DNA from: an uncultured Bacillota bacterium | GTDB lineage: Bacteria > Sysuimicrobiota > Sysuimicrobiia > Sysuimicrobiales > Segetimicrobiaceae | DNA length: 49,695 nucleotides | Assembly: GCA_963804645.1 (NCBI GenBank) | Contig: CAWDRG010000021.1 | Span: 1-49,695 of the forward strand | Reading direction: 5' to 3' | Shown: one piece after another, positions 1 to 49,695 of the stretch | Layout: each line of letters opens with the position of its first letter | Numbering within the stretch: position 1 is the first letter of the stretch | The notes under the pieces: model-generated | What the model saw: the letters and a program-made list of their open reading frames with translations, nothing else | The model's database searches: none | Told to the model about the DNA's origin: nothing | Position numbers and translations under genes: made by a program

Positions 1-9743: not shown

Positions 9744-10637
9744 TCACACCGGTGTCTCGATCGGGGTTCCGCCGGGGAACGAGAGAACCGTGGGCGGTAC
9801 GCGAAGGTCCTCGTCGGCCTCGTAGGACGCGCGCAGGGCCTGCCAGTCGGGCGCCGGGCCAGCGACGATCGCCGCGACTTCATCAAGATGGGCCGCGACG
9901 GCGAGCGGGATCGCTTGGCCGGGGCCGAGCGAGCGCGCCATCCCCCAATAGTCCCACGGGAGCAACTCGCGCAGGTTGAGGGCGGCCACGTCACGCAAGA
10001 TGCTTGCGCCGACGAACCAGGCTCCTCTGACGGCGGGAATGAACGATACCCCACAGGCTTGCCCGTCTATCGTGTGTTGACGCAGCGACCGCCACGTATC
10101 GCTGGCAGTGAGGAAGCACTCGCGCGGGACGTCCCACGGTTCGAAGTCAACGGCGTACTCCTTCGCCACCGCTTCTTCGCCCAGTTCAGCGTCGAGCAGT
10201 CGCCAAGCGTCCCCGTTCCAGTACTCGCAAAGCCAGTGATCCTCGTAAAACCCACGCACGAAGTAGGTCGCGAACCCGACGCGTACGCGAGACGGGACGC
10301 CATGGTGGCGGAGGATACTGGCCGCGAGGAGCGCGTAGTGACGGCAGGTCCCGACGACGCGCTGAGCGTACGGGCGCGCGCGATCCAACGGCCGAGCGTC
10401 GCGGTTCACGATCCGGCGCAGAAGCTCACGGACAGGGCGGACCTCCGTGTCGCGCTCCTGCGCATGCGGGTGCTCGATGTGCCAGCGCTTGAGCAAGGCA
10501 GGGTGAATCACGAACCTCGACACGATGCCGCTGACCCGGTGCGGGTCGCCAGGCAGTGAATCGAGCCACGTGGCGAACTCGCCCGGGTCGGATGTCGCAC
10601 TTTGAGCCGTGTAGAATGATCGCTCAGCGGATGTCAT
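9744..10637 (-). CDS. Transglutaminase-like cysteine protease domain protein
   Basis: VGTCRHYALLAASILRHHGVPSRVRVGF...FYEDHWLCEYWNGDAWRLLDAE (Cys-His-Asp transglutaminase core); start chosen at MTSAERSF. Confidence 0.65.
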   Translation of the reverse strand: MTSAERSFYTAQSATSDPGEFATWLDSLPGDPHRVSGIVSRFVIHPALLKRWHIEHPHAQERDTEVRPVRELLRRIVNRDARPLDRARPYAQRVVGTCRHYALLAASILRHHGVPSRVRVGFATYFVRGFYEDHWLCEYWNGDAWRLLDAELGEEAVAKEYAVDFEPWDVPRECFLTASDTWRSLRQHTIDGQACGVSFIPAVRGAWFVGASILRDVAALNLRELLPWDYWGMARSLGPGQAIPLAVAAHLDEVAAIVAGPAPDWQALRASYEADEDLRVPPTVLSFPGGTPIETPV

Positions 10638-10852
10638 GTGTGAACATCTCATTTCAGCCCCGCGAGTCGCGTCCCTGCCGCGGGCATCAAGGCGCGATCG
10701 TGGTTCGGGCGCTGGCCCCGACAGAACAACGTGTGTACACAAGCAGTTAGCAGGGGAATCTCTCGTGCCTGCGGAAATCCGCCAGCACGAGGGTCCGACC
10801 CGTGGGCCCCCAACGGATGATGTACTCTCCAGGATTTCGCGGAGGTGCTCAC

Positions 10853-11464
10853 GTGACGCGTCGCAATTTTGCCGTGACCGCGTCGGCACTGTTGGCGGGC
10901 GCAATGCTGACGGTCGTGACGCCGACCGTGCGTGCTGCTCCAACGATGGCACTTACCGGTACGCTGCTGATGCAGGAATATGGGAAGCTCAACGTGATCG
11001 CGCTGATCAGCGACCAGGGCCGGAAGAACATCACCACCACCTCAACCACGACCGCCGTCGCGCGCGTGCCCGCACACCTGTCCGACGTCACTCTCGGGAC
11101 GTGGATCTCCGTGGACGCGGCGAAAGGCGCGAACGGGACACTCACCGCACTCTCGATCGCCATCTTCCCGGCGGGATGGAAAGACCCCGCTCGCGTTGAT
11201 CAGGTCGTGACGTCGAACGATCACACGATGACAAACGGACAAGTGAGCGCAGAGAGCCTGAGCCTGGGAGTCGGCGGGACCGTCACCGTGAGGTACTTGG
11301 GCGGTGTGGCGACGATCGCCGTCCCGAGGAGCGCGACGATCCGTCGGTTGGCCGCCGTCTCGGTTGGCGCGCTCAAGACCGGAACGCGCGCCACCGTGTG
11401 GGTGCGGGTCCCGGCCAACCCAGATGGTACCCTGACGGCGACGTCAATCATTGTGGACGAGTAG
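10853..11464 (+). CDS. Secreted hypothetical protein, Tat-type signal, internally repeated (DUF5666-like)
   Basis: GTG start 5 nt after GGAGGTG; TRRNFAVTASALLAGA; repeated ...GTLTALSIAI / GTLTATSIIV modules. Confidence 0.5.
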   Translation: MTRRNFAVTASALLAGAMLTVVTPTVRAAPTMALTGTLLMQEYGKLNVIALISDQGRKNITTTSTTTAVARVPAHLSDVTLGTWISVDAAKGANGTLTALSIAIFPAGWKDPARVDQVVTSNDHTMTNGQVSAESLSLGVGGTVTVRYLGGVATIAVPRSATIRRLAAVSVGALKTGTRATVWVRVPANPDGTLTATSIIVDE

Positions 11465-11522
11465 TGGCCCCCTTCGGTGGGTGCGATACCGTCATTCAAA
11501 GGGGTGCGGGGGGAGTATCTTG

Positions 11523-11771
11523 ATGACTCGGGTAGCGATGTGGAATGGTTCTGACCGCCGGGATCGCACGCTGATCGGCCGCGCCCGGCGGAAGCGATTT
11601 GGTGACTCCGTGCGCGTTCTGCGGCTCATCGATCTCTCCGCGCACGTGATTCGCCACTACGCCCGGCTCGCCCGTGAGACGGCGAGATTGCCGCACGAAT
11701 TGCTGAACTACGCGGCAGACGAGCCCAAGAATCGGCCCGGTGCCGGCCCGGGCGCGGGGTTCTCGGCCTGA
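11523..11771 (+). CDS. Small hypothetical protein (83 aa)
   Basis: ORF only; no family recognised. Confidence 0.25.
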   Translation: MTRVAMWNGSDRRDRTLIGRARRKRFGDSVRVLRLIDLSAHVIRHYARLARETARLPHELLNYAADEPKNRPGAGPGAGFSA

Positions 11772-12216
11772 CGATCGTCCGGATCCGACCTCGCACGGCG
11801 AATACCATGCACTAACCTCCGAGAGTATCTCGACGGTTCATTCATGCCCAGGCAGCAGGCGCCAGAATCTCGAAGGGCCGTGCCAACGCCTTCCCACGCC
11901 GATGACAGCCCCGAACGGAGCTAAGCGGAGAGAAGTTTTGTGAATCGCGTCCGGTCAGCGCGGTTCCTTGGCGGGCGCACCTATTTCGCCGCCGCCCACG
12001 CGAAGGCGTTGATGTCGGCTTGCTGCGGGAGCCGAGCGATCGGGCCGCGTTTGTAGTTGCGGGATGCGTGCAGGGGAATGACAGGAATCCCGCATTATCC
12101 GAGTGAAACGTGCCGTAATTACTCCCGACGTGAGGGCAATGCGGCGGGCGCACACGGCGCCGCTCGGAGGCGGTGCGACCGCGTGAGTGACCAGTACACT
12201 GTGGAGGTGACGTTCG

Positions 12217-12822
12217 TTGGCACGCCTGAGCGTCGTTGGCATTGGCGGGTCGCTGGCACGCGTATCGAGTAGCTTGGCGGCGCTGCGCATCGCCGTCGAA
12301 GGCGCGGCGGACGGGGACGTGGAGACGCGCGTGCTGGATCTCCGGGCGCTCACATTACCCATGTTCGATCCCGATCTCACGGAGGTCCCGGCGCCGGTCG
12401 CTGCGTTCTGTGACACGGTCTACGCGGCGCATGGGCTCGTCTGGAGCAGCCCGCTCTACAACGGCACGATCAGCGGGGCGTTCAAGAACGCGCTCGATTG
12501 GCTGCACGTGCTTGGCGACCGCACCCCGCCGTTCCTGACCGACAAGATCGTCGGGTTGGTCAGCACGGCCGGCGGTGTGCACGGGTTGCAGGCGGTCAAT
12601 ACGATGGAGTTTGTCGTCCGATCGCTGCGCGGGTGGGCTGTTCCGCTCGTCGTGCCGATTCCGCGGGCACCGGCGGCGTTCGACAATGCCGGACGGCCTC
12701 ACGATCCCCAGCTCGAGACGCAATTGCGGCAACTCGGGCGCGAGGTCGCCCGCGCCGCGAGGCAGATGGCGACGCACGGCGTCTGCGATTATTCCGACCC
12801 ACTGGTCACCGTGAGCGGCTGA
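12217..12822 (+). CDS. NADPH-dependent FMN reductase family oxidoreductase
   Basis: MARLSVVGIGGSLARVSSS...SSPLYNGTISGAFKNALDWL flavodoxin-like FMN reductase motifs; GGAGGTGA RBS. Confidence 0.7.
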   Translation: MARLSVVGIGGSLARVSSSLAALRIAVEGAADGDVETRVLDLRALTLPMFDPDLTEVPAPVAAFCDTVYAAHGLVWSSPLYNGTISGAFKNALDWLHVLGDRTPPFLTDKIVGLVSTAGGVHGLQAVNTMEFVVRSLRGWAVPLVVPIPRAPAAFDNAGRPHDPQLETQLRQLGREVARAARQMATHGVCDYSDPLVTVSG

Positions 12823-12950
12823 CTCTTGCGGGATCTGCGCTCGCGGCACATGAGGGGGCGGGACGGCGTCCGCTCACCCCATGCGGACGAGCCACGGGGA
12901 TAGGGCGTGGTAGCGGGGCTGGCGGTCGTGGGTGACGCGCAGGGTGAGTC

Positions 12951-14630
12951 GTGACCGGGGGGATGGAAGGACGGGTGGGAATCGGCGCGCGGCACGGAGG
13001 TCCTAACGCTGCTGGTGGGGCGCCCGCCGAAGCAGGCAGTTCTCCTTGGAGTGCGTTCCACCACACCGCGTTCACTGTGGTGTGGACGGCGACCGTCGTG
13101 TCAAACATCGGGACGTGGATGTACAACGCGGCCTCGGGCTGGCTGATGACGACCCTGAATCCTGATCCGCTGATCGTCTCGCTGGTCCAAGTGGCCGCCA
13201 CTCTGCCGGTGTTCCTGTTCGCGCTGCCGGCCGGCGCGCTCGCGGACATCGTCGATAAACGCCGGTTTCTCATCGTGGCAGAAGGCGCGACGACGGTAAT
13301 TGCGGCGGTGTTCGCGGCGGTGGTGGGACTCGGTCTGGTGAACCCGGAGCGGCTGTTGCTGTTTGCATTTCTCCTTGGGGCGGCCCAGGCCGTGGCGGCT
13401 CCGGCTTGGCAAGCGATCGTGCCGCAACTTGTCCCCAAGCGCGACCTGCGATCGGCCGTGACGACTAATAGTATCGGCATCAACATCAGCCGCGCGGTGG
13501 GCCCAGCACTCGGCGGCGTGGTCATCACTGCAGTGGGAATGGCCGCGACGTTCTGGCTCAACGCGGTCAGCAATCTTGGCGTTCTCGGCGCCCTGGTGTG
13601 GTGGCGCTCCCCGCAACGGAACAGTAGCCGGCTGCCCGTCGAGCGGTTCAACGGCGCGATTCATGCTGGGTTTCGCTACGCTCGGAACAATCCACACCTG
13701 CGCGCGACGTTGGTGCGCGCGGTGGCGTTTTTTCTGTTTGCCAGCGCGTATTGGGCCTTGCTGCCCCTCGTGGCGCGTCGCCAGGTGGCCGGCGGACCCG
13801 AACTCTACGGGATTTTGTTGGGCGCGATCGGCGCCGGTGCGGTGGGCGGGGCGTTCTGGCTGCCCCGGCTGCACGCCAGATTGGGACCCGATCGGCTCGT
13901 GGCCGCCGGTACGCTTGGGACGGCTGTCACGCTCGCGCTGTTCGGGCTGGCTCGCCACCCCGTAATTGTGCTGATCGGCAGTCTCGTGGCCGGCGTGTCG
14001 TGGATCGCGGTGTTATCGAGTCTCAACGTCTCAGCCCAGGTGGCGCTGCCGGAATGGGTGCGCGGACGCGGGCTCGCAATCTACGTCACGGTGTTTTTTG
14101 GGACCCTGTCGCTCGGCAGCGCGGCGTGGGGAGAAGCCGCCGCAGTCGTGGGCGTGTCCACCGCGCAGTTTATTGCCGCCGCGGGCGCCCTCATCGCGAT
14201 ACCCTTGACGTGGCGGTGGAAACTGCAAACTGGTGCAGGCATTGACCTCACCCCATCGGTGCACTGGCCCGCTCCAATCACCACACACGGCGTTGAGGGT
14301 GATCAGGGCCCGGTGCTGGTCACCCTCGAATACCGCGTGGATCCACGAAATCGTGAGGCCTTCCTGGAGGCCCTGGAGCGGCTGGGACACGAGCGCCGGC
14401 GTGACGGCGCGTACGCGTGGGGGGTATTCGAGGACACGGCCGACGAAGGACGATACTTAGAAACCTTTCTGGTGGAATCGTGGTTGGAGCACCTCCGCCA
14501 GCACGAACGCGTGACGAAGGCGGATCGTGTGCAGCAAGATGTCGTGCACCGGTTTCACACAGGAGGCACGCCGACGGTCACGCACTTTTTGGCTGCCGAG
14601 CCGAGCGAACCGCATGCGCGTCACGGGTGA
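12951..14630 (+). CDS. MFS transporter (EntS/MFS_3-like, 12 TM) fused to C-terminal antibiotic-biosynthesis-monooxygenase (ABM) domain
   Basis: Hydrophobic MFS body to ~aa 430, then LVTLEYRVDPRNREAFLEALERLGHERRRDGAYAWGVFEDT...ETFLVESWLEHLRQHERVT (ABM/ActVA-Orf6-like). Confidence 0.6.
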   Translation: MTGGMEGRVGIGARHGGPNAAGGAPAEAGSSPWSAFHHTAFTVVWTATVVSNIGTWMYNAASGWLMTTLNPDPLIVSLVQVAATLPVFLFALPAGALADIVDKRRFLIVAEGATTVIAAVFAAVVGLGLVNPERLLLFAFLLGAAQAVAAPAWQAIVPQLVPKRDLRSAVTTNSIGINISRAVGPALGGVVITAVGMAATFWLNAVSNLGVLGALVWWRSPQRNSSRLPVERFNGAIHAGFRYARNNPHLRATLVRAVAFFLFASAYWALLPLVARRQVAGGPELYGILLGAIGAGAVGGAFWLPRLHARLGPDRLVAAGTLGTAVTLALFGLARHPVIVLIGSLVAGVSWIAVLSSLNVSAQVALPEWVRGRGLAIYVTVFFGTLSLGSAAWGEAAAVVGVSTAQFIAAAGALIAIPLTWRWKLQTGAGIDLTPSVHWPAPITTHGVEGDQGPVLVTLEYRVDPRNREAFLEALERLGHERRRDGAYAWGVFEDTADEGRYLETFLVESWLEHLRQHERVTKADRVQQDVVHRFHTGGTPTVTHFLAAEPSEPHARHG

Positions 14631-14675
14631 TGGCGTCGAAGCCCCGCGATCCCCCGACGAGTGTTTTGAGCATTT

Positions 14676-14741
14676 CACCGGGAATTGGCAGGGTTCGTCT
14701 GGGCCATCGCCGACAGCGTGCCGAGCACCACCGCAGCGTAG
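14676..14741 (+). mobile_element. Solo remnant of an IS110-family element 3' end (related to tnp2)
   Basis: ~90% nt identity over ~62 bp to the last 62 bp of tnp2; translates HRELAGFVWAIADSVPSTTAA* vs tnp2 ARELAGFVWAIAHSVSSTTAA*. Confidence 0.6.
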
Positions 14742-14799
14742 GGGACCAATATCAAACGATGATACGCCGTATGGTTCTACTTAGCAGAGACTGACCATC

Positions 14800-14970
14800 A
14801 TGAGCTCGTTGCGTTTCGTCACGGGCTTGATGACGACAGAGGAACGCCTGCTATGCGCCGGATGGACTGAGGGGCTCATGTACGTGCCGTTCCCAGACGG
14901 TCACATCTGCCGCTCGGGACCGTCTCAAAATGCGCAGATCGATAGCTACTTCTATAAACACGAGCTTTGA
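14800..14970 (+). CDS. Small ORF (56 aa) in a low-GC islet
   Basis: MSSLRFVTGLMTTEERLLCAGWTEGLMYVPFPDGHICRSG...; region 14750..15000 ~50% GC vs ~70% elsewhere; below ORF-track cutoff. Confidence 0.2.
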   Translation: MSSLRFVTGLMTTEERLLCAGWTEGLMYVPFPDGHICRSGPSQNAQIDSYFYKHEL

Positions 14971-15001
14971 CCACTAGCGACGAATCTCGAACGTGGTTGG
15001 C

Positions 15002-15502
15002 TTATGGCGAACCGATGACACCGATTGCCTGCGCGTAACTGAGGTGGACACATTCGCCCGGCGAGCAGGCTGGCCCGCCCACGCCGCGCGGAATCGGCCG
15101 TGGGCCCAAGTAGCGCGCATCCACCTGTGCGTCTCCGTCAGAGATGAGGTAGTGACCCATGCGCGGATCGGGACCAGGAGCGCTGTAACGGTAGCGTGCG
15201 CCGGTGGGACTACCCGGAACGACCGGCACCATCTTTAGATAGGTCGGAGTGAGTGCGTCGAGCGTCTTTGGATACGCGTTTTGGTGGTCGACAGCGTACT
15301 CTTCGAGCGCCGTCGCGATCGTCTTGAGAAACGCGAGGTCGACGATCGTGTAGATGGCGCGCGGGTCGCGGCTGGCGTTCATGGCGCCCGCGATCTGCAC
15401 GTCGAGCAGGGGGACAGATGACATAGACCCTGCGGCACGCGCCCCATCCGACACGCACACAAGCGCGGCAATCGAGAGAACTGCGAATAGGCGTCGTCTC
15501 AT
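15002..15502 (-). CDS. Secreted hypothetical protein
   Basis: MRRRLFAVLSIAALVCVSDGARA signal peptide. Confidence 0.5.
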   Translation of the reverse strand: MRRRLFAVLSIAALVCVSDGARAAGSMSSVPLLDVQIAGAMNASRDPRAIYTIVDLAFLKTIATALEEYAVDHQNAYPKTLDALTPTYLKMVPVVPGSPTGARYRYSAPGPDPRMGHYLISDGDAQVDARYLGPRPIPRGVGGPACSPGECVHLSYAQAIGVIGSP

Positions 15503-15745
15503 GATGCTCTCCTTTATGTCGAACACAGTCTAAACCGGGATTTCCATTATCTGTGTCTGAACACCTTGTGTTGAAGGAGTCCATCTGGCTCTTCGGGGAC
15601 GAGTGTGACCGACGGCCCCATGAAAGGCTGTTCGGGCCCGTCCGAAACCCCCAATCCCGGGCATGGTCGCGCTGGCCACCGATTTCTCAGACACGTCCCC
15701 CTCGGCCTCCTTCTCGTCCTTGTTGGCCGCGACGATCGCCGGCTG

Positions 15746-17072
15746 CTACCCTGCGGGCCCCGGCAGCATCCCAAGCCGCCGCACGATCGCCCCGAACAGC
15801 TGCCGTGTCAGGTGCCCCTCCGCCAACAGCAACCAGTAGTATCGCGCGTGTTTCACGAGCCGGCCACCCGTTTTCATCAGCCGCTGCTGCAGACTCGTCA
15901 GCGACCACGTATCAATCCGTTTCGGCAGCCCGAACCGCCGCCACAAGTTGCCCAAGTTGTACGCGATCACGCTCAGCCACAGCCGCACCTCGTTCGCCCG
16001 GAACCGGTGGCAGCTCAGCCGCGTCATCTTCACCGCCTGCTTGCCTTCCTTGATCCACTGCTCCGCAGTCCCGCGCTTATTGTAGAACCGCACCACCGCG
16101 CGGCTGTCCGCCTCCAGAGTCGTCACGATGAACCCTACTCGCGGGAACAGTTCCTCGCAGTGGAACTCGATCTTCGCCACCACTCGCCGCGCGATCTTCC
16201 AACTCGCGGCCTGGTACCGGAAGCTCTTGTACCGGACCACCGGCTTGTGACTGGGGCGCCCGACCGGCCGCGTGAGCAACTCCGCGATGGCCCGCTCCAA
16301 TGTGTCGTTCGAGGGGATGCGAATGGCGTACTTTGCGTTCCGAGTCTCCAGGGCTTCGTAGAGCTCCGGCTTGGCAAAACCGGCATCGGCCCGGACGACC
16401 ACGTCCTTGCCCTCCCGCTGCTGCCGCTCGAGCTCGGGCAGCAACACCTGGTCCCACTCCTCGGCGCTATGAACGTTGCCCGGCCGCAACTTCGCCGCCA
16501 GACAGTCGCCCTCCCGATTGAACAGCAGCAGCGGATGATAGCAGGTCGACTCAAAGTGCCCGTTATAGGCGCTCTGCTCCTGTTGGCCGTAGACGGGGAT
16601 CTCGGTACTATCGATATCGAGCACCACCCGCTGCGGGGTGTCCATAGGATCCACCTTCGCGATCAACTCCCGGTTGATCGCGGCCAGCCCAGCGAGGTTC
16701 TCATCTTGGGTCAGCAGCTCTGTCTCGAAGGAGTGCGCCCGGGACGTCAGAGCGGCCCCGCGCTCCCAGAGCTGCTCGGCCCCGATCAGCCGGAAAGTTG
16801 GATCCTGGAGAGGCGTTCAGCATCGTTCACGTCCTCGTACCCCGCCAATCGGCGGTAGACCGATTGCCGGACCAAGTCGGCGAGCGGAACTGCGTGTTCG
16901 TGCCCCTCGGATCGGTCAAATGCTGCGCGATGAGTTCACTGAAGCCCAACCGCTCGTCCAGTTCGCGCACGAGGATCAGGCCGCCATCGGAGGTGACTCG
17001 GGATCCCTGGAACTCGACCTTCAACATCGGGTTGAACGAGAGCTGAAAGGGCTGGTTTTGGGCTTCACCCAT
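15746..17072 (-). pseudogene. IS1380-family transposase, second type, interrupted by at least two 1-bp deletions
   Basis: N-terminal FQGSRVTSDGGLILVRELDERLGFSELIA, then shift at ccgg->ccg near 16905, then shift at ccc->cc near 16790 (ERLS|QDPTFRLIGAEQLW), then DIDSTEIPVYGQQ...RADAGF...YNKRGTAEQWIKEGK. Confidence 0.65.
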
Positions 17073-17179
17073 CCGGTCCGCACCTCCCCAGCGTCGTCAT
17101 CGCGCGCAAACCCGCATCTATAAAGGCATTCGGCGCGTCCCCGCGGTTCTCCGTGCGCAATCAAATCGGAAATCTAGGT

Positions 17180-18130
17180 TCACTTTTCGAGCTGTTTCCG
17201 GATGGCCAACAATTCTCGACGGCGCTTGGCGTCGACCTTGGGGTACGCCATGTCGAGGCCCTCGAGCGTCGTGACAAGAATCTGGGAGACAATCAGCCGG
17301 GCATTGGCTTTGTCGTCGGCGGGAACAACATACCATGGGGAACCGTGCGTGCTTGTCGCGGCGAGGCAGTTCGAATAAGCTTTCATATACTGCTTCCAGT
17401 ACTTCCGCTCCTGAATATCCGCCATGCTGAATTTCCAGTTCTTCTCCGGCTCATCGATCCGCGCTAGAAAGCGCTTTCGCTGCTCCGTTTTCGACAGGTG
17501 GAGGAAGAACTTGATAATGCGGGTTCCGTTCGCGTGCAAGTGTCTCTCCCAATCCACGATCGAACGGTAGCGGTCGCGCCAGACTGCCTTGTCGTCTTGC
17601 GGGGCGTCCGGGATCCCTTCGGCGTGCAGCAGTTCGGGATGCACGCGGACGATCAGGACTTCCTCATAGTAGGATCGGTTGAAGATGCCGATCCGTCCTC
17701 GCTCCGGGAGTCTCACATTGGTGCGCCAGAGAAAATCATGCTGCAGTTCGTCGGGGGTGGGTTGTTTGAAGCTGAAGACTTGGACGCCCTGGGGATTAAT
17801 CCCGGACATCACATGTTCGATGGCCCCGTCTTTGCCGGCCGCATCCATCCCCTGAAAAATCATCAGCACGGCATAGCGGTTGGACGCGTAGAGCAGCTGC
17901 TGTCGTGAGCGCAACCGCATGACGTGCTGCTCCAGAAGCTTGCGATAGTCTTTCTTCGACTGGTACACGGGCGCGACGCTGGTCGGCCACTGTTTGAGGT
18001 TGACCTCGTCTCCTTCCCGCACGCGAAAGGCGTGTGGGTCGATTTTCATGGGTGCTTGCGCGTCGGCCCCTTCGCGTTCGAAACCCTCCGGAGGTGCCTG
18101 GGATGGCTTGACCTCGTTCGGTGTCATGGG
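17180..18130 (-). CDS. ppk2: Polyphosphate kinase 2 (PPK2)
   Basis: [11 protein letters not shown] Walker [30 protein letters not shown] lid motif; start at MTPNEVKP. Confidence 0.8.
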
Positions 18131-18580
18131 TGCGCGACCAGGGAGGGGCCTTTTGGTGTCATGTCCCCGGCATCTCCAGCCTGAGCGTCGGCCATGCTCA
18201 TCCCTCCTGGGCTCGCAGCGGGTCGATCGGGCGGTCACAACGCGGTCGCGATCGGGTTCGTGTTGGCGCTTGCGTCGACGGCCCGGTGCAGATCAGCCAA
18301 CTGGATGCGGTCGCCGGGACGCGCGCTCCGGCCGGAATCGCCTCCGCCCCGCGCGTCCAGCGCCCCGCCGCTCAAGATTCTCTTCCCTTCCGTCCACTCC
18401 CTATGCGGAACCCCAATGCGACCCGGGCTCGGCGGCCGGCGCCGAGATCGGCCGTGCGTCGGCGGCGTGCGCGCAGACGTTGGGTAGCGGGTCGCTCGTG
18501 CGCCCGGAATTGACACCAGCACCTGGGGCTGGTACATGTGTCTTGTACCACCTAGAGCGCGTACGACGGCGGAGAACGAC

Positions 18581-19228
18581 ATGCCCGTCATCACCGGCGC
18601 GATGGAAGACTACCTCAAGGCGATTTACAAGCTGCAGCAGGACCGTGGTTCGGTCTCAACGTCCGAACTGGCGGCAGAGCTGCACGTGGTCGCGGCATCG
18701 GCCACCGCCATGGTGCAGCGGTTGGCCCGATTGAAGCTCGTGTCATATCATCGATATCATGGACTTCGGCTGACCGGAGCGGGCCAGCGAATTGCGCTCG
18801 AGACGATTCGGCACCATCGGTTGATCGAGCTGTACCTTGCACAGCATCTGGGGGTCAGTCTCGATAAGGTGCACGGCGAGGCCGAGAAGATGGAGCATGT
18901 GCTCTCGGACGATGTGGAACTTCGGATGGCTGCCGCGCTCGGCAATCCCGCCGCAGACCCGCACGGCGACCCCATTCCGTCGGTCGACGGAACCATACGG
19001 GACGTTCGCTATCCTGACGTGGCCGCGTTTTCACCGGGCACCGGGGGAGTGGTCGCGAGGGTCAGCGATCGAGATCCCGGTGCGCTTCGGCGGTTGGCGG
19101 AGCTCGGTGTCCTGCCCGGTGTCAGGCTGAAAGTTGTGGCCCAGCGCCGGAATGGTTGCCAAGTTGAGATCGACGGACGCCGGGTCATGTTGCCGCGGGT
19201 GCTCTGCGGGAGCGTGTACGTTCAGTAG
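18581..19228 (+). CDS. DtxR/IdeR/MntR-family metal-dependent transcriptional regulator with C-terminal SH3-like (FeoA-type) domain
   Basis: MPVITGAMEDYLKAIYKL...VSTSELAAELHVVAASATAMVQRL HTH, metal-site region, C-terminal VVARVSD...GVRLKVV. Confidence 0.8.
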   Translation: MPVITGAMEDYLKAIYKLQQDRGSVSTSELAAELHVVAASATAMVQRLARLKLVSYHRYHGLRLTGAGQRIALETIRHHRLIELYLAQHLGVSLDKVHGEAEKMEHVLSDDVELRMAAALGNPAADPHGDPIPSVDGTIRDVRYPDVAAFSPGTGGVVARVSDRDPGALRRLAELGVLPGVRLKVVAQRRNGCQVEIDGRRVMLPRVLCGSVYVQ

Positions 19229-19384
19229 GGCGTTGATGCACCGCGCATCTGTCCCCGCACGCGCGTGCTAATCTTGCTCCACGCCCGCTGCGATCACGCA
19301 ACGGCCCATCGAACCGTATCAAGGGATCGCGTGATGCCGTGTTCACACACGCGCCGGGCGTAGACTCGGACCGGCCCTGGACAC

Positions 19385-19420
19385 TTGACATACGCAACAT
19401 ATTTTAGTATCGTCTAAAAA
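19385..19420 (+). promoter_or_regulatory. Candidate promoter (TTGACA ... TAGTAT) overlapped by 18-bp palindrome TTTTAG-N6-CTAAAA; putative DtxR-family operator upstream of mntH
   Basis: AT-rich island in GC-rich DNA, 230 bp upstream of mntH start; perfect 6+6 inverted repeat 19403..19420. Confidence 0.4.
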
Positions 19421-19647
19421 AGATTCGCTGCCCAGGCGCTTCGTCAACGCCACGGTTGAGACGGTAGGAGATTACGCGGGGGGCTGCGTCCTCGACGGTG
19501 GCGGCATGTGGGCAGGGTGACTGAGCCTGCGTCTCGTCGAGATTCGGGTGATTGTGGTGGCGCGTGACTTGGGACGACGCGGTCGGGGAACGGAGTGGGC
19601 GGTGAGGCGACGTCAGGCTCCGTCAACAGCGCACTGGAGGGGGTCCC

Positions 19648-20973
19648 ATGGCACGGTCGTACGCCGCGGTGGCGGCTGACATCAGCACCTTGCCTCACCC
19701 GAAGGTCCAACTGGCCGCGCGCGACGCGATTGAGGGGAAGACCCGGGGACTGCGCGCCATTCTGCCCTTCGTCGGGCCGGCGTTCATCGCGAGCATCGCC
19801 TACATCGATCCGGGGAACTTCGCGACGAACATTCAGGGTGGGGCGCAGTTTGGGTATGCTCTCCTGTGGGTCGTCTTGATGGCGAACCTGATGGCCATGC
19901 TGATTCAGGGGCTGGCGGCCAAGCTCGGGATCGCGACCGGCCTGAACCTCGCCGAGATGTGCCGCGCCCGCTTCGCCCCCTGGGTGTGCTATTGTCTGTG
20001 GATCACGCAAGAGATCACGGCGATGGCGACCGACCTGGCCGAGTTCCTCGGCGCGGCGATCGGAATCACCCTGCTCACCGGCATGCCGATGTTCGTGTCG
20101 GCGTCGATCACCGGCATCGCCGTGTTCATGATCCTAGGGCTCCAGGGCAAGGGGTTTCGCCAGCTCGAAGCGTTTATCGGCGGGTGCGCGTTCGCGATCG
20201 CGGCGTGCTACGTCGTCGAGACGTTCCTCGCCAAGCCCGATTGGGGGCAGGTCGTGTTTCACAGTTTTGTCCCCAGCCTGCCGGGCAATGACGCCGTGCT
20301 GCTGGCGGTGGGCATCGTCGGCGCGACGGTGATGCCCCACGTGATCTACCTGCACTCAGGTCTGACCCAGGGCCGGATCGTCCCGGCGTCTGAAAACGAA
20401 GCCCGGCGCATCTTCAACTTCAACAAGCTCGACGTCATCGTGGCGATGAGCATGGCGGGACTCGTCAACATGGCGATGCTGTTCATGGCGGCAAAAGTGT
20501 TCCATTTTACCGGTCACGCCGACATCGCCGACATCAATTCTGCGTACAAGACGCTGGTCCCGCTGTTGGGCGGCGCGTCGGCGCTGGTCTTTGCCATCTC
20601 TCTCATCGCGTCGGGGATCTCGAGCTCGCACGTCGGGACGATGGCGGGCCAGGTGGTGATGCAGGGATTTGTCAACTTTCGGATCGCGGTATGGATCCGA
20701 CGGCTCGCGACGATGATCCCGGCCCTGGTGGCCATCTATCTGAATCTCAACCCGACGATGACCCTGGTGGTGAGTCAGGTCGTGCTGAGCTTCACGCTGC
20801 CGATCCCGGTCATCACGCTGGTCATGTTCACGCGCAATCGCGCGATCATGGGGAAGCTCGTCAATCACCCCGCGGTGACGGCGCTCGCGATCGCCTGCGC
20901 CGCGGTCATCCTGCTGCTGAACTTCGTCCTGCTGTACCAGACCCTCGGCGGACCGCTCCCGAAGCTGGGGTGA
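19648..20973 (+). CDS. mntH: NRAMP-family Mn2+/Fe2+ transporter MntH
   Basis: Canonical TM1 DPGN (AYIDPGNFATNIQGG) and TM6 MPH (ATVMPHVIYLHS) motifs; 11-12 TM. Confidence 0.85.
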   Translation: MARSYAAVAADISTLPHPKVQLAARDAIEGKTRGLRAILPFVGPAFIASIAYIDPGNFATNIQGGAQFGYALLWVVLMANLMAMLIQGLAAKLGIATGLNLAEMCRARFAPWVCYCLWITQEITAMATDLAEFLGAAIGITLLTGMPMFVSASITGIAVFMILGLQGKGFRQLEAFIGGCAFAIAACYVVETFLAKPDWGQVVFHSFVPSLPGNDAVLLAVGIVGATVMPHVIYLHSGLTQGRIVPASENEARRIFNFNKLDVIVAMSMAGLVNMAMLFMAAKVFHFTGHADIADINSAYKTLVPLLGGASALVFAISLIASGISSSHVGTMAGQVVMQGFVNFRIAVWIRRLATMIPALVAIYLNLNPTMTLVVSQVVLSFTLPIPVITLVMFTRNRAIMGKLVNHPAVTALAIACAAVILLLNFVLLYQTLGGPLPKLG

Positions 20974-21111
20974 CCGGGCGCGCGAACGTGGTGCGGAGGG
21001 GATGCGGATGCGCGGGCTCGATCGTCCGAACCGGACCCCTGTGTGGGGGACCCCACGGTAGGAACGTGTTTGCCTCTGCGGCTGGGGTGCGCCCGCACCG
21101 GGGGTGCGAGA

Positions 21112-21127
21112 TCTAATTATAATTAGA
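21112..21127. promoter_or_regulatory. Perfect 16-bp AT-rich palindrome TCTAATTATAATTAGA; candidate metalloregulator operator
   Basis: Isolated AT-only palindrome in GC-rich intergenic DNA, 185 bp upstream of the NRAMP-related gene at 21310. Confidence 0.4.
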
Positions 21128-21309
21128 CCCGCGGGAACGCCACCCTTCATCAGACGCCGCGGCTGAAGCCCGCGCGGAGCCGCAGCCACGGCGGCGGTCA
21201 GCCTGCCCCCGACGACGCCCGCGCACGGTCCCACGCAAGGTGTTCACGACCCCCCGGTGGAAATTCGGAGCCAGCAGTTTGGCGTGTTGATGGAGATCCC
21301 CGTCACGCG

Positions 21310-22620
21310 ATGAGCGACAATCAATCGCCGGCGCCTCCTGTGCCTGCGGTCCATCCCAAGTTCCGCAAGATCATCGGCGAGCGAAAGCCTGGTTGGCGGC
21401 GCTCGATCTGGATCTTTTGGGCGCTGCTGGGCCCCGGATTTGTCGCTACGCTTGCGAACAACGATGCGGGTGGCGTCATTTCCTACGCCGTGACCGGGGC
21501 GCTCTTTGGGATCGGCCTCTTCATCCCGTTGGTGATTTGCCTTGCCCCCTTGGCATTTACGATTCAAGAGATGAGCATGCGCCTCAGCGCCGTCACGCAA
21601 GAGGGATTCTCCAAACTGGTCCTGCGCCGGTACGGACGATTCTGGGGCTACTATCACATCACGACGCTGGCGCTCGAGAACCTGCTCACCCTCGTGACGG
21701 AGTTCATTGGGATGACGGCGGGGCTCATCCTGTTGGGCCTGCCCCTCTGGCTCAGCGACATCAGCTGTCTCTTGCTGATCGTGACGTGCGTCCTCCTCAC
21801 CGGCTACTGGACGAAAGAGCGAGTCGCCCTGTGCGTGGGAGCGCTCAACGTCATCTTTCTCGTCGTCGCCGCCATGACGCACCCGAGCGCGGCCGCCATC
21901 GGGCACGCCTTCGTGGCGTGGAACGTTCCGGCGGGCCGTCACCCCAGTGTGCTCTGGTACGTGATCGCCACCGTGGGGAACGCCGTCGCGCCGTGGATGA
22001 TCTTCTTTCAAGGGAGCGGGACGATCGATAAAGGGGTGACGTCGCGCGACCTGCGGCTGAGCCGCATTGACACCGCCGTCGGCAGCGTCATCCAGGTCAT
22101 CGTGGCCGCCGGGATCATTGTGTGTGGTGCCGCACTCGTCGGGCACGTGCACGAGCTCAGCCAGTCCGGTCCTGCCCAGATCATCCAGTCGCTCGACCGC
22201 TCGGTGGGGCGGTGGCCCGCCATCCTCTTTGGCATCGGTCTCTTCAACGCCGGCTTTCTCGCCTCGATTACGGTGTCGCTTTCCTCGTCCTGGAGCATCG
22301 CGGAAATGTTTGGGTGGTCGAAGAGCCTGGACGACAAGATCTCGACGGCCCCGGGGTTTTACGCGAGCTATATCGGCAGCCTGGTCCTCGCGGCGCTGGC
22401 GGTGCTGCTCCCCCATCTCCCGCTCAACTTGATTGCCGTCGTCACGCAGGTGATCGGTGGGATCCTCATGACGCCGCTGTTGGTGTTCATGGTGTTGATG
22501 ACGCGCGATCGCGCCTTGATGGGGGAGTACAGCACAGGCCTGTTGGCGAGCCTGTGGAGTTGGGCCATGGTCGGCGTGCTTATTGTGTTGACGCTGGCGA
22601 CGTTCTGGAACACGCTCTAG
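21310..22620 (+). CDS. NRAMP-related (SLC11) divalent cation transporter, non-canonical metal site
   Basis: LLGPGFVATLANNDAGGVISYA (DAGG instead of DPGN) and NAVAPWMIFFQGSG (APW instead of MPH). Confidence 0.7.
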   Translation: MSDNQSPAPPVPAVHPKFRKIIGERKPGWRRSIWIFWALLGPGFVATLANNDAGGVISYAVTGALFGIGLFIPLVICLAPLAFTIQEMSMRLSAVTQEGFSKLVLRRYGRFWGYYHITTLALENLLTLVTEFIGMTAGLILLGLPLWLSDISCLLLIVTCVLLTGYWTKERVALCVGALNVIFLVVAAMTHPSAAAIGHAFVAWNVPAGRHPSVLWYVIATVGNAVAPWMIFFQGSGTIDKGVTSRDLRLSRIDTAVGSVIQVIVAAGIIVCGAALVGHVHELSQSGPAQIIQSLDRSVGRWPAILFGIGLFNAGFLASITVSLSSSWSIAEMFGWSKSLDDKISTAPGFYASYIGSLVLAALAVLLPHLPLNLIAVVTQVIGGILMTPLLVFMVLMTRDRALMGEYSTGLLASLWSWAMVGVLIVLTLATFWNTL

Positions 22621-23947
22621 CAGGCCGCGGAAAAAACGTGTTTATGACGAATCATCGTGCCTGGTTCGAGAGTGATCATGCCACCTGAAGCTCCGCGGAG
22701 CTGCTTGCGCGAGTTCCGCGCGCTCCGTGCGACCTCGCCATCGCACCGAGGGGTGGCATCCTCATGCGAGGGCCTGTTGGAGATTGCGGATCCGCACCAG
22801 GTTGTAGATCGCACACGCAAACACGAACATCCAGTCCACCCGGTCGGTGCTGCGATGGTGCAGCTTGCGCATCAGCCCGATGGTCTTCAGCCAACCAAAG
22901 ATTTCTTCCACCCGCTTGCGGATGCGTTGGCTGATCTCATAGCCGGGGTGCCGGGTGGTCCGCAGATCGACGGCACTGCGCCGCTTGCTGGTGTTTTGGG
23001 CAATGTGCGGTGTGACGTCCAAGTCGCGCAGCGCTTGGACGAATTCCGGCGTGTCGAAGCCTTTGTCCGCGCCGACCGTCACGCGGCGCTCGCCGGCCAC
23101 CTGCTCGAGCAGCTCTTCCGCCGTGTCCCGTTCCGCCGTGCCCGTCGCCGCGGTCGCTTGGGCCCGCACCACCAAGCCATTGCGGTTCTCCATCAGCACA
23201 TGGCCCATATAGTACAGCTTCGCTTCCCGGCCGTGGCCTTTGCGCTGCAAGCGCGCCTCGGGATCCGTCGTCGATTGATGCGTGGCATTGCTGCGGTGTT
23301 GGCCATGAAAGTTGACGGTTGGGTTCCCCGGATCATCCGGCGGCGGCTGGTCGGTCGGGTCCTCGTCCTTGGGACGAAAGCTCTTCAGGCCCGCCCAGGC
23401 TTCAATCAGCGTCCCGTCGACGGTGAAGTGTTCCATCGACAAGAGGTCCCGCTCCCGCGCTTGGGCCAGCACGCGCGTGAAGAAGGCTTGCGCGATATCG
23501 CCATCCAGCAGGCGCTGCCGGTTCTTCGTGAACGTCGTCGGGTCCCAGACCGGCTCGTCCATGTTCAACCCGACGAACCAGCGGAACAGCAAGTTGTAAT
23601 CCAGTTGCTCCATCAACTGCCGCTCACTGCGCACCGTGAAGAGCACCTGCAGCAGCAAGGCCCGCAGCAGTTTCTCCGGCGGGATCGAGGGGCGGCCAAT
23701 CTGCGATAGAGTTTGGCGAACGTGGGCGACAACTCATGCAGCACCGCGTCCACCATGCTCCGGATCACGCGCAACGGATGGTCCTGCGGGACGCGCGCTT
23801 CCGGGGAGAGGTAGCTAAACATGCCTTCCTGCTGCCGATCGTCTCCGCGCATCGTGGCACCTCCGAGGGAGGAGTACGAATGAGGGTGCAACGCGACAGA
23901 GTATCATTCTATATGAACATCCAAATACCTGCTTTTTCATCATCCTG
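22621..23947 (-). mobile_element. IS5-family insertion sequence (1327 bp) flanked by CTAG target duplication
   Basis: CTAG at 22617..22620 and 23948..23951; imperfect terminal IRs beginning CAGG...; left CTAG includes the TAG stop of the upstream NRAMP gene. Confidence 0.65.
22762..23852 (-). pseudogene. IS5-family DDE transposase with a 1-bp deletion frameshift
   Basis: N-terminal MRGDDRQQEGMFSYLSPEARVPQDHPLRVIRSMVDAVL...FAKLY, then frame change tattcg->tatcg at ~23655, then GRPSIPPEKLLRALLLQVLFTVRSERQLMEQL... Confidence 0.7.
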
Positions 23948-23996
23948 CTAGGGCGAGCGGTGATGCGTCCGCGTCCCGGTCGTGGCGCCGCGCGGA

Positions 23997-25586
23997 TCAG
24001 GCGATCGGCAGGTCCTCGGTCGCGCTCCGCGCCCGCCGGAGGAGCAGCACGAGCGGGAGGACGCACAGAAACACCACGCCAATGGTGCCGAAAACGTAGT
24101 CGAACGCGACGACGGCCGCCTGCTGGCTGATGAGGCCCTGCAGCGCCGCGAGCGCCTGCCAGTGTGCGGTCGTCGGGTCGCTGCCGCGCGCGACGAATGC
24201 CTGCTGGTACGTCTGCCACCACTGCCTGAACTGCGGATTGTAGATCGACGCGTACTTCACCAGATTGGCACTGACGGCGGTGATCTTTTGGTTGAGGAGC
24301 GTGATCACGATCGCCGTGCCGAGGCTTCCCCCCAACTGGAACATCAGGTTGAAGAGGCTCGACGCGCTCTGCATCAGCCGTTTCGGGATGGTGGAGAGCG
24401 CCGACGTCGCCATCGGGACGAACATGCACGCGAACCCGACCCCCTGAAGCACGAGCGGTCCGACCAGCTGGACCTCGCTGCTGTTGGTCGTGAAGTGGGC
24501 CATGAGGAAGCCGGAGATGCTCGCGAGGACCAGCCCCAGCGGCAGCAGGACGTAGGGGCCGACCCGATTGTACAGCGCTCCGGCGAGCGGCATCATCAGC
24601 ACCATGACGAGCGACCGCGGCATCAGCGTCAGCCCCGCCTGTGTTGCGGTGTATCCGAGCAGAGTCTGTAGGAACAGCGGCATGAGGATCAGGCCGCCGA
24701 ACAGCGTGCCGCCCAGGACCGCGCCGATGAGCGCTCCAGACGCGAACGAGAGGTTCCGGAAGATGCGCAGGTCGACCGCCGGCGCGCGCTCCCGGAGCTC
24801 CCAGTAGATGAACGCGGCGAGGGCCACGACGAAGAGAATCGCGAGCGAGACGATCAGTGCGCTCTGGAACCATCCGTCGTTCTCGCCCTCCTCCAGCAGG
24901 ATCTGCAGCGACGCGAGGGCGGTGGCCAGGAGCCCGATCCCGATCCCGTCGATGCGCCGAAATCCCTGGGCGCGCATCCAGGGCGGGTCGACGATGAACT
25001 GGGTGCCGAGGAAGAGCGCGATCGCTCCAATCGGCAGGTTCACGAAGAAGATCCACGGCCATGAGAGATTGTCGGTCAGCCACCCGCCGAGCGTGGGGCC
25101 GATCGCCGGTCCGAGCAGGATGACCATCCCGAAGAGGCCCATCGCTTGGCCCTGTTCCTCGGGCGGGAAGGCCTCACGGGTGATCGCCTGGGAGGTCGGC
25201 GCCAGCACCCCGCCGCCGAGCCCCTGAAGGACGCGGAACAGGATCAACTGTCCAAGCGTCCGCGAGATCCCGCACAACATTGACGCGACGGTGAAAATCC
25301 CGATGGCGATCAGATACATCCGCTTCCGGCCCAGGATCGAACTGAGCCACGTCGTGAGGGGCATGACGATGACGAGCGCGATGAGGTACGAGGTGCTGAC
25401 CCACGTGACCTCCTGTGTGGTCACGCCGTAGGTCGCTTGGATGTGGACCAGGGCGACGTTCACGACGCTCGAATCGATCGCGCCCATCAACGCGCCCGCC
25501 ATGACGGACAGGACGACGACCCACTTATTCGGCGCCGTCCATTCGCGGCCCGCCGCTCCGCTGATGACCCCTGCCTGTGCCGACAT
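23997..25586 (-). CDS. MFS transporter, DHA2 (EmrB/QacA) family drug:H+ antiporter
   Basis: 14-TM MFS; LGRKRMYLIAIGIFTVASMLCGISRTLGQLILFRVLQGLGGGVLAPTSQAI motifs. Confidence 0.8.
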   Translation of the reverse strand: MSAQAGVISGAAGREWTAPNKWVVVLSVMAGALMGAIDSSVVNVALVHIQATYGVTTQEVTWVSTSYLIALVIVMPLTTWLSSILGRKRMYLIAIGIFTVASMLCGISRTLGQLILFRVLQGLGGGVLAPTSQAITREAFPPEEQGQAMGLFGMVILLGPAIGPTLGGWLTDNLSWPWIFFVNLPIGAIALFLGTQFIVDPPWMRAQGFRRIDGIGIGLLATALASLQILLEEGENDGWFQSALIVSLAILFVVALAAFIYWELRERAPAVDLRIFRNLSFASGALIGAVLGGTLFGGLILMPLFLQTLLGYTATQAGLTLMPRSLVMVLMMPLAGALYNRVGPYVLLPLGLVLASISGFLMAHFTTNSSEVQLVGPLVLQGVGFACMFVPMATSALSTIPKRLMQSASSLFNLMFQLGGSLGTAIVITLLNQKITAVSANLVKYASIYNPQFRQWWQTYQQAFVARGSDPTTAHWQALAALQGLISQQAAVVAFDYVFGTIGVVFLCVLPLVLLLRRARSATEDLPIA

Positions 25587-25810
25587 CCGTCGATCGCTCT
25601 CCGTCCGCCGCTCGGCCGGCCGGGCCCCGACGTGCGCCCCGCCGCGCCGTGACGTGTGTGCCGCGTCTGCCGCCGATCTCCCGGGCGGCCGTCCCTACGT
25701 CTAACGACGGACGGGGCCGCTCGACTCCCGCGGAGACGACCGGTATGCTCGGAGGGTGGCGCGTCCGCGCGCCCCGCGCAATGACGTGATTCTGGGGGGG
25801 AGGAAGGCCG

Positions 25811-26923
25811 ATGTCAAGGTCGTCGGCGGCGCTGCCGCGCACCGCAGAGGTGATCGCGCGGGGCATCGCTGACGGGCTCCACCTCGGAGTTCAGCTGTAC
25901 GTGTCGGTAGATGGGGTCCCCGCGGCGGACCTGGCGATCGGCGACGCGCGGCCCGGCGTCCCGCTCGCTCCCGACAGCCTCATGCCGTGGATGTCCTCGT
26001 GTAAGCCTGTGGGCGCGGTCGCGGTGGCCCAACTCTGGGAGCGGGGCGGGCTGCAGTTGGACGACCCGGTCTCCCGGATCATCCCTGAGTTCGGTGCGCA
26101 CGGCAAGGCTCTCGTGACGATCCGGCATCTGCTGACCCATACTGCGGGTTTCCGGTTCATCGAGCCCGGGTGGCGGGACGTGTCGTGGGACCAGCTTATC
26201 GCTGAGATCTCATCGGCGCCGCTCGAGCCGGGATGGGTGCCCGGGGAGCGCGCGGGCTACCATCCGTCGTCGTCCTGGTACATCCTGGCCGAGATCGTGC
26301 GGCGCGTGGATGGCCGTCCGTTCGATCGGGTTGTCCGGGAGGAGATCTTCGAACCGCTCGGGCTCCTCGATTCGTGGATCGGGGTGCCCCAGGAGCGGCT
26401 GCGCGCGTACGGGGATCGAGTCAGCGGCTTCTACGATACCCAGGGGGATCTCCCGCGCCCGAACCTGTCCGACGCCGAGGCGCGCGGCCTTCCCTATCGG
26501 CCGGGAGGGAGCGGGCGCGGTCCCGTGCGCGAGCTTGGACGGTTCTATGAGGTGCTGCTGGCGGGGGGGAACCGCGGCGGGGTCCGGATCCTCTCTCCGC
26601 AGACGGTCGAAGCGCTGACCGCGGGGCACCGCATCGGCATGTTCGATGAGACGTTTCGCCATGTGATCGACTGGGGGCTCGGCTTCATCCGCGCCTCCAA
26701 CCAGTACGGCCCCGACACGGTACCGTACGGGTACGGGCCGCACTGCTCGCGCAGGACGTTTGGCCACAGCGGCTACCAGTCCTCGGCGGCGTTCTGCGAT
26801 CCCGAGCGACGCCTCGTCGTCGCATGGGCGGCGAACGGGACGCCGGGGGAGGTGCGCCACCAGGCCCGCGCCGTCGCGCTCAACGCGGCCGTCTACGAGG
26901 ATCTGGGGCTCGTGGCCCGGTAG
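25811..26923 (+). CDS. Serine hydrolase, beta-lactamase/esterase (class C-like) family
   Basis: S-x-x-K motif (MSSCKPVGAVAVAQL), LLTHTAGF; 3' end overlaps convergent encapsulin gene by 31 nt. Confidence 0.7.
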   Translation: MSRSSAALPRTAEVIARGIADGLHLGVQLYVSVDGVPAADLAIGDARPGVPLAPDSLMPWMSSCKPVGAVAVAQLWERGGLQLDDPVSRIIPEFGAHGKALVTIRHLLTHTAGFRFIEPGWRDVSWDQLIAEISSAPLEPGWVPGERAGYHPSSSWYILAEIVRRVDGRPFDRVVREEIFEPLGLLDSWIGVPQERLRAYGDRVSGFYDTQGDLPRPNLSDAEARGLPYRPGGSGRGPVRELGRFYEVLLAGGNRGGVRILSPQTVEALTAGHRIGMFDETFRHVIDWGLGFIRASNQYGPDTVPYGYGPHCSRRTFGHSGYQSSAAFCDPERRLVVAWAANGTPGEVRHQARAVALNAAVYEDLGLVAR

Positions 26924-27804
26924 CGCGTGCGGCGTGTGCTCGGAGCCTTCGCCGAGGCCGGGCGACGTGCCGCCCGACCCGGGCCGCGGGACGCCTCCGT
27001 CTTCCCGGACGCCGCCAGTGCCACCGCCGCCTCGGCGGTCAACATCAGGAACGTGAACGTCTCCTGCAGGTACAGCCGGACCGCGGTCTCCGTATGGGTG
27101 AGGTAGCCGATCGAGACGTCTTGGCCGATGTGGAGGTCGAAGTCGCCGCCGCGGGTGGTGAGCACGAATGCGCCGGTGATGGCCGGGGCCCAGATGATGT
27201 CGCCGTCCAGGAGACGCTGCACGTGCGTCAGGACCGGGTAGCCGTGGTCACTGGTCTCGCTGAGGTGCGTGTAGGCGGCCGCGCTCAGCACGAGGGCGTA
27301 CGGCCCCTCGACGCCGGCGAGCCGCAGCCGCGCCAGGGCCTGGGCGATTGCGCGGGGAGCTTCGCGCGCGTCGTCGGGGAGCGGGACCTCGGGATGGCTG
27401 CTCACCGACCGAACGCCCCCGATTCCCGCCGCGGGGTACCCCTCGAACACGGCACGGTCCTCGGCGAAGGCGATGGCGCGGGCCGCGTCCTTCAGCGGCT
27501 GCCAGTCGGAGTCCTTCGCGCCGCGCTCCACGTCGTCGACGGCCTGGCGGGCCAGTTCGAAGGGGACACGGAGCTCGACGAGCGTCTGCGCCTGGCGCTG
27601 CAGGGCGCCGATGCCCTCCCCGGGCGAGGGGAGGGTCCTCACATGACCCGTGCCGACCGCGGAGAAGGCGACACCGTGCGGGCCATGCACGTCGACGACG
27701 CGGCGCGCGGCGAGATGGCGCTTCAGCGTGCGCGACGCCTCCTGCTCGATCTGCGCCCACGCGGCCTCCGAGACCGGAGCCAGGTCGCGGTGGAGATTGT
27801 TCAT
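26893..27804 (-). CDS. Family 1 encapsulin shell protein (Linocin_M18, HK97 fold) with ~38-aa basic C-terminal extension
   Basis: MNNLHRDLAPVSEAAWAQIEQEASRTLKRHLAARRVVDVHGPHG...LYLQETFTFLMLTAEAAVAL, then GKTEASRGPGRAARRPASAKAPSTRRTRYRATSPRSS; ATG overlaps DyP stop (ATGA). Confidence 0.85.
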   Translation of the reverse strand: MNNLHRDLAPVSEAAWAQIEQEASRTLKRHLAARRVVDVHGPHGVAFSAVGTGHVRTLPSPGEGIGALQRQAQTLVELRVPFELARQAVDDVERGAKDSDWQPLKDAARAIAFAEDRAVFEGYPAAGIGGVRSVSSHPEVPLPDDAREAPRAIAQALARLRLAGVEGPYALVLSAAAYTHLSETSDHGYPVLTHVQRLLDGDIIWAPAITGAFVLTTRGGDFDLHIGQDVSIGYLTHTETAVRLYLQETFTFLMLTAEAAVALAASGKTEASRGPGRAARRPASAKAPSTRRTRYRATSPRSS

Positions 27805-28857
27805 GCCGAGGATCCTCCTTTGAGCGAGCCGATGCCAAGCGAGCCATCGCCCGTCGGCGCGGGCGCCTGCGGCGGGGCGTGCGGGGGGCGTCGGGGTCTC
27901 GGAGTCGCTGTCCCCGGCCGTCTCGAGGAACGTGGCGGTCGGTACGAAGAACAGCGTGCCGGTGACGGCGCGGCTGAAGTCCAGCAGCCGATCGTAGTTG
28001 CCCGGCGGCCGGCCCACGAACATGTTCATCAACATCTGTTCGATCCGGCGGGGCGAGCGGGCGTACCCGATGAAATAGGTGCCGAACTCGCCTTTCCCCG
28101 CGTCGCCGAACGGCATGTTGTCGCGGACGATCTCGAGCTGCGTGCCGTCCTCGGTGATGGTCGTCAGCGCGTTGTGCGCGAACGTCGGCTTGACGGCGTC
28201 GTCCAGCTCGATGTCGGACAGCTTCGTCCGGCCGATGATGCGTTCTTGCGTCTCGGTCGGCAGCGCGTTCCACCCACGAAGGTCGTGGAGATATTTTTGG
28301 GTGATGACGTAACTGCTCCCGGCGAACCCGGCGTCCTCCTCGCCGATGATGGTGGCCTCGAGGGCGCCCTGGTCCACCGGGTTCTCCGTGCCGTCCACGA
28401 AGCCGATGAGATCGCGGTCGTCAAAGTACTTGAATCCGTGCGTTTCGTCCACGGGCGACACGGCGCCGCCGAGCCGCGTCATGATCTGCGTGGCCAACTC
28501 GAAACACAGGTCCATGCGCGTGGCACGGATGTGGAAGAGGACATCGCCGGGCGTGGCCACCGCATGGTGGGGCGTCCCCCGGATCTCGCGGAACGGATGG
28601 AGTTCGGCCGGCCGCGGCGTCCCAAAGAGCCGGTCCCAGGCATCGGACCCGAACCCCACCACGCACGAGAGGCGGCCTTCGAGGTCACGGAATCCCACGG
28701 CCCGCACCAGCGCTGCGAGATCGCGGCAGCACGCCAGGACCGCCGCACGGGACTCGGCGCCGGCGTGGATCGTCACGACCAAGAAGATCGCCGCGCTGGT
28801 CAGCGGGGATGCGACCGGCTGCTGGACGGCGGAGACCCTGTTCGAGTCTGCGGCCAT
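27801..28857 (-). CDS. Dye-decolorizing (DyP-type) peroxidase, encapsulin cargo; as sequenced it is frame-fused to the encapsulin gene
   Basis: GFVDGTENP motif; N-terminus AAIFLVVTIHAGAESRA; C-terminal targeting peptide ...APAPTGDGSLGIGSLKGGSSA* present but in the +1 frame after the G6 run 27883..27888; removing one G restores it and places the TGA stop over the encapsulin ATG. Confidence 0.8.
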
Positions 28858-29090
28858 CAGGCGGGTGTGGCGTCGGGAGGAGTGTGCATCCGTGACGTCC
28901 CTCCATTCGAGGGGTACAACGGGGACTTCCGTGCTGGCGCCGTCATTCCTGCGAGCCGATTCTCCACGCGCGGACTGCGGGCTCGGCGTCGACGCTGCGA
29001 GGTCGGGTGGCGCGGGTGAGGGGAGCTGAGGACCCAGGTCGAGATGATCGAGGAGCGGAAGGGCCGACGTCTGACGGCGGGACGTACGGC

Positions 29091-29126
29091 GGGGGCCGGC
29101 CGGTATGGGAACCGGATCCGGCCCCC
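29091..29126 (-). terminator. GC-rich hairpin (9-bp stem GGGGGCCGG/CCGGCCCCC) just downstream of the Met-rich protein gene
   Basis: Perfect inverted repeat 14 nt after the stop of 29142..29456; no U-tract. Confidence 0.35.
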
Positions 29127-29141
29127 GACTCGCACGTGGTG

Positions 29142-29456
29142 TTACTTGTTCTTGGACCCGTTCATCATGGACTGCGCCAGATCGTTGTCCGCCTGCCACA
29201 GCATCTTCATCATCGCGGCCATCTCGTCCAGTTCCTTCTGCATCGCCTTTTCCGTGGGCGTCATCGTCATCCCGTGTGCCGAGGTCATATCCTGCTGCAT
29301 CTGCGTCATCTGCATTTCCATCTGCTTCAGGATTGCCTGCGCCTCGGCCGGACTCGGCCCCTGCTGCTGCGCGCGCACGGCGGACAGATTCCCGCCCGCC
29401 ATAGCCACGACGAATCCCATGAGCACGCCGATCGCGATCCACTGAAGCTTCTGCAT
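29142..29456 (-). CDS. Small secreted Met-rich protein (candidate periplasmic metal-binding)
   Basis: Sec signal peptide MQKLQWIAIGVLMGFVVAMAGGNLSAVRA; mature part rich in MxM/MxxM motifs (MEMQMTQMQQDM, MTMTPTEKAM, MAAMMKM). Confidence 0.55.
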   Translation of the reverse strand: MQKLQWIAIGVLMGFVVAMAGGNLSAVRAQQQGPSPAEAQAILKQMEMQMTQMQQDMTSAHGMTMTPTEKAMQKELDEMAAMMKMLWQADNDLAQSMMNGSKNK

Positions 29457-29938
29457 TGTCTCGCCTCCTCGATTGATGGGTGCCTATCTTCGCGATCCGA
29501 CACACCGCGATCTCGCCGTTCGACCGACTCTCACCTCTCTTTTCGGTCCGCAGGGCCCCGGGGATTGGCAGCTCGCGCGATTCCCTGTGATGTAACGGTA
29601 CGCGAACGATATGACAATTCGATAATGCGCAGCGGATTCGAGCGTGCCAGTGTCATCACACGAGCATCGTGCTGTCATCAGGTTGTTATAAATCACTGCA
29701 GGTCGGGCGGAGGACCAACGCCCCGCGTACGGGGGTCCCGCGTGGCGGGACGGACAGTCGAATCGAGGCGCGGTACGCGCTCTGGGCACTGACCGGTCAG
29801 CGCGGCCTCGGACGGATCACGTTCATCTCATGGGGTGGATCTCATCACCGGGAGGCGGGCGTTCATCGGGATCTCGGGGCGCGACGCTGGGGCCGCGCCG
29901 GGTGGGACCGCGCGAGATGGCGGCGCCGGGATCGGCGC

Positions 29939-31372
<1,434 letters not shown>

Positions 31373-31485
31373 GGCCCCATCTCCTTCGGTCAGCGGGTGC
31401 GGGCCGCCCGCGGGGGCGCCGTGTTTCCTGTTCGAGTCGGACCGCCGGGGCCCCTGGTGCCGCGGCAGGGGGGCTCGCCGTCCGG

Positions 31486-32787
31486 GTGGAACCCGCCGTG
31501 CGTGGACGTGACACGCTGTCGGGGATGGTTGGAAGGCGTGCGCCGTGCGGCCGCGGCGGCGGGCGCGTGAGCGGTGAGGCCGAGGGGCCGCTTGACGGGC
31601 TGCGGGTCCTCGATGCGTCGCGGGTGCTCGCCGGGCCGTTCTGCACGATGCTGCTCGCCGATCTCGGCGCCGACGTTACTAAGATCGAGCGCCCGGGCGC
31701 GGGTGATGAATCGCGTGGATGGGGACCGCCGTTCGTCGAGTCCGCAGACGGCTCGCTCCGGGAATCGACCTACTATCTGTCGGTCAACCGCAGCAAGCGG
31801 AGCCTCACCCTGGACCTGATGACCGAGGCCGGGCGCGAGATCTTCCACCGGCTTGCTGCCGCGTCGGACGTGGTCGTGGAGAACTTCCGCCCGGGGACGC
31901 AGGCGGGCCTCGGCGCCGACTACGACACCCTCGCCGCGCTGAACCCGCGGCTGGTGTACTGCTCGATCTCGGGGTTCGGCCCGGTGGGGCCCGACCGGCT
32001 GCTTCCCGGGTACGATCTCCTGATGCAGGGCTTCACCGGGCTCATGTCGATCACGGGGGAGGCCGGGAAGGAGCCGGTGCGGGCGGGCGTCGCCGTGATC
32101 GATCTCGCCACTGGAATCTCAGGAGTGAGCGCGATCCTCGCCGCGCTCCTCGTGCGGGACCGCACCGGGCGCGGCCAGCGGATCGACCTGTCGCTCCTCG
32201 CCACCGGGTTGTCGCTCATGAGCTATGCCGCGCAGGCCTACTTTCTCACCGGCCGCCAGCCCAAGCTGCCGTCGCCGTCGGGCCACCCGAACCTGGCGCC
32301 GTACCAGGCCTTCCGCGATCGGGACGGGCGGTGGTTCCTCGTCGCGGTCGGCAACGACGACCAATGGCGGCGGTGCTGCGCCGCGCTGGAGATCGGGCCC
32401 GACGATGAGGCTCGGTTTCGCAGCAACGCCGACCGGGTGACCCGCCGCGCCGAGCTGATCCCGATGCTCGAGCGGCTGTTCGCGACGGGGTCCGCCTCCG
32501 AGTGGGTGGCGCGGTTCGAGCGTGCGGGCGTGCCCGCCGGGCCGGTGCACTCGTTGGCCGAGGTCTTCGCCCACCCGCAGGTCGAGGCATCGGGGCTCGT
32601 CGAGACGCTCGAGCATCCGGTGCTGGGGACGCTTAAGACGGTCGGGCCGGCGCTGCGGATGTCGGAGACGCCTCCGAGCCTGCGGGCGGCCCCGCCGACG
32701 CTGGGACAGCACACCGACGAGATCCTGCGCGAGCTCGGGATCGCCGACGCGGAGATCGCGCGGCTGCGCCGGGACCGGGTGGTGTAG
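31486..32787 (+). CDS. Family III CoA-transferase (CaiB/BaiF family)
   Basis: [37 protein letters not shown]...; true start may be downstream of 31486. Confidence 0.75.
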
Positions 32788-32790
32788 CCC

Positions 32791-33360
32791 GTGGAGGCGC
32801 GGCGGCTCGCGACCACGGCCATGCTCGCCGCCCTCGCCTTCATCGTCATGGCCGCGATTCAGATCCCGGTGTTGCCGCAGGCGCCGTACCTGACCTACGA
32901 CCCCAGCGACGCGGTGGCGCTGGTCGCCGGCGTCCTCTACGGGCCGGGGACCGGGGTGACCGTGGTGGCGATCAAGGATCTCTTGTACCTGCTGCTGCGC
33001 GCGCACGGGCCGTTCGGTCCGGCGGCGGATTTTCTCGCCGCCGCCACCTTCGTCTGGGTCACGTCATGGACGTTTGCGCGGCTGCACGGGTCGTTTGCGC
33101 GCCGGCTCGCCTGGGCCGCGGCGTCCGGCACGGCCGCCCGGGTGCTCATCATGATCCCGGCGAACTTCATGCTGCTGTGGCTCCAGTTCGGCACCGCACC
33201 CGCGGGGGTCGCACGGCTGGTGCTGCCGGTGATCGTGCCCTTCAACGCCGTGAAGGCGGCCGCGAACGCGCTGCTCGCGCTGTGCATCGCGGAGCCGGTC
33301 GCGCGCGCCGCCGCGCCGCGCGGCCGCGCACCGTGGAGCGGACCGCCTACATCCCGGTGA
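32791..33360 (+). CDS. Small integral membrane protein, ECF-transporter S-component-like
   Basis: 5-6 predicted TM helices, 189 aa, start 4 nt after the CoA-transferase stop. Confidence 0.4.
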   Translation: MEARRLATTAMLAALAFIVMAAIQIPVLPQAPYLTYDPSDAVALVAGVLYGPGTGVTVVAIKDLLYLLLRAHGPFGPAADFLAAATFVWVTSWTFARLHGSFARRLAWAAASGTAARVLIMIPANFMLLWLQFGTAPAGVARLVLPVIVPFNAVKAAANALLALCIAEPVARAAAPRGRAPWSGPPTSR

Positions 33361-33763
33361 CGCGCTCGGGCTCGATGTAGATGCTCACCCGGTTCTCGGG
33401 ACGGTCCCCTCCGGGGTAGCCGTACGGCTTCCCCGTGTAGCGCTGGGAGAGCCGGTTGATGTCGCGCGCGCCGTTCTCCGCGTCGAACACCGCGGCTTTC
33501 CCGTGGATCTGCACGTAGTGGTAGGGGTTGTCTTTGTCGACGATCGCGAGGACGACGTCCGGGTTCTGCTGCATGTTGCGGAGCTTCGTCCGCCCCTTCG
33601 ACGTGTTGACGAGGACGCGGCCGTCGGACAGCACGAACCAGACCGGCGTGGCCTGGATCCGGTTGGCGCGCGAGCGCGTCACCAAGACGGCGAAGTTCGG
33701 CTTCTCAAGAAACTCACGGACCGGCGCGGAGAGTGCGGTGGCCACGCCTACATCACCTCCCAA
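33347..33763 (-). CDS. Pyridoxamine 5'-phosphate oxidase family / F420-dependent-type small oxidoreductase
   Basis: EFLEKPNFAVLVTRSRANRIQATPVWFVLSDGRVLVNTSKGRTKLRNMQQNPDVVLAIVD split-barrel PPOX pattern. Confidence 0.6.
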   Translation of the reverse strand: MGGDVGVATALSAPVREFLEKPNFAVLVTRSRANRIQATPVWFVLSDGRVLVNTSKGRTKLRNMQQNPDVVLAIVDKDNPYHYVQIHGKAAVFDAENGARDINRLSQRYTGKPYGYPGGDRPENRVSIYIEPERVTGM

Positions 33764-34047
33764 GTGGATCGATCGACGACCCGACGCGGGCCAGCGACCG
33801 CGCGCCCGGTTCGCTGTTCTTGAATGGGGGAGGCCGGTCCTGCCGGCGCCGCCACCCGCCGCACGGCCCTTTACCGGAATTTCATTGGATCGTTACGACT
33901 TTTCAACCTGACGTGGGCGGTATCGGCTTGACACGCACGTTAGGTATTCCTACAATCAGTGCGGCCATTCAATTCCCGATAAAGTTGGCCTGCACGGCGC
34001 AGTGCCCGCCGTGCAGTTGCATGTCAGCCCATCGGCAGGGAGGAATC

Positions 34048-34524
34048 GTGTCGGAGCGCATGGGAACCCTGTATCAGATCGGTGAAGTGTGTCAACTCAC
34101 CGGGCTCACACCCCGGGCGCTGCATTACTACGACGAGCTTGGCGTGATGGTGCCATCGGAACGGTTGGCGGGGGGCCACCGACTGTACACCGATTCCGAC
34201 ATCCAGCGCATCCAGCAGATCAAAAGCTTCAAGAGTCTTCTCGGCCTCTCGCTGAGCGAAATCAAGCGCATCCTTGACGCCGACGAGGCGCGGACGCGGT
34301 TTCTCGCGGCCGCTCAAGAGGCGGCCGACCCCACGGGGCGAACCCGGGCCGTCGAAAGCGCGTTAAAAGTGACAGAAGATCAGCTGCGGTCTGTGCGGAG
34401 CAAGGTGCAGCAACTGGGACAGCTGCAGCGGCAGCTCGAACGCCACGTGCGCGAGCTGCGGCGGCTGCTCCACGATGCGGACCGCAGCCACGGAGCCGAG
34501 CGCATCGTAGGGGGTCGAGCGTGA
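34048..34524 (+). CDS. MerR-family transcriptional regulator
   Basis: YQIGEVCQLTGLTPRALHYYDELGVMVPSERLAGGHRLYTDSDIQRIQQIKSFKSL HTH; GGGAGG RBS; stop overlaps MFP GTG start (GTGA). Confidence 0.75.
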   Translation: MSERMGTLYQIGEVCQLTGLTPRALHYYDELGVMVPSERLAGGHRLYTDSDIQRIQQIKSFKSLLGLSLSEIKRILDADEARTRFLAAAQEAADPTGRTRAVESALKVTEDQLRSVRSKVQQLGQLQRQLERHVRELRRLLHDADRSHGAERIVGGRA

Positions 34525-35904
34525 AGAGTCGATCGTGGGGATGGATCGCGCTGGTCTGCATCGCACTCGTCGCGGGGCTGTTGGTCGGACGATCGGGATC
34601 GACGAAGGTCGCGAGTCAGGCCGCGGCGGCTCCCACGACCTCGCGGGCGCGGAACCGCGTCGCCACGACGGTCGGCGTCGGGCACCCGGAAGTTAAGAAT
34701 CTGCCGGTGATCCTGCAGCTGACCGCGAGCATCGCGTCGCTGCACGAGGCGGTGGTCCTGCCGCAGAGCTCGGGATACCTGCAGGTGGTGACGGTGCGCG
34801 TCGGCGATCCGGTCACGGCGGGTCAGGTGGTCGCCGTGGTGAACCACGACCAGCTCCAGGCGCAGGTGGTGCAGGCGCAGGCGGCGCTGGCGGCCGCGAC
34901 GACCGCGGTCCAGACGTCGCGGGCGTCCGTCGCGAACGCCCAGGCGCAGCTGGCGAGTGCGATCGCGGGAGAGCGCAGTGCCGACGCGAACCTCGTGAAC
35001 GCCCACGCGGGGCTCACCAAGGCGCAGGCGACCCTCGCAGACGCCCAGGCGACGTACGACCGCACGGCGACGCTGGTTCAGCAGGGGGCCGCCGCACAGC
35101 AGGCGCTCGACGACGCGAAGGCGACGGTGATCTCGGATCAAGCGGCCGTCGATCAAGCGCGGGCGCAGATCAGCGTGGCGGAAGCCCAGGTGGTGCAGTC
35201 GCGCGCGCAGGTGACCGCGCAGCAGCAGCAGATCCTGGCCGCGCAGTCGCAGGTGCACACGCAGTCGGCGATGGCGAATTCGGCGGCCGCCGCGCTGCAG
35301 AACCAGCAGATCGGACTCCAGAACGCCACGATCGTCGCGCCGTTTACGGGGATCGTGGTCGCGCGCACCCTGGACCCCGGGGCGTACGTGACGCCCGGGA
35401 CGTCGACGCCCATCGTCACCATCGCCGACCTGAGTCAGCTGTACGTCCTGGTGGACGTGAGCGAAGCGCAGCTGCCGATGGTCCACCGGGGCGACCCGGT
35501 GCAGATTTTGGTCGACAGCCTACCCCGGCCGGACGTTTACCGGGCGCGTCAGCCGGATGTCGGGCGGCGTCGATCCGCAGACGCGCACCGTGCAGGTGGA
35601 GATCGACATTCCGAATGTGGGGCATCCGCTGCGGCCGGGGATGTACGCCACGGCGCTGATCAACGCGGGCGACCAGCGCTCGCTCGTGGTGCCGCTGACC
35701 GCGATCGTCACGATCGGCAGCGAGCACTACGTGTGGGCGGTCGTCGACGGGAAGACGACCCAGCGGCAGGTGACCATCGGCCGCGAGACCGGTTCGTACG
35801 TGGCCGTCACCGGCGGGGTCACCGAGGCCGATACCGTCGTGTTCCGCGGATCCGACCTCGTGCGGGAAGGGCAGGCCGTGCAAACCCAGCAGGTCAGTCT
35901 CTAG
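34521..35904 (+). pseudogene. HlyD-family membrane fusion protein (RND/efflux adaptor), single 1-bp insertion frameshift
   Basis: N-terminal TM, coiled-coil, IVAPFTGIVVARTLDPGAYV...; frame shifts at CCCC run 35524..35527 (CCC would give ...DSLPGRTFTGRVSRMSGGVDPQTRTVQVEIDIPN continuing into ORF 35557..35904). Confidence 0.7.
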
Positions 35905-35913
35905 GAGCGCCCG

Positions 35914-38900
35914 ATGTTTCTGACCCGCGCCGCGATCCGGAATCCCGTCCTGGTGCTGATGGTGTGCATCGCGGTCACCGTGTTGAGTCAGATCGGGCTG
36001 CAGCGGCTGCCGCGCGACCTGTTCCCGCAGATCACGATCCCGGTCATCCAAGTCCAGACGACCTACAGCGGCGCGAGCACGGAGACGATGGAACGCACCG
36101 TGACGTACCCGCTGGAGCAGGCGGTCACGCGGGTCGCCGGCGTCACGCAGATTCTGTCGACGACGCGCCAGGGCAGCAGCAGCATCCAGGTGTGGTTCGA
36201 CTGGGGCTCGAACCTCGATGTCGGCGAGATCGAGGTCATCCAGAACGTACAGCGGGCGCTGCGGAGCCTGCCGACCGGGGTGTCGCAGCCGTTCGTCCTC
36301 AAGTTCGACATCTCCAACATCCCGGTCGTCCAGGTGGTGGTCGGCGGCGGCGGGCTCAACGCCCTCCAGCTGTACGACCTCGCGTACAATACGCTCGAGC
36401 CGCAGCTCGAGCGTATCTCGGGCGTCTCGACCGCGTTCGTGAACGGCGGGCTCCTGCGGCAGATCAACGTCAACGTCGATCCGCACAAGCTGGCGGCCAC
36501 CGGGCTGTCGCTGCAGAACGTGATCACCGCGATCAGCCAGGCGAACGCGCTGCTCCCGGCCGGCAACCTGCAGAACACCCAACTCAACTATCAGCTGAAC
36601 GTGCCGACGCTGCTGCAGTCGATGCCCCAGATTCAGCACGTCATCGTCGCGAACGACAACGGCATCCCGGTGCACGTCGGCGACGTCGCCCAGGTGGTGG
36701 ACGGCGCGGCGACGCAGAGCCAGATCGTCCACGTGAACGGCAAGCCCGGCGTCCTCCTGTTCGTGGCGCGGCAGCCCGACGCGAACACGATCCAGGTCGT
36801 GGACGCCGTCCGCGCGGCGCTGCCGAGTCTGACCGGGATCCCAAAGGGCGTCACGCTGACGCTGTCGTTTGACCAGTCGCAGTACATCCGGGCGGCGATC
36901 TCGACGCTCGCGCACGAAGCAATGATCGGCGCGTTCCTGACGTTCCTCGTGGTGCTGGTGTTCCTGCGCAGCCTGTGGAGCGTGTTCATCGTCAGCATCG
37001 GCATTCCGCTGTCGGTGTCCTCGGCGCTGCTGCTGCTCTACTTCTCGGGCCAGACGCTCAACATCTTCACGCTCGGCGGCCTCACCCTCGCGATCGGCCG
37101 CCTGGTGGACGACGCGATCGTCGTCCGGGAGAACATCACGCGGCACCTCTCCGTGCCCGGCACGCCGGTGCTGCAGGCCGTGATCGACGCGACGGCCGAG
37201 GTCGGCCTGCCGGTGTTCGCGTCGACGTCCACGACGATCGCGGTGTTCTTCCCGGTCGTGTTCCTGAGCGGGATCGCGCAGCGCCTGTTCATGCCGATGG
37301 CCCTGACGGTGATCTTCGCGCTGCTCGCCTCCTACGTCGTCTCGATGACGATCGACCCGCTGTTGAGCCTCCGCGTGCTGCGCGCGTCGACCGGGGAGGG
37401 GATCCAGGGGGAGGGCCTGATCCCGCGGGTCGCCCGGTGGAGCGAACGCATGATGGACCGGCTCGACGAGCACTACCAGCACGTGCTGCACTGGACGCTG
37501 AGCCGCGGAGGCCGGGTGCTGGGCGCGATCGCGGTCATCTTCGTGATCTCGGTCTTCGCCGCGCGCGGCATCGGCACGGAGTTCTTCCCGCAGACCGACG
37601 AGAGCCAGTTCTCGATCCAGGTGCAGGCGCCGCAGGGCACGGCGGTGGTGGCGGCGTCCCAGATCGTGGAGCAGATCTCGGACATCACGCAGCAGGTGAT
37701 CCCCGCGAAGTACCGCACCGCCGTGTACACGAACACCGGGATCCCCTCGAACGGCGGCGGGTTCGGCTCCAACGCGGGCCAGAACTACGGCACCGTCAGC
37801 GTGCGGCTAGTCTCTCCCTCGCAGCGCCCGAAGTCGTCCGACGCCTACGCGAACGACGTGCGCCGGGCGATCGCCGGAAAGTTCCCGGGCGTCCTGACGT
37901 TCATCCAGACGGGCGGGCTGGAGCACGCGGTCGTGAACTTCGGATCCCAGGCGGCGATCGACATCCAGCTGCTCGGATACGATCAGACCGCCGGCGTGCA
38001 GTTCGCCCAGCAGGTGGCGTCGATGGTGGCGTCAATTCCCGGTACCGCCGATGTGCAGATTACGCCGCGCGGGCAGACGCCGGAGTTCAACGTGCAGGTC
38101 GACAACGAACGGGCGTCCCAGTACGGATTGAGTCCCACCGCCGTCGCGAACGCGGTCAATACTGCGATTGCCGGCAACGTCTCGACCGCGAGCCAGTTCA
38201 TCGATCCCGTCACCGGGAACGAGTACAACATGGTCGTCCAGCTGCAGCAGCAGTATCGGACGCACCCCGAGGATCTCGGCGGGGTGCCGCTCAACGTGCT
38301 GCCGGATCCGGCCGCGGTGAACTCCGCGCCGCAGTCGGCCGTGCCGATCCTGCTGCGGGACGTCGCCAATATCACCCTCGGCTCCACGCCGCTCCAGATC
38401 AACCGCAAGAACGAGCAGCGCGTGATCGACGTGACGGCGAACGTCGTGGACCGCCCGCTCGGCGCGGTGTCGGACGATATCGCCGCGGAGCTCAACCAGA
38501 CGCCGTTCCCCGTGGGCTTCACGTATCACATGGCCGGGCAGACCGAAGCCCAGTCGGGCGCGTTCTCGAGCCTCGGCTTCGCCTTGATCATGGCGCTGAT
38601 GCTGGTGTACATGATCATGGCGTCGCAGTTCCAGTCGCTCGTGGACCCGTTCGTCATCATGTTCACGGTGCCGCTGGGCTTCATCGGCGTGATCTGGATG
38701 CTCTTGCTGACGCACACGACGCTGTCGATCATCTCCTTCATGGGCGTGATCATGATGATCGGCATCGTCGTCAGCAACGGCATCCTGCTCGTGGACTACG
38801 CGAACAAGCAGCAGAAGGTGGGGATGTCCCCCCATGACGCGATCATCCGGGCCGGCCGGATCCGGCTCCGGCCGATTCTGATGACCGCGATCGCGACGGT

Positions 38901-39081
38901 GTGCGGCATGATTCCCATGGCGCTCGGGATCGGCGAGGGCGCGGAGACGAACATGCCGCTCGCCCGGGCCGTGATCGGCGGCCTCTCGGTGTCGACGCTG
39001 CTGACCCTGCTCGTCATCCCGTTGATGTATCTGATGTTCGAGCAGCGGTTTCCGCGCCGACGTCAGCTCGGGCAGGACTGA
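35914..39081 (+). CDS. RND-family efflux transporter permease (AcrB/HAE-like), intact 1055 aa
   Basis: 12-TM RND architecture with two large periplasmic loops; length and motifs typical. Confidence 0.85.
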   Translation: MFLTRAAIRNPVLVLMVCIAVTVLSQIGLQRLPRDLFPQITIPVIQVQTTYSGASTETMERTVTYPLEQAVTRVAGVTQILSTTRQGSSSIQVWFDWGSNLDVGEIEVIQNVQRALRSLPTGVSQPFVLKFDISNIPVVQVVVGGGGLNALQLYDLAYNTLEPQLERISGVSTAFVNGGLLRQINVNVDPHKLAATGLSLQNVITAISQANALLPAGNLQNTQLNYQLNVPTLLQSMPQIQHVIVANDNGIPVHVGDVAQVVDGAATQSQIVHVNGKPGVLLFVARQPDANTIQVVDAVRAALPSLTGIPKGVTLTLSFDQSQYIRAAISTLAHEAMIGAFLTFLVVLVFLRSLWSVFIVSIGIPLSVSSALLLLYFSGQTLNIFTLGGLTLAIGRLVDDAIVVRENITRHLSVPGTPVLQAVIDATAEVGLPVFASTSTTIAVFFPVVFLSGIAQRLFMPMALTVIFALLASYVVSMTIDPLLSLRVLRASTGEGIQGEGLIPRVARWSERMMDRLDEHYQHVLHWTLSRGGRVLGAIAVIFVISVFAARGIGTEFFPQTDESQFSIQVQAPQGTAVVAASQIVEQISDITQQVIPAKYRTAVYTNTGIPSNGGGFGSNAGQNYGTVSVRLVSPSQRPKSSDAYANDVRRAIAGKFPGVLTFIQTGGLEHAVVNFGSQAAIDIQLLGYDQTAGVQFAQQVASMVASIPGTADVQITPRGQTPEFNVQVDNERASQYGLSPTAVANAVNTAIAGNVSTASQFIDPVTGNEYNMVVQLQQQYRTHPEDLGGVPLNVLPDPAAVNSAPQSAVPILLRDVANITLGSTPLQINRKNEQRVIDVTANVVDRPLGAVSDDIAAELNQTPFPVGFTYHMAGQTEAQSGAFSSLGFALIMALMLVYMIMASQFQSLVDPFVIMFTVPLGFIGVIWMLLLTHTTLSIISFMGVIMMIGIVVSNGILLVDYANKQQKVGMSPHDAIIRAGRIRLRPILMTAIATVCGMIPMALGIGEGAETNMPLARAVIGGLSVSTLLTLLVIPLMYLMFEQRFPRRRQLGQD

Positions 39082-39083
39082 TC

Positions 39084-39893
39084 GTGCCGGCCCCTGAGGT
39101 GGCCGGCGCCGGGGAGCTGAAGATCGAGGGGCTCAGTGTCTCACTGACACGGCCCTCGGGCGACCTCCCGGTCCTCAACGACGTCTCGCTCGACGTGCCG
39201 GCCGGCAAGACCGCGGCGCTGGTCGGGGCGAGCGGCGCCGGGAAGTCCATGACGGCGTACGCCGTGCTCCGGCTGTTTCCGGTCGACGCGAAAATCACCG
39301 CCGGGCGCATCCTGCTCGACGGCGTCGACCTGGTGCCGATGTCCGAACGGGCGCTCTCGGCCGTACGCGGCCGGCGCGTCGCGATGATCTTCCAGGAACC
39401 CTCCTCGGCGCTCGATCCCGTGATGTCGATCGGGGATCAGGTGATGGAGGGCATCGTGGCCCACCTCGGCCGCAGGGGCGCGCGCGAGCGCGCCACCGAG
39501 GCGCTGCAGCGGGTGGGCCTCGACCCGTCGCTGCTGCGGCGGTACCCGCACGAGCTGTCCGGCGGGCAGCGCCAGCGGGTGCTGATCGCCGCGGCAATCG
39601 CGCCGGGGCCGACGCTCTTGATCGCCGACGAGCCGACCGCGTCGCTCGACGTGACCGTCCAGGCGCAGATCCTGGATCTGCTCGACCGGCTCCAGGACGA
39701 GCTCGGGATGTCGCTTCTGCTGATCACGCACGACCTCGGCATCGTGGCGCAGATGGCCGACCTGGTGCACGTGATGCGCGGCGGGCACATCGTGGAGGCG
39801 GCGGAGACGCGGCAGCTGTTTGCCGCGCCGCAGCACCCGTACACGAAGGCGATCGTGGAGGGCGCCCGGCGGATGGGATTCTGGCCCACCTGA
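39084..39893 (+). CDS. ABC transporter ATP-binding protein (DppD/OppD-like), no cognate permease nearby
   Basis: Walker A GASGAGKS, signature LSGGQRQRV, Walker B LLIADEPT, H-loop ITHDL; GTG start 3 nt after RND stop. Confidence 0.75.
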   Translation: MPAPEVAGAGELKIEGLSVSLTRPSGDLPVLNDVSLDVPAGKTAALVGASGAGKSMTAYAVLRLFPVDAKITAGRILLDGVDLVPMSERALSAVRGRRVAMIFQEPSSALDPVMSIGDQVMEGIVAHLGRRGARERATEALQRVGLDPSLLRRYPHELSGGQRQRVLIAAAIAPGPTLLIADEPTASLDVTVQAQILDLLDRLQDELGMSLLLITHDLGIVAQMADLVHVMRGGHIVEAAETRQLFAAPQHPYTKAIVEGARRMGFWPT

Positions 39894-40022
39894 TCCGCCA
39901 ACCGGGTGCCGACACCTCTCGGGTGAGAGGATGGGGCTGCCGTGGTGGGGAAGCCGAGCTGCGGCGAATACGCGAGAGGACGGCAACGATCAGGTGGCAC
40001 ACGTCTCAGCGGAAGGTGCGCC

Positions 40023-40232
40023 ATGGCGGATGTAAAGATTACCCCTACCGATCACGGGCCGTACCAGGTGGTGGGTGCGGTCCGGTTGGTTGACGCAGAC
40101 GGGAATGCTTGGGAGACGAAAGAAACCGTGTGGCTGTGCCGCTGCGGTCACTCCGCGCGCAAACCGTTTTGCGACGGATCCCACAAGACGAACAGTTTCT
40201 CCGCGTCCGACCGGGCGGGGAAGAAGGCCTGA
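40023..40232 (+). CDS. CDGSH-type iron-sulfur domain protein (69 aa)
   Basis: WLCRCGHSARKPFCDGSHK motif. Confidence 0.75.
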   Translation: MADVKITPTDHGPYQVVGAVRLVDADGNAWETKETVWLCRCGHSARKPFCDGSHKTNSFSASDRAGKKA

Positions 40233-40290
40233 CGGCACGTCCACGCTGCGCGCGTGACGTGTGACGGCGGCGTCGCCGTGTGGATCCGAG

Positions 40291-41793
40291 TCAGGGAAGC
40301 GGCGCGCGGTCGCGCCTGAGGCGCTTCAGGAGCAGACGCCGGTCGCCGTCCGCGAGTGCCGCGATCGGGAACGCGACGGTCGCGCGCTCCACAAACCCCG
40401 GGAACGCGCGCGCGAAGGTTCCGCGCCACAAGAGCACCGCCTGGACGTCTGAGTCCGACAGCGCGGCGTCGAGCCGTTCCTCCTCTAGCGCGCGGGCCGC
40501 AATTCGTGCTGCTGAGGTGTCGATCAGCTCGGGGGGCACGCGTCGGCCCGCGAGAAACGGGACGAGGGGATCGTCGGTCAGCACGTCGCCGCGCGGGGAC
40601 ACGCGCCGCGCGAGCACATCCGCGGCGCGGCGCAGGGCCGCGGAGTGGTCCGGTTGGAGACCGTCGGGCACGCCCGCGGCGAGGTACGCCGCGACGCACA
40701 GCAGGGCGACCGCGGCCGGGACGGTCCGGGTCGAGCGGCTCGCGGCCGTGATCGCGGCGTCAGTGCCGGTGCCGGCCAGGAGCGCGAGCGGGGACAGCAG
40801 CAGGACGAGATGGTGCGGCCACAGCGGTGTGATCGCCGCGAGCGCCGCCGTCTCGGCGAGGAGCCATGTGATCGGGATCCACCACGCCCAGATCGGACGC
40901 GGCGGCACTCGGTCTGGGCCCGGCGCCGCGCCGCCCCGCGCGGTCCATACCCCGAGCGCCGCGGCGGCGGTCAGCGGCCAGGACGCGGCAAGAAAGCGGG
41001 ACACGGCGATGAGGTGCGGGAGCGGCGCGGATCCGATCGCGCGCGCGGCGTCGAGGTGGAAGCGTACGGTGTCCGCGATGAATCGCGGTGAGGCGATCGC
41101 GGGCAGGAAGGGGAGGGCGGCCGCAGCCGCGCCGAGCGCGAGCGCGGCGGCGGTGATCCACGGCGCTCGCGGCGCCCGAGCCGGCCCGGCGGCAGCGGCG
41201 TGCCCGGCCGCGGCGAGGCATGCCACCGGCACGACGGTGACGAGCGCCGTGAACTTGGTGAGCGCGGCGAGTCCGAGCGCCGCGCCCGCGAGCACCCAGA
41301 AGACCGTCCTGCCGCGGCACGCGACCAGGGCAGCAGCCACCGCGGCGGCCGCCAGCGCCTCGCTCGGCACATCCATCTGGACGGTGTGCGCGCCGGTCGC
41401 GAACGCGGTGTTGCCCGCAGCGGCGCAGGCGGCCAGCACGCCCGCGCGCGGACGCCCGGCCGCAGCGAGGATGGCGAACAGCGCAGTGAGCCAGAGCAGC
41501 GAGGCGAGGAGCGGGACCGCGCGCGCCGCCGCGAGCGTCTCTCCGCCGAGGCGGTAGGCCGCGCGCACGGCCGCGATCAGCGCGGGAGGCTGGCTTAGGA
41601 ACACGTCGGCGTAGAGGCGGGCGCCCCGGGCCGCGGCCGCCGCCGTCTCCGCGTAGACGCCCTCGTCGTAGTCGTAGCGCGAGGGGAACGGTGCGGTAGT
41701 GATCTGCCAGGCCTGCCACAGCCCGAACGCGACGGCGACGCACGCCGCGAGCGCGGCCCAGCTGGCGGGGCGGGCGGAGCCCATCGGCGGCAT
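40291..41793 (-). CDS. Glycosyltransferase family 39 (PMT/ArnT-like) integral membrane protein
   Basis: YDYDEGVYAE loop-1 motif after first TM, ~11 TM helices, ~500 aa. Confidence 0.7.
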   Translation of the reverse strand: MPPMGSARPASWAALAACVAVAFGLWQAWQITTAPFPSRYDYDEGVYAETAAAAARGARLYADVFLSQPPALIAAVRAAYRLGGETLAAARAVPLLASLLWLTALFAILAAAGRPRAGVLAACAAAGNTAFATGAHTVQMDVPSEALAAAAVAAALVACRGRTVFWVLAGAALGLAALTKFTALVTVVPVACLAAAGHAAAAGPARAPRAPWITAAALALGAAAAALPFLPAIASPRFIADTVRFHLDAARAIGSAPLPHLIAVSRFLAASWPLTAAAALGVWTARGGAAPGPDRVPPRPIWAWWIPITWLLAETAALAAITPLWPHHLVLLLSPLALLAGTGTDAAITAASRSTRTVPAAVALLCVAAYLAAGVPDGLQPDHSAALRRAADVLARRVSPRGDVLTDDPLVPFLAGRRVPPELIDTSAARIAARALEEERLDAALSDSDVQAVLLWRGTFARAFPGFVERATVAFPIAALADGDRRLLLKRLRRDRAPLP

Positions 41794-41894
41794 TGCGAGC
41801 GTATTCTGGGACCGTGCGGCGCCGCCCTGCGCGGCAGGAGAGCTCGGTCCGCGCGTGCAATCCACCACAGAACAGCTCGGCGAGGTGCGAGACG

Positions 41895-43043
41895 GTGCGG
41901 CGGTGGAGTGTTGTTCTAGCGGTGGGTTTGGTGCTTCTCGCGACCCCGGCCGGGTTTTCCCAGCCTGAGAACCTCGCACCGCTCCTCGGCAAGGTGACGC
42001 CGGCGGTGGCGCTCGTGGTGGCGCAGCAGCGCGGCGGTCAGCCGATCGATACCGGTACGGCGTTCGTCGTTGATTCCGACGGGATCCTGCTCACGGCGCT
42101 CCACGTCGTCGCGCTCGCGGAGCAGATCTCCGTGCGGCTGCCGGACCACCCGCCGCTCGGCGCCGACGTGATCGCGATCGACACGGTGCACGACGCCGCC
42201 GTGCTCCGCGTGCCGAGTCTCGCCCACCCCGGACCCACCCCGCTCGCGCTCGGCGACGCGGCGTCGCTGCAGGCCGGCGCCGGGGTCGTGGTCGTGGGCT
42301 ATCCGCTGGCGCAACTCGATCACCCCACGGTGACGGTCAACCAAGGGATCATCAGCGTGGTGCACACGGACGACGGCTACATTCAGATTGACGCCGCGGT
42401 CAACCCGGGTGACAGCGGCGGTCCGGTGCTGACGCTCGACGGCAAGGTAATTGGAATCGTGGACGCCTCCGTCGAGGGGGCGCAGAACTTCAACCTCGCA
42501 GTCCCGATCGATGTCGGACGGGCGCTCCTCCAGCGGGCCGCGACCGCCCTGGCCACCGCGGCGCCGCTCGCGCTGCCGCTGACCGCGCCGGCGCCCGTGC
42601 CGATCAACTTCGCGAGCCCGGGGATCGGCCCGCACAGCCACCGCGACGTGCTCGGAGCCGTCTGCGTGCCGCCGCCGCCGCACGCGGCACTGCTGAGCGA
42701 CGTGGGCGTGGACGTGTCGGTCGAGGGCGGACTCCGCGTCGTGGTCTGGCTGTCGTGGGACAAGGGCGCCCCGCTCGAGAGTCCGGCGGCGTTTGCCAGC
42801 GTGGACGCGACGACGATGCGCCGCCTGGTCGGCACGCTGCCCCGGCTGGACTCGATGCCGGCGCCGGTGTGCCTCAACTACACCGCCACGAACAACAGCG
42901 GCCTGCCGATCGGCCTGACGTTCAGCGCCACGTACACGCTCGGGTATCGGGCGTTTCGCCCGTCGGCGATTACCGGGAGCCGAGTGGTGGGCTGGCCGGA
43001 GCTGCTTGGGCGGTTGACAGATGTCCACGGAGGGGTACACTAG
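41895..43043 (+). CDS. Secreted trypsin-like (S1/HtrA-like) serine protease
   Basis: Signal peptide RRWSVVLAVGLVLLATPAGFS; catalytic triad context TALHVV (His), DAAVLRV (Asp), GDSGGPV (Ser); GTG start after GAGGTG. Confidence 0.7.
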   Translation: MRRWSVVLAVGLVLLATPAGFSQPENLAPLLGKVTPAVALVVAQQRGGQPIDTGTAFVVDSDGILLTALHVVALAEQISVRLPDHPPLGADVIAIDTVHDAAVLRVPSLAHPGPTPLALGDAASLQAGAGVVVVGYPLAQLDHPTVTVNQGIISVVHTDDGYIQIDAAVNPGDSGGPVLTLDGKVIGIVDASVEGAQNFNLAVPIDVGRALLQRAATALATAAPLALPLTAPAPVPINFASPGIGPHSHRDVLGAVCVPPPPHAALLSDVGVDVSVEGGLRVVVWLSWDKGAPLESPAAFASVDATTMRRLVGTLPRLDSMPAPVCLNYTATNNSGLPIGLTFSATYTLGYRAFRPSAITGSRVVGWPELLGRLTDVHGGVH

Positions 43044-43300
43044 AGGTGACGACGGGCCGAGCGGTATCGGCCACGACCCTGAGAAGGGAGGCGGATATGC
43101 GACGAGCACCCCGCCTGTCGCGTCGCAACACGGGTGAGCCGGGGGAGACGCCCCCGAAGCAGTAACGGGGCGGCGGCCGGACGGATCCACCGCCGCTCCA
43201 CGGGAACCCTCGGCGGTCCGCCGATCTGAGGATGCGTCCTCACGCGGCGAACCTGGGTTCGCGGGGACCAGCCGAGGTCTGAACGACGAGAACGGTTCGG

Positions 43301-43331
43301 AGCGGGGGTGCGCGTTGCGCGCACCCCCGCT
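43301..43331 (+). other. Perfect 14-bp-stem GC hairpin (AGCGGGGGTGCGCG-TTG-CGCGCACCCCCGCT) in the intergenic region upstream of the third NRAMP-like gene
   Basis: Exact inverted repeat seen in sequence; function unknown. Confidence 0.4.
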
Positions 43332-43357
43332 GTGTTGGACCGGCGGGCCCGGGCGCG

Positions 43358-44662
43358 ATGCGGACGCAGGGACGTGCGCGCGCCGACCGGAACCGTACGG
43401 GCGTGGCCACCGCCTCATCCGCCGCGCCCGTTCGCCACCACCGCCGCAGCCTGCGGCAGTTTTTTCAGGTCATGGGACCTGGGGTCGTCTCCGGCGCCGC
43501 GGATAACGATCCGTGCGGCGTGATCAGCTACATTCAGATCGGGGCGACCACCGGATTCAGCCTGCTGTGGCTGTTGTTGCTCTCGACGCCGATCCTCTAC
43601 TACCTTGAGGAGATGTCGACCCGGATCGGCGTGGTCGCCAAGCAGGGGCTCACCCATGTCCTCTGCGCGCGGCACGGCCGCCGCGTCGCCGCGGCCGTGG
43701 TGCTGCCGGTGATCATCTCCAACGTCGTCACGATCGGGGCCGATCTCGTCGGGACCGCCTCCGGCGCCCAGCTCCTCACGGGGATCCCGTGGGAGTGGTG
43801 GATCGTGCCGATCGCGGCAGGGCTCGGCTATACGCTCGCCGCCGCGAACTACCGCACGATCAGCCGGTTTCTCCTGGTGCTCACGCCGCTGTTTCTGCTG
43901 TATGTGCTGGCGGGGATTCTCGTGCACCCCAACTGGGGCGAGGCGCTGCGCGCGACGTTCGTTCCGTCGGTGCAGTTCACGCCGACGTTTTTCACGGCGG
44001 CGCTCGCGCTGATCGGCGCGACGCTGACCCCCTATGTGTTCTTCTGGCAGACCGCCGAGACCGTGGAGGCGCACACCACCATCGCCGAGCTCGCGGACGC
44101 GAATCTCGACGTGGCGGGCGGGATGGTGTACGCGAATCTCGTTTTCTATTTCATCATCGTCACCGCCGCCGCCGTGCTGTTCGGGCACGGCGACGGTCTC
44201 GCGACGGTGGGGGCCGCCGCGGCGGCGCTCCGGCCGGTCGCCGGCGCATGGGCCACGACGCTGTTTGCGGTCGGCATCGTCGTCAGCGGCGTCCTGTCGG
44301 TGCCGGTAATGGCGGCGTGCTCCGCGTACGGCCTGTCGGAGATCTTCGGCTGGCGCGAGGGCCTGAGCCGGACGGTCGGGCAGGCGCACGGCTTTTACGT
44401 CCTGCTCGGCGCATCGCTCCTCGCCGGATCCGCGATCGCGCTGCTGCGGATCCCCCCGGTCGCGCTGATGTTCTGGTCGCAGGTGCTGAACGGCATCGTG
44501 CTCGCGCCGCTGGTCGCGGCCCTGACCCTGCTGTCGAACGATCCGCGCGTCGTGCGCGCTCACCGTAACCGCCCCCTCTCCAACGTGGTCGGGTGGGGGA
44601 CCGTCGCGCTCACGGTCGCGCTCGCCGCGATCACGATCGAGCAGCTCGTTGCCGGCTCCTGA
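43358..44662 (+). CDS. NRAMP-related (SLC11) transporter, second divergent paralogue
   Basis: VMGPGVVSGAADNDPCGVISYIQ (DPCG instead of DPGN); TM6 GATLTPYVFFWQ (TPY instead of MPH). Confidence 0.7.
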   Translation: MRTQGRARADRNRTGVATASSAAPVRHHRRSLRQFFQVMGPGVVSGAADNDPCGVISYIQIGATTGFSLLWLLLLSTPILYYLEEMSTRIGVVAKQGLTHVLCARHGRRVAAAVVLPVIISNVVTIGADLVGTASGAQLLTGIPWEWWIVPIAAGLGYTLAAANYRTISRFLLVLTPLFLLYVLAGILVHPNWGEALRATFVPSVQFTPTFFTAALALIGATLTPYVFFWQTAETVEAHTTIAELADANLDVAGGMVYANLVFYFIIVTAAAVLFGHGDGLATVGAAAAALRPVAGAWATTLFAVGIVVSGVLSVPVMAACSAYGLSEIFGWREGLSRTVGQAHGFYVLLGASLLAGSAIALLRIPPVALMFWSQVLNGIVLAPLVAALTLLSNDPRVVRAHRNRPLSNVVGWGTVALTVALAAITIEQLVAGS

Positions 44663-45884
44663 GCGCCGGGTCCCGCCGGCCTCGGGCGTCCTCGGCGGCG
44701 CCGGGACGGGCTGGCGCGTGCTGGCGGTGGCTACGCTGCAGCAGGCGGGACTGACGTCGGTGCGCTTTGGGCTCCCCATCGTCGCGCCGTTCTGGCGCGG
44801 GCCGCTGCACCTGTCGCTGGGACAGCTCGGCCTCCTGTTCGGGGCGTTCGATCTCGGCGCCATGCTGCTGTTTATCCCGATCGGGGTGTTCTCGGACCGG
44901 TGGGGCGAACGGGCGGTGCTGGCCGGGGGCGCGCTGTTCACCGCGGCGGCGACCGCCGGAGCGGTGCTGACGCGCAGCTTTTGGCCGCTCGCCGCGGTGC
45001 TCGCGGTCGCCGGGCTTGGGTACGGCAGCGGGCAGACCGCCGGCAACAAAGTCGTGGCGCAGGTCTTCCGCACGGAAGGACGCGGCACCGCGATGGGCAT
45101 CCGCCAGTCAGGCCTGCCGCTCGGCGGCCTGCTCGCCGCGGTGGTGATTCCGCCGCTCGCGACCGCGTACGGGTGGCGGGCCGCCGTCGGCGCCGTCGCC
45201 GCGATCTGCGCGGCGTTCGGGGCGCTGTGCTGGGTGGGGCTGCGCGGGACGCCTCGCGAGGAGAGCGTCTCGACCGCGCGGCGCGCGTTCTCGGCCGGGA
45301 TCTGGGAGATCCTGCGCACGCCGGGCGTGTGGCGCGTGACGTGGGTCGCGACCGTGCTCGTCATCGCGCAGTTCTGCTATCAAGATTATCTCGCGCTCTT
45401 CCTCGTGGACCGGTTCGGGTGGAGCCCGCGCGTCGCGGCCGGGATCCTCATCATGGTCAACCTGGGGGGCATCCTGGGACGCCTGGCGTGGGGGGCCGTG
45501 TCCGACCTGCGCTACGGCGGCCGCCGCGTCCCCGCGTTCGTCGCGTGCGTCGGCGCCGGCGCCGTGTTCCCGCTGCTGCTGCTTGGTCTCCGCCCGCCCG
45601 CCGCGTGGCTTGAAGTCGCCGTGATCGCGCTCGTGGGAGGAGCACTGCTGCTTGGGTGGAACGGATTGTACAGCACGTTGGTCACCGAGCTGGCCGGCCA
45701 GGCACGCGGCGCGACGGCGATGGGCGTCAGCATGACGGTGCTGTACGTGGCCACGATCTCGTCGCCGCCGCTGTTCGGGTGGTTGATCGACACGACGTCG
45801 TACGCGGCCGGTTGGAGCGTCCTGATCGGCGTGATGGTGGTGGCGCTGGTGGGCGCGCGCGGCATCCCCGAGCCCCGCCGGTGA
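44649..45884 (+). CDS. MFS transporter
   Basis: 12-TM MFS pattern; GIRQSGLPLGG loop motif. Confidence 0.7.
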   Translation: MPAPERRVPPASGVLGGAGTGWRVLAVATLQQAGLTSVRFGLPIVAPFWRGPLHLSLGQLGLLFGAFDLGAMLLFIPIGVFSDRWGERAVLAGGALFTAAATAGAVLTRSFWPLAAVLAVAGLGYGSGQTAGNKVVAQVFRTEGRGTAMGIRQSGLPLGGLLAAVVIPPLATAYGWRAAVGAVAAICAAFGALCWVGLRGTPREESVSTARRAFSAGIWEILRTPGVWRVTWVATVLVIAQFCYQDYLALFLVDRFGWSPRVAAGILIMVNLGGILGRLAWGAVSDLRYGGRRVPAFVACVGAGAVFPLLLLGLRPPAAWLEVAVIALVGGALLLGWNGLYSTLVTELAGQARGATAMGVSMTVLYVATISSPPLFGWLIDTTSYAAGWSVLIGVMVVALVGARGIPEPRR

Positions 45885-45918
45885 TCCGGCGGGCGCTCCG
45901 GCGGGAGGAGGGCTCCCC

Positions 45919-46946
45919 GTGAAGGCAGTGGTCTATCAAGGACCCGGTCGGCTGGTGCTCGAGGAGCGTGGCGAGCCCGCGCCCGGTCCCGGCGAGGTCG
46001 TCGTGGCGGTGCGCGCCGCGGGCATCTGCGGCAGCGACATTCACGGTGCGTCCGGGCGCACCGGCCGGCGCGCGCCCGGGCTGGTCATGGGCCACGAGAT
46101 CGCCGGCGTCGTCGCCGTCCGCGGGGCGGGGGTCGAGCGGCCACGGCTCGGCGCGCGGGTGGCCGTGTTCCCGATGCTGACCTGCGGGGTGTGTGAGGCA
46201 TGCCGGCGCGGCGCGACGCAGCGCTGCGCGCAGCGGCGGCTGATCGGCGTGGACACGCCCGGCGGCTTCGCGGAGTATGTCGTCGCCCCGGCCGCGAACT
46301 GCGTGCCGCTCGCGCGGGGGACCACGTTTGCCCAGGGCGCGCTCGCCGAGCCGCTCGCGGTCGGCATGCACGCCGCGGCCGTCGCGGGCGTGCGCCGCGG
46401 CGAGACCGTCGCCGTGCTGGGGGCCGGGGCGATCGGGCTCTGCGTGCTGCTCGCGTGCCGGCGGCGGGGCGCCCGGCGTGTGTTTATCACGGACGTCGTC
46501 CCCGAACGGCTCGCGCTCGCCGAGGCGCTCGGCGGGGTGGCCGTGTCCGCGCGCGACGGCGACGTCGTCAGCCGCATCGTCGCCGAGGCGGGTCCGATCC
46601 CACGGATCGTCGACGCGGTCGGGCGCGACGAGACCCTCCGCACGGCGCTCGCGCTCGCCGCAGTGGGCGGCCGCATCGCGCTCGTCGGGGTGGACTCGCC
46701 GCGGGTCGAGCTGCCGCTGCACGAGCTGGTGACGCGCGAGCGCACGCTCGCAGGCGTCTACGCCTATACCGCGCGCGAGTACGGCCGCGCGGTGCGGCTG
46801 ATTAACCGCGCCGCGTGGACGTGACGCCGCTGGCCGGCCGCACGTGCAGGCTCGACGATCTGCCGGAGCTCTTTCCGGGCCTGCAGCGCGGGGAGGTCGC
46901 GGCGCCCCGCGTCGTCGTGGATCTCGGAGGCGGATCCGCGGCATGA
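45919..46946 (+). pseudogene. Zn-dependent alcohol dehydrogenase (MDR family) with 1-bp deletion near 46812
   Basis: GICGSDIH, GHEIAGVV, GAGAIGL Rossmann; after LINR the C-terminus (VDVTPLAGRTCRLDDLPELFPGLQRGEVAAPRVVVDL...*) continues in the -1 frame to TGA 46944..46946. Confidence 0.7.
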
Positions 46947-48579
46947 TCGGCGTCGCGGGGTCCCCGGGCGGGTCGGTCGGCGCCGCATCCGCGGGCCGTG
47001 CCGTCCCCGAGGCGGCGGTCCTGACGGGGATCACCGCGCTCGGCGCGCTGCTCCGCTTCGCGCTGCTCGGGCAGCACAGCCTGTGGTACGACGAGACGTT
47101 CAGCGCGCTCGTCGTGCGCTCGTCGTGGCACGGGTGGTTCCAGCTGATCGCAGCGGACACGCACCCGCCGCTGTACTATCTCTGCTGCGGCTGTGGACGC
47201 TCGCCGCGGGGACCGGGGAAGCGGCGCTCAGGATGCCGTCCGCGGTCTTCGGCACGGCGATGATCCGGTCACGTGGCCCTGGCCCGCCGGGTCGTCCCAG
47301 CGAGGACCGGCCTGCTTGCCGCGCTGTTCGTGGCGGTGGCGCCGATCGGCGTCATGATGAGCCAGGACGCGCGGATGTACGCGCTGCTCGCCCTCCTGGC
47401 ACGTGGTCGACGGTGGCGCTCGACCGCGCCGCCGAGACCGGCCGTCCCTCGGCGTGGGCGGGGTACGCGGTGCTCATCACGCTCCTGGTATACACGCACT
47501 ACCTCGGCCTGCTGATCGTCGCCGCGCACGGCCTGTGGATGATGCTGTACCGCCGGCGACACGCCGCGGCCTGGTGCGCATCGCCGTGGCGGCCGCGCTG
47601 GCCTACGTGCCGTGGCTCCCGTCGCGTACGGCCAGTTCGTGCACCCGCCGTTCCTCGGGTGGTACCCGCAGGCGCTCTACCTGAGCGTCGTCGACTTCCC
47701 CGGCCTGTTCGCCTTCGGAGGATCCTTGCTCGGCGCGGCGACCATCTTCCGCCCGGCCCGCTGCCGGCCCGAGCGGATCGTGGTGCTGGCCCGTTCGCGA
47801 TGTGCTGGCGCGGCGTCGCCGCGCGGCGGGGACCGCGGCGCGCTGGTCGGCCTGCCGCTCGGGGCGGTCTTGGGGTGATGCTCCGGGTCTCGCTCGCCCG
47901 GCCGTAGCCCGTGTTCGTCCCGCGGTGGTTCACATTTCTCTGGCCGTTCAACGCGGTCCTCGCCGCGCAGGGGGTCGCCGACATCGCCGATCACGTCCGC
48001 GCCCGCGGCGGCCGGTCGCGCCTGCGGACTGCGCGCGCTGCTGCTGTCCAGCGTGCCGACGCTGGCGCGTACTACTTCGATCCCTCGGCCCGTGCAGAGC
48101 GGTGGCGGGACGCCGCGGCGTCGCTCGCGCGTCAGGTGCGCCCCGGTGACCTCGTCGTCGATGCGACCCCGGATGCCGCCACGGCACTCGGGTACTGCGT
48201 CACGGATTCGCGCCTCGCCGGGACGCTGCTCCCGGCGGATGCGACCCCCGAGTGGTTCCGGCGCGAGGCCGCGGGCCATCCGACGGTCTGGCTGATCGTG
48301 CGCGCGCAGTCGGAGTCGGCCGGCGAGACGGCGCGGCTCGACGCGCTCGTGAAGGGATTTCAGATCGCGTCCCGGGAGGACGATGGGGGCGCCCGCGTCA
48401 CGAACTGCGGCCCCCGACGCGCTGAACGGACGCGGCGACAGGATCCGTCTCGGCATGCGGGGAAGCTATGGGCATCCAGCCGACCCGCCGGCGCGTCGCC
48501 GGCGGGTCGGTGGGCGGAGGGGGCACGATGGCGACTGGCGGCGACCGCGTGGACTACTTCGGGATCGACGACCTGCTGA
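46943..48579 (+). pseudogene. Second GT39/PMT-like membrane glycosyltransferase, fragmented by at least 5 single-base indels
   Basis: LWYDETFS motif, THPPLYYL|LLRLWTLAAGTGEAAL...; coding sense hops between all three + frames (ORFs 46844, 47083, 47273, 47403, 47612, 47911). Confidence 0.6.
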
Positions 48580-49693
48580 GCGACGACGAGCGGCTGGCGC
48601 GCGACACGATCGCGCGGCTCGTCGACCGCGACGTCATTCCGCGGATCGGCCGGGCATGGCTCGCGGGCGAGTTTCCCAGGGACCTCATCGGCACGCTCGG
48701 GGCGCTGCGGGTCTACGGGGCGAACCTGCCCGAGGAATTCGGCTGCGCGGGGCTCAACAACGTCGCGTACGGGCTGATCATGCAGGAGCTCGAGCGCGGC
48801 GACAGCGGGATCCGGTCGTTCGCGTCGGTGCAGGGGGCGCTCGTCATGTATCCGATCTTTTCGTTCGGATCGGACGAGCAGAAGAAGGCTGGCTGCCGGC
48901 CTCGCGGCCGGGGAGGAGATCGGCTGCTTCGGATTGACGGAGCCCGATTCGGATCGATCCGGCGGGGATGATCACCACGGCGCGCGAGACGCCGACGGCT
49001 GGGTGCTCAACGGCACCAAGATGTGGATCACCAACGGCTCGCAGGCGACGGTCGCGATCGTGGGCCAAGACCGGTGCGGTCGACGAGATCCGCGGCTTCA
49101 TCGTCGACGCGATACGCCGGGCTTCTCGGCCAAGGATCAGAGAAAGCTGTCGCTGAGGGCGTCGGACACCAGCGAGCACGTGCAGGATGTGCGGGTGCCG
49201 AATGATGCGTTGCTCCCCGGCGGTGGGGCTCAAGAGCCCGCTGATGTGCCTGACGCAGGCGCGGTACGGTATCGCATGGGGCGCGGTCGGGGCGGCGATG
49301 GCGTGCTTTGACGAGGCCCGGCGCTACGCGCTCAATCGCGTGATGTTCGCGGCCGATCGCGGGCCACACAGCTGCAGCAGGAGCGCCTGGCCAACATGCT
49401 CACGGAGATCACCAAGGCGCAGCTGCTGTCACTCAGCTCGGCCGGCTCAAGGACCCGGGAACGACGCCGGCGCGAGGTCGCTCGCGAAGCGTAACAACGT
49501 CAACATCGCCTCGAGTTCGCGCGCGAGGCGCGGCGGCTGCTCGGCGCGAACGGGATCCTGGTCGAGTATCACTCGATGCGACATCTCGCCAACCTCGAGA
49601 CGGTGTACACGTATGAGGGGACGCACGACATGCACACGCTGATCCTGGGGCAGGAGATCACGGGCTGGGCGCGTTCGGCGGCGCGACGCCGTA
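48528..49693 (+). pseudogene. Glutaryl-CoA-dehydrogenase-like acyl-CoA dehydrogenase, fragmented by many single-base deletions
   Basis: YGLIMQELERGDSGIRSFASVQGALVMYPIFSFGSDEQKK..., EIGCFGLTEPDS.., GWVLNGTKMWITNGSQATVAIV, WAKTGAVDEIRGFIVD, ...[52 protein letters not shown] in alternating frames. Confidence 0.6.
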
Positions 49694-49695
49694 GC

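Follow-up and report, generated by a model that had tools for sequence, protein, structure and literature searches.

The window analysed here, a 49,695-nt stretch of DNA, carries a PPK2-family polyphosphate kinase gene, a DtxR-family regulator gene (mntR), mntH and two further transporter genes, referred to below as P2 and P3, all of them at the positions given in a first-pass annotation of the sequence (Table 1).

Table 1. Features of the locus, with position in the window, strand, and supporting evidence or context.
Feature	Position	Strand	Evidence or context
IS1380-like insertion, split DDE_Tnp_1_4 transposase	14679..17179	-	Pfam; at PPK2 3′ end
PPK2-family polyphosphate kinase, ADP-polyphosphate phosphotransferase type	17180..18238	-	Divergent from mntR
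mntR, DtxR-family Mn-type metalloregulator	18581..19228 (ORF from 18536)	+	HTH, dimerisation/metal and SH3-like (FeoA) domains
mntH promoter, TTGACA-17-TATCGT	19385..19419	+	Promoter scan, 10/12 matches
MntR operator, TTTTAG-TATCGT-CTAAAA, overlapping mntH promoter	19402-19419	+	Palindrome; predicted from sequence
mntH, canonical H+-coupled Mn2+/Fe2+ NRAMP transporter	19648..20973	+	NF001923, 545 bits (cutoff 430)
Perfect 16-bp AT palindrome TCTAATTATAATTAGA, containing TATAAT	21112..21127	.	183 nt upstream of P2
P2, NRMT-like (Nramp-related) transporter, Asn subclade	21310..22620	+	PF01566; DAGG / NAVAPW
IS5-family insertion, DUF772 + DDE_Tnp_1 transposase	22621..23947	-	Pfam; CTAG target duplication
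P3, second NRMT-like transporter, clade other than that of P2	43358..44662	+	PF01566; 7QIA E=7e-61

The mntR–mntH module and its surroundings

PPK2 had been placed divergently upstream of the regulator, and we found it there, scoring 219 bits on Pfam PPK2 and 504.7 bits on NCBIfam NF042973 (cutoff 450); its real start may lie about 36 nt inside the open reading frame. Gene order including PPK2 was the same in a near-identical contig (L086), and PPK2 adjoined mntR or mntH in none of 80 other loci. Two insertion sequences entered the vicinity of the cluster recently; one lies beyond PPK2, the other precisely at the P2 stop codon. Both are strain-specific: L086 lacks the IS1380-like element, and its P2 stop is joined directly to window position 23948, so the IS5-family element is also absent there.

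The regulator, annotated as a 215-aa gene in L086, matched PF01325 (Fe_dep_repress), PF02742 (Fe_dep_repr_C) and PF04023 (FeoA), the last of which bears out the long DtxR architecture with an SH3-like C-terminal domain proposed in the first pass. This three-domain layout is shared with the Mn-sensing DtxR-family proteins 5ZR4, 8PVT and ScaR (3HRS), and the best PDB matches were 8pvt (deposited as “iron dependent repressor, putative”) and 5zr4 (“metal-dependent transcriptional regulator”). As in Mn-sensing members of the family, Asp10 and Glu102 stand where the Fe-sensing DtxR has Met10 and Cys102, and Glu105 and His106 are kept. Scores on the NCBIfam equivalog models were below the curated cutoffs (Thermus-type MntR, the top model, gave 209 bits against 350), and Mn specificity is read from the sequence.

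Also in common with Mn-sensing regulators is a palindromic operator overlapping the mntH promoter. The window has a single such box, TTTAG-N6-CTAAA on the mntH promoter, which is the sole island conserved between the intergenic regions of the window and those of another locus, L087. The core of this box, TTAG-N6-CTAA, which the window has only here (19404), turned up 34 times across 80 metagenomic mntH loci, in every case at the mntH start or ~0.7–0.8 kb upstream, the upstream copies coinciding with the mntR start where mntR precedes mntH. MntR loaded with Mn2+ would sit on this box, which overlaps the mntH −10 element, and would thereby shut mntH off. MntH itself is canonical, as annotated: it has DPGN in helix 1, ATVMPH in helix 6 and all seven proton-pathway residues (E124, D131, E134, H232, H237, R352 and R353), and is identical to clade-A MntH/DraNramp (PDB 8E5S and others) in every diagnostic residue.

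Motifs, structure and phylogeny of P2

P2 matched Pfam Nramp at 184 bits and the MntH model at only 77.5 bits (cutoff 430). Its motifs are D52-A-G-G55 and N224-A-V-A227-P-W, and the absence of the Met ligand reported in the first pass was upheld by three checks that agreed: an HMMER alignment to solved structures, a MAFFT alignment of 100 sequences with EleNRMT and DraNramp as numbering anchors, and an AlphaFold2 model (pLDDT 85.8), where the breaks in helices 1 and 6, at residues 49–52 and 226–228, coincide exactly with the motifs. The best solved structure was that of EleNRMT (7QIA, E=2e-54, versus 1e-9 for DraNramp), which Foldseek also ranked first with the P2 model (TM-scores 0.78/0.84). 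P2 is 30% identical to EleNRMT and 21% to the adjacent MntH. At the positions of E124, D131, H232, H237 and R353 it has A, L, W, Q and S, with Lys at R352, and of the proton-pathway residues it keeps only the E134 equivalent, as EleNRMT does (PMC8806188).

Two observations, its Pfam Nramp match and a Met three residues past A227 (APWM), would fit P2 being a plain paralogue of the MntH (Mn2+/Fe2+:H+ symporter) type with mis-assigned motifs. This Met does not indicate mis-assignment, since EleNRMT has a Met at the equal place (APWMM), the two proteins align around the helix-6 motif without gaps and almost identically, and NRMTs have Ala where Met is otherwise conserved (PMC8806188). Together with the MntH-model score, the low identity to MntH, the missing proton-pathway residues and the separation of canonical from non-canonical sequences in 200/200 bootstraps (neighbour-joining, 405 columns), this led us to reject the reading as scarcely credible. 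What P2 and P3 have in common with canonical MntH/DraNramp is limited to the LeuT-type fold and the Asp of helix 1; both lack DPGN, the Met, His232/His237 and the charged network of helices 3 and 9. The term “paralogue” used in the annotation is misleading, as P2 and P3 are not recent MntH copies: they are ~20–25% identical to MntH, and P2 lies in a Bacillota-dominated clade. Their suggested likeness to NRMTs proved more than an analogy, with sequence, tree and fold all placing P2 and P3 in the NRMT-like branch.

The P2 clade is tight, mostly from Bacillota, with invariant DAGG / N-A-[VI]-A-P-W; all 200 of 200 bootstraps recovered it as monophyletic, and it branches from within the DAGG/TTIAPW sequences. 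Among the 120 closest homologues (55–99% identity), every one with a locatable motif had D[AG]GG and GN[AS]xAP[WF], and the signature is, on this alignment evidence, a conserved family trait rather than chance. Conservation of Thr224 and Thr225 is 100% in the classic group, and every Asn-clade sequence has other residues at both. The Asn clade has 19 clade-specific positions, including S58 (TM1b), N224/A225 (TM6a), G235 (TM6b) and G383 (TM10). P2 has DAGG and the loss of Met but falls short of the full NRMT signature, with Asn at the Thr224 position of EleNRMT and no M-box. These sequence comparisons assign P2 to an uncharacterised offshoot of the “NRMT” (magnesium-type) carriers that has Asn in place of the Thr needed for Mg2+ transport. 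It was probably acquired horizontally from Bacillota: the tree topology, with P2 nested inside a Bacillota-dominated clade, and 70–75% identity to Bacillota proteins make acquisition more likely than duplication.

Regulatory context of the P2 clade

An M-box covariance model found hits upstream of 12/36 classic DAGG/TTIAPW genes and 0/50 Asn-clade genes (Fisher p=8e-6), and none upstream of P2 or P3; because this riboswitch precedes just one in three classic NRMT-like genes, a missing M-box counts for little where an individual gene is concerned. Classic and Asn-clade genes adjoin in 7 Bacillota loci, and some of these classic genes have an M-box. An XRE+DUF1232 regulator adjoins the Asn-clade gene in roughly 35–38 of about 47 Bacillota loci, and ~27/35 matches to the palindrome GTTG[AC]-N7-[GT]CAAC (operator GTTGA-N7-TCAAC) fall in Asn-clade Bacillota loci. 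We infer that in most Bacillota the Asn clade is governed by this regulator.

Neither this regulator nor its operator is present in the window, nor is there an MntR box specific to P2. The AT palindrome upstream of P2 is unique in the window even when 3 mismatches are allowed (0 expected by chance), and among all fetched loci it recurs only in L086. Its half-sites, CTAA-N6-TTAG, are the inverse of the MntR box arrangement, and from its sequence we predict that it probably binds a repressor acting at a promoter of P2. No terminator-like site was found between mntH and P2, and in this lineage transcription of P2 could either start at a promoter of its own, guarded by the palindrome, or read through from mntH.

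The annotated metal cluster holds as a set of adjacent genes, but it is not a conserved functional unit, because none of the 80 related mntH loci has a P2-like neighbour and P2 lacks an MntR box. P2 adjoins mntH in the window and L086 alone, a lineage-specific arrangement, so a manganese role for P2 is weakly backed by genomic context.

Substrate of P2 and comparison with known transporters

The explanation we lean towards, with slightly more belief than doubt, is that two unrelated things lie side by side: a native MntR/MntH Mn2+ module and P2, a probably acquired, H+-uncoupled divalent-cation uniporter. EleNRMT shows no H+ coupling (PMC8806188), and P2 would by likeness work as an inward, proton-uncoupled uniporter whose widened site between unwound helices 1 and 6 (Asp52, Gly55, Ala227, Gln380) takes a largely hydrated divalent cation, with Asn224/Ala225 in place of the classic Thr224/Thr225 turning a carboxamide towards Asp52. 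We favour Mn2+ over Mg2+ as the likely substrate, and P2 would most probably give the cell a supplementary way of taking up Mn2+, or possibly both Mn2+ and Mg2+. The Asn clade appears to lie outside the Mg2+ regulon, since it never has an M-box upstream even when the next gene does, it has its own XRE+DUF1232 regulator in Bacillota, and EleNRMT needs Thr224 to carry Mg2+ yet can carry Mn2+ without it, T224A abolishing Mg2+ transport and retaining Mn2+ transport (PMC8806188).

A bona fide NRMT, that is, a constitutive or differently regulated Mg2+ uniporter with Asn224 replacing the function of Thr224, strikes us as the less probable, tentative choice. The carboxamide oxygen of Asn, a good hard-oxygen ligand, commonly binds Mg2+, so T224N need not abolish Mg2+ transport. 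EleNRMT is also the nearest characterised relative, DxxG, Met-to-Ala, Gln380 (TM10), the E134 equivalent and the lost H+ pathway all fit, and P2 is 40% identical to M-box-controlled paralogues, whose adjacency to Asn-clade genes would suit a high/low-affinity pair for one ion. Weighing against it are the M-box contrast with the sister group, the dedicated and different regulator, the replacement of Thr224/Thr225 throughout the clade, and an M-box-less NrmT-like protein that acted as a Mn2+ transporter (PMC4072509).

We regard it as quite unlikely that P2 (and P3) carry other cargo, such as Ca2+, Zn2+, Fe2+, Co2+/Ni2+ or a trivalent cation, with XRE+DUF1232 as the matching sensor. Clustering of Nramp-related proteins at 50% identity gives dozens of TM1/TM6 signatures, in groups that a 2026 preprint describes as entirely uncharacterised save EleNRMT and MntG (PMC12873925), Ca2+ permeability shifts in EcoDMT and EleNRMT when their binding sites are mutated (PMC8806188), the P3 motifs resemble those of plant Al3+ transporters (see below), and many of the hosts are acidophiles or acid-soil organisms. 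However, we found no regulatory or contextual tie to any particular other metal, neighbouring genes differ between loci, and every NRMT-like protein yet assayed transports Mn2+.

P3 confirms the third divergent SLC11 copy of the annotation. It scored 242 bits on Pfam Nramp and 108.6 bits on the MntH model, and its start may instead be Met39, as annotated in most homologues. Its DPxG clade was monophyletic in 200/200 bootstraps, with DP[S/A/C]G / ATLTPY conserved; every homologue of ~44% identity or more is from an uncultured MAG or a metagenome, and a named organism, Lebetimonas, is not reached until 37%. The plant Al3+ transporters (NRATs) group closely with the canonical NRAMPs of plants, which would make any resemblance of P3 to them convergent at best. 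It consists of the helix-6 A-x-x-T-P-Y, with Thr for Met and Tyr for His232, and of the helix-1 D-P-S of many P3-family members, which match the Al3+ signature (DPSN / AxxT with Tyr) bar Gly where NRATs have Asn (SiNRAT, PDB 8ONT; PMC10115441); the sequences are only distantly related (34.5 bits to 8ONT versus 210 to 7QIA).

The closest known systems to both P2 and P3 are EleNRMT of Eggerthella lenta (PDB 7QIA; PMC8806188) and NrmT of Clostridium acetobutylicum (PMC4072509). P2 and EleNRMT share the helix-1 DAGG, Ala for Met, Trp for His232, the helix-10 Gln, the E134 equivalent and the exchange of proton-pathway residues for non-titratable ones. P2 differs in Asn224/Ala225 and 17 further clade-fixed positions, and its clade differs from EleNRMT and NrmT in lacking the M-box and in its partner regulator in Bacillota; P3, whose motifs are DPCG / ATLTPY and which has Asp where E134 would be, stands further away. 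Acidobacterium capsulatum ACP_2976, an NRMT-branch protein that by its published description resembles P2 in having no M-box, is paired with an MgtE-N-domain-like gene (PMC4072509), a kind of gene that adjoins neither P2 nor P3. It rescued Mn2+ uptake well (a mutant fully) and Mg2+ uptake poorly (a mutant only at millimolar Mg2+), which sets a precedent for Mn2+ use in the NRMT branch (PMC4072509).

MntR, MntH and a predicted operator

The window spans the entire 49,695-bp MAG contig, and every ORF that the first-pass annotation had named was found in place (see the table). We counted a transporter as canonical SLC11/NRAMP if it combined DPGN on helix 1, A/CxxMPH on helix 6, a charged proton pathway and exceeded the curated family cutoff in score. 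MntH scores above that cutoff and has the canonical metal site, DPGN and ATVMPH, together with all seven proton-pathway residues (E124, D131, E134, H232, H237, R352 and R353 in DraNramp numbering). PPK2, on the minus strand as annotated, matched the NCBIfam ADP-polyphosphate phosphotransferase model at 505 bits, and the long DtxR architecture claimed for the regulator was recovered, its FeoA domain being SH3-like. The structures closest to MntR were 8PVT and 5ZR4, which we take to be a Deinococcus DtxR-like protein and M. tuberculosis MntR. MntR carries Asp10 and Glu102 at the positions of Met10 and Cys102 in the Fe-sensing DtxR, and keeps Glu105 and His106; such an Asp10/Glu102 pattern is said to have been identified by Guedon and Helmann in 2003 as a mark of Mn2+ sensors. 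Its score lay below the NCBIfam equivalog cutoffs. The Mn-sensing DtxR/MntR subtype was defined by an HTH at the N-terminus, a metal/dimerisation domain, an SH3-like domain at the C-terminus, acidic residues in place of Met10/Cys102, and a Mn-uptake promoter that bears a palindromic operator; on these features MntR is a predicted member.

The mntH promoter (TTGACA-17-TATCGT) is overlapped by TTTTAG-TATCGT-CTAAAA at 19402-19419, and TTAG-N6-CTAA occurs only once in the window, at 19404. In a comparison set of 80 metagenomic mntH loci (53-77% identity), TTAG-N6-CTAA occurred 34 times, always at the mntH start or ~0.7-0.8 kb upstream, which in loci having mntR upstream is the mntR start; mntR lies directly upstream in the same orientation in 27 of the 80. 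Across these soil and peat loci (L087-L166) the operator consensus was a(G/T)TTTAG(G)-N-(C)CTAAAc/t, with 34 sites and essentially none elsewhere. Intergenic regions of the window and L087 could not otherwise be aligned, and the box was the one conserved island that they shared. There is thus good comparative evidence for TTTAG-N6-CTAAA at the mntH promoter as a predicted MntR operator, and 18581-20973 is an ordinary MntR/MntH pair. Upstream of mntR itself we found no such box in the window; a different palindrome, GGTACA-N7-TGTACC, lies at 18533..18551, ~30 nt upstream of the mntR start and spanning an alternative ATG at 18536, and could be a control site of another kind or simply chance.

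We also considered riboswitch control of mntH or P2 and rejected it. At gathering thresholds the whole window gave no match to any Rfam family, riboswitches included, and at E<=10 the 19200-21400 region gave only chance miRNA and snoRNA matches. The mntH and P2 leaders folded no better than shuffled controls (z = +0.3 and +0.9).

Features of the window and of compared loci (L handles denote fetched genomic or metagenomic loci; L086 is a near-identical contig)
Feature	Location	Strand	Basis or remark
PPK2	17180..18238	-	NF042973, 504.7 bits against a cutoff of 450; family member
mntR	18581..19228	+	Pfam Fe_dep_repress, Fe_dep_repr_C and FeoA
mntH	19648..20973	+	NF001923, 545 bits against a cutoff of 430
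P2 (NRMT-like transporter)	21310..22620	+	PF01566; 77.5 bits on the MntH model, cutoff 430
P3 (NRMT-like transporter)	43358..44662	+	PF01566; 108.6 bits on the MntH model, cutoff 430
MFS transporter gene	44649..45884	+	overlaps the P3 end by 14 nt
IS1380-like insertion	14679-17179		strain-specific; absent from L086
IS5-like insertion	22621-23947		strain-specific; absent from L086
DyP-encapsulin ORF	26893..29505	-	870 aa; Dyp_perox_N/C at residues 228-524, Linocin_M18 at 568-818
Asn-clade/M-box classic NRMT pairs	L013:6529-6693, L015:6101-6265, L044:6518-6683, L025:7017-7184, L030:6347-6533, L006:5919-6090, L032:3878-4044	L032 (-)	
Bacillota XRE+DUF1232 pairing	L002-L047, L066, L084; e.g. L004:4005-4760, L009:4094-4888, L014:4096-4773		

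Family placement of P2 and P3

The metal-site motifs of P2 were read from HMMER alignments to solved structures, from an alignment of 100 sequences that was anchored to the EleNRMT and DraNramp residue numbers, and from an AlphaFold2 model (pLDDT 85.8, pTM 0.87; helices 1 and 6 broken at 49-52 and 226-228). All three gave D52-A-G-G55 and N224-A-V-A227-P-W229, in agreement with the first-pass claim that P2 lacks the Met ligand. A mis-assigned motif, with Met one turn away, was considered, as P2 has a Met at +3 (APWM); the assignment stands because EleNRMT, the characterised Mg2+ transporter, likewise reads APWMM, the surrounding stretch is gap-free and near-identical, and NRMTs have Ala where the conserved Met would be (PMC8806188). 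P3 is indeed a third divergent copy, reading DPCG and ATLTPY. Both proteins fall outside the canonical group by motif and by score, and the seven pathway positions are occupied by A, L, E, W, Q, K and S in P2 and by I, I, D, Y, Q, E and G in P3.

P2 shares 21% identity with the neighbouring MntH and 25-28% with P3, which is itself ~23% identical to MntH; P2 and P3 are not recent mntH duplicates. In a neighbour-joining tree of 97 sequences, canonical and non-canonical proteins split in 200/200 bootstraps, which set the P2 and P3 families apart from ordinary MntH. The P2 family was monophyletic in 200/200 and nested among DAGG/TTIAPW sequences that are themselves paraphyletic with respect to it; monophyly of the P3 family (DPxG) likewise had 200/200. 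For both proteins the best solved structure was EleNRMT 7QIA (P2, E=2e-54 vs 1e-9 for DraNramp; P3, E=7e-61 vs 5e-19), and Foldseek with the P2 model ranked 7QIA first (TM-scores 0.78/0.84). Best structure match, tree and top fold match place P2 in the NRMT-like branch, so that the comparison with NRMTs made at first pass holds; its observation is confirmed, and its interpretation, sharpened here, is supported. In this genome, calling all three "MntH-like" genes manganese importers would be wrong for two. Exact look-ups of the P2 and P3 proteins found no record.

A few residues on helices 1 and 6 account for selectivity in the Nramp superfamily, and EleNRMT is, to our knowledge, the only NRMT-like protein studied structurally and biochemically. 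According to a 2026 preprint, Nramp-related groups are entirely uncharacterised except those with EleNRMT and MntG (PMC12873925). The published NRMT signature is DxxG–TxxA/T, and in EleNRMT the T224A substitution kept Mn2+ transport while detectable Mg2+ transport was lost (PMC8806188). At the Thr224 position, Asn with Ala or Ser beside it was present in all of the 120 closest P2 homologues (55-99% identity) with a locatable motif, and Asn in 26/26 sequences of P2's clade, hereafter the Asn clade, in the anchored alignment. When representatives of 50%-identity clusters were searched exhaustively, ~16 of the 150 nearest had DAGG/NxxAP[WF], and dozens of other TM1/TM6 combinations occurred as well. 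Between the Asn clade and the classic group (NRMT genes with DAGG/TTIAPW), 19 positions were fixed differently, including S58 (helix 1b), N224 and A225 (6a), G235 (6b) and G383 (10), all around the ion site. P2 represents a conserved, uncharacterised subclade, a natural experiment at Thr224, the position shown to decide Mg2+ transport. The cargo of one member would tell whether Thr-to-Asn switches substrate, and the function would extend to ~1,000 "NRAMP family divalent metal transporter" annotations in Paenibacillus, Alicyclobacillus, Clostridium and soil MAGs.

Regulation and genomic context

In 13 orthologous loci, Rfam found M-boxes only beside other genes. We then built an M-box covariance model from two of the Rfam-found M-boxes and ran it on 86 loci and the window; it placed an M-box immediately upstream of 12/36 classic genes and of 0/50 Asn-clade genes (Fisher p=8e-6). 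In seven loci, six from Bacillota and one from a Spirochaetota MAG, an Asn-clade gene sits directly beside an M-box-controlled classic NRMT gene. The two are in tandem in six loci and divergent in L032, the riboswitch being absent from the Asn-clade partner. These neighbour pairs look as if a gene had been duplicated and the copies had then diverged in regulation.

Enumerating motifs in the upstream regions of Asn-clade genes yielded the palindrome tGTTG[AC]-N7-[GT]CAACa, with 35 occurrences in 930 kb, ~27 of them within 1 kb upstream of the transporter. Most of ~47 Bacillota loci have a gene joining XRE (HTH_3) and DUF1232 domains next to the transporter, and no classic-NRMT locus has one; the palindrome lies upstream of the transporter, of this regulator or of both. 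A literature search for DUF1232 together with Nramp returned no paper, and the window holds neither the Bacillota-type operator nor an XRE+DUF1232 regulator. We consider the comparative evidence clean that the Asn clade left the Mg2+ riboswitch regulon and gained its own regulator. A DtxR-like gene as a sign of Mn control proved uninformative, occurring near Asn-clade genes only in L006 and L028; in L028 an XRE+DUF1232 gene lies between it and the transporter, with a different Nramp-related gene on the other side. Across all P2-family loci, TTAG-N6-CTAA occurred seven times, which is chance level. In loci also having an Asn-clade gene, this box is seen directly upstream of other Nramp-family genes (L084:11665, L085:4620 and L006:8299).

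P2 itself is only weakly tied to the MntR/MntH module. A P2- or P3-like neighbour was absent from all 80 mntH loci, and the order PPK2–mntR–mntH–P2 was seen only in the window and in L086 (93-99% identical). No terminator-like site was found between mntH and P2, so read-through from the MntR-controlled promoter would be possible. The 336-nt region upstream of P2 contains a perfect 16-bp palindrome, TCTAATTATAATTAGA (21112-21127), which is centred near TATAAT, unique within the window and statistically unexpected. A role as a second MntR box was not supported, since its half-sites are inverse and that arrangement occurred once in the 80 mntH loci vs 34 times for the true box; it also differs from the Bacillota operator. 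In the next relative, L082 (80% nucleotide identity), homology starts only 74 nt before the start codon and does not reach the palindrome. Gene neighbourhoods of P2 and P3 homologues varied, and no MgtE-N-like partner was seen in them.

When the Asn clade was analysed by neighbour joining, P2 from the window grouped with three other high-GC metagenomic sequences, deep inside an otherwise Bacillota clade (Alicyclobacillus, Paenibacillus, Sporolactobacillus, Clostridium and Lucifera) whose proteins are 70-75% identical to it. This placement would fit horizontal acquisition with loss of the cognate regulator. For fumarase, the closest matches with a named organism (75-77%) were scattered across Chloroflexota, Nitrospirota and Cyanobacteria. 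A composite transposon was rejected: the flanking IS belong to different families and both are missing from L086, which keeps PPK2-mntR-mntH-P2, and they are therefore recent insertions. The IS5-like element, which has a CTAG target duplication, is inserted precisely at the stop codon of P2 and restores that codon.

Two further observations concern the contig as a whole. GC content steps from ~57-68% (mostly 62-66%) in 1..25000 to ~65-78% (mostly 68-73%) in 25000..49695, and the low-GC half holds five transposase genes, three of them IS110 (747-4873) beside the IS1380-like and IS5-like ones; possible readings of this half are an island, a region rich in IS elements, or a chimeric assembly. A DyP cargo protein and its encapsulin shell usually have a gene each. 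Here a complete DyP peroxidase and a complete encapsulin shell domain share one frame, which may be a natural fusion or an assembly or frameshift artefact.

P3, P2 and their characterised relatives

The P3 family has the signature DP[S/A/C]G / ATLTPY and, where DraNramp has E134, an Asp. Homologues of ~44% identity or more came exclusively from uncultured MAGs and metagenomes, and Lebetimonas, at 37%, is the first organism with a name; the neighbours of the homologues vary, and no M-box was found at P3. Within the family (P0148-P0239), most homologues are annotated 38 residues shorter, from Met39. A GC-only 11-bp perfect hairpin (GGGGGTGCGCG tt CGCGCACCCCC) without a T-tract lies at ~43304..43329, 28 nt upstream of the P3 ATG. 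The overlap of P3 with the MFS gene suggests that the two are co-transcribed; this pairing was not seen in the P3 homologue loci examined.

Plant NRAT Al3+ transporters have DPSN on helix 1, AxxT on helix 6 and Tyr for His232, and form a clade near canonical plant NRAMPs (PMC10115441). P3-family proteins resemble them in A-x-x-T-P-Y on helix 6 and, in many members, in D-P-S, but have Gly where NRAT has Asn. P3 is NRMT-like by sequence (210 bits against 7QIA vs 34.5 bits against 8ONT), and its resemblance to NRAT would at most be convergent.

For P2, the largely non-titratable pathway positions, as in EleNRMT, argue for uncoupled uniport. We infer that P2 would be an uncoupled uniporter, with Mn2+ a likelier substrate than Mg2+, a mechanism we prefer because of the EleNRMT mutational data, the A. 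capsulatum precedent (PMC4072509) and the regulatory split; the lead of Mn2+ over Mg2+ as the substrate is only modest. A wider reading, which we hold to be rather unlikely, would make the Asn clade, with DAGG / N-A-x-A-P-W, a functionally distinct NRMT-derived class, in which a helix-6a Asn functionally replaces the lost helix-1 Asn of NRAMPs and gives a new selectivity, different both from the Mg2+ of M-box NRMTs and from MntH's preference for soft metals. Its Bacillota members would be controlled by an unrecognised metal-responsive XRE+DUF1232 repressor acting on GTTGA-N7-TCAAC operators, and the P3 clade (DPSG / AxxTPY) would be an acid-soil bacterial, convergent counterpart of the hard-cation (Al3+-type) site of plant NRAT.

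Compared with the known systems, P2 departs from the NRMTs in two respects: it has Asn224 at the position of EleNRMT Thr224, the helix-6 Thr being defining, and it has no M-box, which has been used as a marker defining NrmT and is not universal (PMC4072509). Yet it lies in the NRMT branch, has the helix-1 DxxG (D52-A-G-G55) and, of the Ala or Thr that stands for the helix-6 Met in NRMTs, the Ala (A227; PMC8806188). At the sequence level it has also lost the proton-coupling residues as EleNRMT has, apart from the residue equivalent to E134 and a Lys where R352 would be. In mechanism, P2 would resemble EleNRMT most.

Follow-up and report, generated by a model that had tools for sequence, protein, structure and literature searches.

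DyP-type peroxidases are the commonest cargo of family-1 encapsulins, and a T=1 shell natively holds one or two DyP hexamers (PMC8346489). Cargo can also be joined covalently to the shell. Natural family-1 fusions with an N-terminal cargo domain are known for Flp in archaea and for a dihaem cytochrome c in anammox bacteria, a topology that internalizes the cargo, and a DyP fusion class is not described in the census of 2,383 family-1 systems (PMC8346489). The natural Flp and cytochrome c fusions are conserved across genomes, have T=3 shells, and carry no vestigial loading peptide.

The locus considered here lies on a contig of 49,695 bp, the whole of which forms the window. Its closest known counterparts are the classical family-1 DyP systems, among them Mycobacterium Cfp29/DyP, Klebsiella pneumoniae, Brevibacterium linens Linocin M18/DyP, and Rhodococcus jostii DypB. 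As in these systems, the cargo gene is directly upstream of the shell gene, the stop and start codons overlap, and a GSLGIGSLKG-type peptide follows a flexible linker; the shell matches those of Cfp29 and K. pneumoniae and the cargo matches 8u4z. The underlying system is an already-known, canonical family-1 encapsulin operon. It departs from the classical systems in that the loading peptide is out of frame, and it does so in this contig only. As deposited, the sequence puts both domains in one polypeptide with the cargo on the N-terminal side, as in the Flp fusions of Pyrococcus and Sulfolobus and the cytochrome c fusion of anammox bacteria. Unlike those fusions, however, this one is absent from every independent assembly of its lineage, and the loading peptide, Shine–Dalgarno sequence, and stop/start signals lie out of frame.

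The DyP–encapsulin locus as deposited

On the minus strand, a DyP peroxidase begins at the ATG at 28857 and continues in one frame into a family-1 encapsulin that ends at 26893. The translated ORF is 654 aa long, and Pfam places Dyp_perox_N (PF04261, E 1.2e-33) at residues 12–143, Dyp_perox_C (PF20628, E 3.7e-56) at residues 146–308, and a full-length Linocin_M18 domain (E 1.5e-98) at residues 352–602, which agrees with the single continuous frame described in a first-pass annotation of the sequence. The GXXDG motif of DyP-type peroxidases (FVDGTENP) is present in the translation as IGFVDGTENP. The best PDB matches of the cargo are encapsulin-associated DyPs, the closest being 8u4z, "Family 1 encapsulin-associated DyP peroxidase" (E 3.7e-139). 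Neither the 654-aa fusion nor the 303-aa shell had a match in exact-sequence look-ups; independent copies were obtained by similarity search and cluster listing. In protein clustering, the 654-aa product drew 303-aa and 269-aa shells into a DyP cluster.

The end of the DyP body (...GTLFFVPTATFLE) is followed by a Pro/Ala/Thr-rich flexible linker (27855..27921, minus strand), which contains the frame break and has equivalents of variable sequence in relatives. Beyond it lies the cargo-loading peptide TGDGSLGIGSLKGGSSA (27804..27854, minus strand), which the DNA encodes intact, though shifted by +1 from the frame of the DyP body. The +1 frame reads ...APAPTGDGSLGIGSLKGGSSA*, and the stop codon of the peptide, TGA (27803..27801), and the start codon of the shell, ATG (27804..27802), overlap as ATGA. 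Reading the frames on the minus strand therefore confirmed what the first-pass annotation had said of an intact +1-frame peptide and an ATGA overlap; the same annotation had named the absence of GSLGIGSLKG from every frame as grounds for abandoning a frameshift, and the peptide was found. Its displacement by a single base also held up: the peptide is out of frame with the DyP body in the deposited contig and returns to frame once base 27880 is removed.

The peptide is widely shared. The same ending (...TGDGSLGIGSLKGGSPA) occurs in the independent proteins P0121, P0124, and P0126, and of 80 related loci retrieved, 75 have an upstream DyP gene that finishes with a GSLxIGSLKG peptide, so that the targeting peptide is not a chance match. 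Peptide and DyP body share one frame in 70 of those 75 loci, and in almost all of the 80 the shell gene immediately follows the 3′ end of a DyP gene. The relatives are mostly Acidobacteriota and Xanthobacteraceae MAGs, and a scan of species-representative genomes gave no near-identical genome, with a best shell identity of 78%. The host lineage is described as an uncultured soil or peat bacterium.

The shell gene (26893..27804, minus strand) is co-oriented with the cargo gene that adjoins it and encodes 303 aa, with Linocin_M18 (PF04454) covered from position 1 to 253 of 253. Residues 1–264 match the Cfp29 and K. pneumoniae family-1 shells in the PDB with E values of about 1e-112. The remainder is an Arg-rich C-terminal tail of roughly 39 aa, which distinguishes this shell from the solved ones. 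Two independent 303-aa shells with the same tail, P0123 and P0128, show 4 residue differences from it, whereas the 269-aa variants P0122 and P0127 of some strains are without the tail. Nine nucleotides before the shell ATG, within the K-G-G codons of the targeting peptide, is an AGGAGG sequence (27814..27819, minus strand), a putative ribosome-binding site of the shell gene. Its columns are unchanged across all six aligned assemblies.

The extra base and other indels in the contig

Within the lineage, the site is covered by five independent metagenome assemblies (L088–L092, from JGI samples 3300069644, 3300009698, 3300009824, 3300009683, and 3300030494). Four are 98–99% identical to the window at the nucleotide level and one is 92% identical. 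The extra base is missing from all five, in which a 351-aa DyP with its peptide in frame precedes a separate 303-aa shell gene; the fusion architecture occurs in none of them. The same DyP-upstream-of-shell layout is seen in L089–L092, and the canonical cargo/shell operon that the first-pass annotation had proposed beneath the fusion is what these five assemblies carry.

Alignment of the six assemblies, together with a repair test, places the lesion at 27880..27881 (minus strand), 2–3 nt from a run of six Gs, and all five covering assemblies disagree with the window at this position in the indel catalogue. The plus strand reads cgTGc, and the coding strand reads CCCCCC-G-CA-CG where relatives have GCCG, GGCG, or GACA. 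The extra base falls on the middle nucleotide of a codon for which strains have three alleles (Ala, Gly, or Asp, with C, G, and A alleles all occurring), and the contig reads CA exactly at this strain-variable nucleotide. Deleting base 27880 yields a 351-aa DyP (27801..28857, minus strand, with its stop at the TGA described above) that has 3 mismatches in 351 residues to the independent 351-aa P0121 and a linker identical to that of P0121.

The extra base is not the only irregularity in the contig. A 1-nt insertion at 35519, unique to the window, splits an HlyD-type membrane-fusion gene so that Pfam HlyD_D23 positions 20–170 and 176–214 fall in different frames. None of L082, L083, and L084 has the insertion, and in the first two the gene reads as an uninterrupted 460-aa ORF; by alignment, the break is a C-to-CC change five bases upstream of a CCCC run. 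A transposase with a length of 363 aa in L089 is cut short here by a 1-nt deletion at 23706, likewise unique to the window. The last ∼810 bp encode an acyl-CoA dehydrogenase with 12–13 frameshifts plus codon gaps, the segments between frameshifts being ∼78% identical to intact homologues, a pattern that points to consensus error and not gene decay. Because the window is the whole contig, this cluster of errors sits at the contig end. A metagenome scan with an over-conserved acyl-CoA dehydrogenase pattern returned 120 unrelated contigs, none of the same lineage and the best at 78.8% nucleotide identity, so these end-of-contig errors are mapped against homologues and not against the same strain. 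Fragmented ORFs at 46.8–48.4 kb had no Pfam matches.

A similar pattern is found among relatives. Linker frameshifts occur in 5 of 41 "MFD...bin" MAGs, which have Flye-style contig names, compared with 0 of 34 others (Fisher p = 0.043), and in the frameshifted MFD loci the conserved DyP body is itself interrupted by additional 1-nt indels. Judging by their contig naming, the MFD ".bin" MAGs are Nanopore-based.

Because the extra base is absent from five independent assemblies and the contig has many other indels, it very probably arose as an error in the consensus or assembly of a canonical two-gene operon, and the 654-aa fusion ORF would then be spurious. The organism would make DyP as a separate 351-aa protein with a C-terminal GSLGIGSLKG-type loading peptide, and the DyP stop codon and the start codon of a T=1-type shell gene would overlap as ATGA, with the shell gene served by its own ribosome-binding site inside the peptide codons. 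By homology to solved DyP–encapsulin systems, DyP is expected to oligomerize and then be captured through the peptide in a shell that may self-assemble into an icosahedral compartment and encapsulate this cargo. The fusion ORF would arise from one spurious base near a G6 run of normal length, probably introduced by long-read data, with a mixed-strain population as a possible contributor, in an indel-prone contig.

Three observations stand against an error. The extra base is outside a homopolymer and so is not of the kind most typical of long reads. Mid-contig genes are mostly intact, and the ∼18 kb open to cross-checking contain no more than about 3 gene-breaking indels. Finally, the comparison assemblies with 98–99% identity do not represent the same genome, which would allow for a private, real mutation.

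Alternative readings of the frame change

The best-surviving alternative, which we nevertheless consider improbable, is that this strain recently acquired the extra base as a genuine insertion of its own. DyP would then lose its loading peptide, and read-through would give a 654-aa DyP–linker–encapsulin, while free shell would still be translated from the internal AGGAGG and ATG, both of which are intact. Shells would be empty or would hold a few covalently tethered DyP subunits, and the system would be damaged or partly pseudogenized, not an evolved design. The base does stand in the deposited contig, and it lies outside any homopolymer in a linker codon that is hypervariable among strains, so that the site may be mutable. 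The N terminus of a family-1 shell faces the lumen, so the topology would permit an N-terminal DyP fusion of the kind seen with Flp (PMC8346489). Weighing against a real insertion are the five same-lineage assemblies, none of which has the base, and the 15 or more further frame-breaking indels that the same contig has in conserved genes, which give error a high prior. In addition, we consider it implausible that sixty DyP domains of ∼38 kDa could be accommodated inside a T=1 shell. That the strain actually makes the covalent protein alongside free shell, as a spontaneous natural tethered-cargo DyP encapsulin, is a shade less probable again; if true, it would concern an architecture so far described only for Flp and cytochrome c cargos.

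A second alternative places the frame change in the G6 run itself, which would have gained a G through sequencing error or slipped-strand phase variation, with five Gs as the functional state. The run is present at 27883..27888 as the first-pass annotation had located it, GGGGGG on the plus strand and C6 on the coding strand, where it encodes Pro-Pro. G/C runs of at least six are common in the contig (n = 20, or one in every 2.5 kb or so). Sequencing errors and phase variation both classically arise at homopolymers, this one is at most 3 nt from the lesion, and removing one of its Gs restores the frame. The +1 frame is, however, open through the entire linker, so stop codons alone do not locate the shift at the run. 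The tract is six long in the window and in L089–L092, the four closest in-frame assemblies; in the fifth, L088, it is interrupted (CCCGCC) within a segment of the same length, and a five-G allele was seen in none of the five. Repair by deleting a G from the run also gives a plausible 351-aa DyP, but one with His326, a residue found in no relative, whereas deleting base 27880 matches the P0121 linker exactly. The run is a bystander of normal length. The proposal that five Gs make the canonical locus thus fails against its closest relatives. Slipped-strand variation is unsupported given six Gs in those relatives and an extra base outside the run, and phase variation at the run is effectively refuted. 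Of the three readings offered in the first-pass annotation, sequencing error is the best supported, although the homopolymer to which it was assigned is not the lesion. Overall, we give a change in the G6 run very little chance of being correct.

Equally remote is a functional origin of the frame, either as an evolved DyP–shell fusion or as a programmed +1 ribosomal frameshift yielding both a peptide-bearing DyP and a fusion. Natural N-terminal cargo–shell fusions provide a precedent, and in two more relatives, L013 and L052, a single frame also joins DyP body and shell; these two are, however, MAGs with additional indels in the DyP body. An evolved fusion, the third reading of the first-pass annotation, is effectively refuted: DyP–shell fusion is not conserved even within the lineage, where all five assemblies have two genes, and the junction retains a separate loading peptide and stop/start signals, whose absence would mark a natural fusion. 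The persistence out of frame of an untouched peptide, ATGA overlap, and internal Shine–Dalgarno sequence suggests a very recent or artificial change. Programmed frameshifting is rejected because the requirement for it is not conserved, with body and peptide in one frame in the great majority of peptide-bearing relatives as well as throughout the same-lineage assemblies.

Implications for encapsulin surveys

The contig resembles the frameshift artifacts of long-read or low-coverage MAGs in having several single-base indels in conserved genes, densest at the contig end. It differs from typical long-read artifacts in that the DyP and HlyD insertions are outside long homopolymers, and the homopolymer closest to a frameshift is not necessarily the culprit.

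The biological weight of the finding is small, as the operon is of the commonest and best-characterized encapsulin kind. The caution it carries is that one consensus error in a short, weakly constrained cargo linker can produce a convincing "cargo–shell fusion" ORF, and the same fusion or frameshift artifact recurs in several public long-read MAGs. Apparent fusions in genome-mining surveys of encapsulins therefore need to be checked against independent assemblies or reads.

The DyP–encapsulin junction and its frame

In the window, a whole contig of 49,695 bp, the locus reads as a single stop-free ORF of 654 aa on the minus strand; it starts with an ATG at 28857, and the last base of its stop codon is at 26893. 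Pfam places Dyp_perox_N at residues 12–143, Dyp_perox_C at residues 146–308, and the encapsulin domain Linocin_M18, matched over its full length, at residues 352–602 (E 1.5e-98). The encapsulin ATG lies at 27804..27802 (minus strand), and directly upstream of it the +1 frame encodes ...APAPTGDGSLGIGSLKGGSSA and a TGA that overlaps the ATG as ATGA. The first-pass annotation had described this fusion ORF, the +1-frame peptide, the ATGA overlap and a plus-strand GGGGGG at 27883..27888, and all of these particulars are correct in the sequence. Because no stop interrupts the +1 frame anywhere in the linker, stop codons cannot place the frame change; the contig holds 20 G/C runs of at least six. Between the fumarase and DyP genes lies a 104-aa minus-strand ORF (29142..29456) without a Pfam match, Met/Gln-rich and probably with a hydrophobic segment at its N terminus. 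Gene calls for this ORF are identical in three other assemblies of the lineage (L082, L083, and L090), which makes it a conserved operon neighbor in the lineage.

Assemblies of the same lineage were located by exact look-ups of intact neighbor genes. NCBI GCA_035297025.1 (L082) and five JGI metagenome contigs carry an identical fumarase, and the beta-lactamase-fold gene has an identical copy in one Logan contig. A similarity search matched a repaired DyP to P0001, a protein of 351 aa with 96% identity. The 90% cluster of P0001 includes P0125, the window's own 654-aa product, four 351-aa JGI DyPs (P0001 among them) ending in ...TGDGSLGIGSLKGGSP plus Ala or Ser, and separate shells of 303 aa (P0123 and P0128) and 269 aa (P0122 and P0127); DyPs and shells are joined in it through the probably artefactual 654-aa fusion. 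The complete normal layout is present in L089 (JGI 3300009698), with a 351-aa DyP at 382–1437, a 303-aa shell at 1434–2345, and, past the shell, the same beta-lactamase-fold, MFS, and transposase genes as in the window. The same junction is found in L088, L090, L091, and L092.

Alignment of the junction DNA from the window and these five assemblies locates the lesion. The coding-strand C6 that corresponds to the G6 run is present and in frame in the four close assemblies, and L088 has CCCGCC at this position with its length unchanged. The extra base sits immediately 3' of the run (CCCCCC G CA CG CCCC), where the relatives read G-CCG (L090 and L091), G-GCG (L089 and L092), or G-ACA (L088). The affected nucleotide is a second codon position that specifies Ala, Gly, or Asp depending on the strain, and the window has both C and A there. 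Deletion of plus-strand base 27880 restores a 351-aa DyP whose linker, ...TPTPPAAPPQAPAPTGDGSL..., is identical to that of P0121, an independent 351-aa DyP; over the full length the two differ at 3 of 351 residues. Removal of one G from the run instead creates His326, which is found in no relative. Judged from the aligned sequences, the G6 run is thus incidental to the lesion, and the first-pass attribution of the frameshift to it does not hold. Slipped-strand variation at the run is likewise not supported, as the frame change maps beside it.

Junctions in related loci

Use of the shell protein as a query against species-representative genomes yielded 80 loci, for the most part from Acidobacteriota or Xanthobacteraceae MAGs, with a best shell identity of only 78%. 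In 75 of the 80 loci scanned, the gene preceding the shell terminates in a GSLxIGSLK peptide, which shares its frame with the conserved DyP-body end (GxLFFxP...FLE) in 70 of these 75. Stop and start overlap by 8 nt in most relatives (His-Glu-stop over ATGAAT); the ATGA overlap of the window occurs in a minority. A window-like linker frameshift lies upstream of the shell ATG (at about 4001) in five relatives (L004, L013, L052, L061, and L079), two of which, L013 and L052, resemble the window in that the DyP frame continues into the shell. Such frameshifts occur in 5/41 'MFD...bin' MAGs versus 0/34 other assemblies (one-sided Fisher p=0.043), and several of the five loci also have single-base indels in the conserved DyP body compared with their nearest intact relatives. 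These loci represent a pseudo-fusion artefact that recurs.

Indels elsewhere in the contig and origin of the extra base

Indels were cataloged between the window and L081–L092 over ~18.4 kb (22617..41048), where identity is 97.7–99.9% (91.6% for L088). Most are intergenic and common to only some assemblies, indicating strain polymorphism. At four sites, the window differs from every covering assembly: the DyP linker (27880/81, 5/5 assemblies), 35519 (3/3), and intergenic positions 33901 and 33970 (3/3 at each). The insertion at 35519 (C to CC in AG-C-CTA), missing from L082, L083, and L084, breaks an HlyD-type membrane-fusion gene (34545..35895, plus strand), such that HlyD_D23 positions 20–170 fall in one frame and 176–214 in another; L082 and L083 carry this gene as one unbroken ORF of 460 aa. 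The gene belongs to a MerR-regulated RND efflux operon. A DDE transposase (DUF772 + DDE_Tnp_1; 22762..23851, minus strand) has its N terminus truncated by a 1-nt deletion at 23706, a site covered by one independent assembly, and its longest frame is 323 codons versus 363 aa in L089.

The acyl-CoA dehydrogenase gene (glutaryl-CoA-like; 48426..49695, plus strand) shows no damage in its first ~370 nt, but its last ~810 bp (from ~48888) contain 12–13 frameshifts and several codon gaps relative to intact homologues, with ~78% identity between the breaks. An indel every ~60 bp with the amino acid sequence kept, at a contig end, argues for consensus error and not decay, and the 3' end looks unpolished and of low coverage. 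Upstream of this gene, at 46825..48405 (plus strand), short fragmented ORFs with a coding-like codon signal and no Pfam match may be further frame damage or small unknown genes. At the 5' end, a perfect 1,915-bp repeat with an IS110-family transposase (1..1915 and 2973..4887, offset 2,972) and a perfect tandem duplication of ~1.5 kb (4879..6383 and 6377..7881, offset 1,498) may represent genuine IS copies or an artefact of long-read assembly.

Given the other consensus-type errors in the contig, the DyP insertion is most likely another such error. Merging of reads from coexisting strains that differ in their allele here could have introduced the extra base. That it is instead a private real mutation of this strain is improbable. 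A genuine DyP–shell fusion was rejected: the independent assemblies of the lineage lack it, and the complete peptide, the stop/start overlap, and the Shine-Dalgarno sequence all persist out of frame.

Predicted working of the system

Among family-1 cargos, DyP ranks first (1,505/2,383 systems), and the natural fusions described in this family involve Flp in archaea and dihaem cytochrome c in anammox bacteria, with no DyP fusion class in the survey of 2,383 systems (PMC8346489). Residues 1–264 of the shell align (E ~1e-112) with T=1 family-1 shells of known structure, those of Mycobacterium (Cfp29) and K. pneumoniae, and the DyP matches 8u4z, a 'Family 1 encapsulin-associated DyP peroxidase' (E 3.7e-139). 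Systems of this kind take DyP oligomers into the shell lumen by means of the C-terminal peptide (PMC8346489), and by homology the window's system would work in the same way. A predicted Shine-Dalgarno sequence for the shell gene, AGGAGG (27814..27819, minus strand), precedes the ATG by 9 nt. It falls within the peptide's Lys-Gly-Gly codons and does not vary among the six aligned assemblies, which would place the peptide's KGG under dual constraint. With this site of its own, the shell could be made even from a frameshifted template. The encapsulin ends in an Arg-rich tail of ~39 aa (26893..27012, minus strand) that extends past the region matched by solved shells and shares 31 nt with the convergent beta-lactamase-fold gene (25811..26923). 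This tail is strain-variable, being present in the 303-aa P0123 and P0128; the 269-aa P0122 and P0127 end in ...ASGKT.

Overall, the locus is a canonical, already-known system with a probable assembly artefact in its cargo linker. Pseudo-fusion errors of this type recur in public long-read MAGs, where a single-base error in a cargo linker generates spurious 'fusion encapsulins' and contaminated protein clusters.
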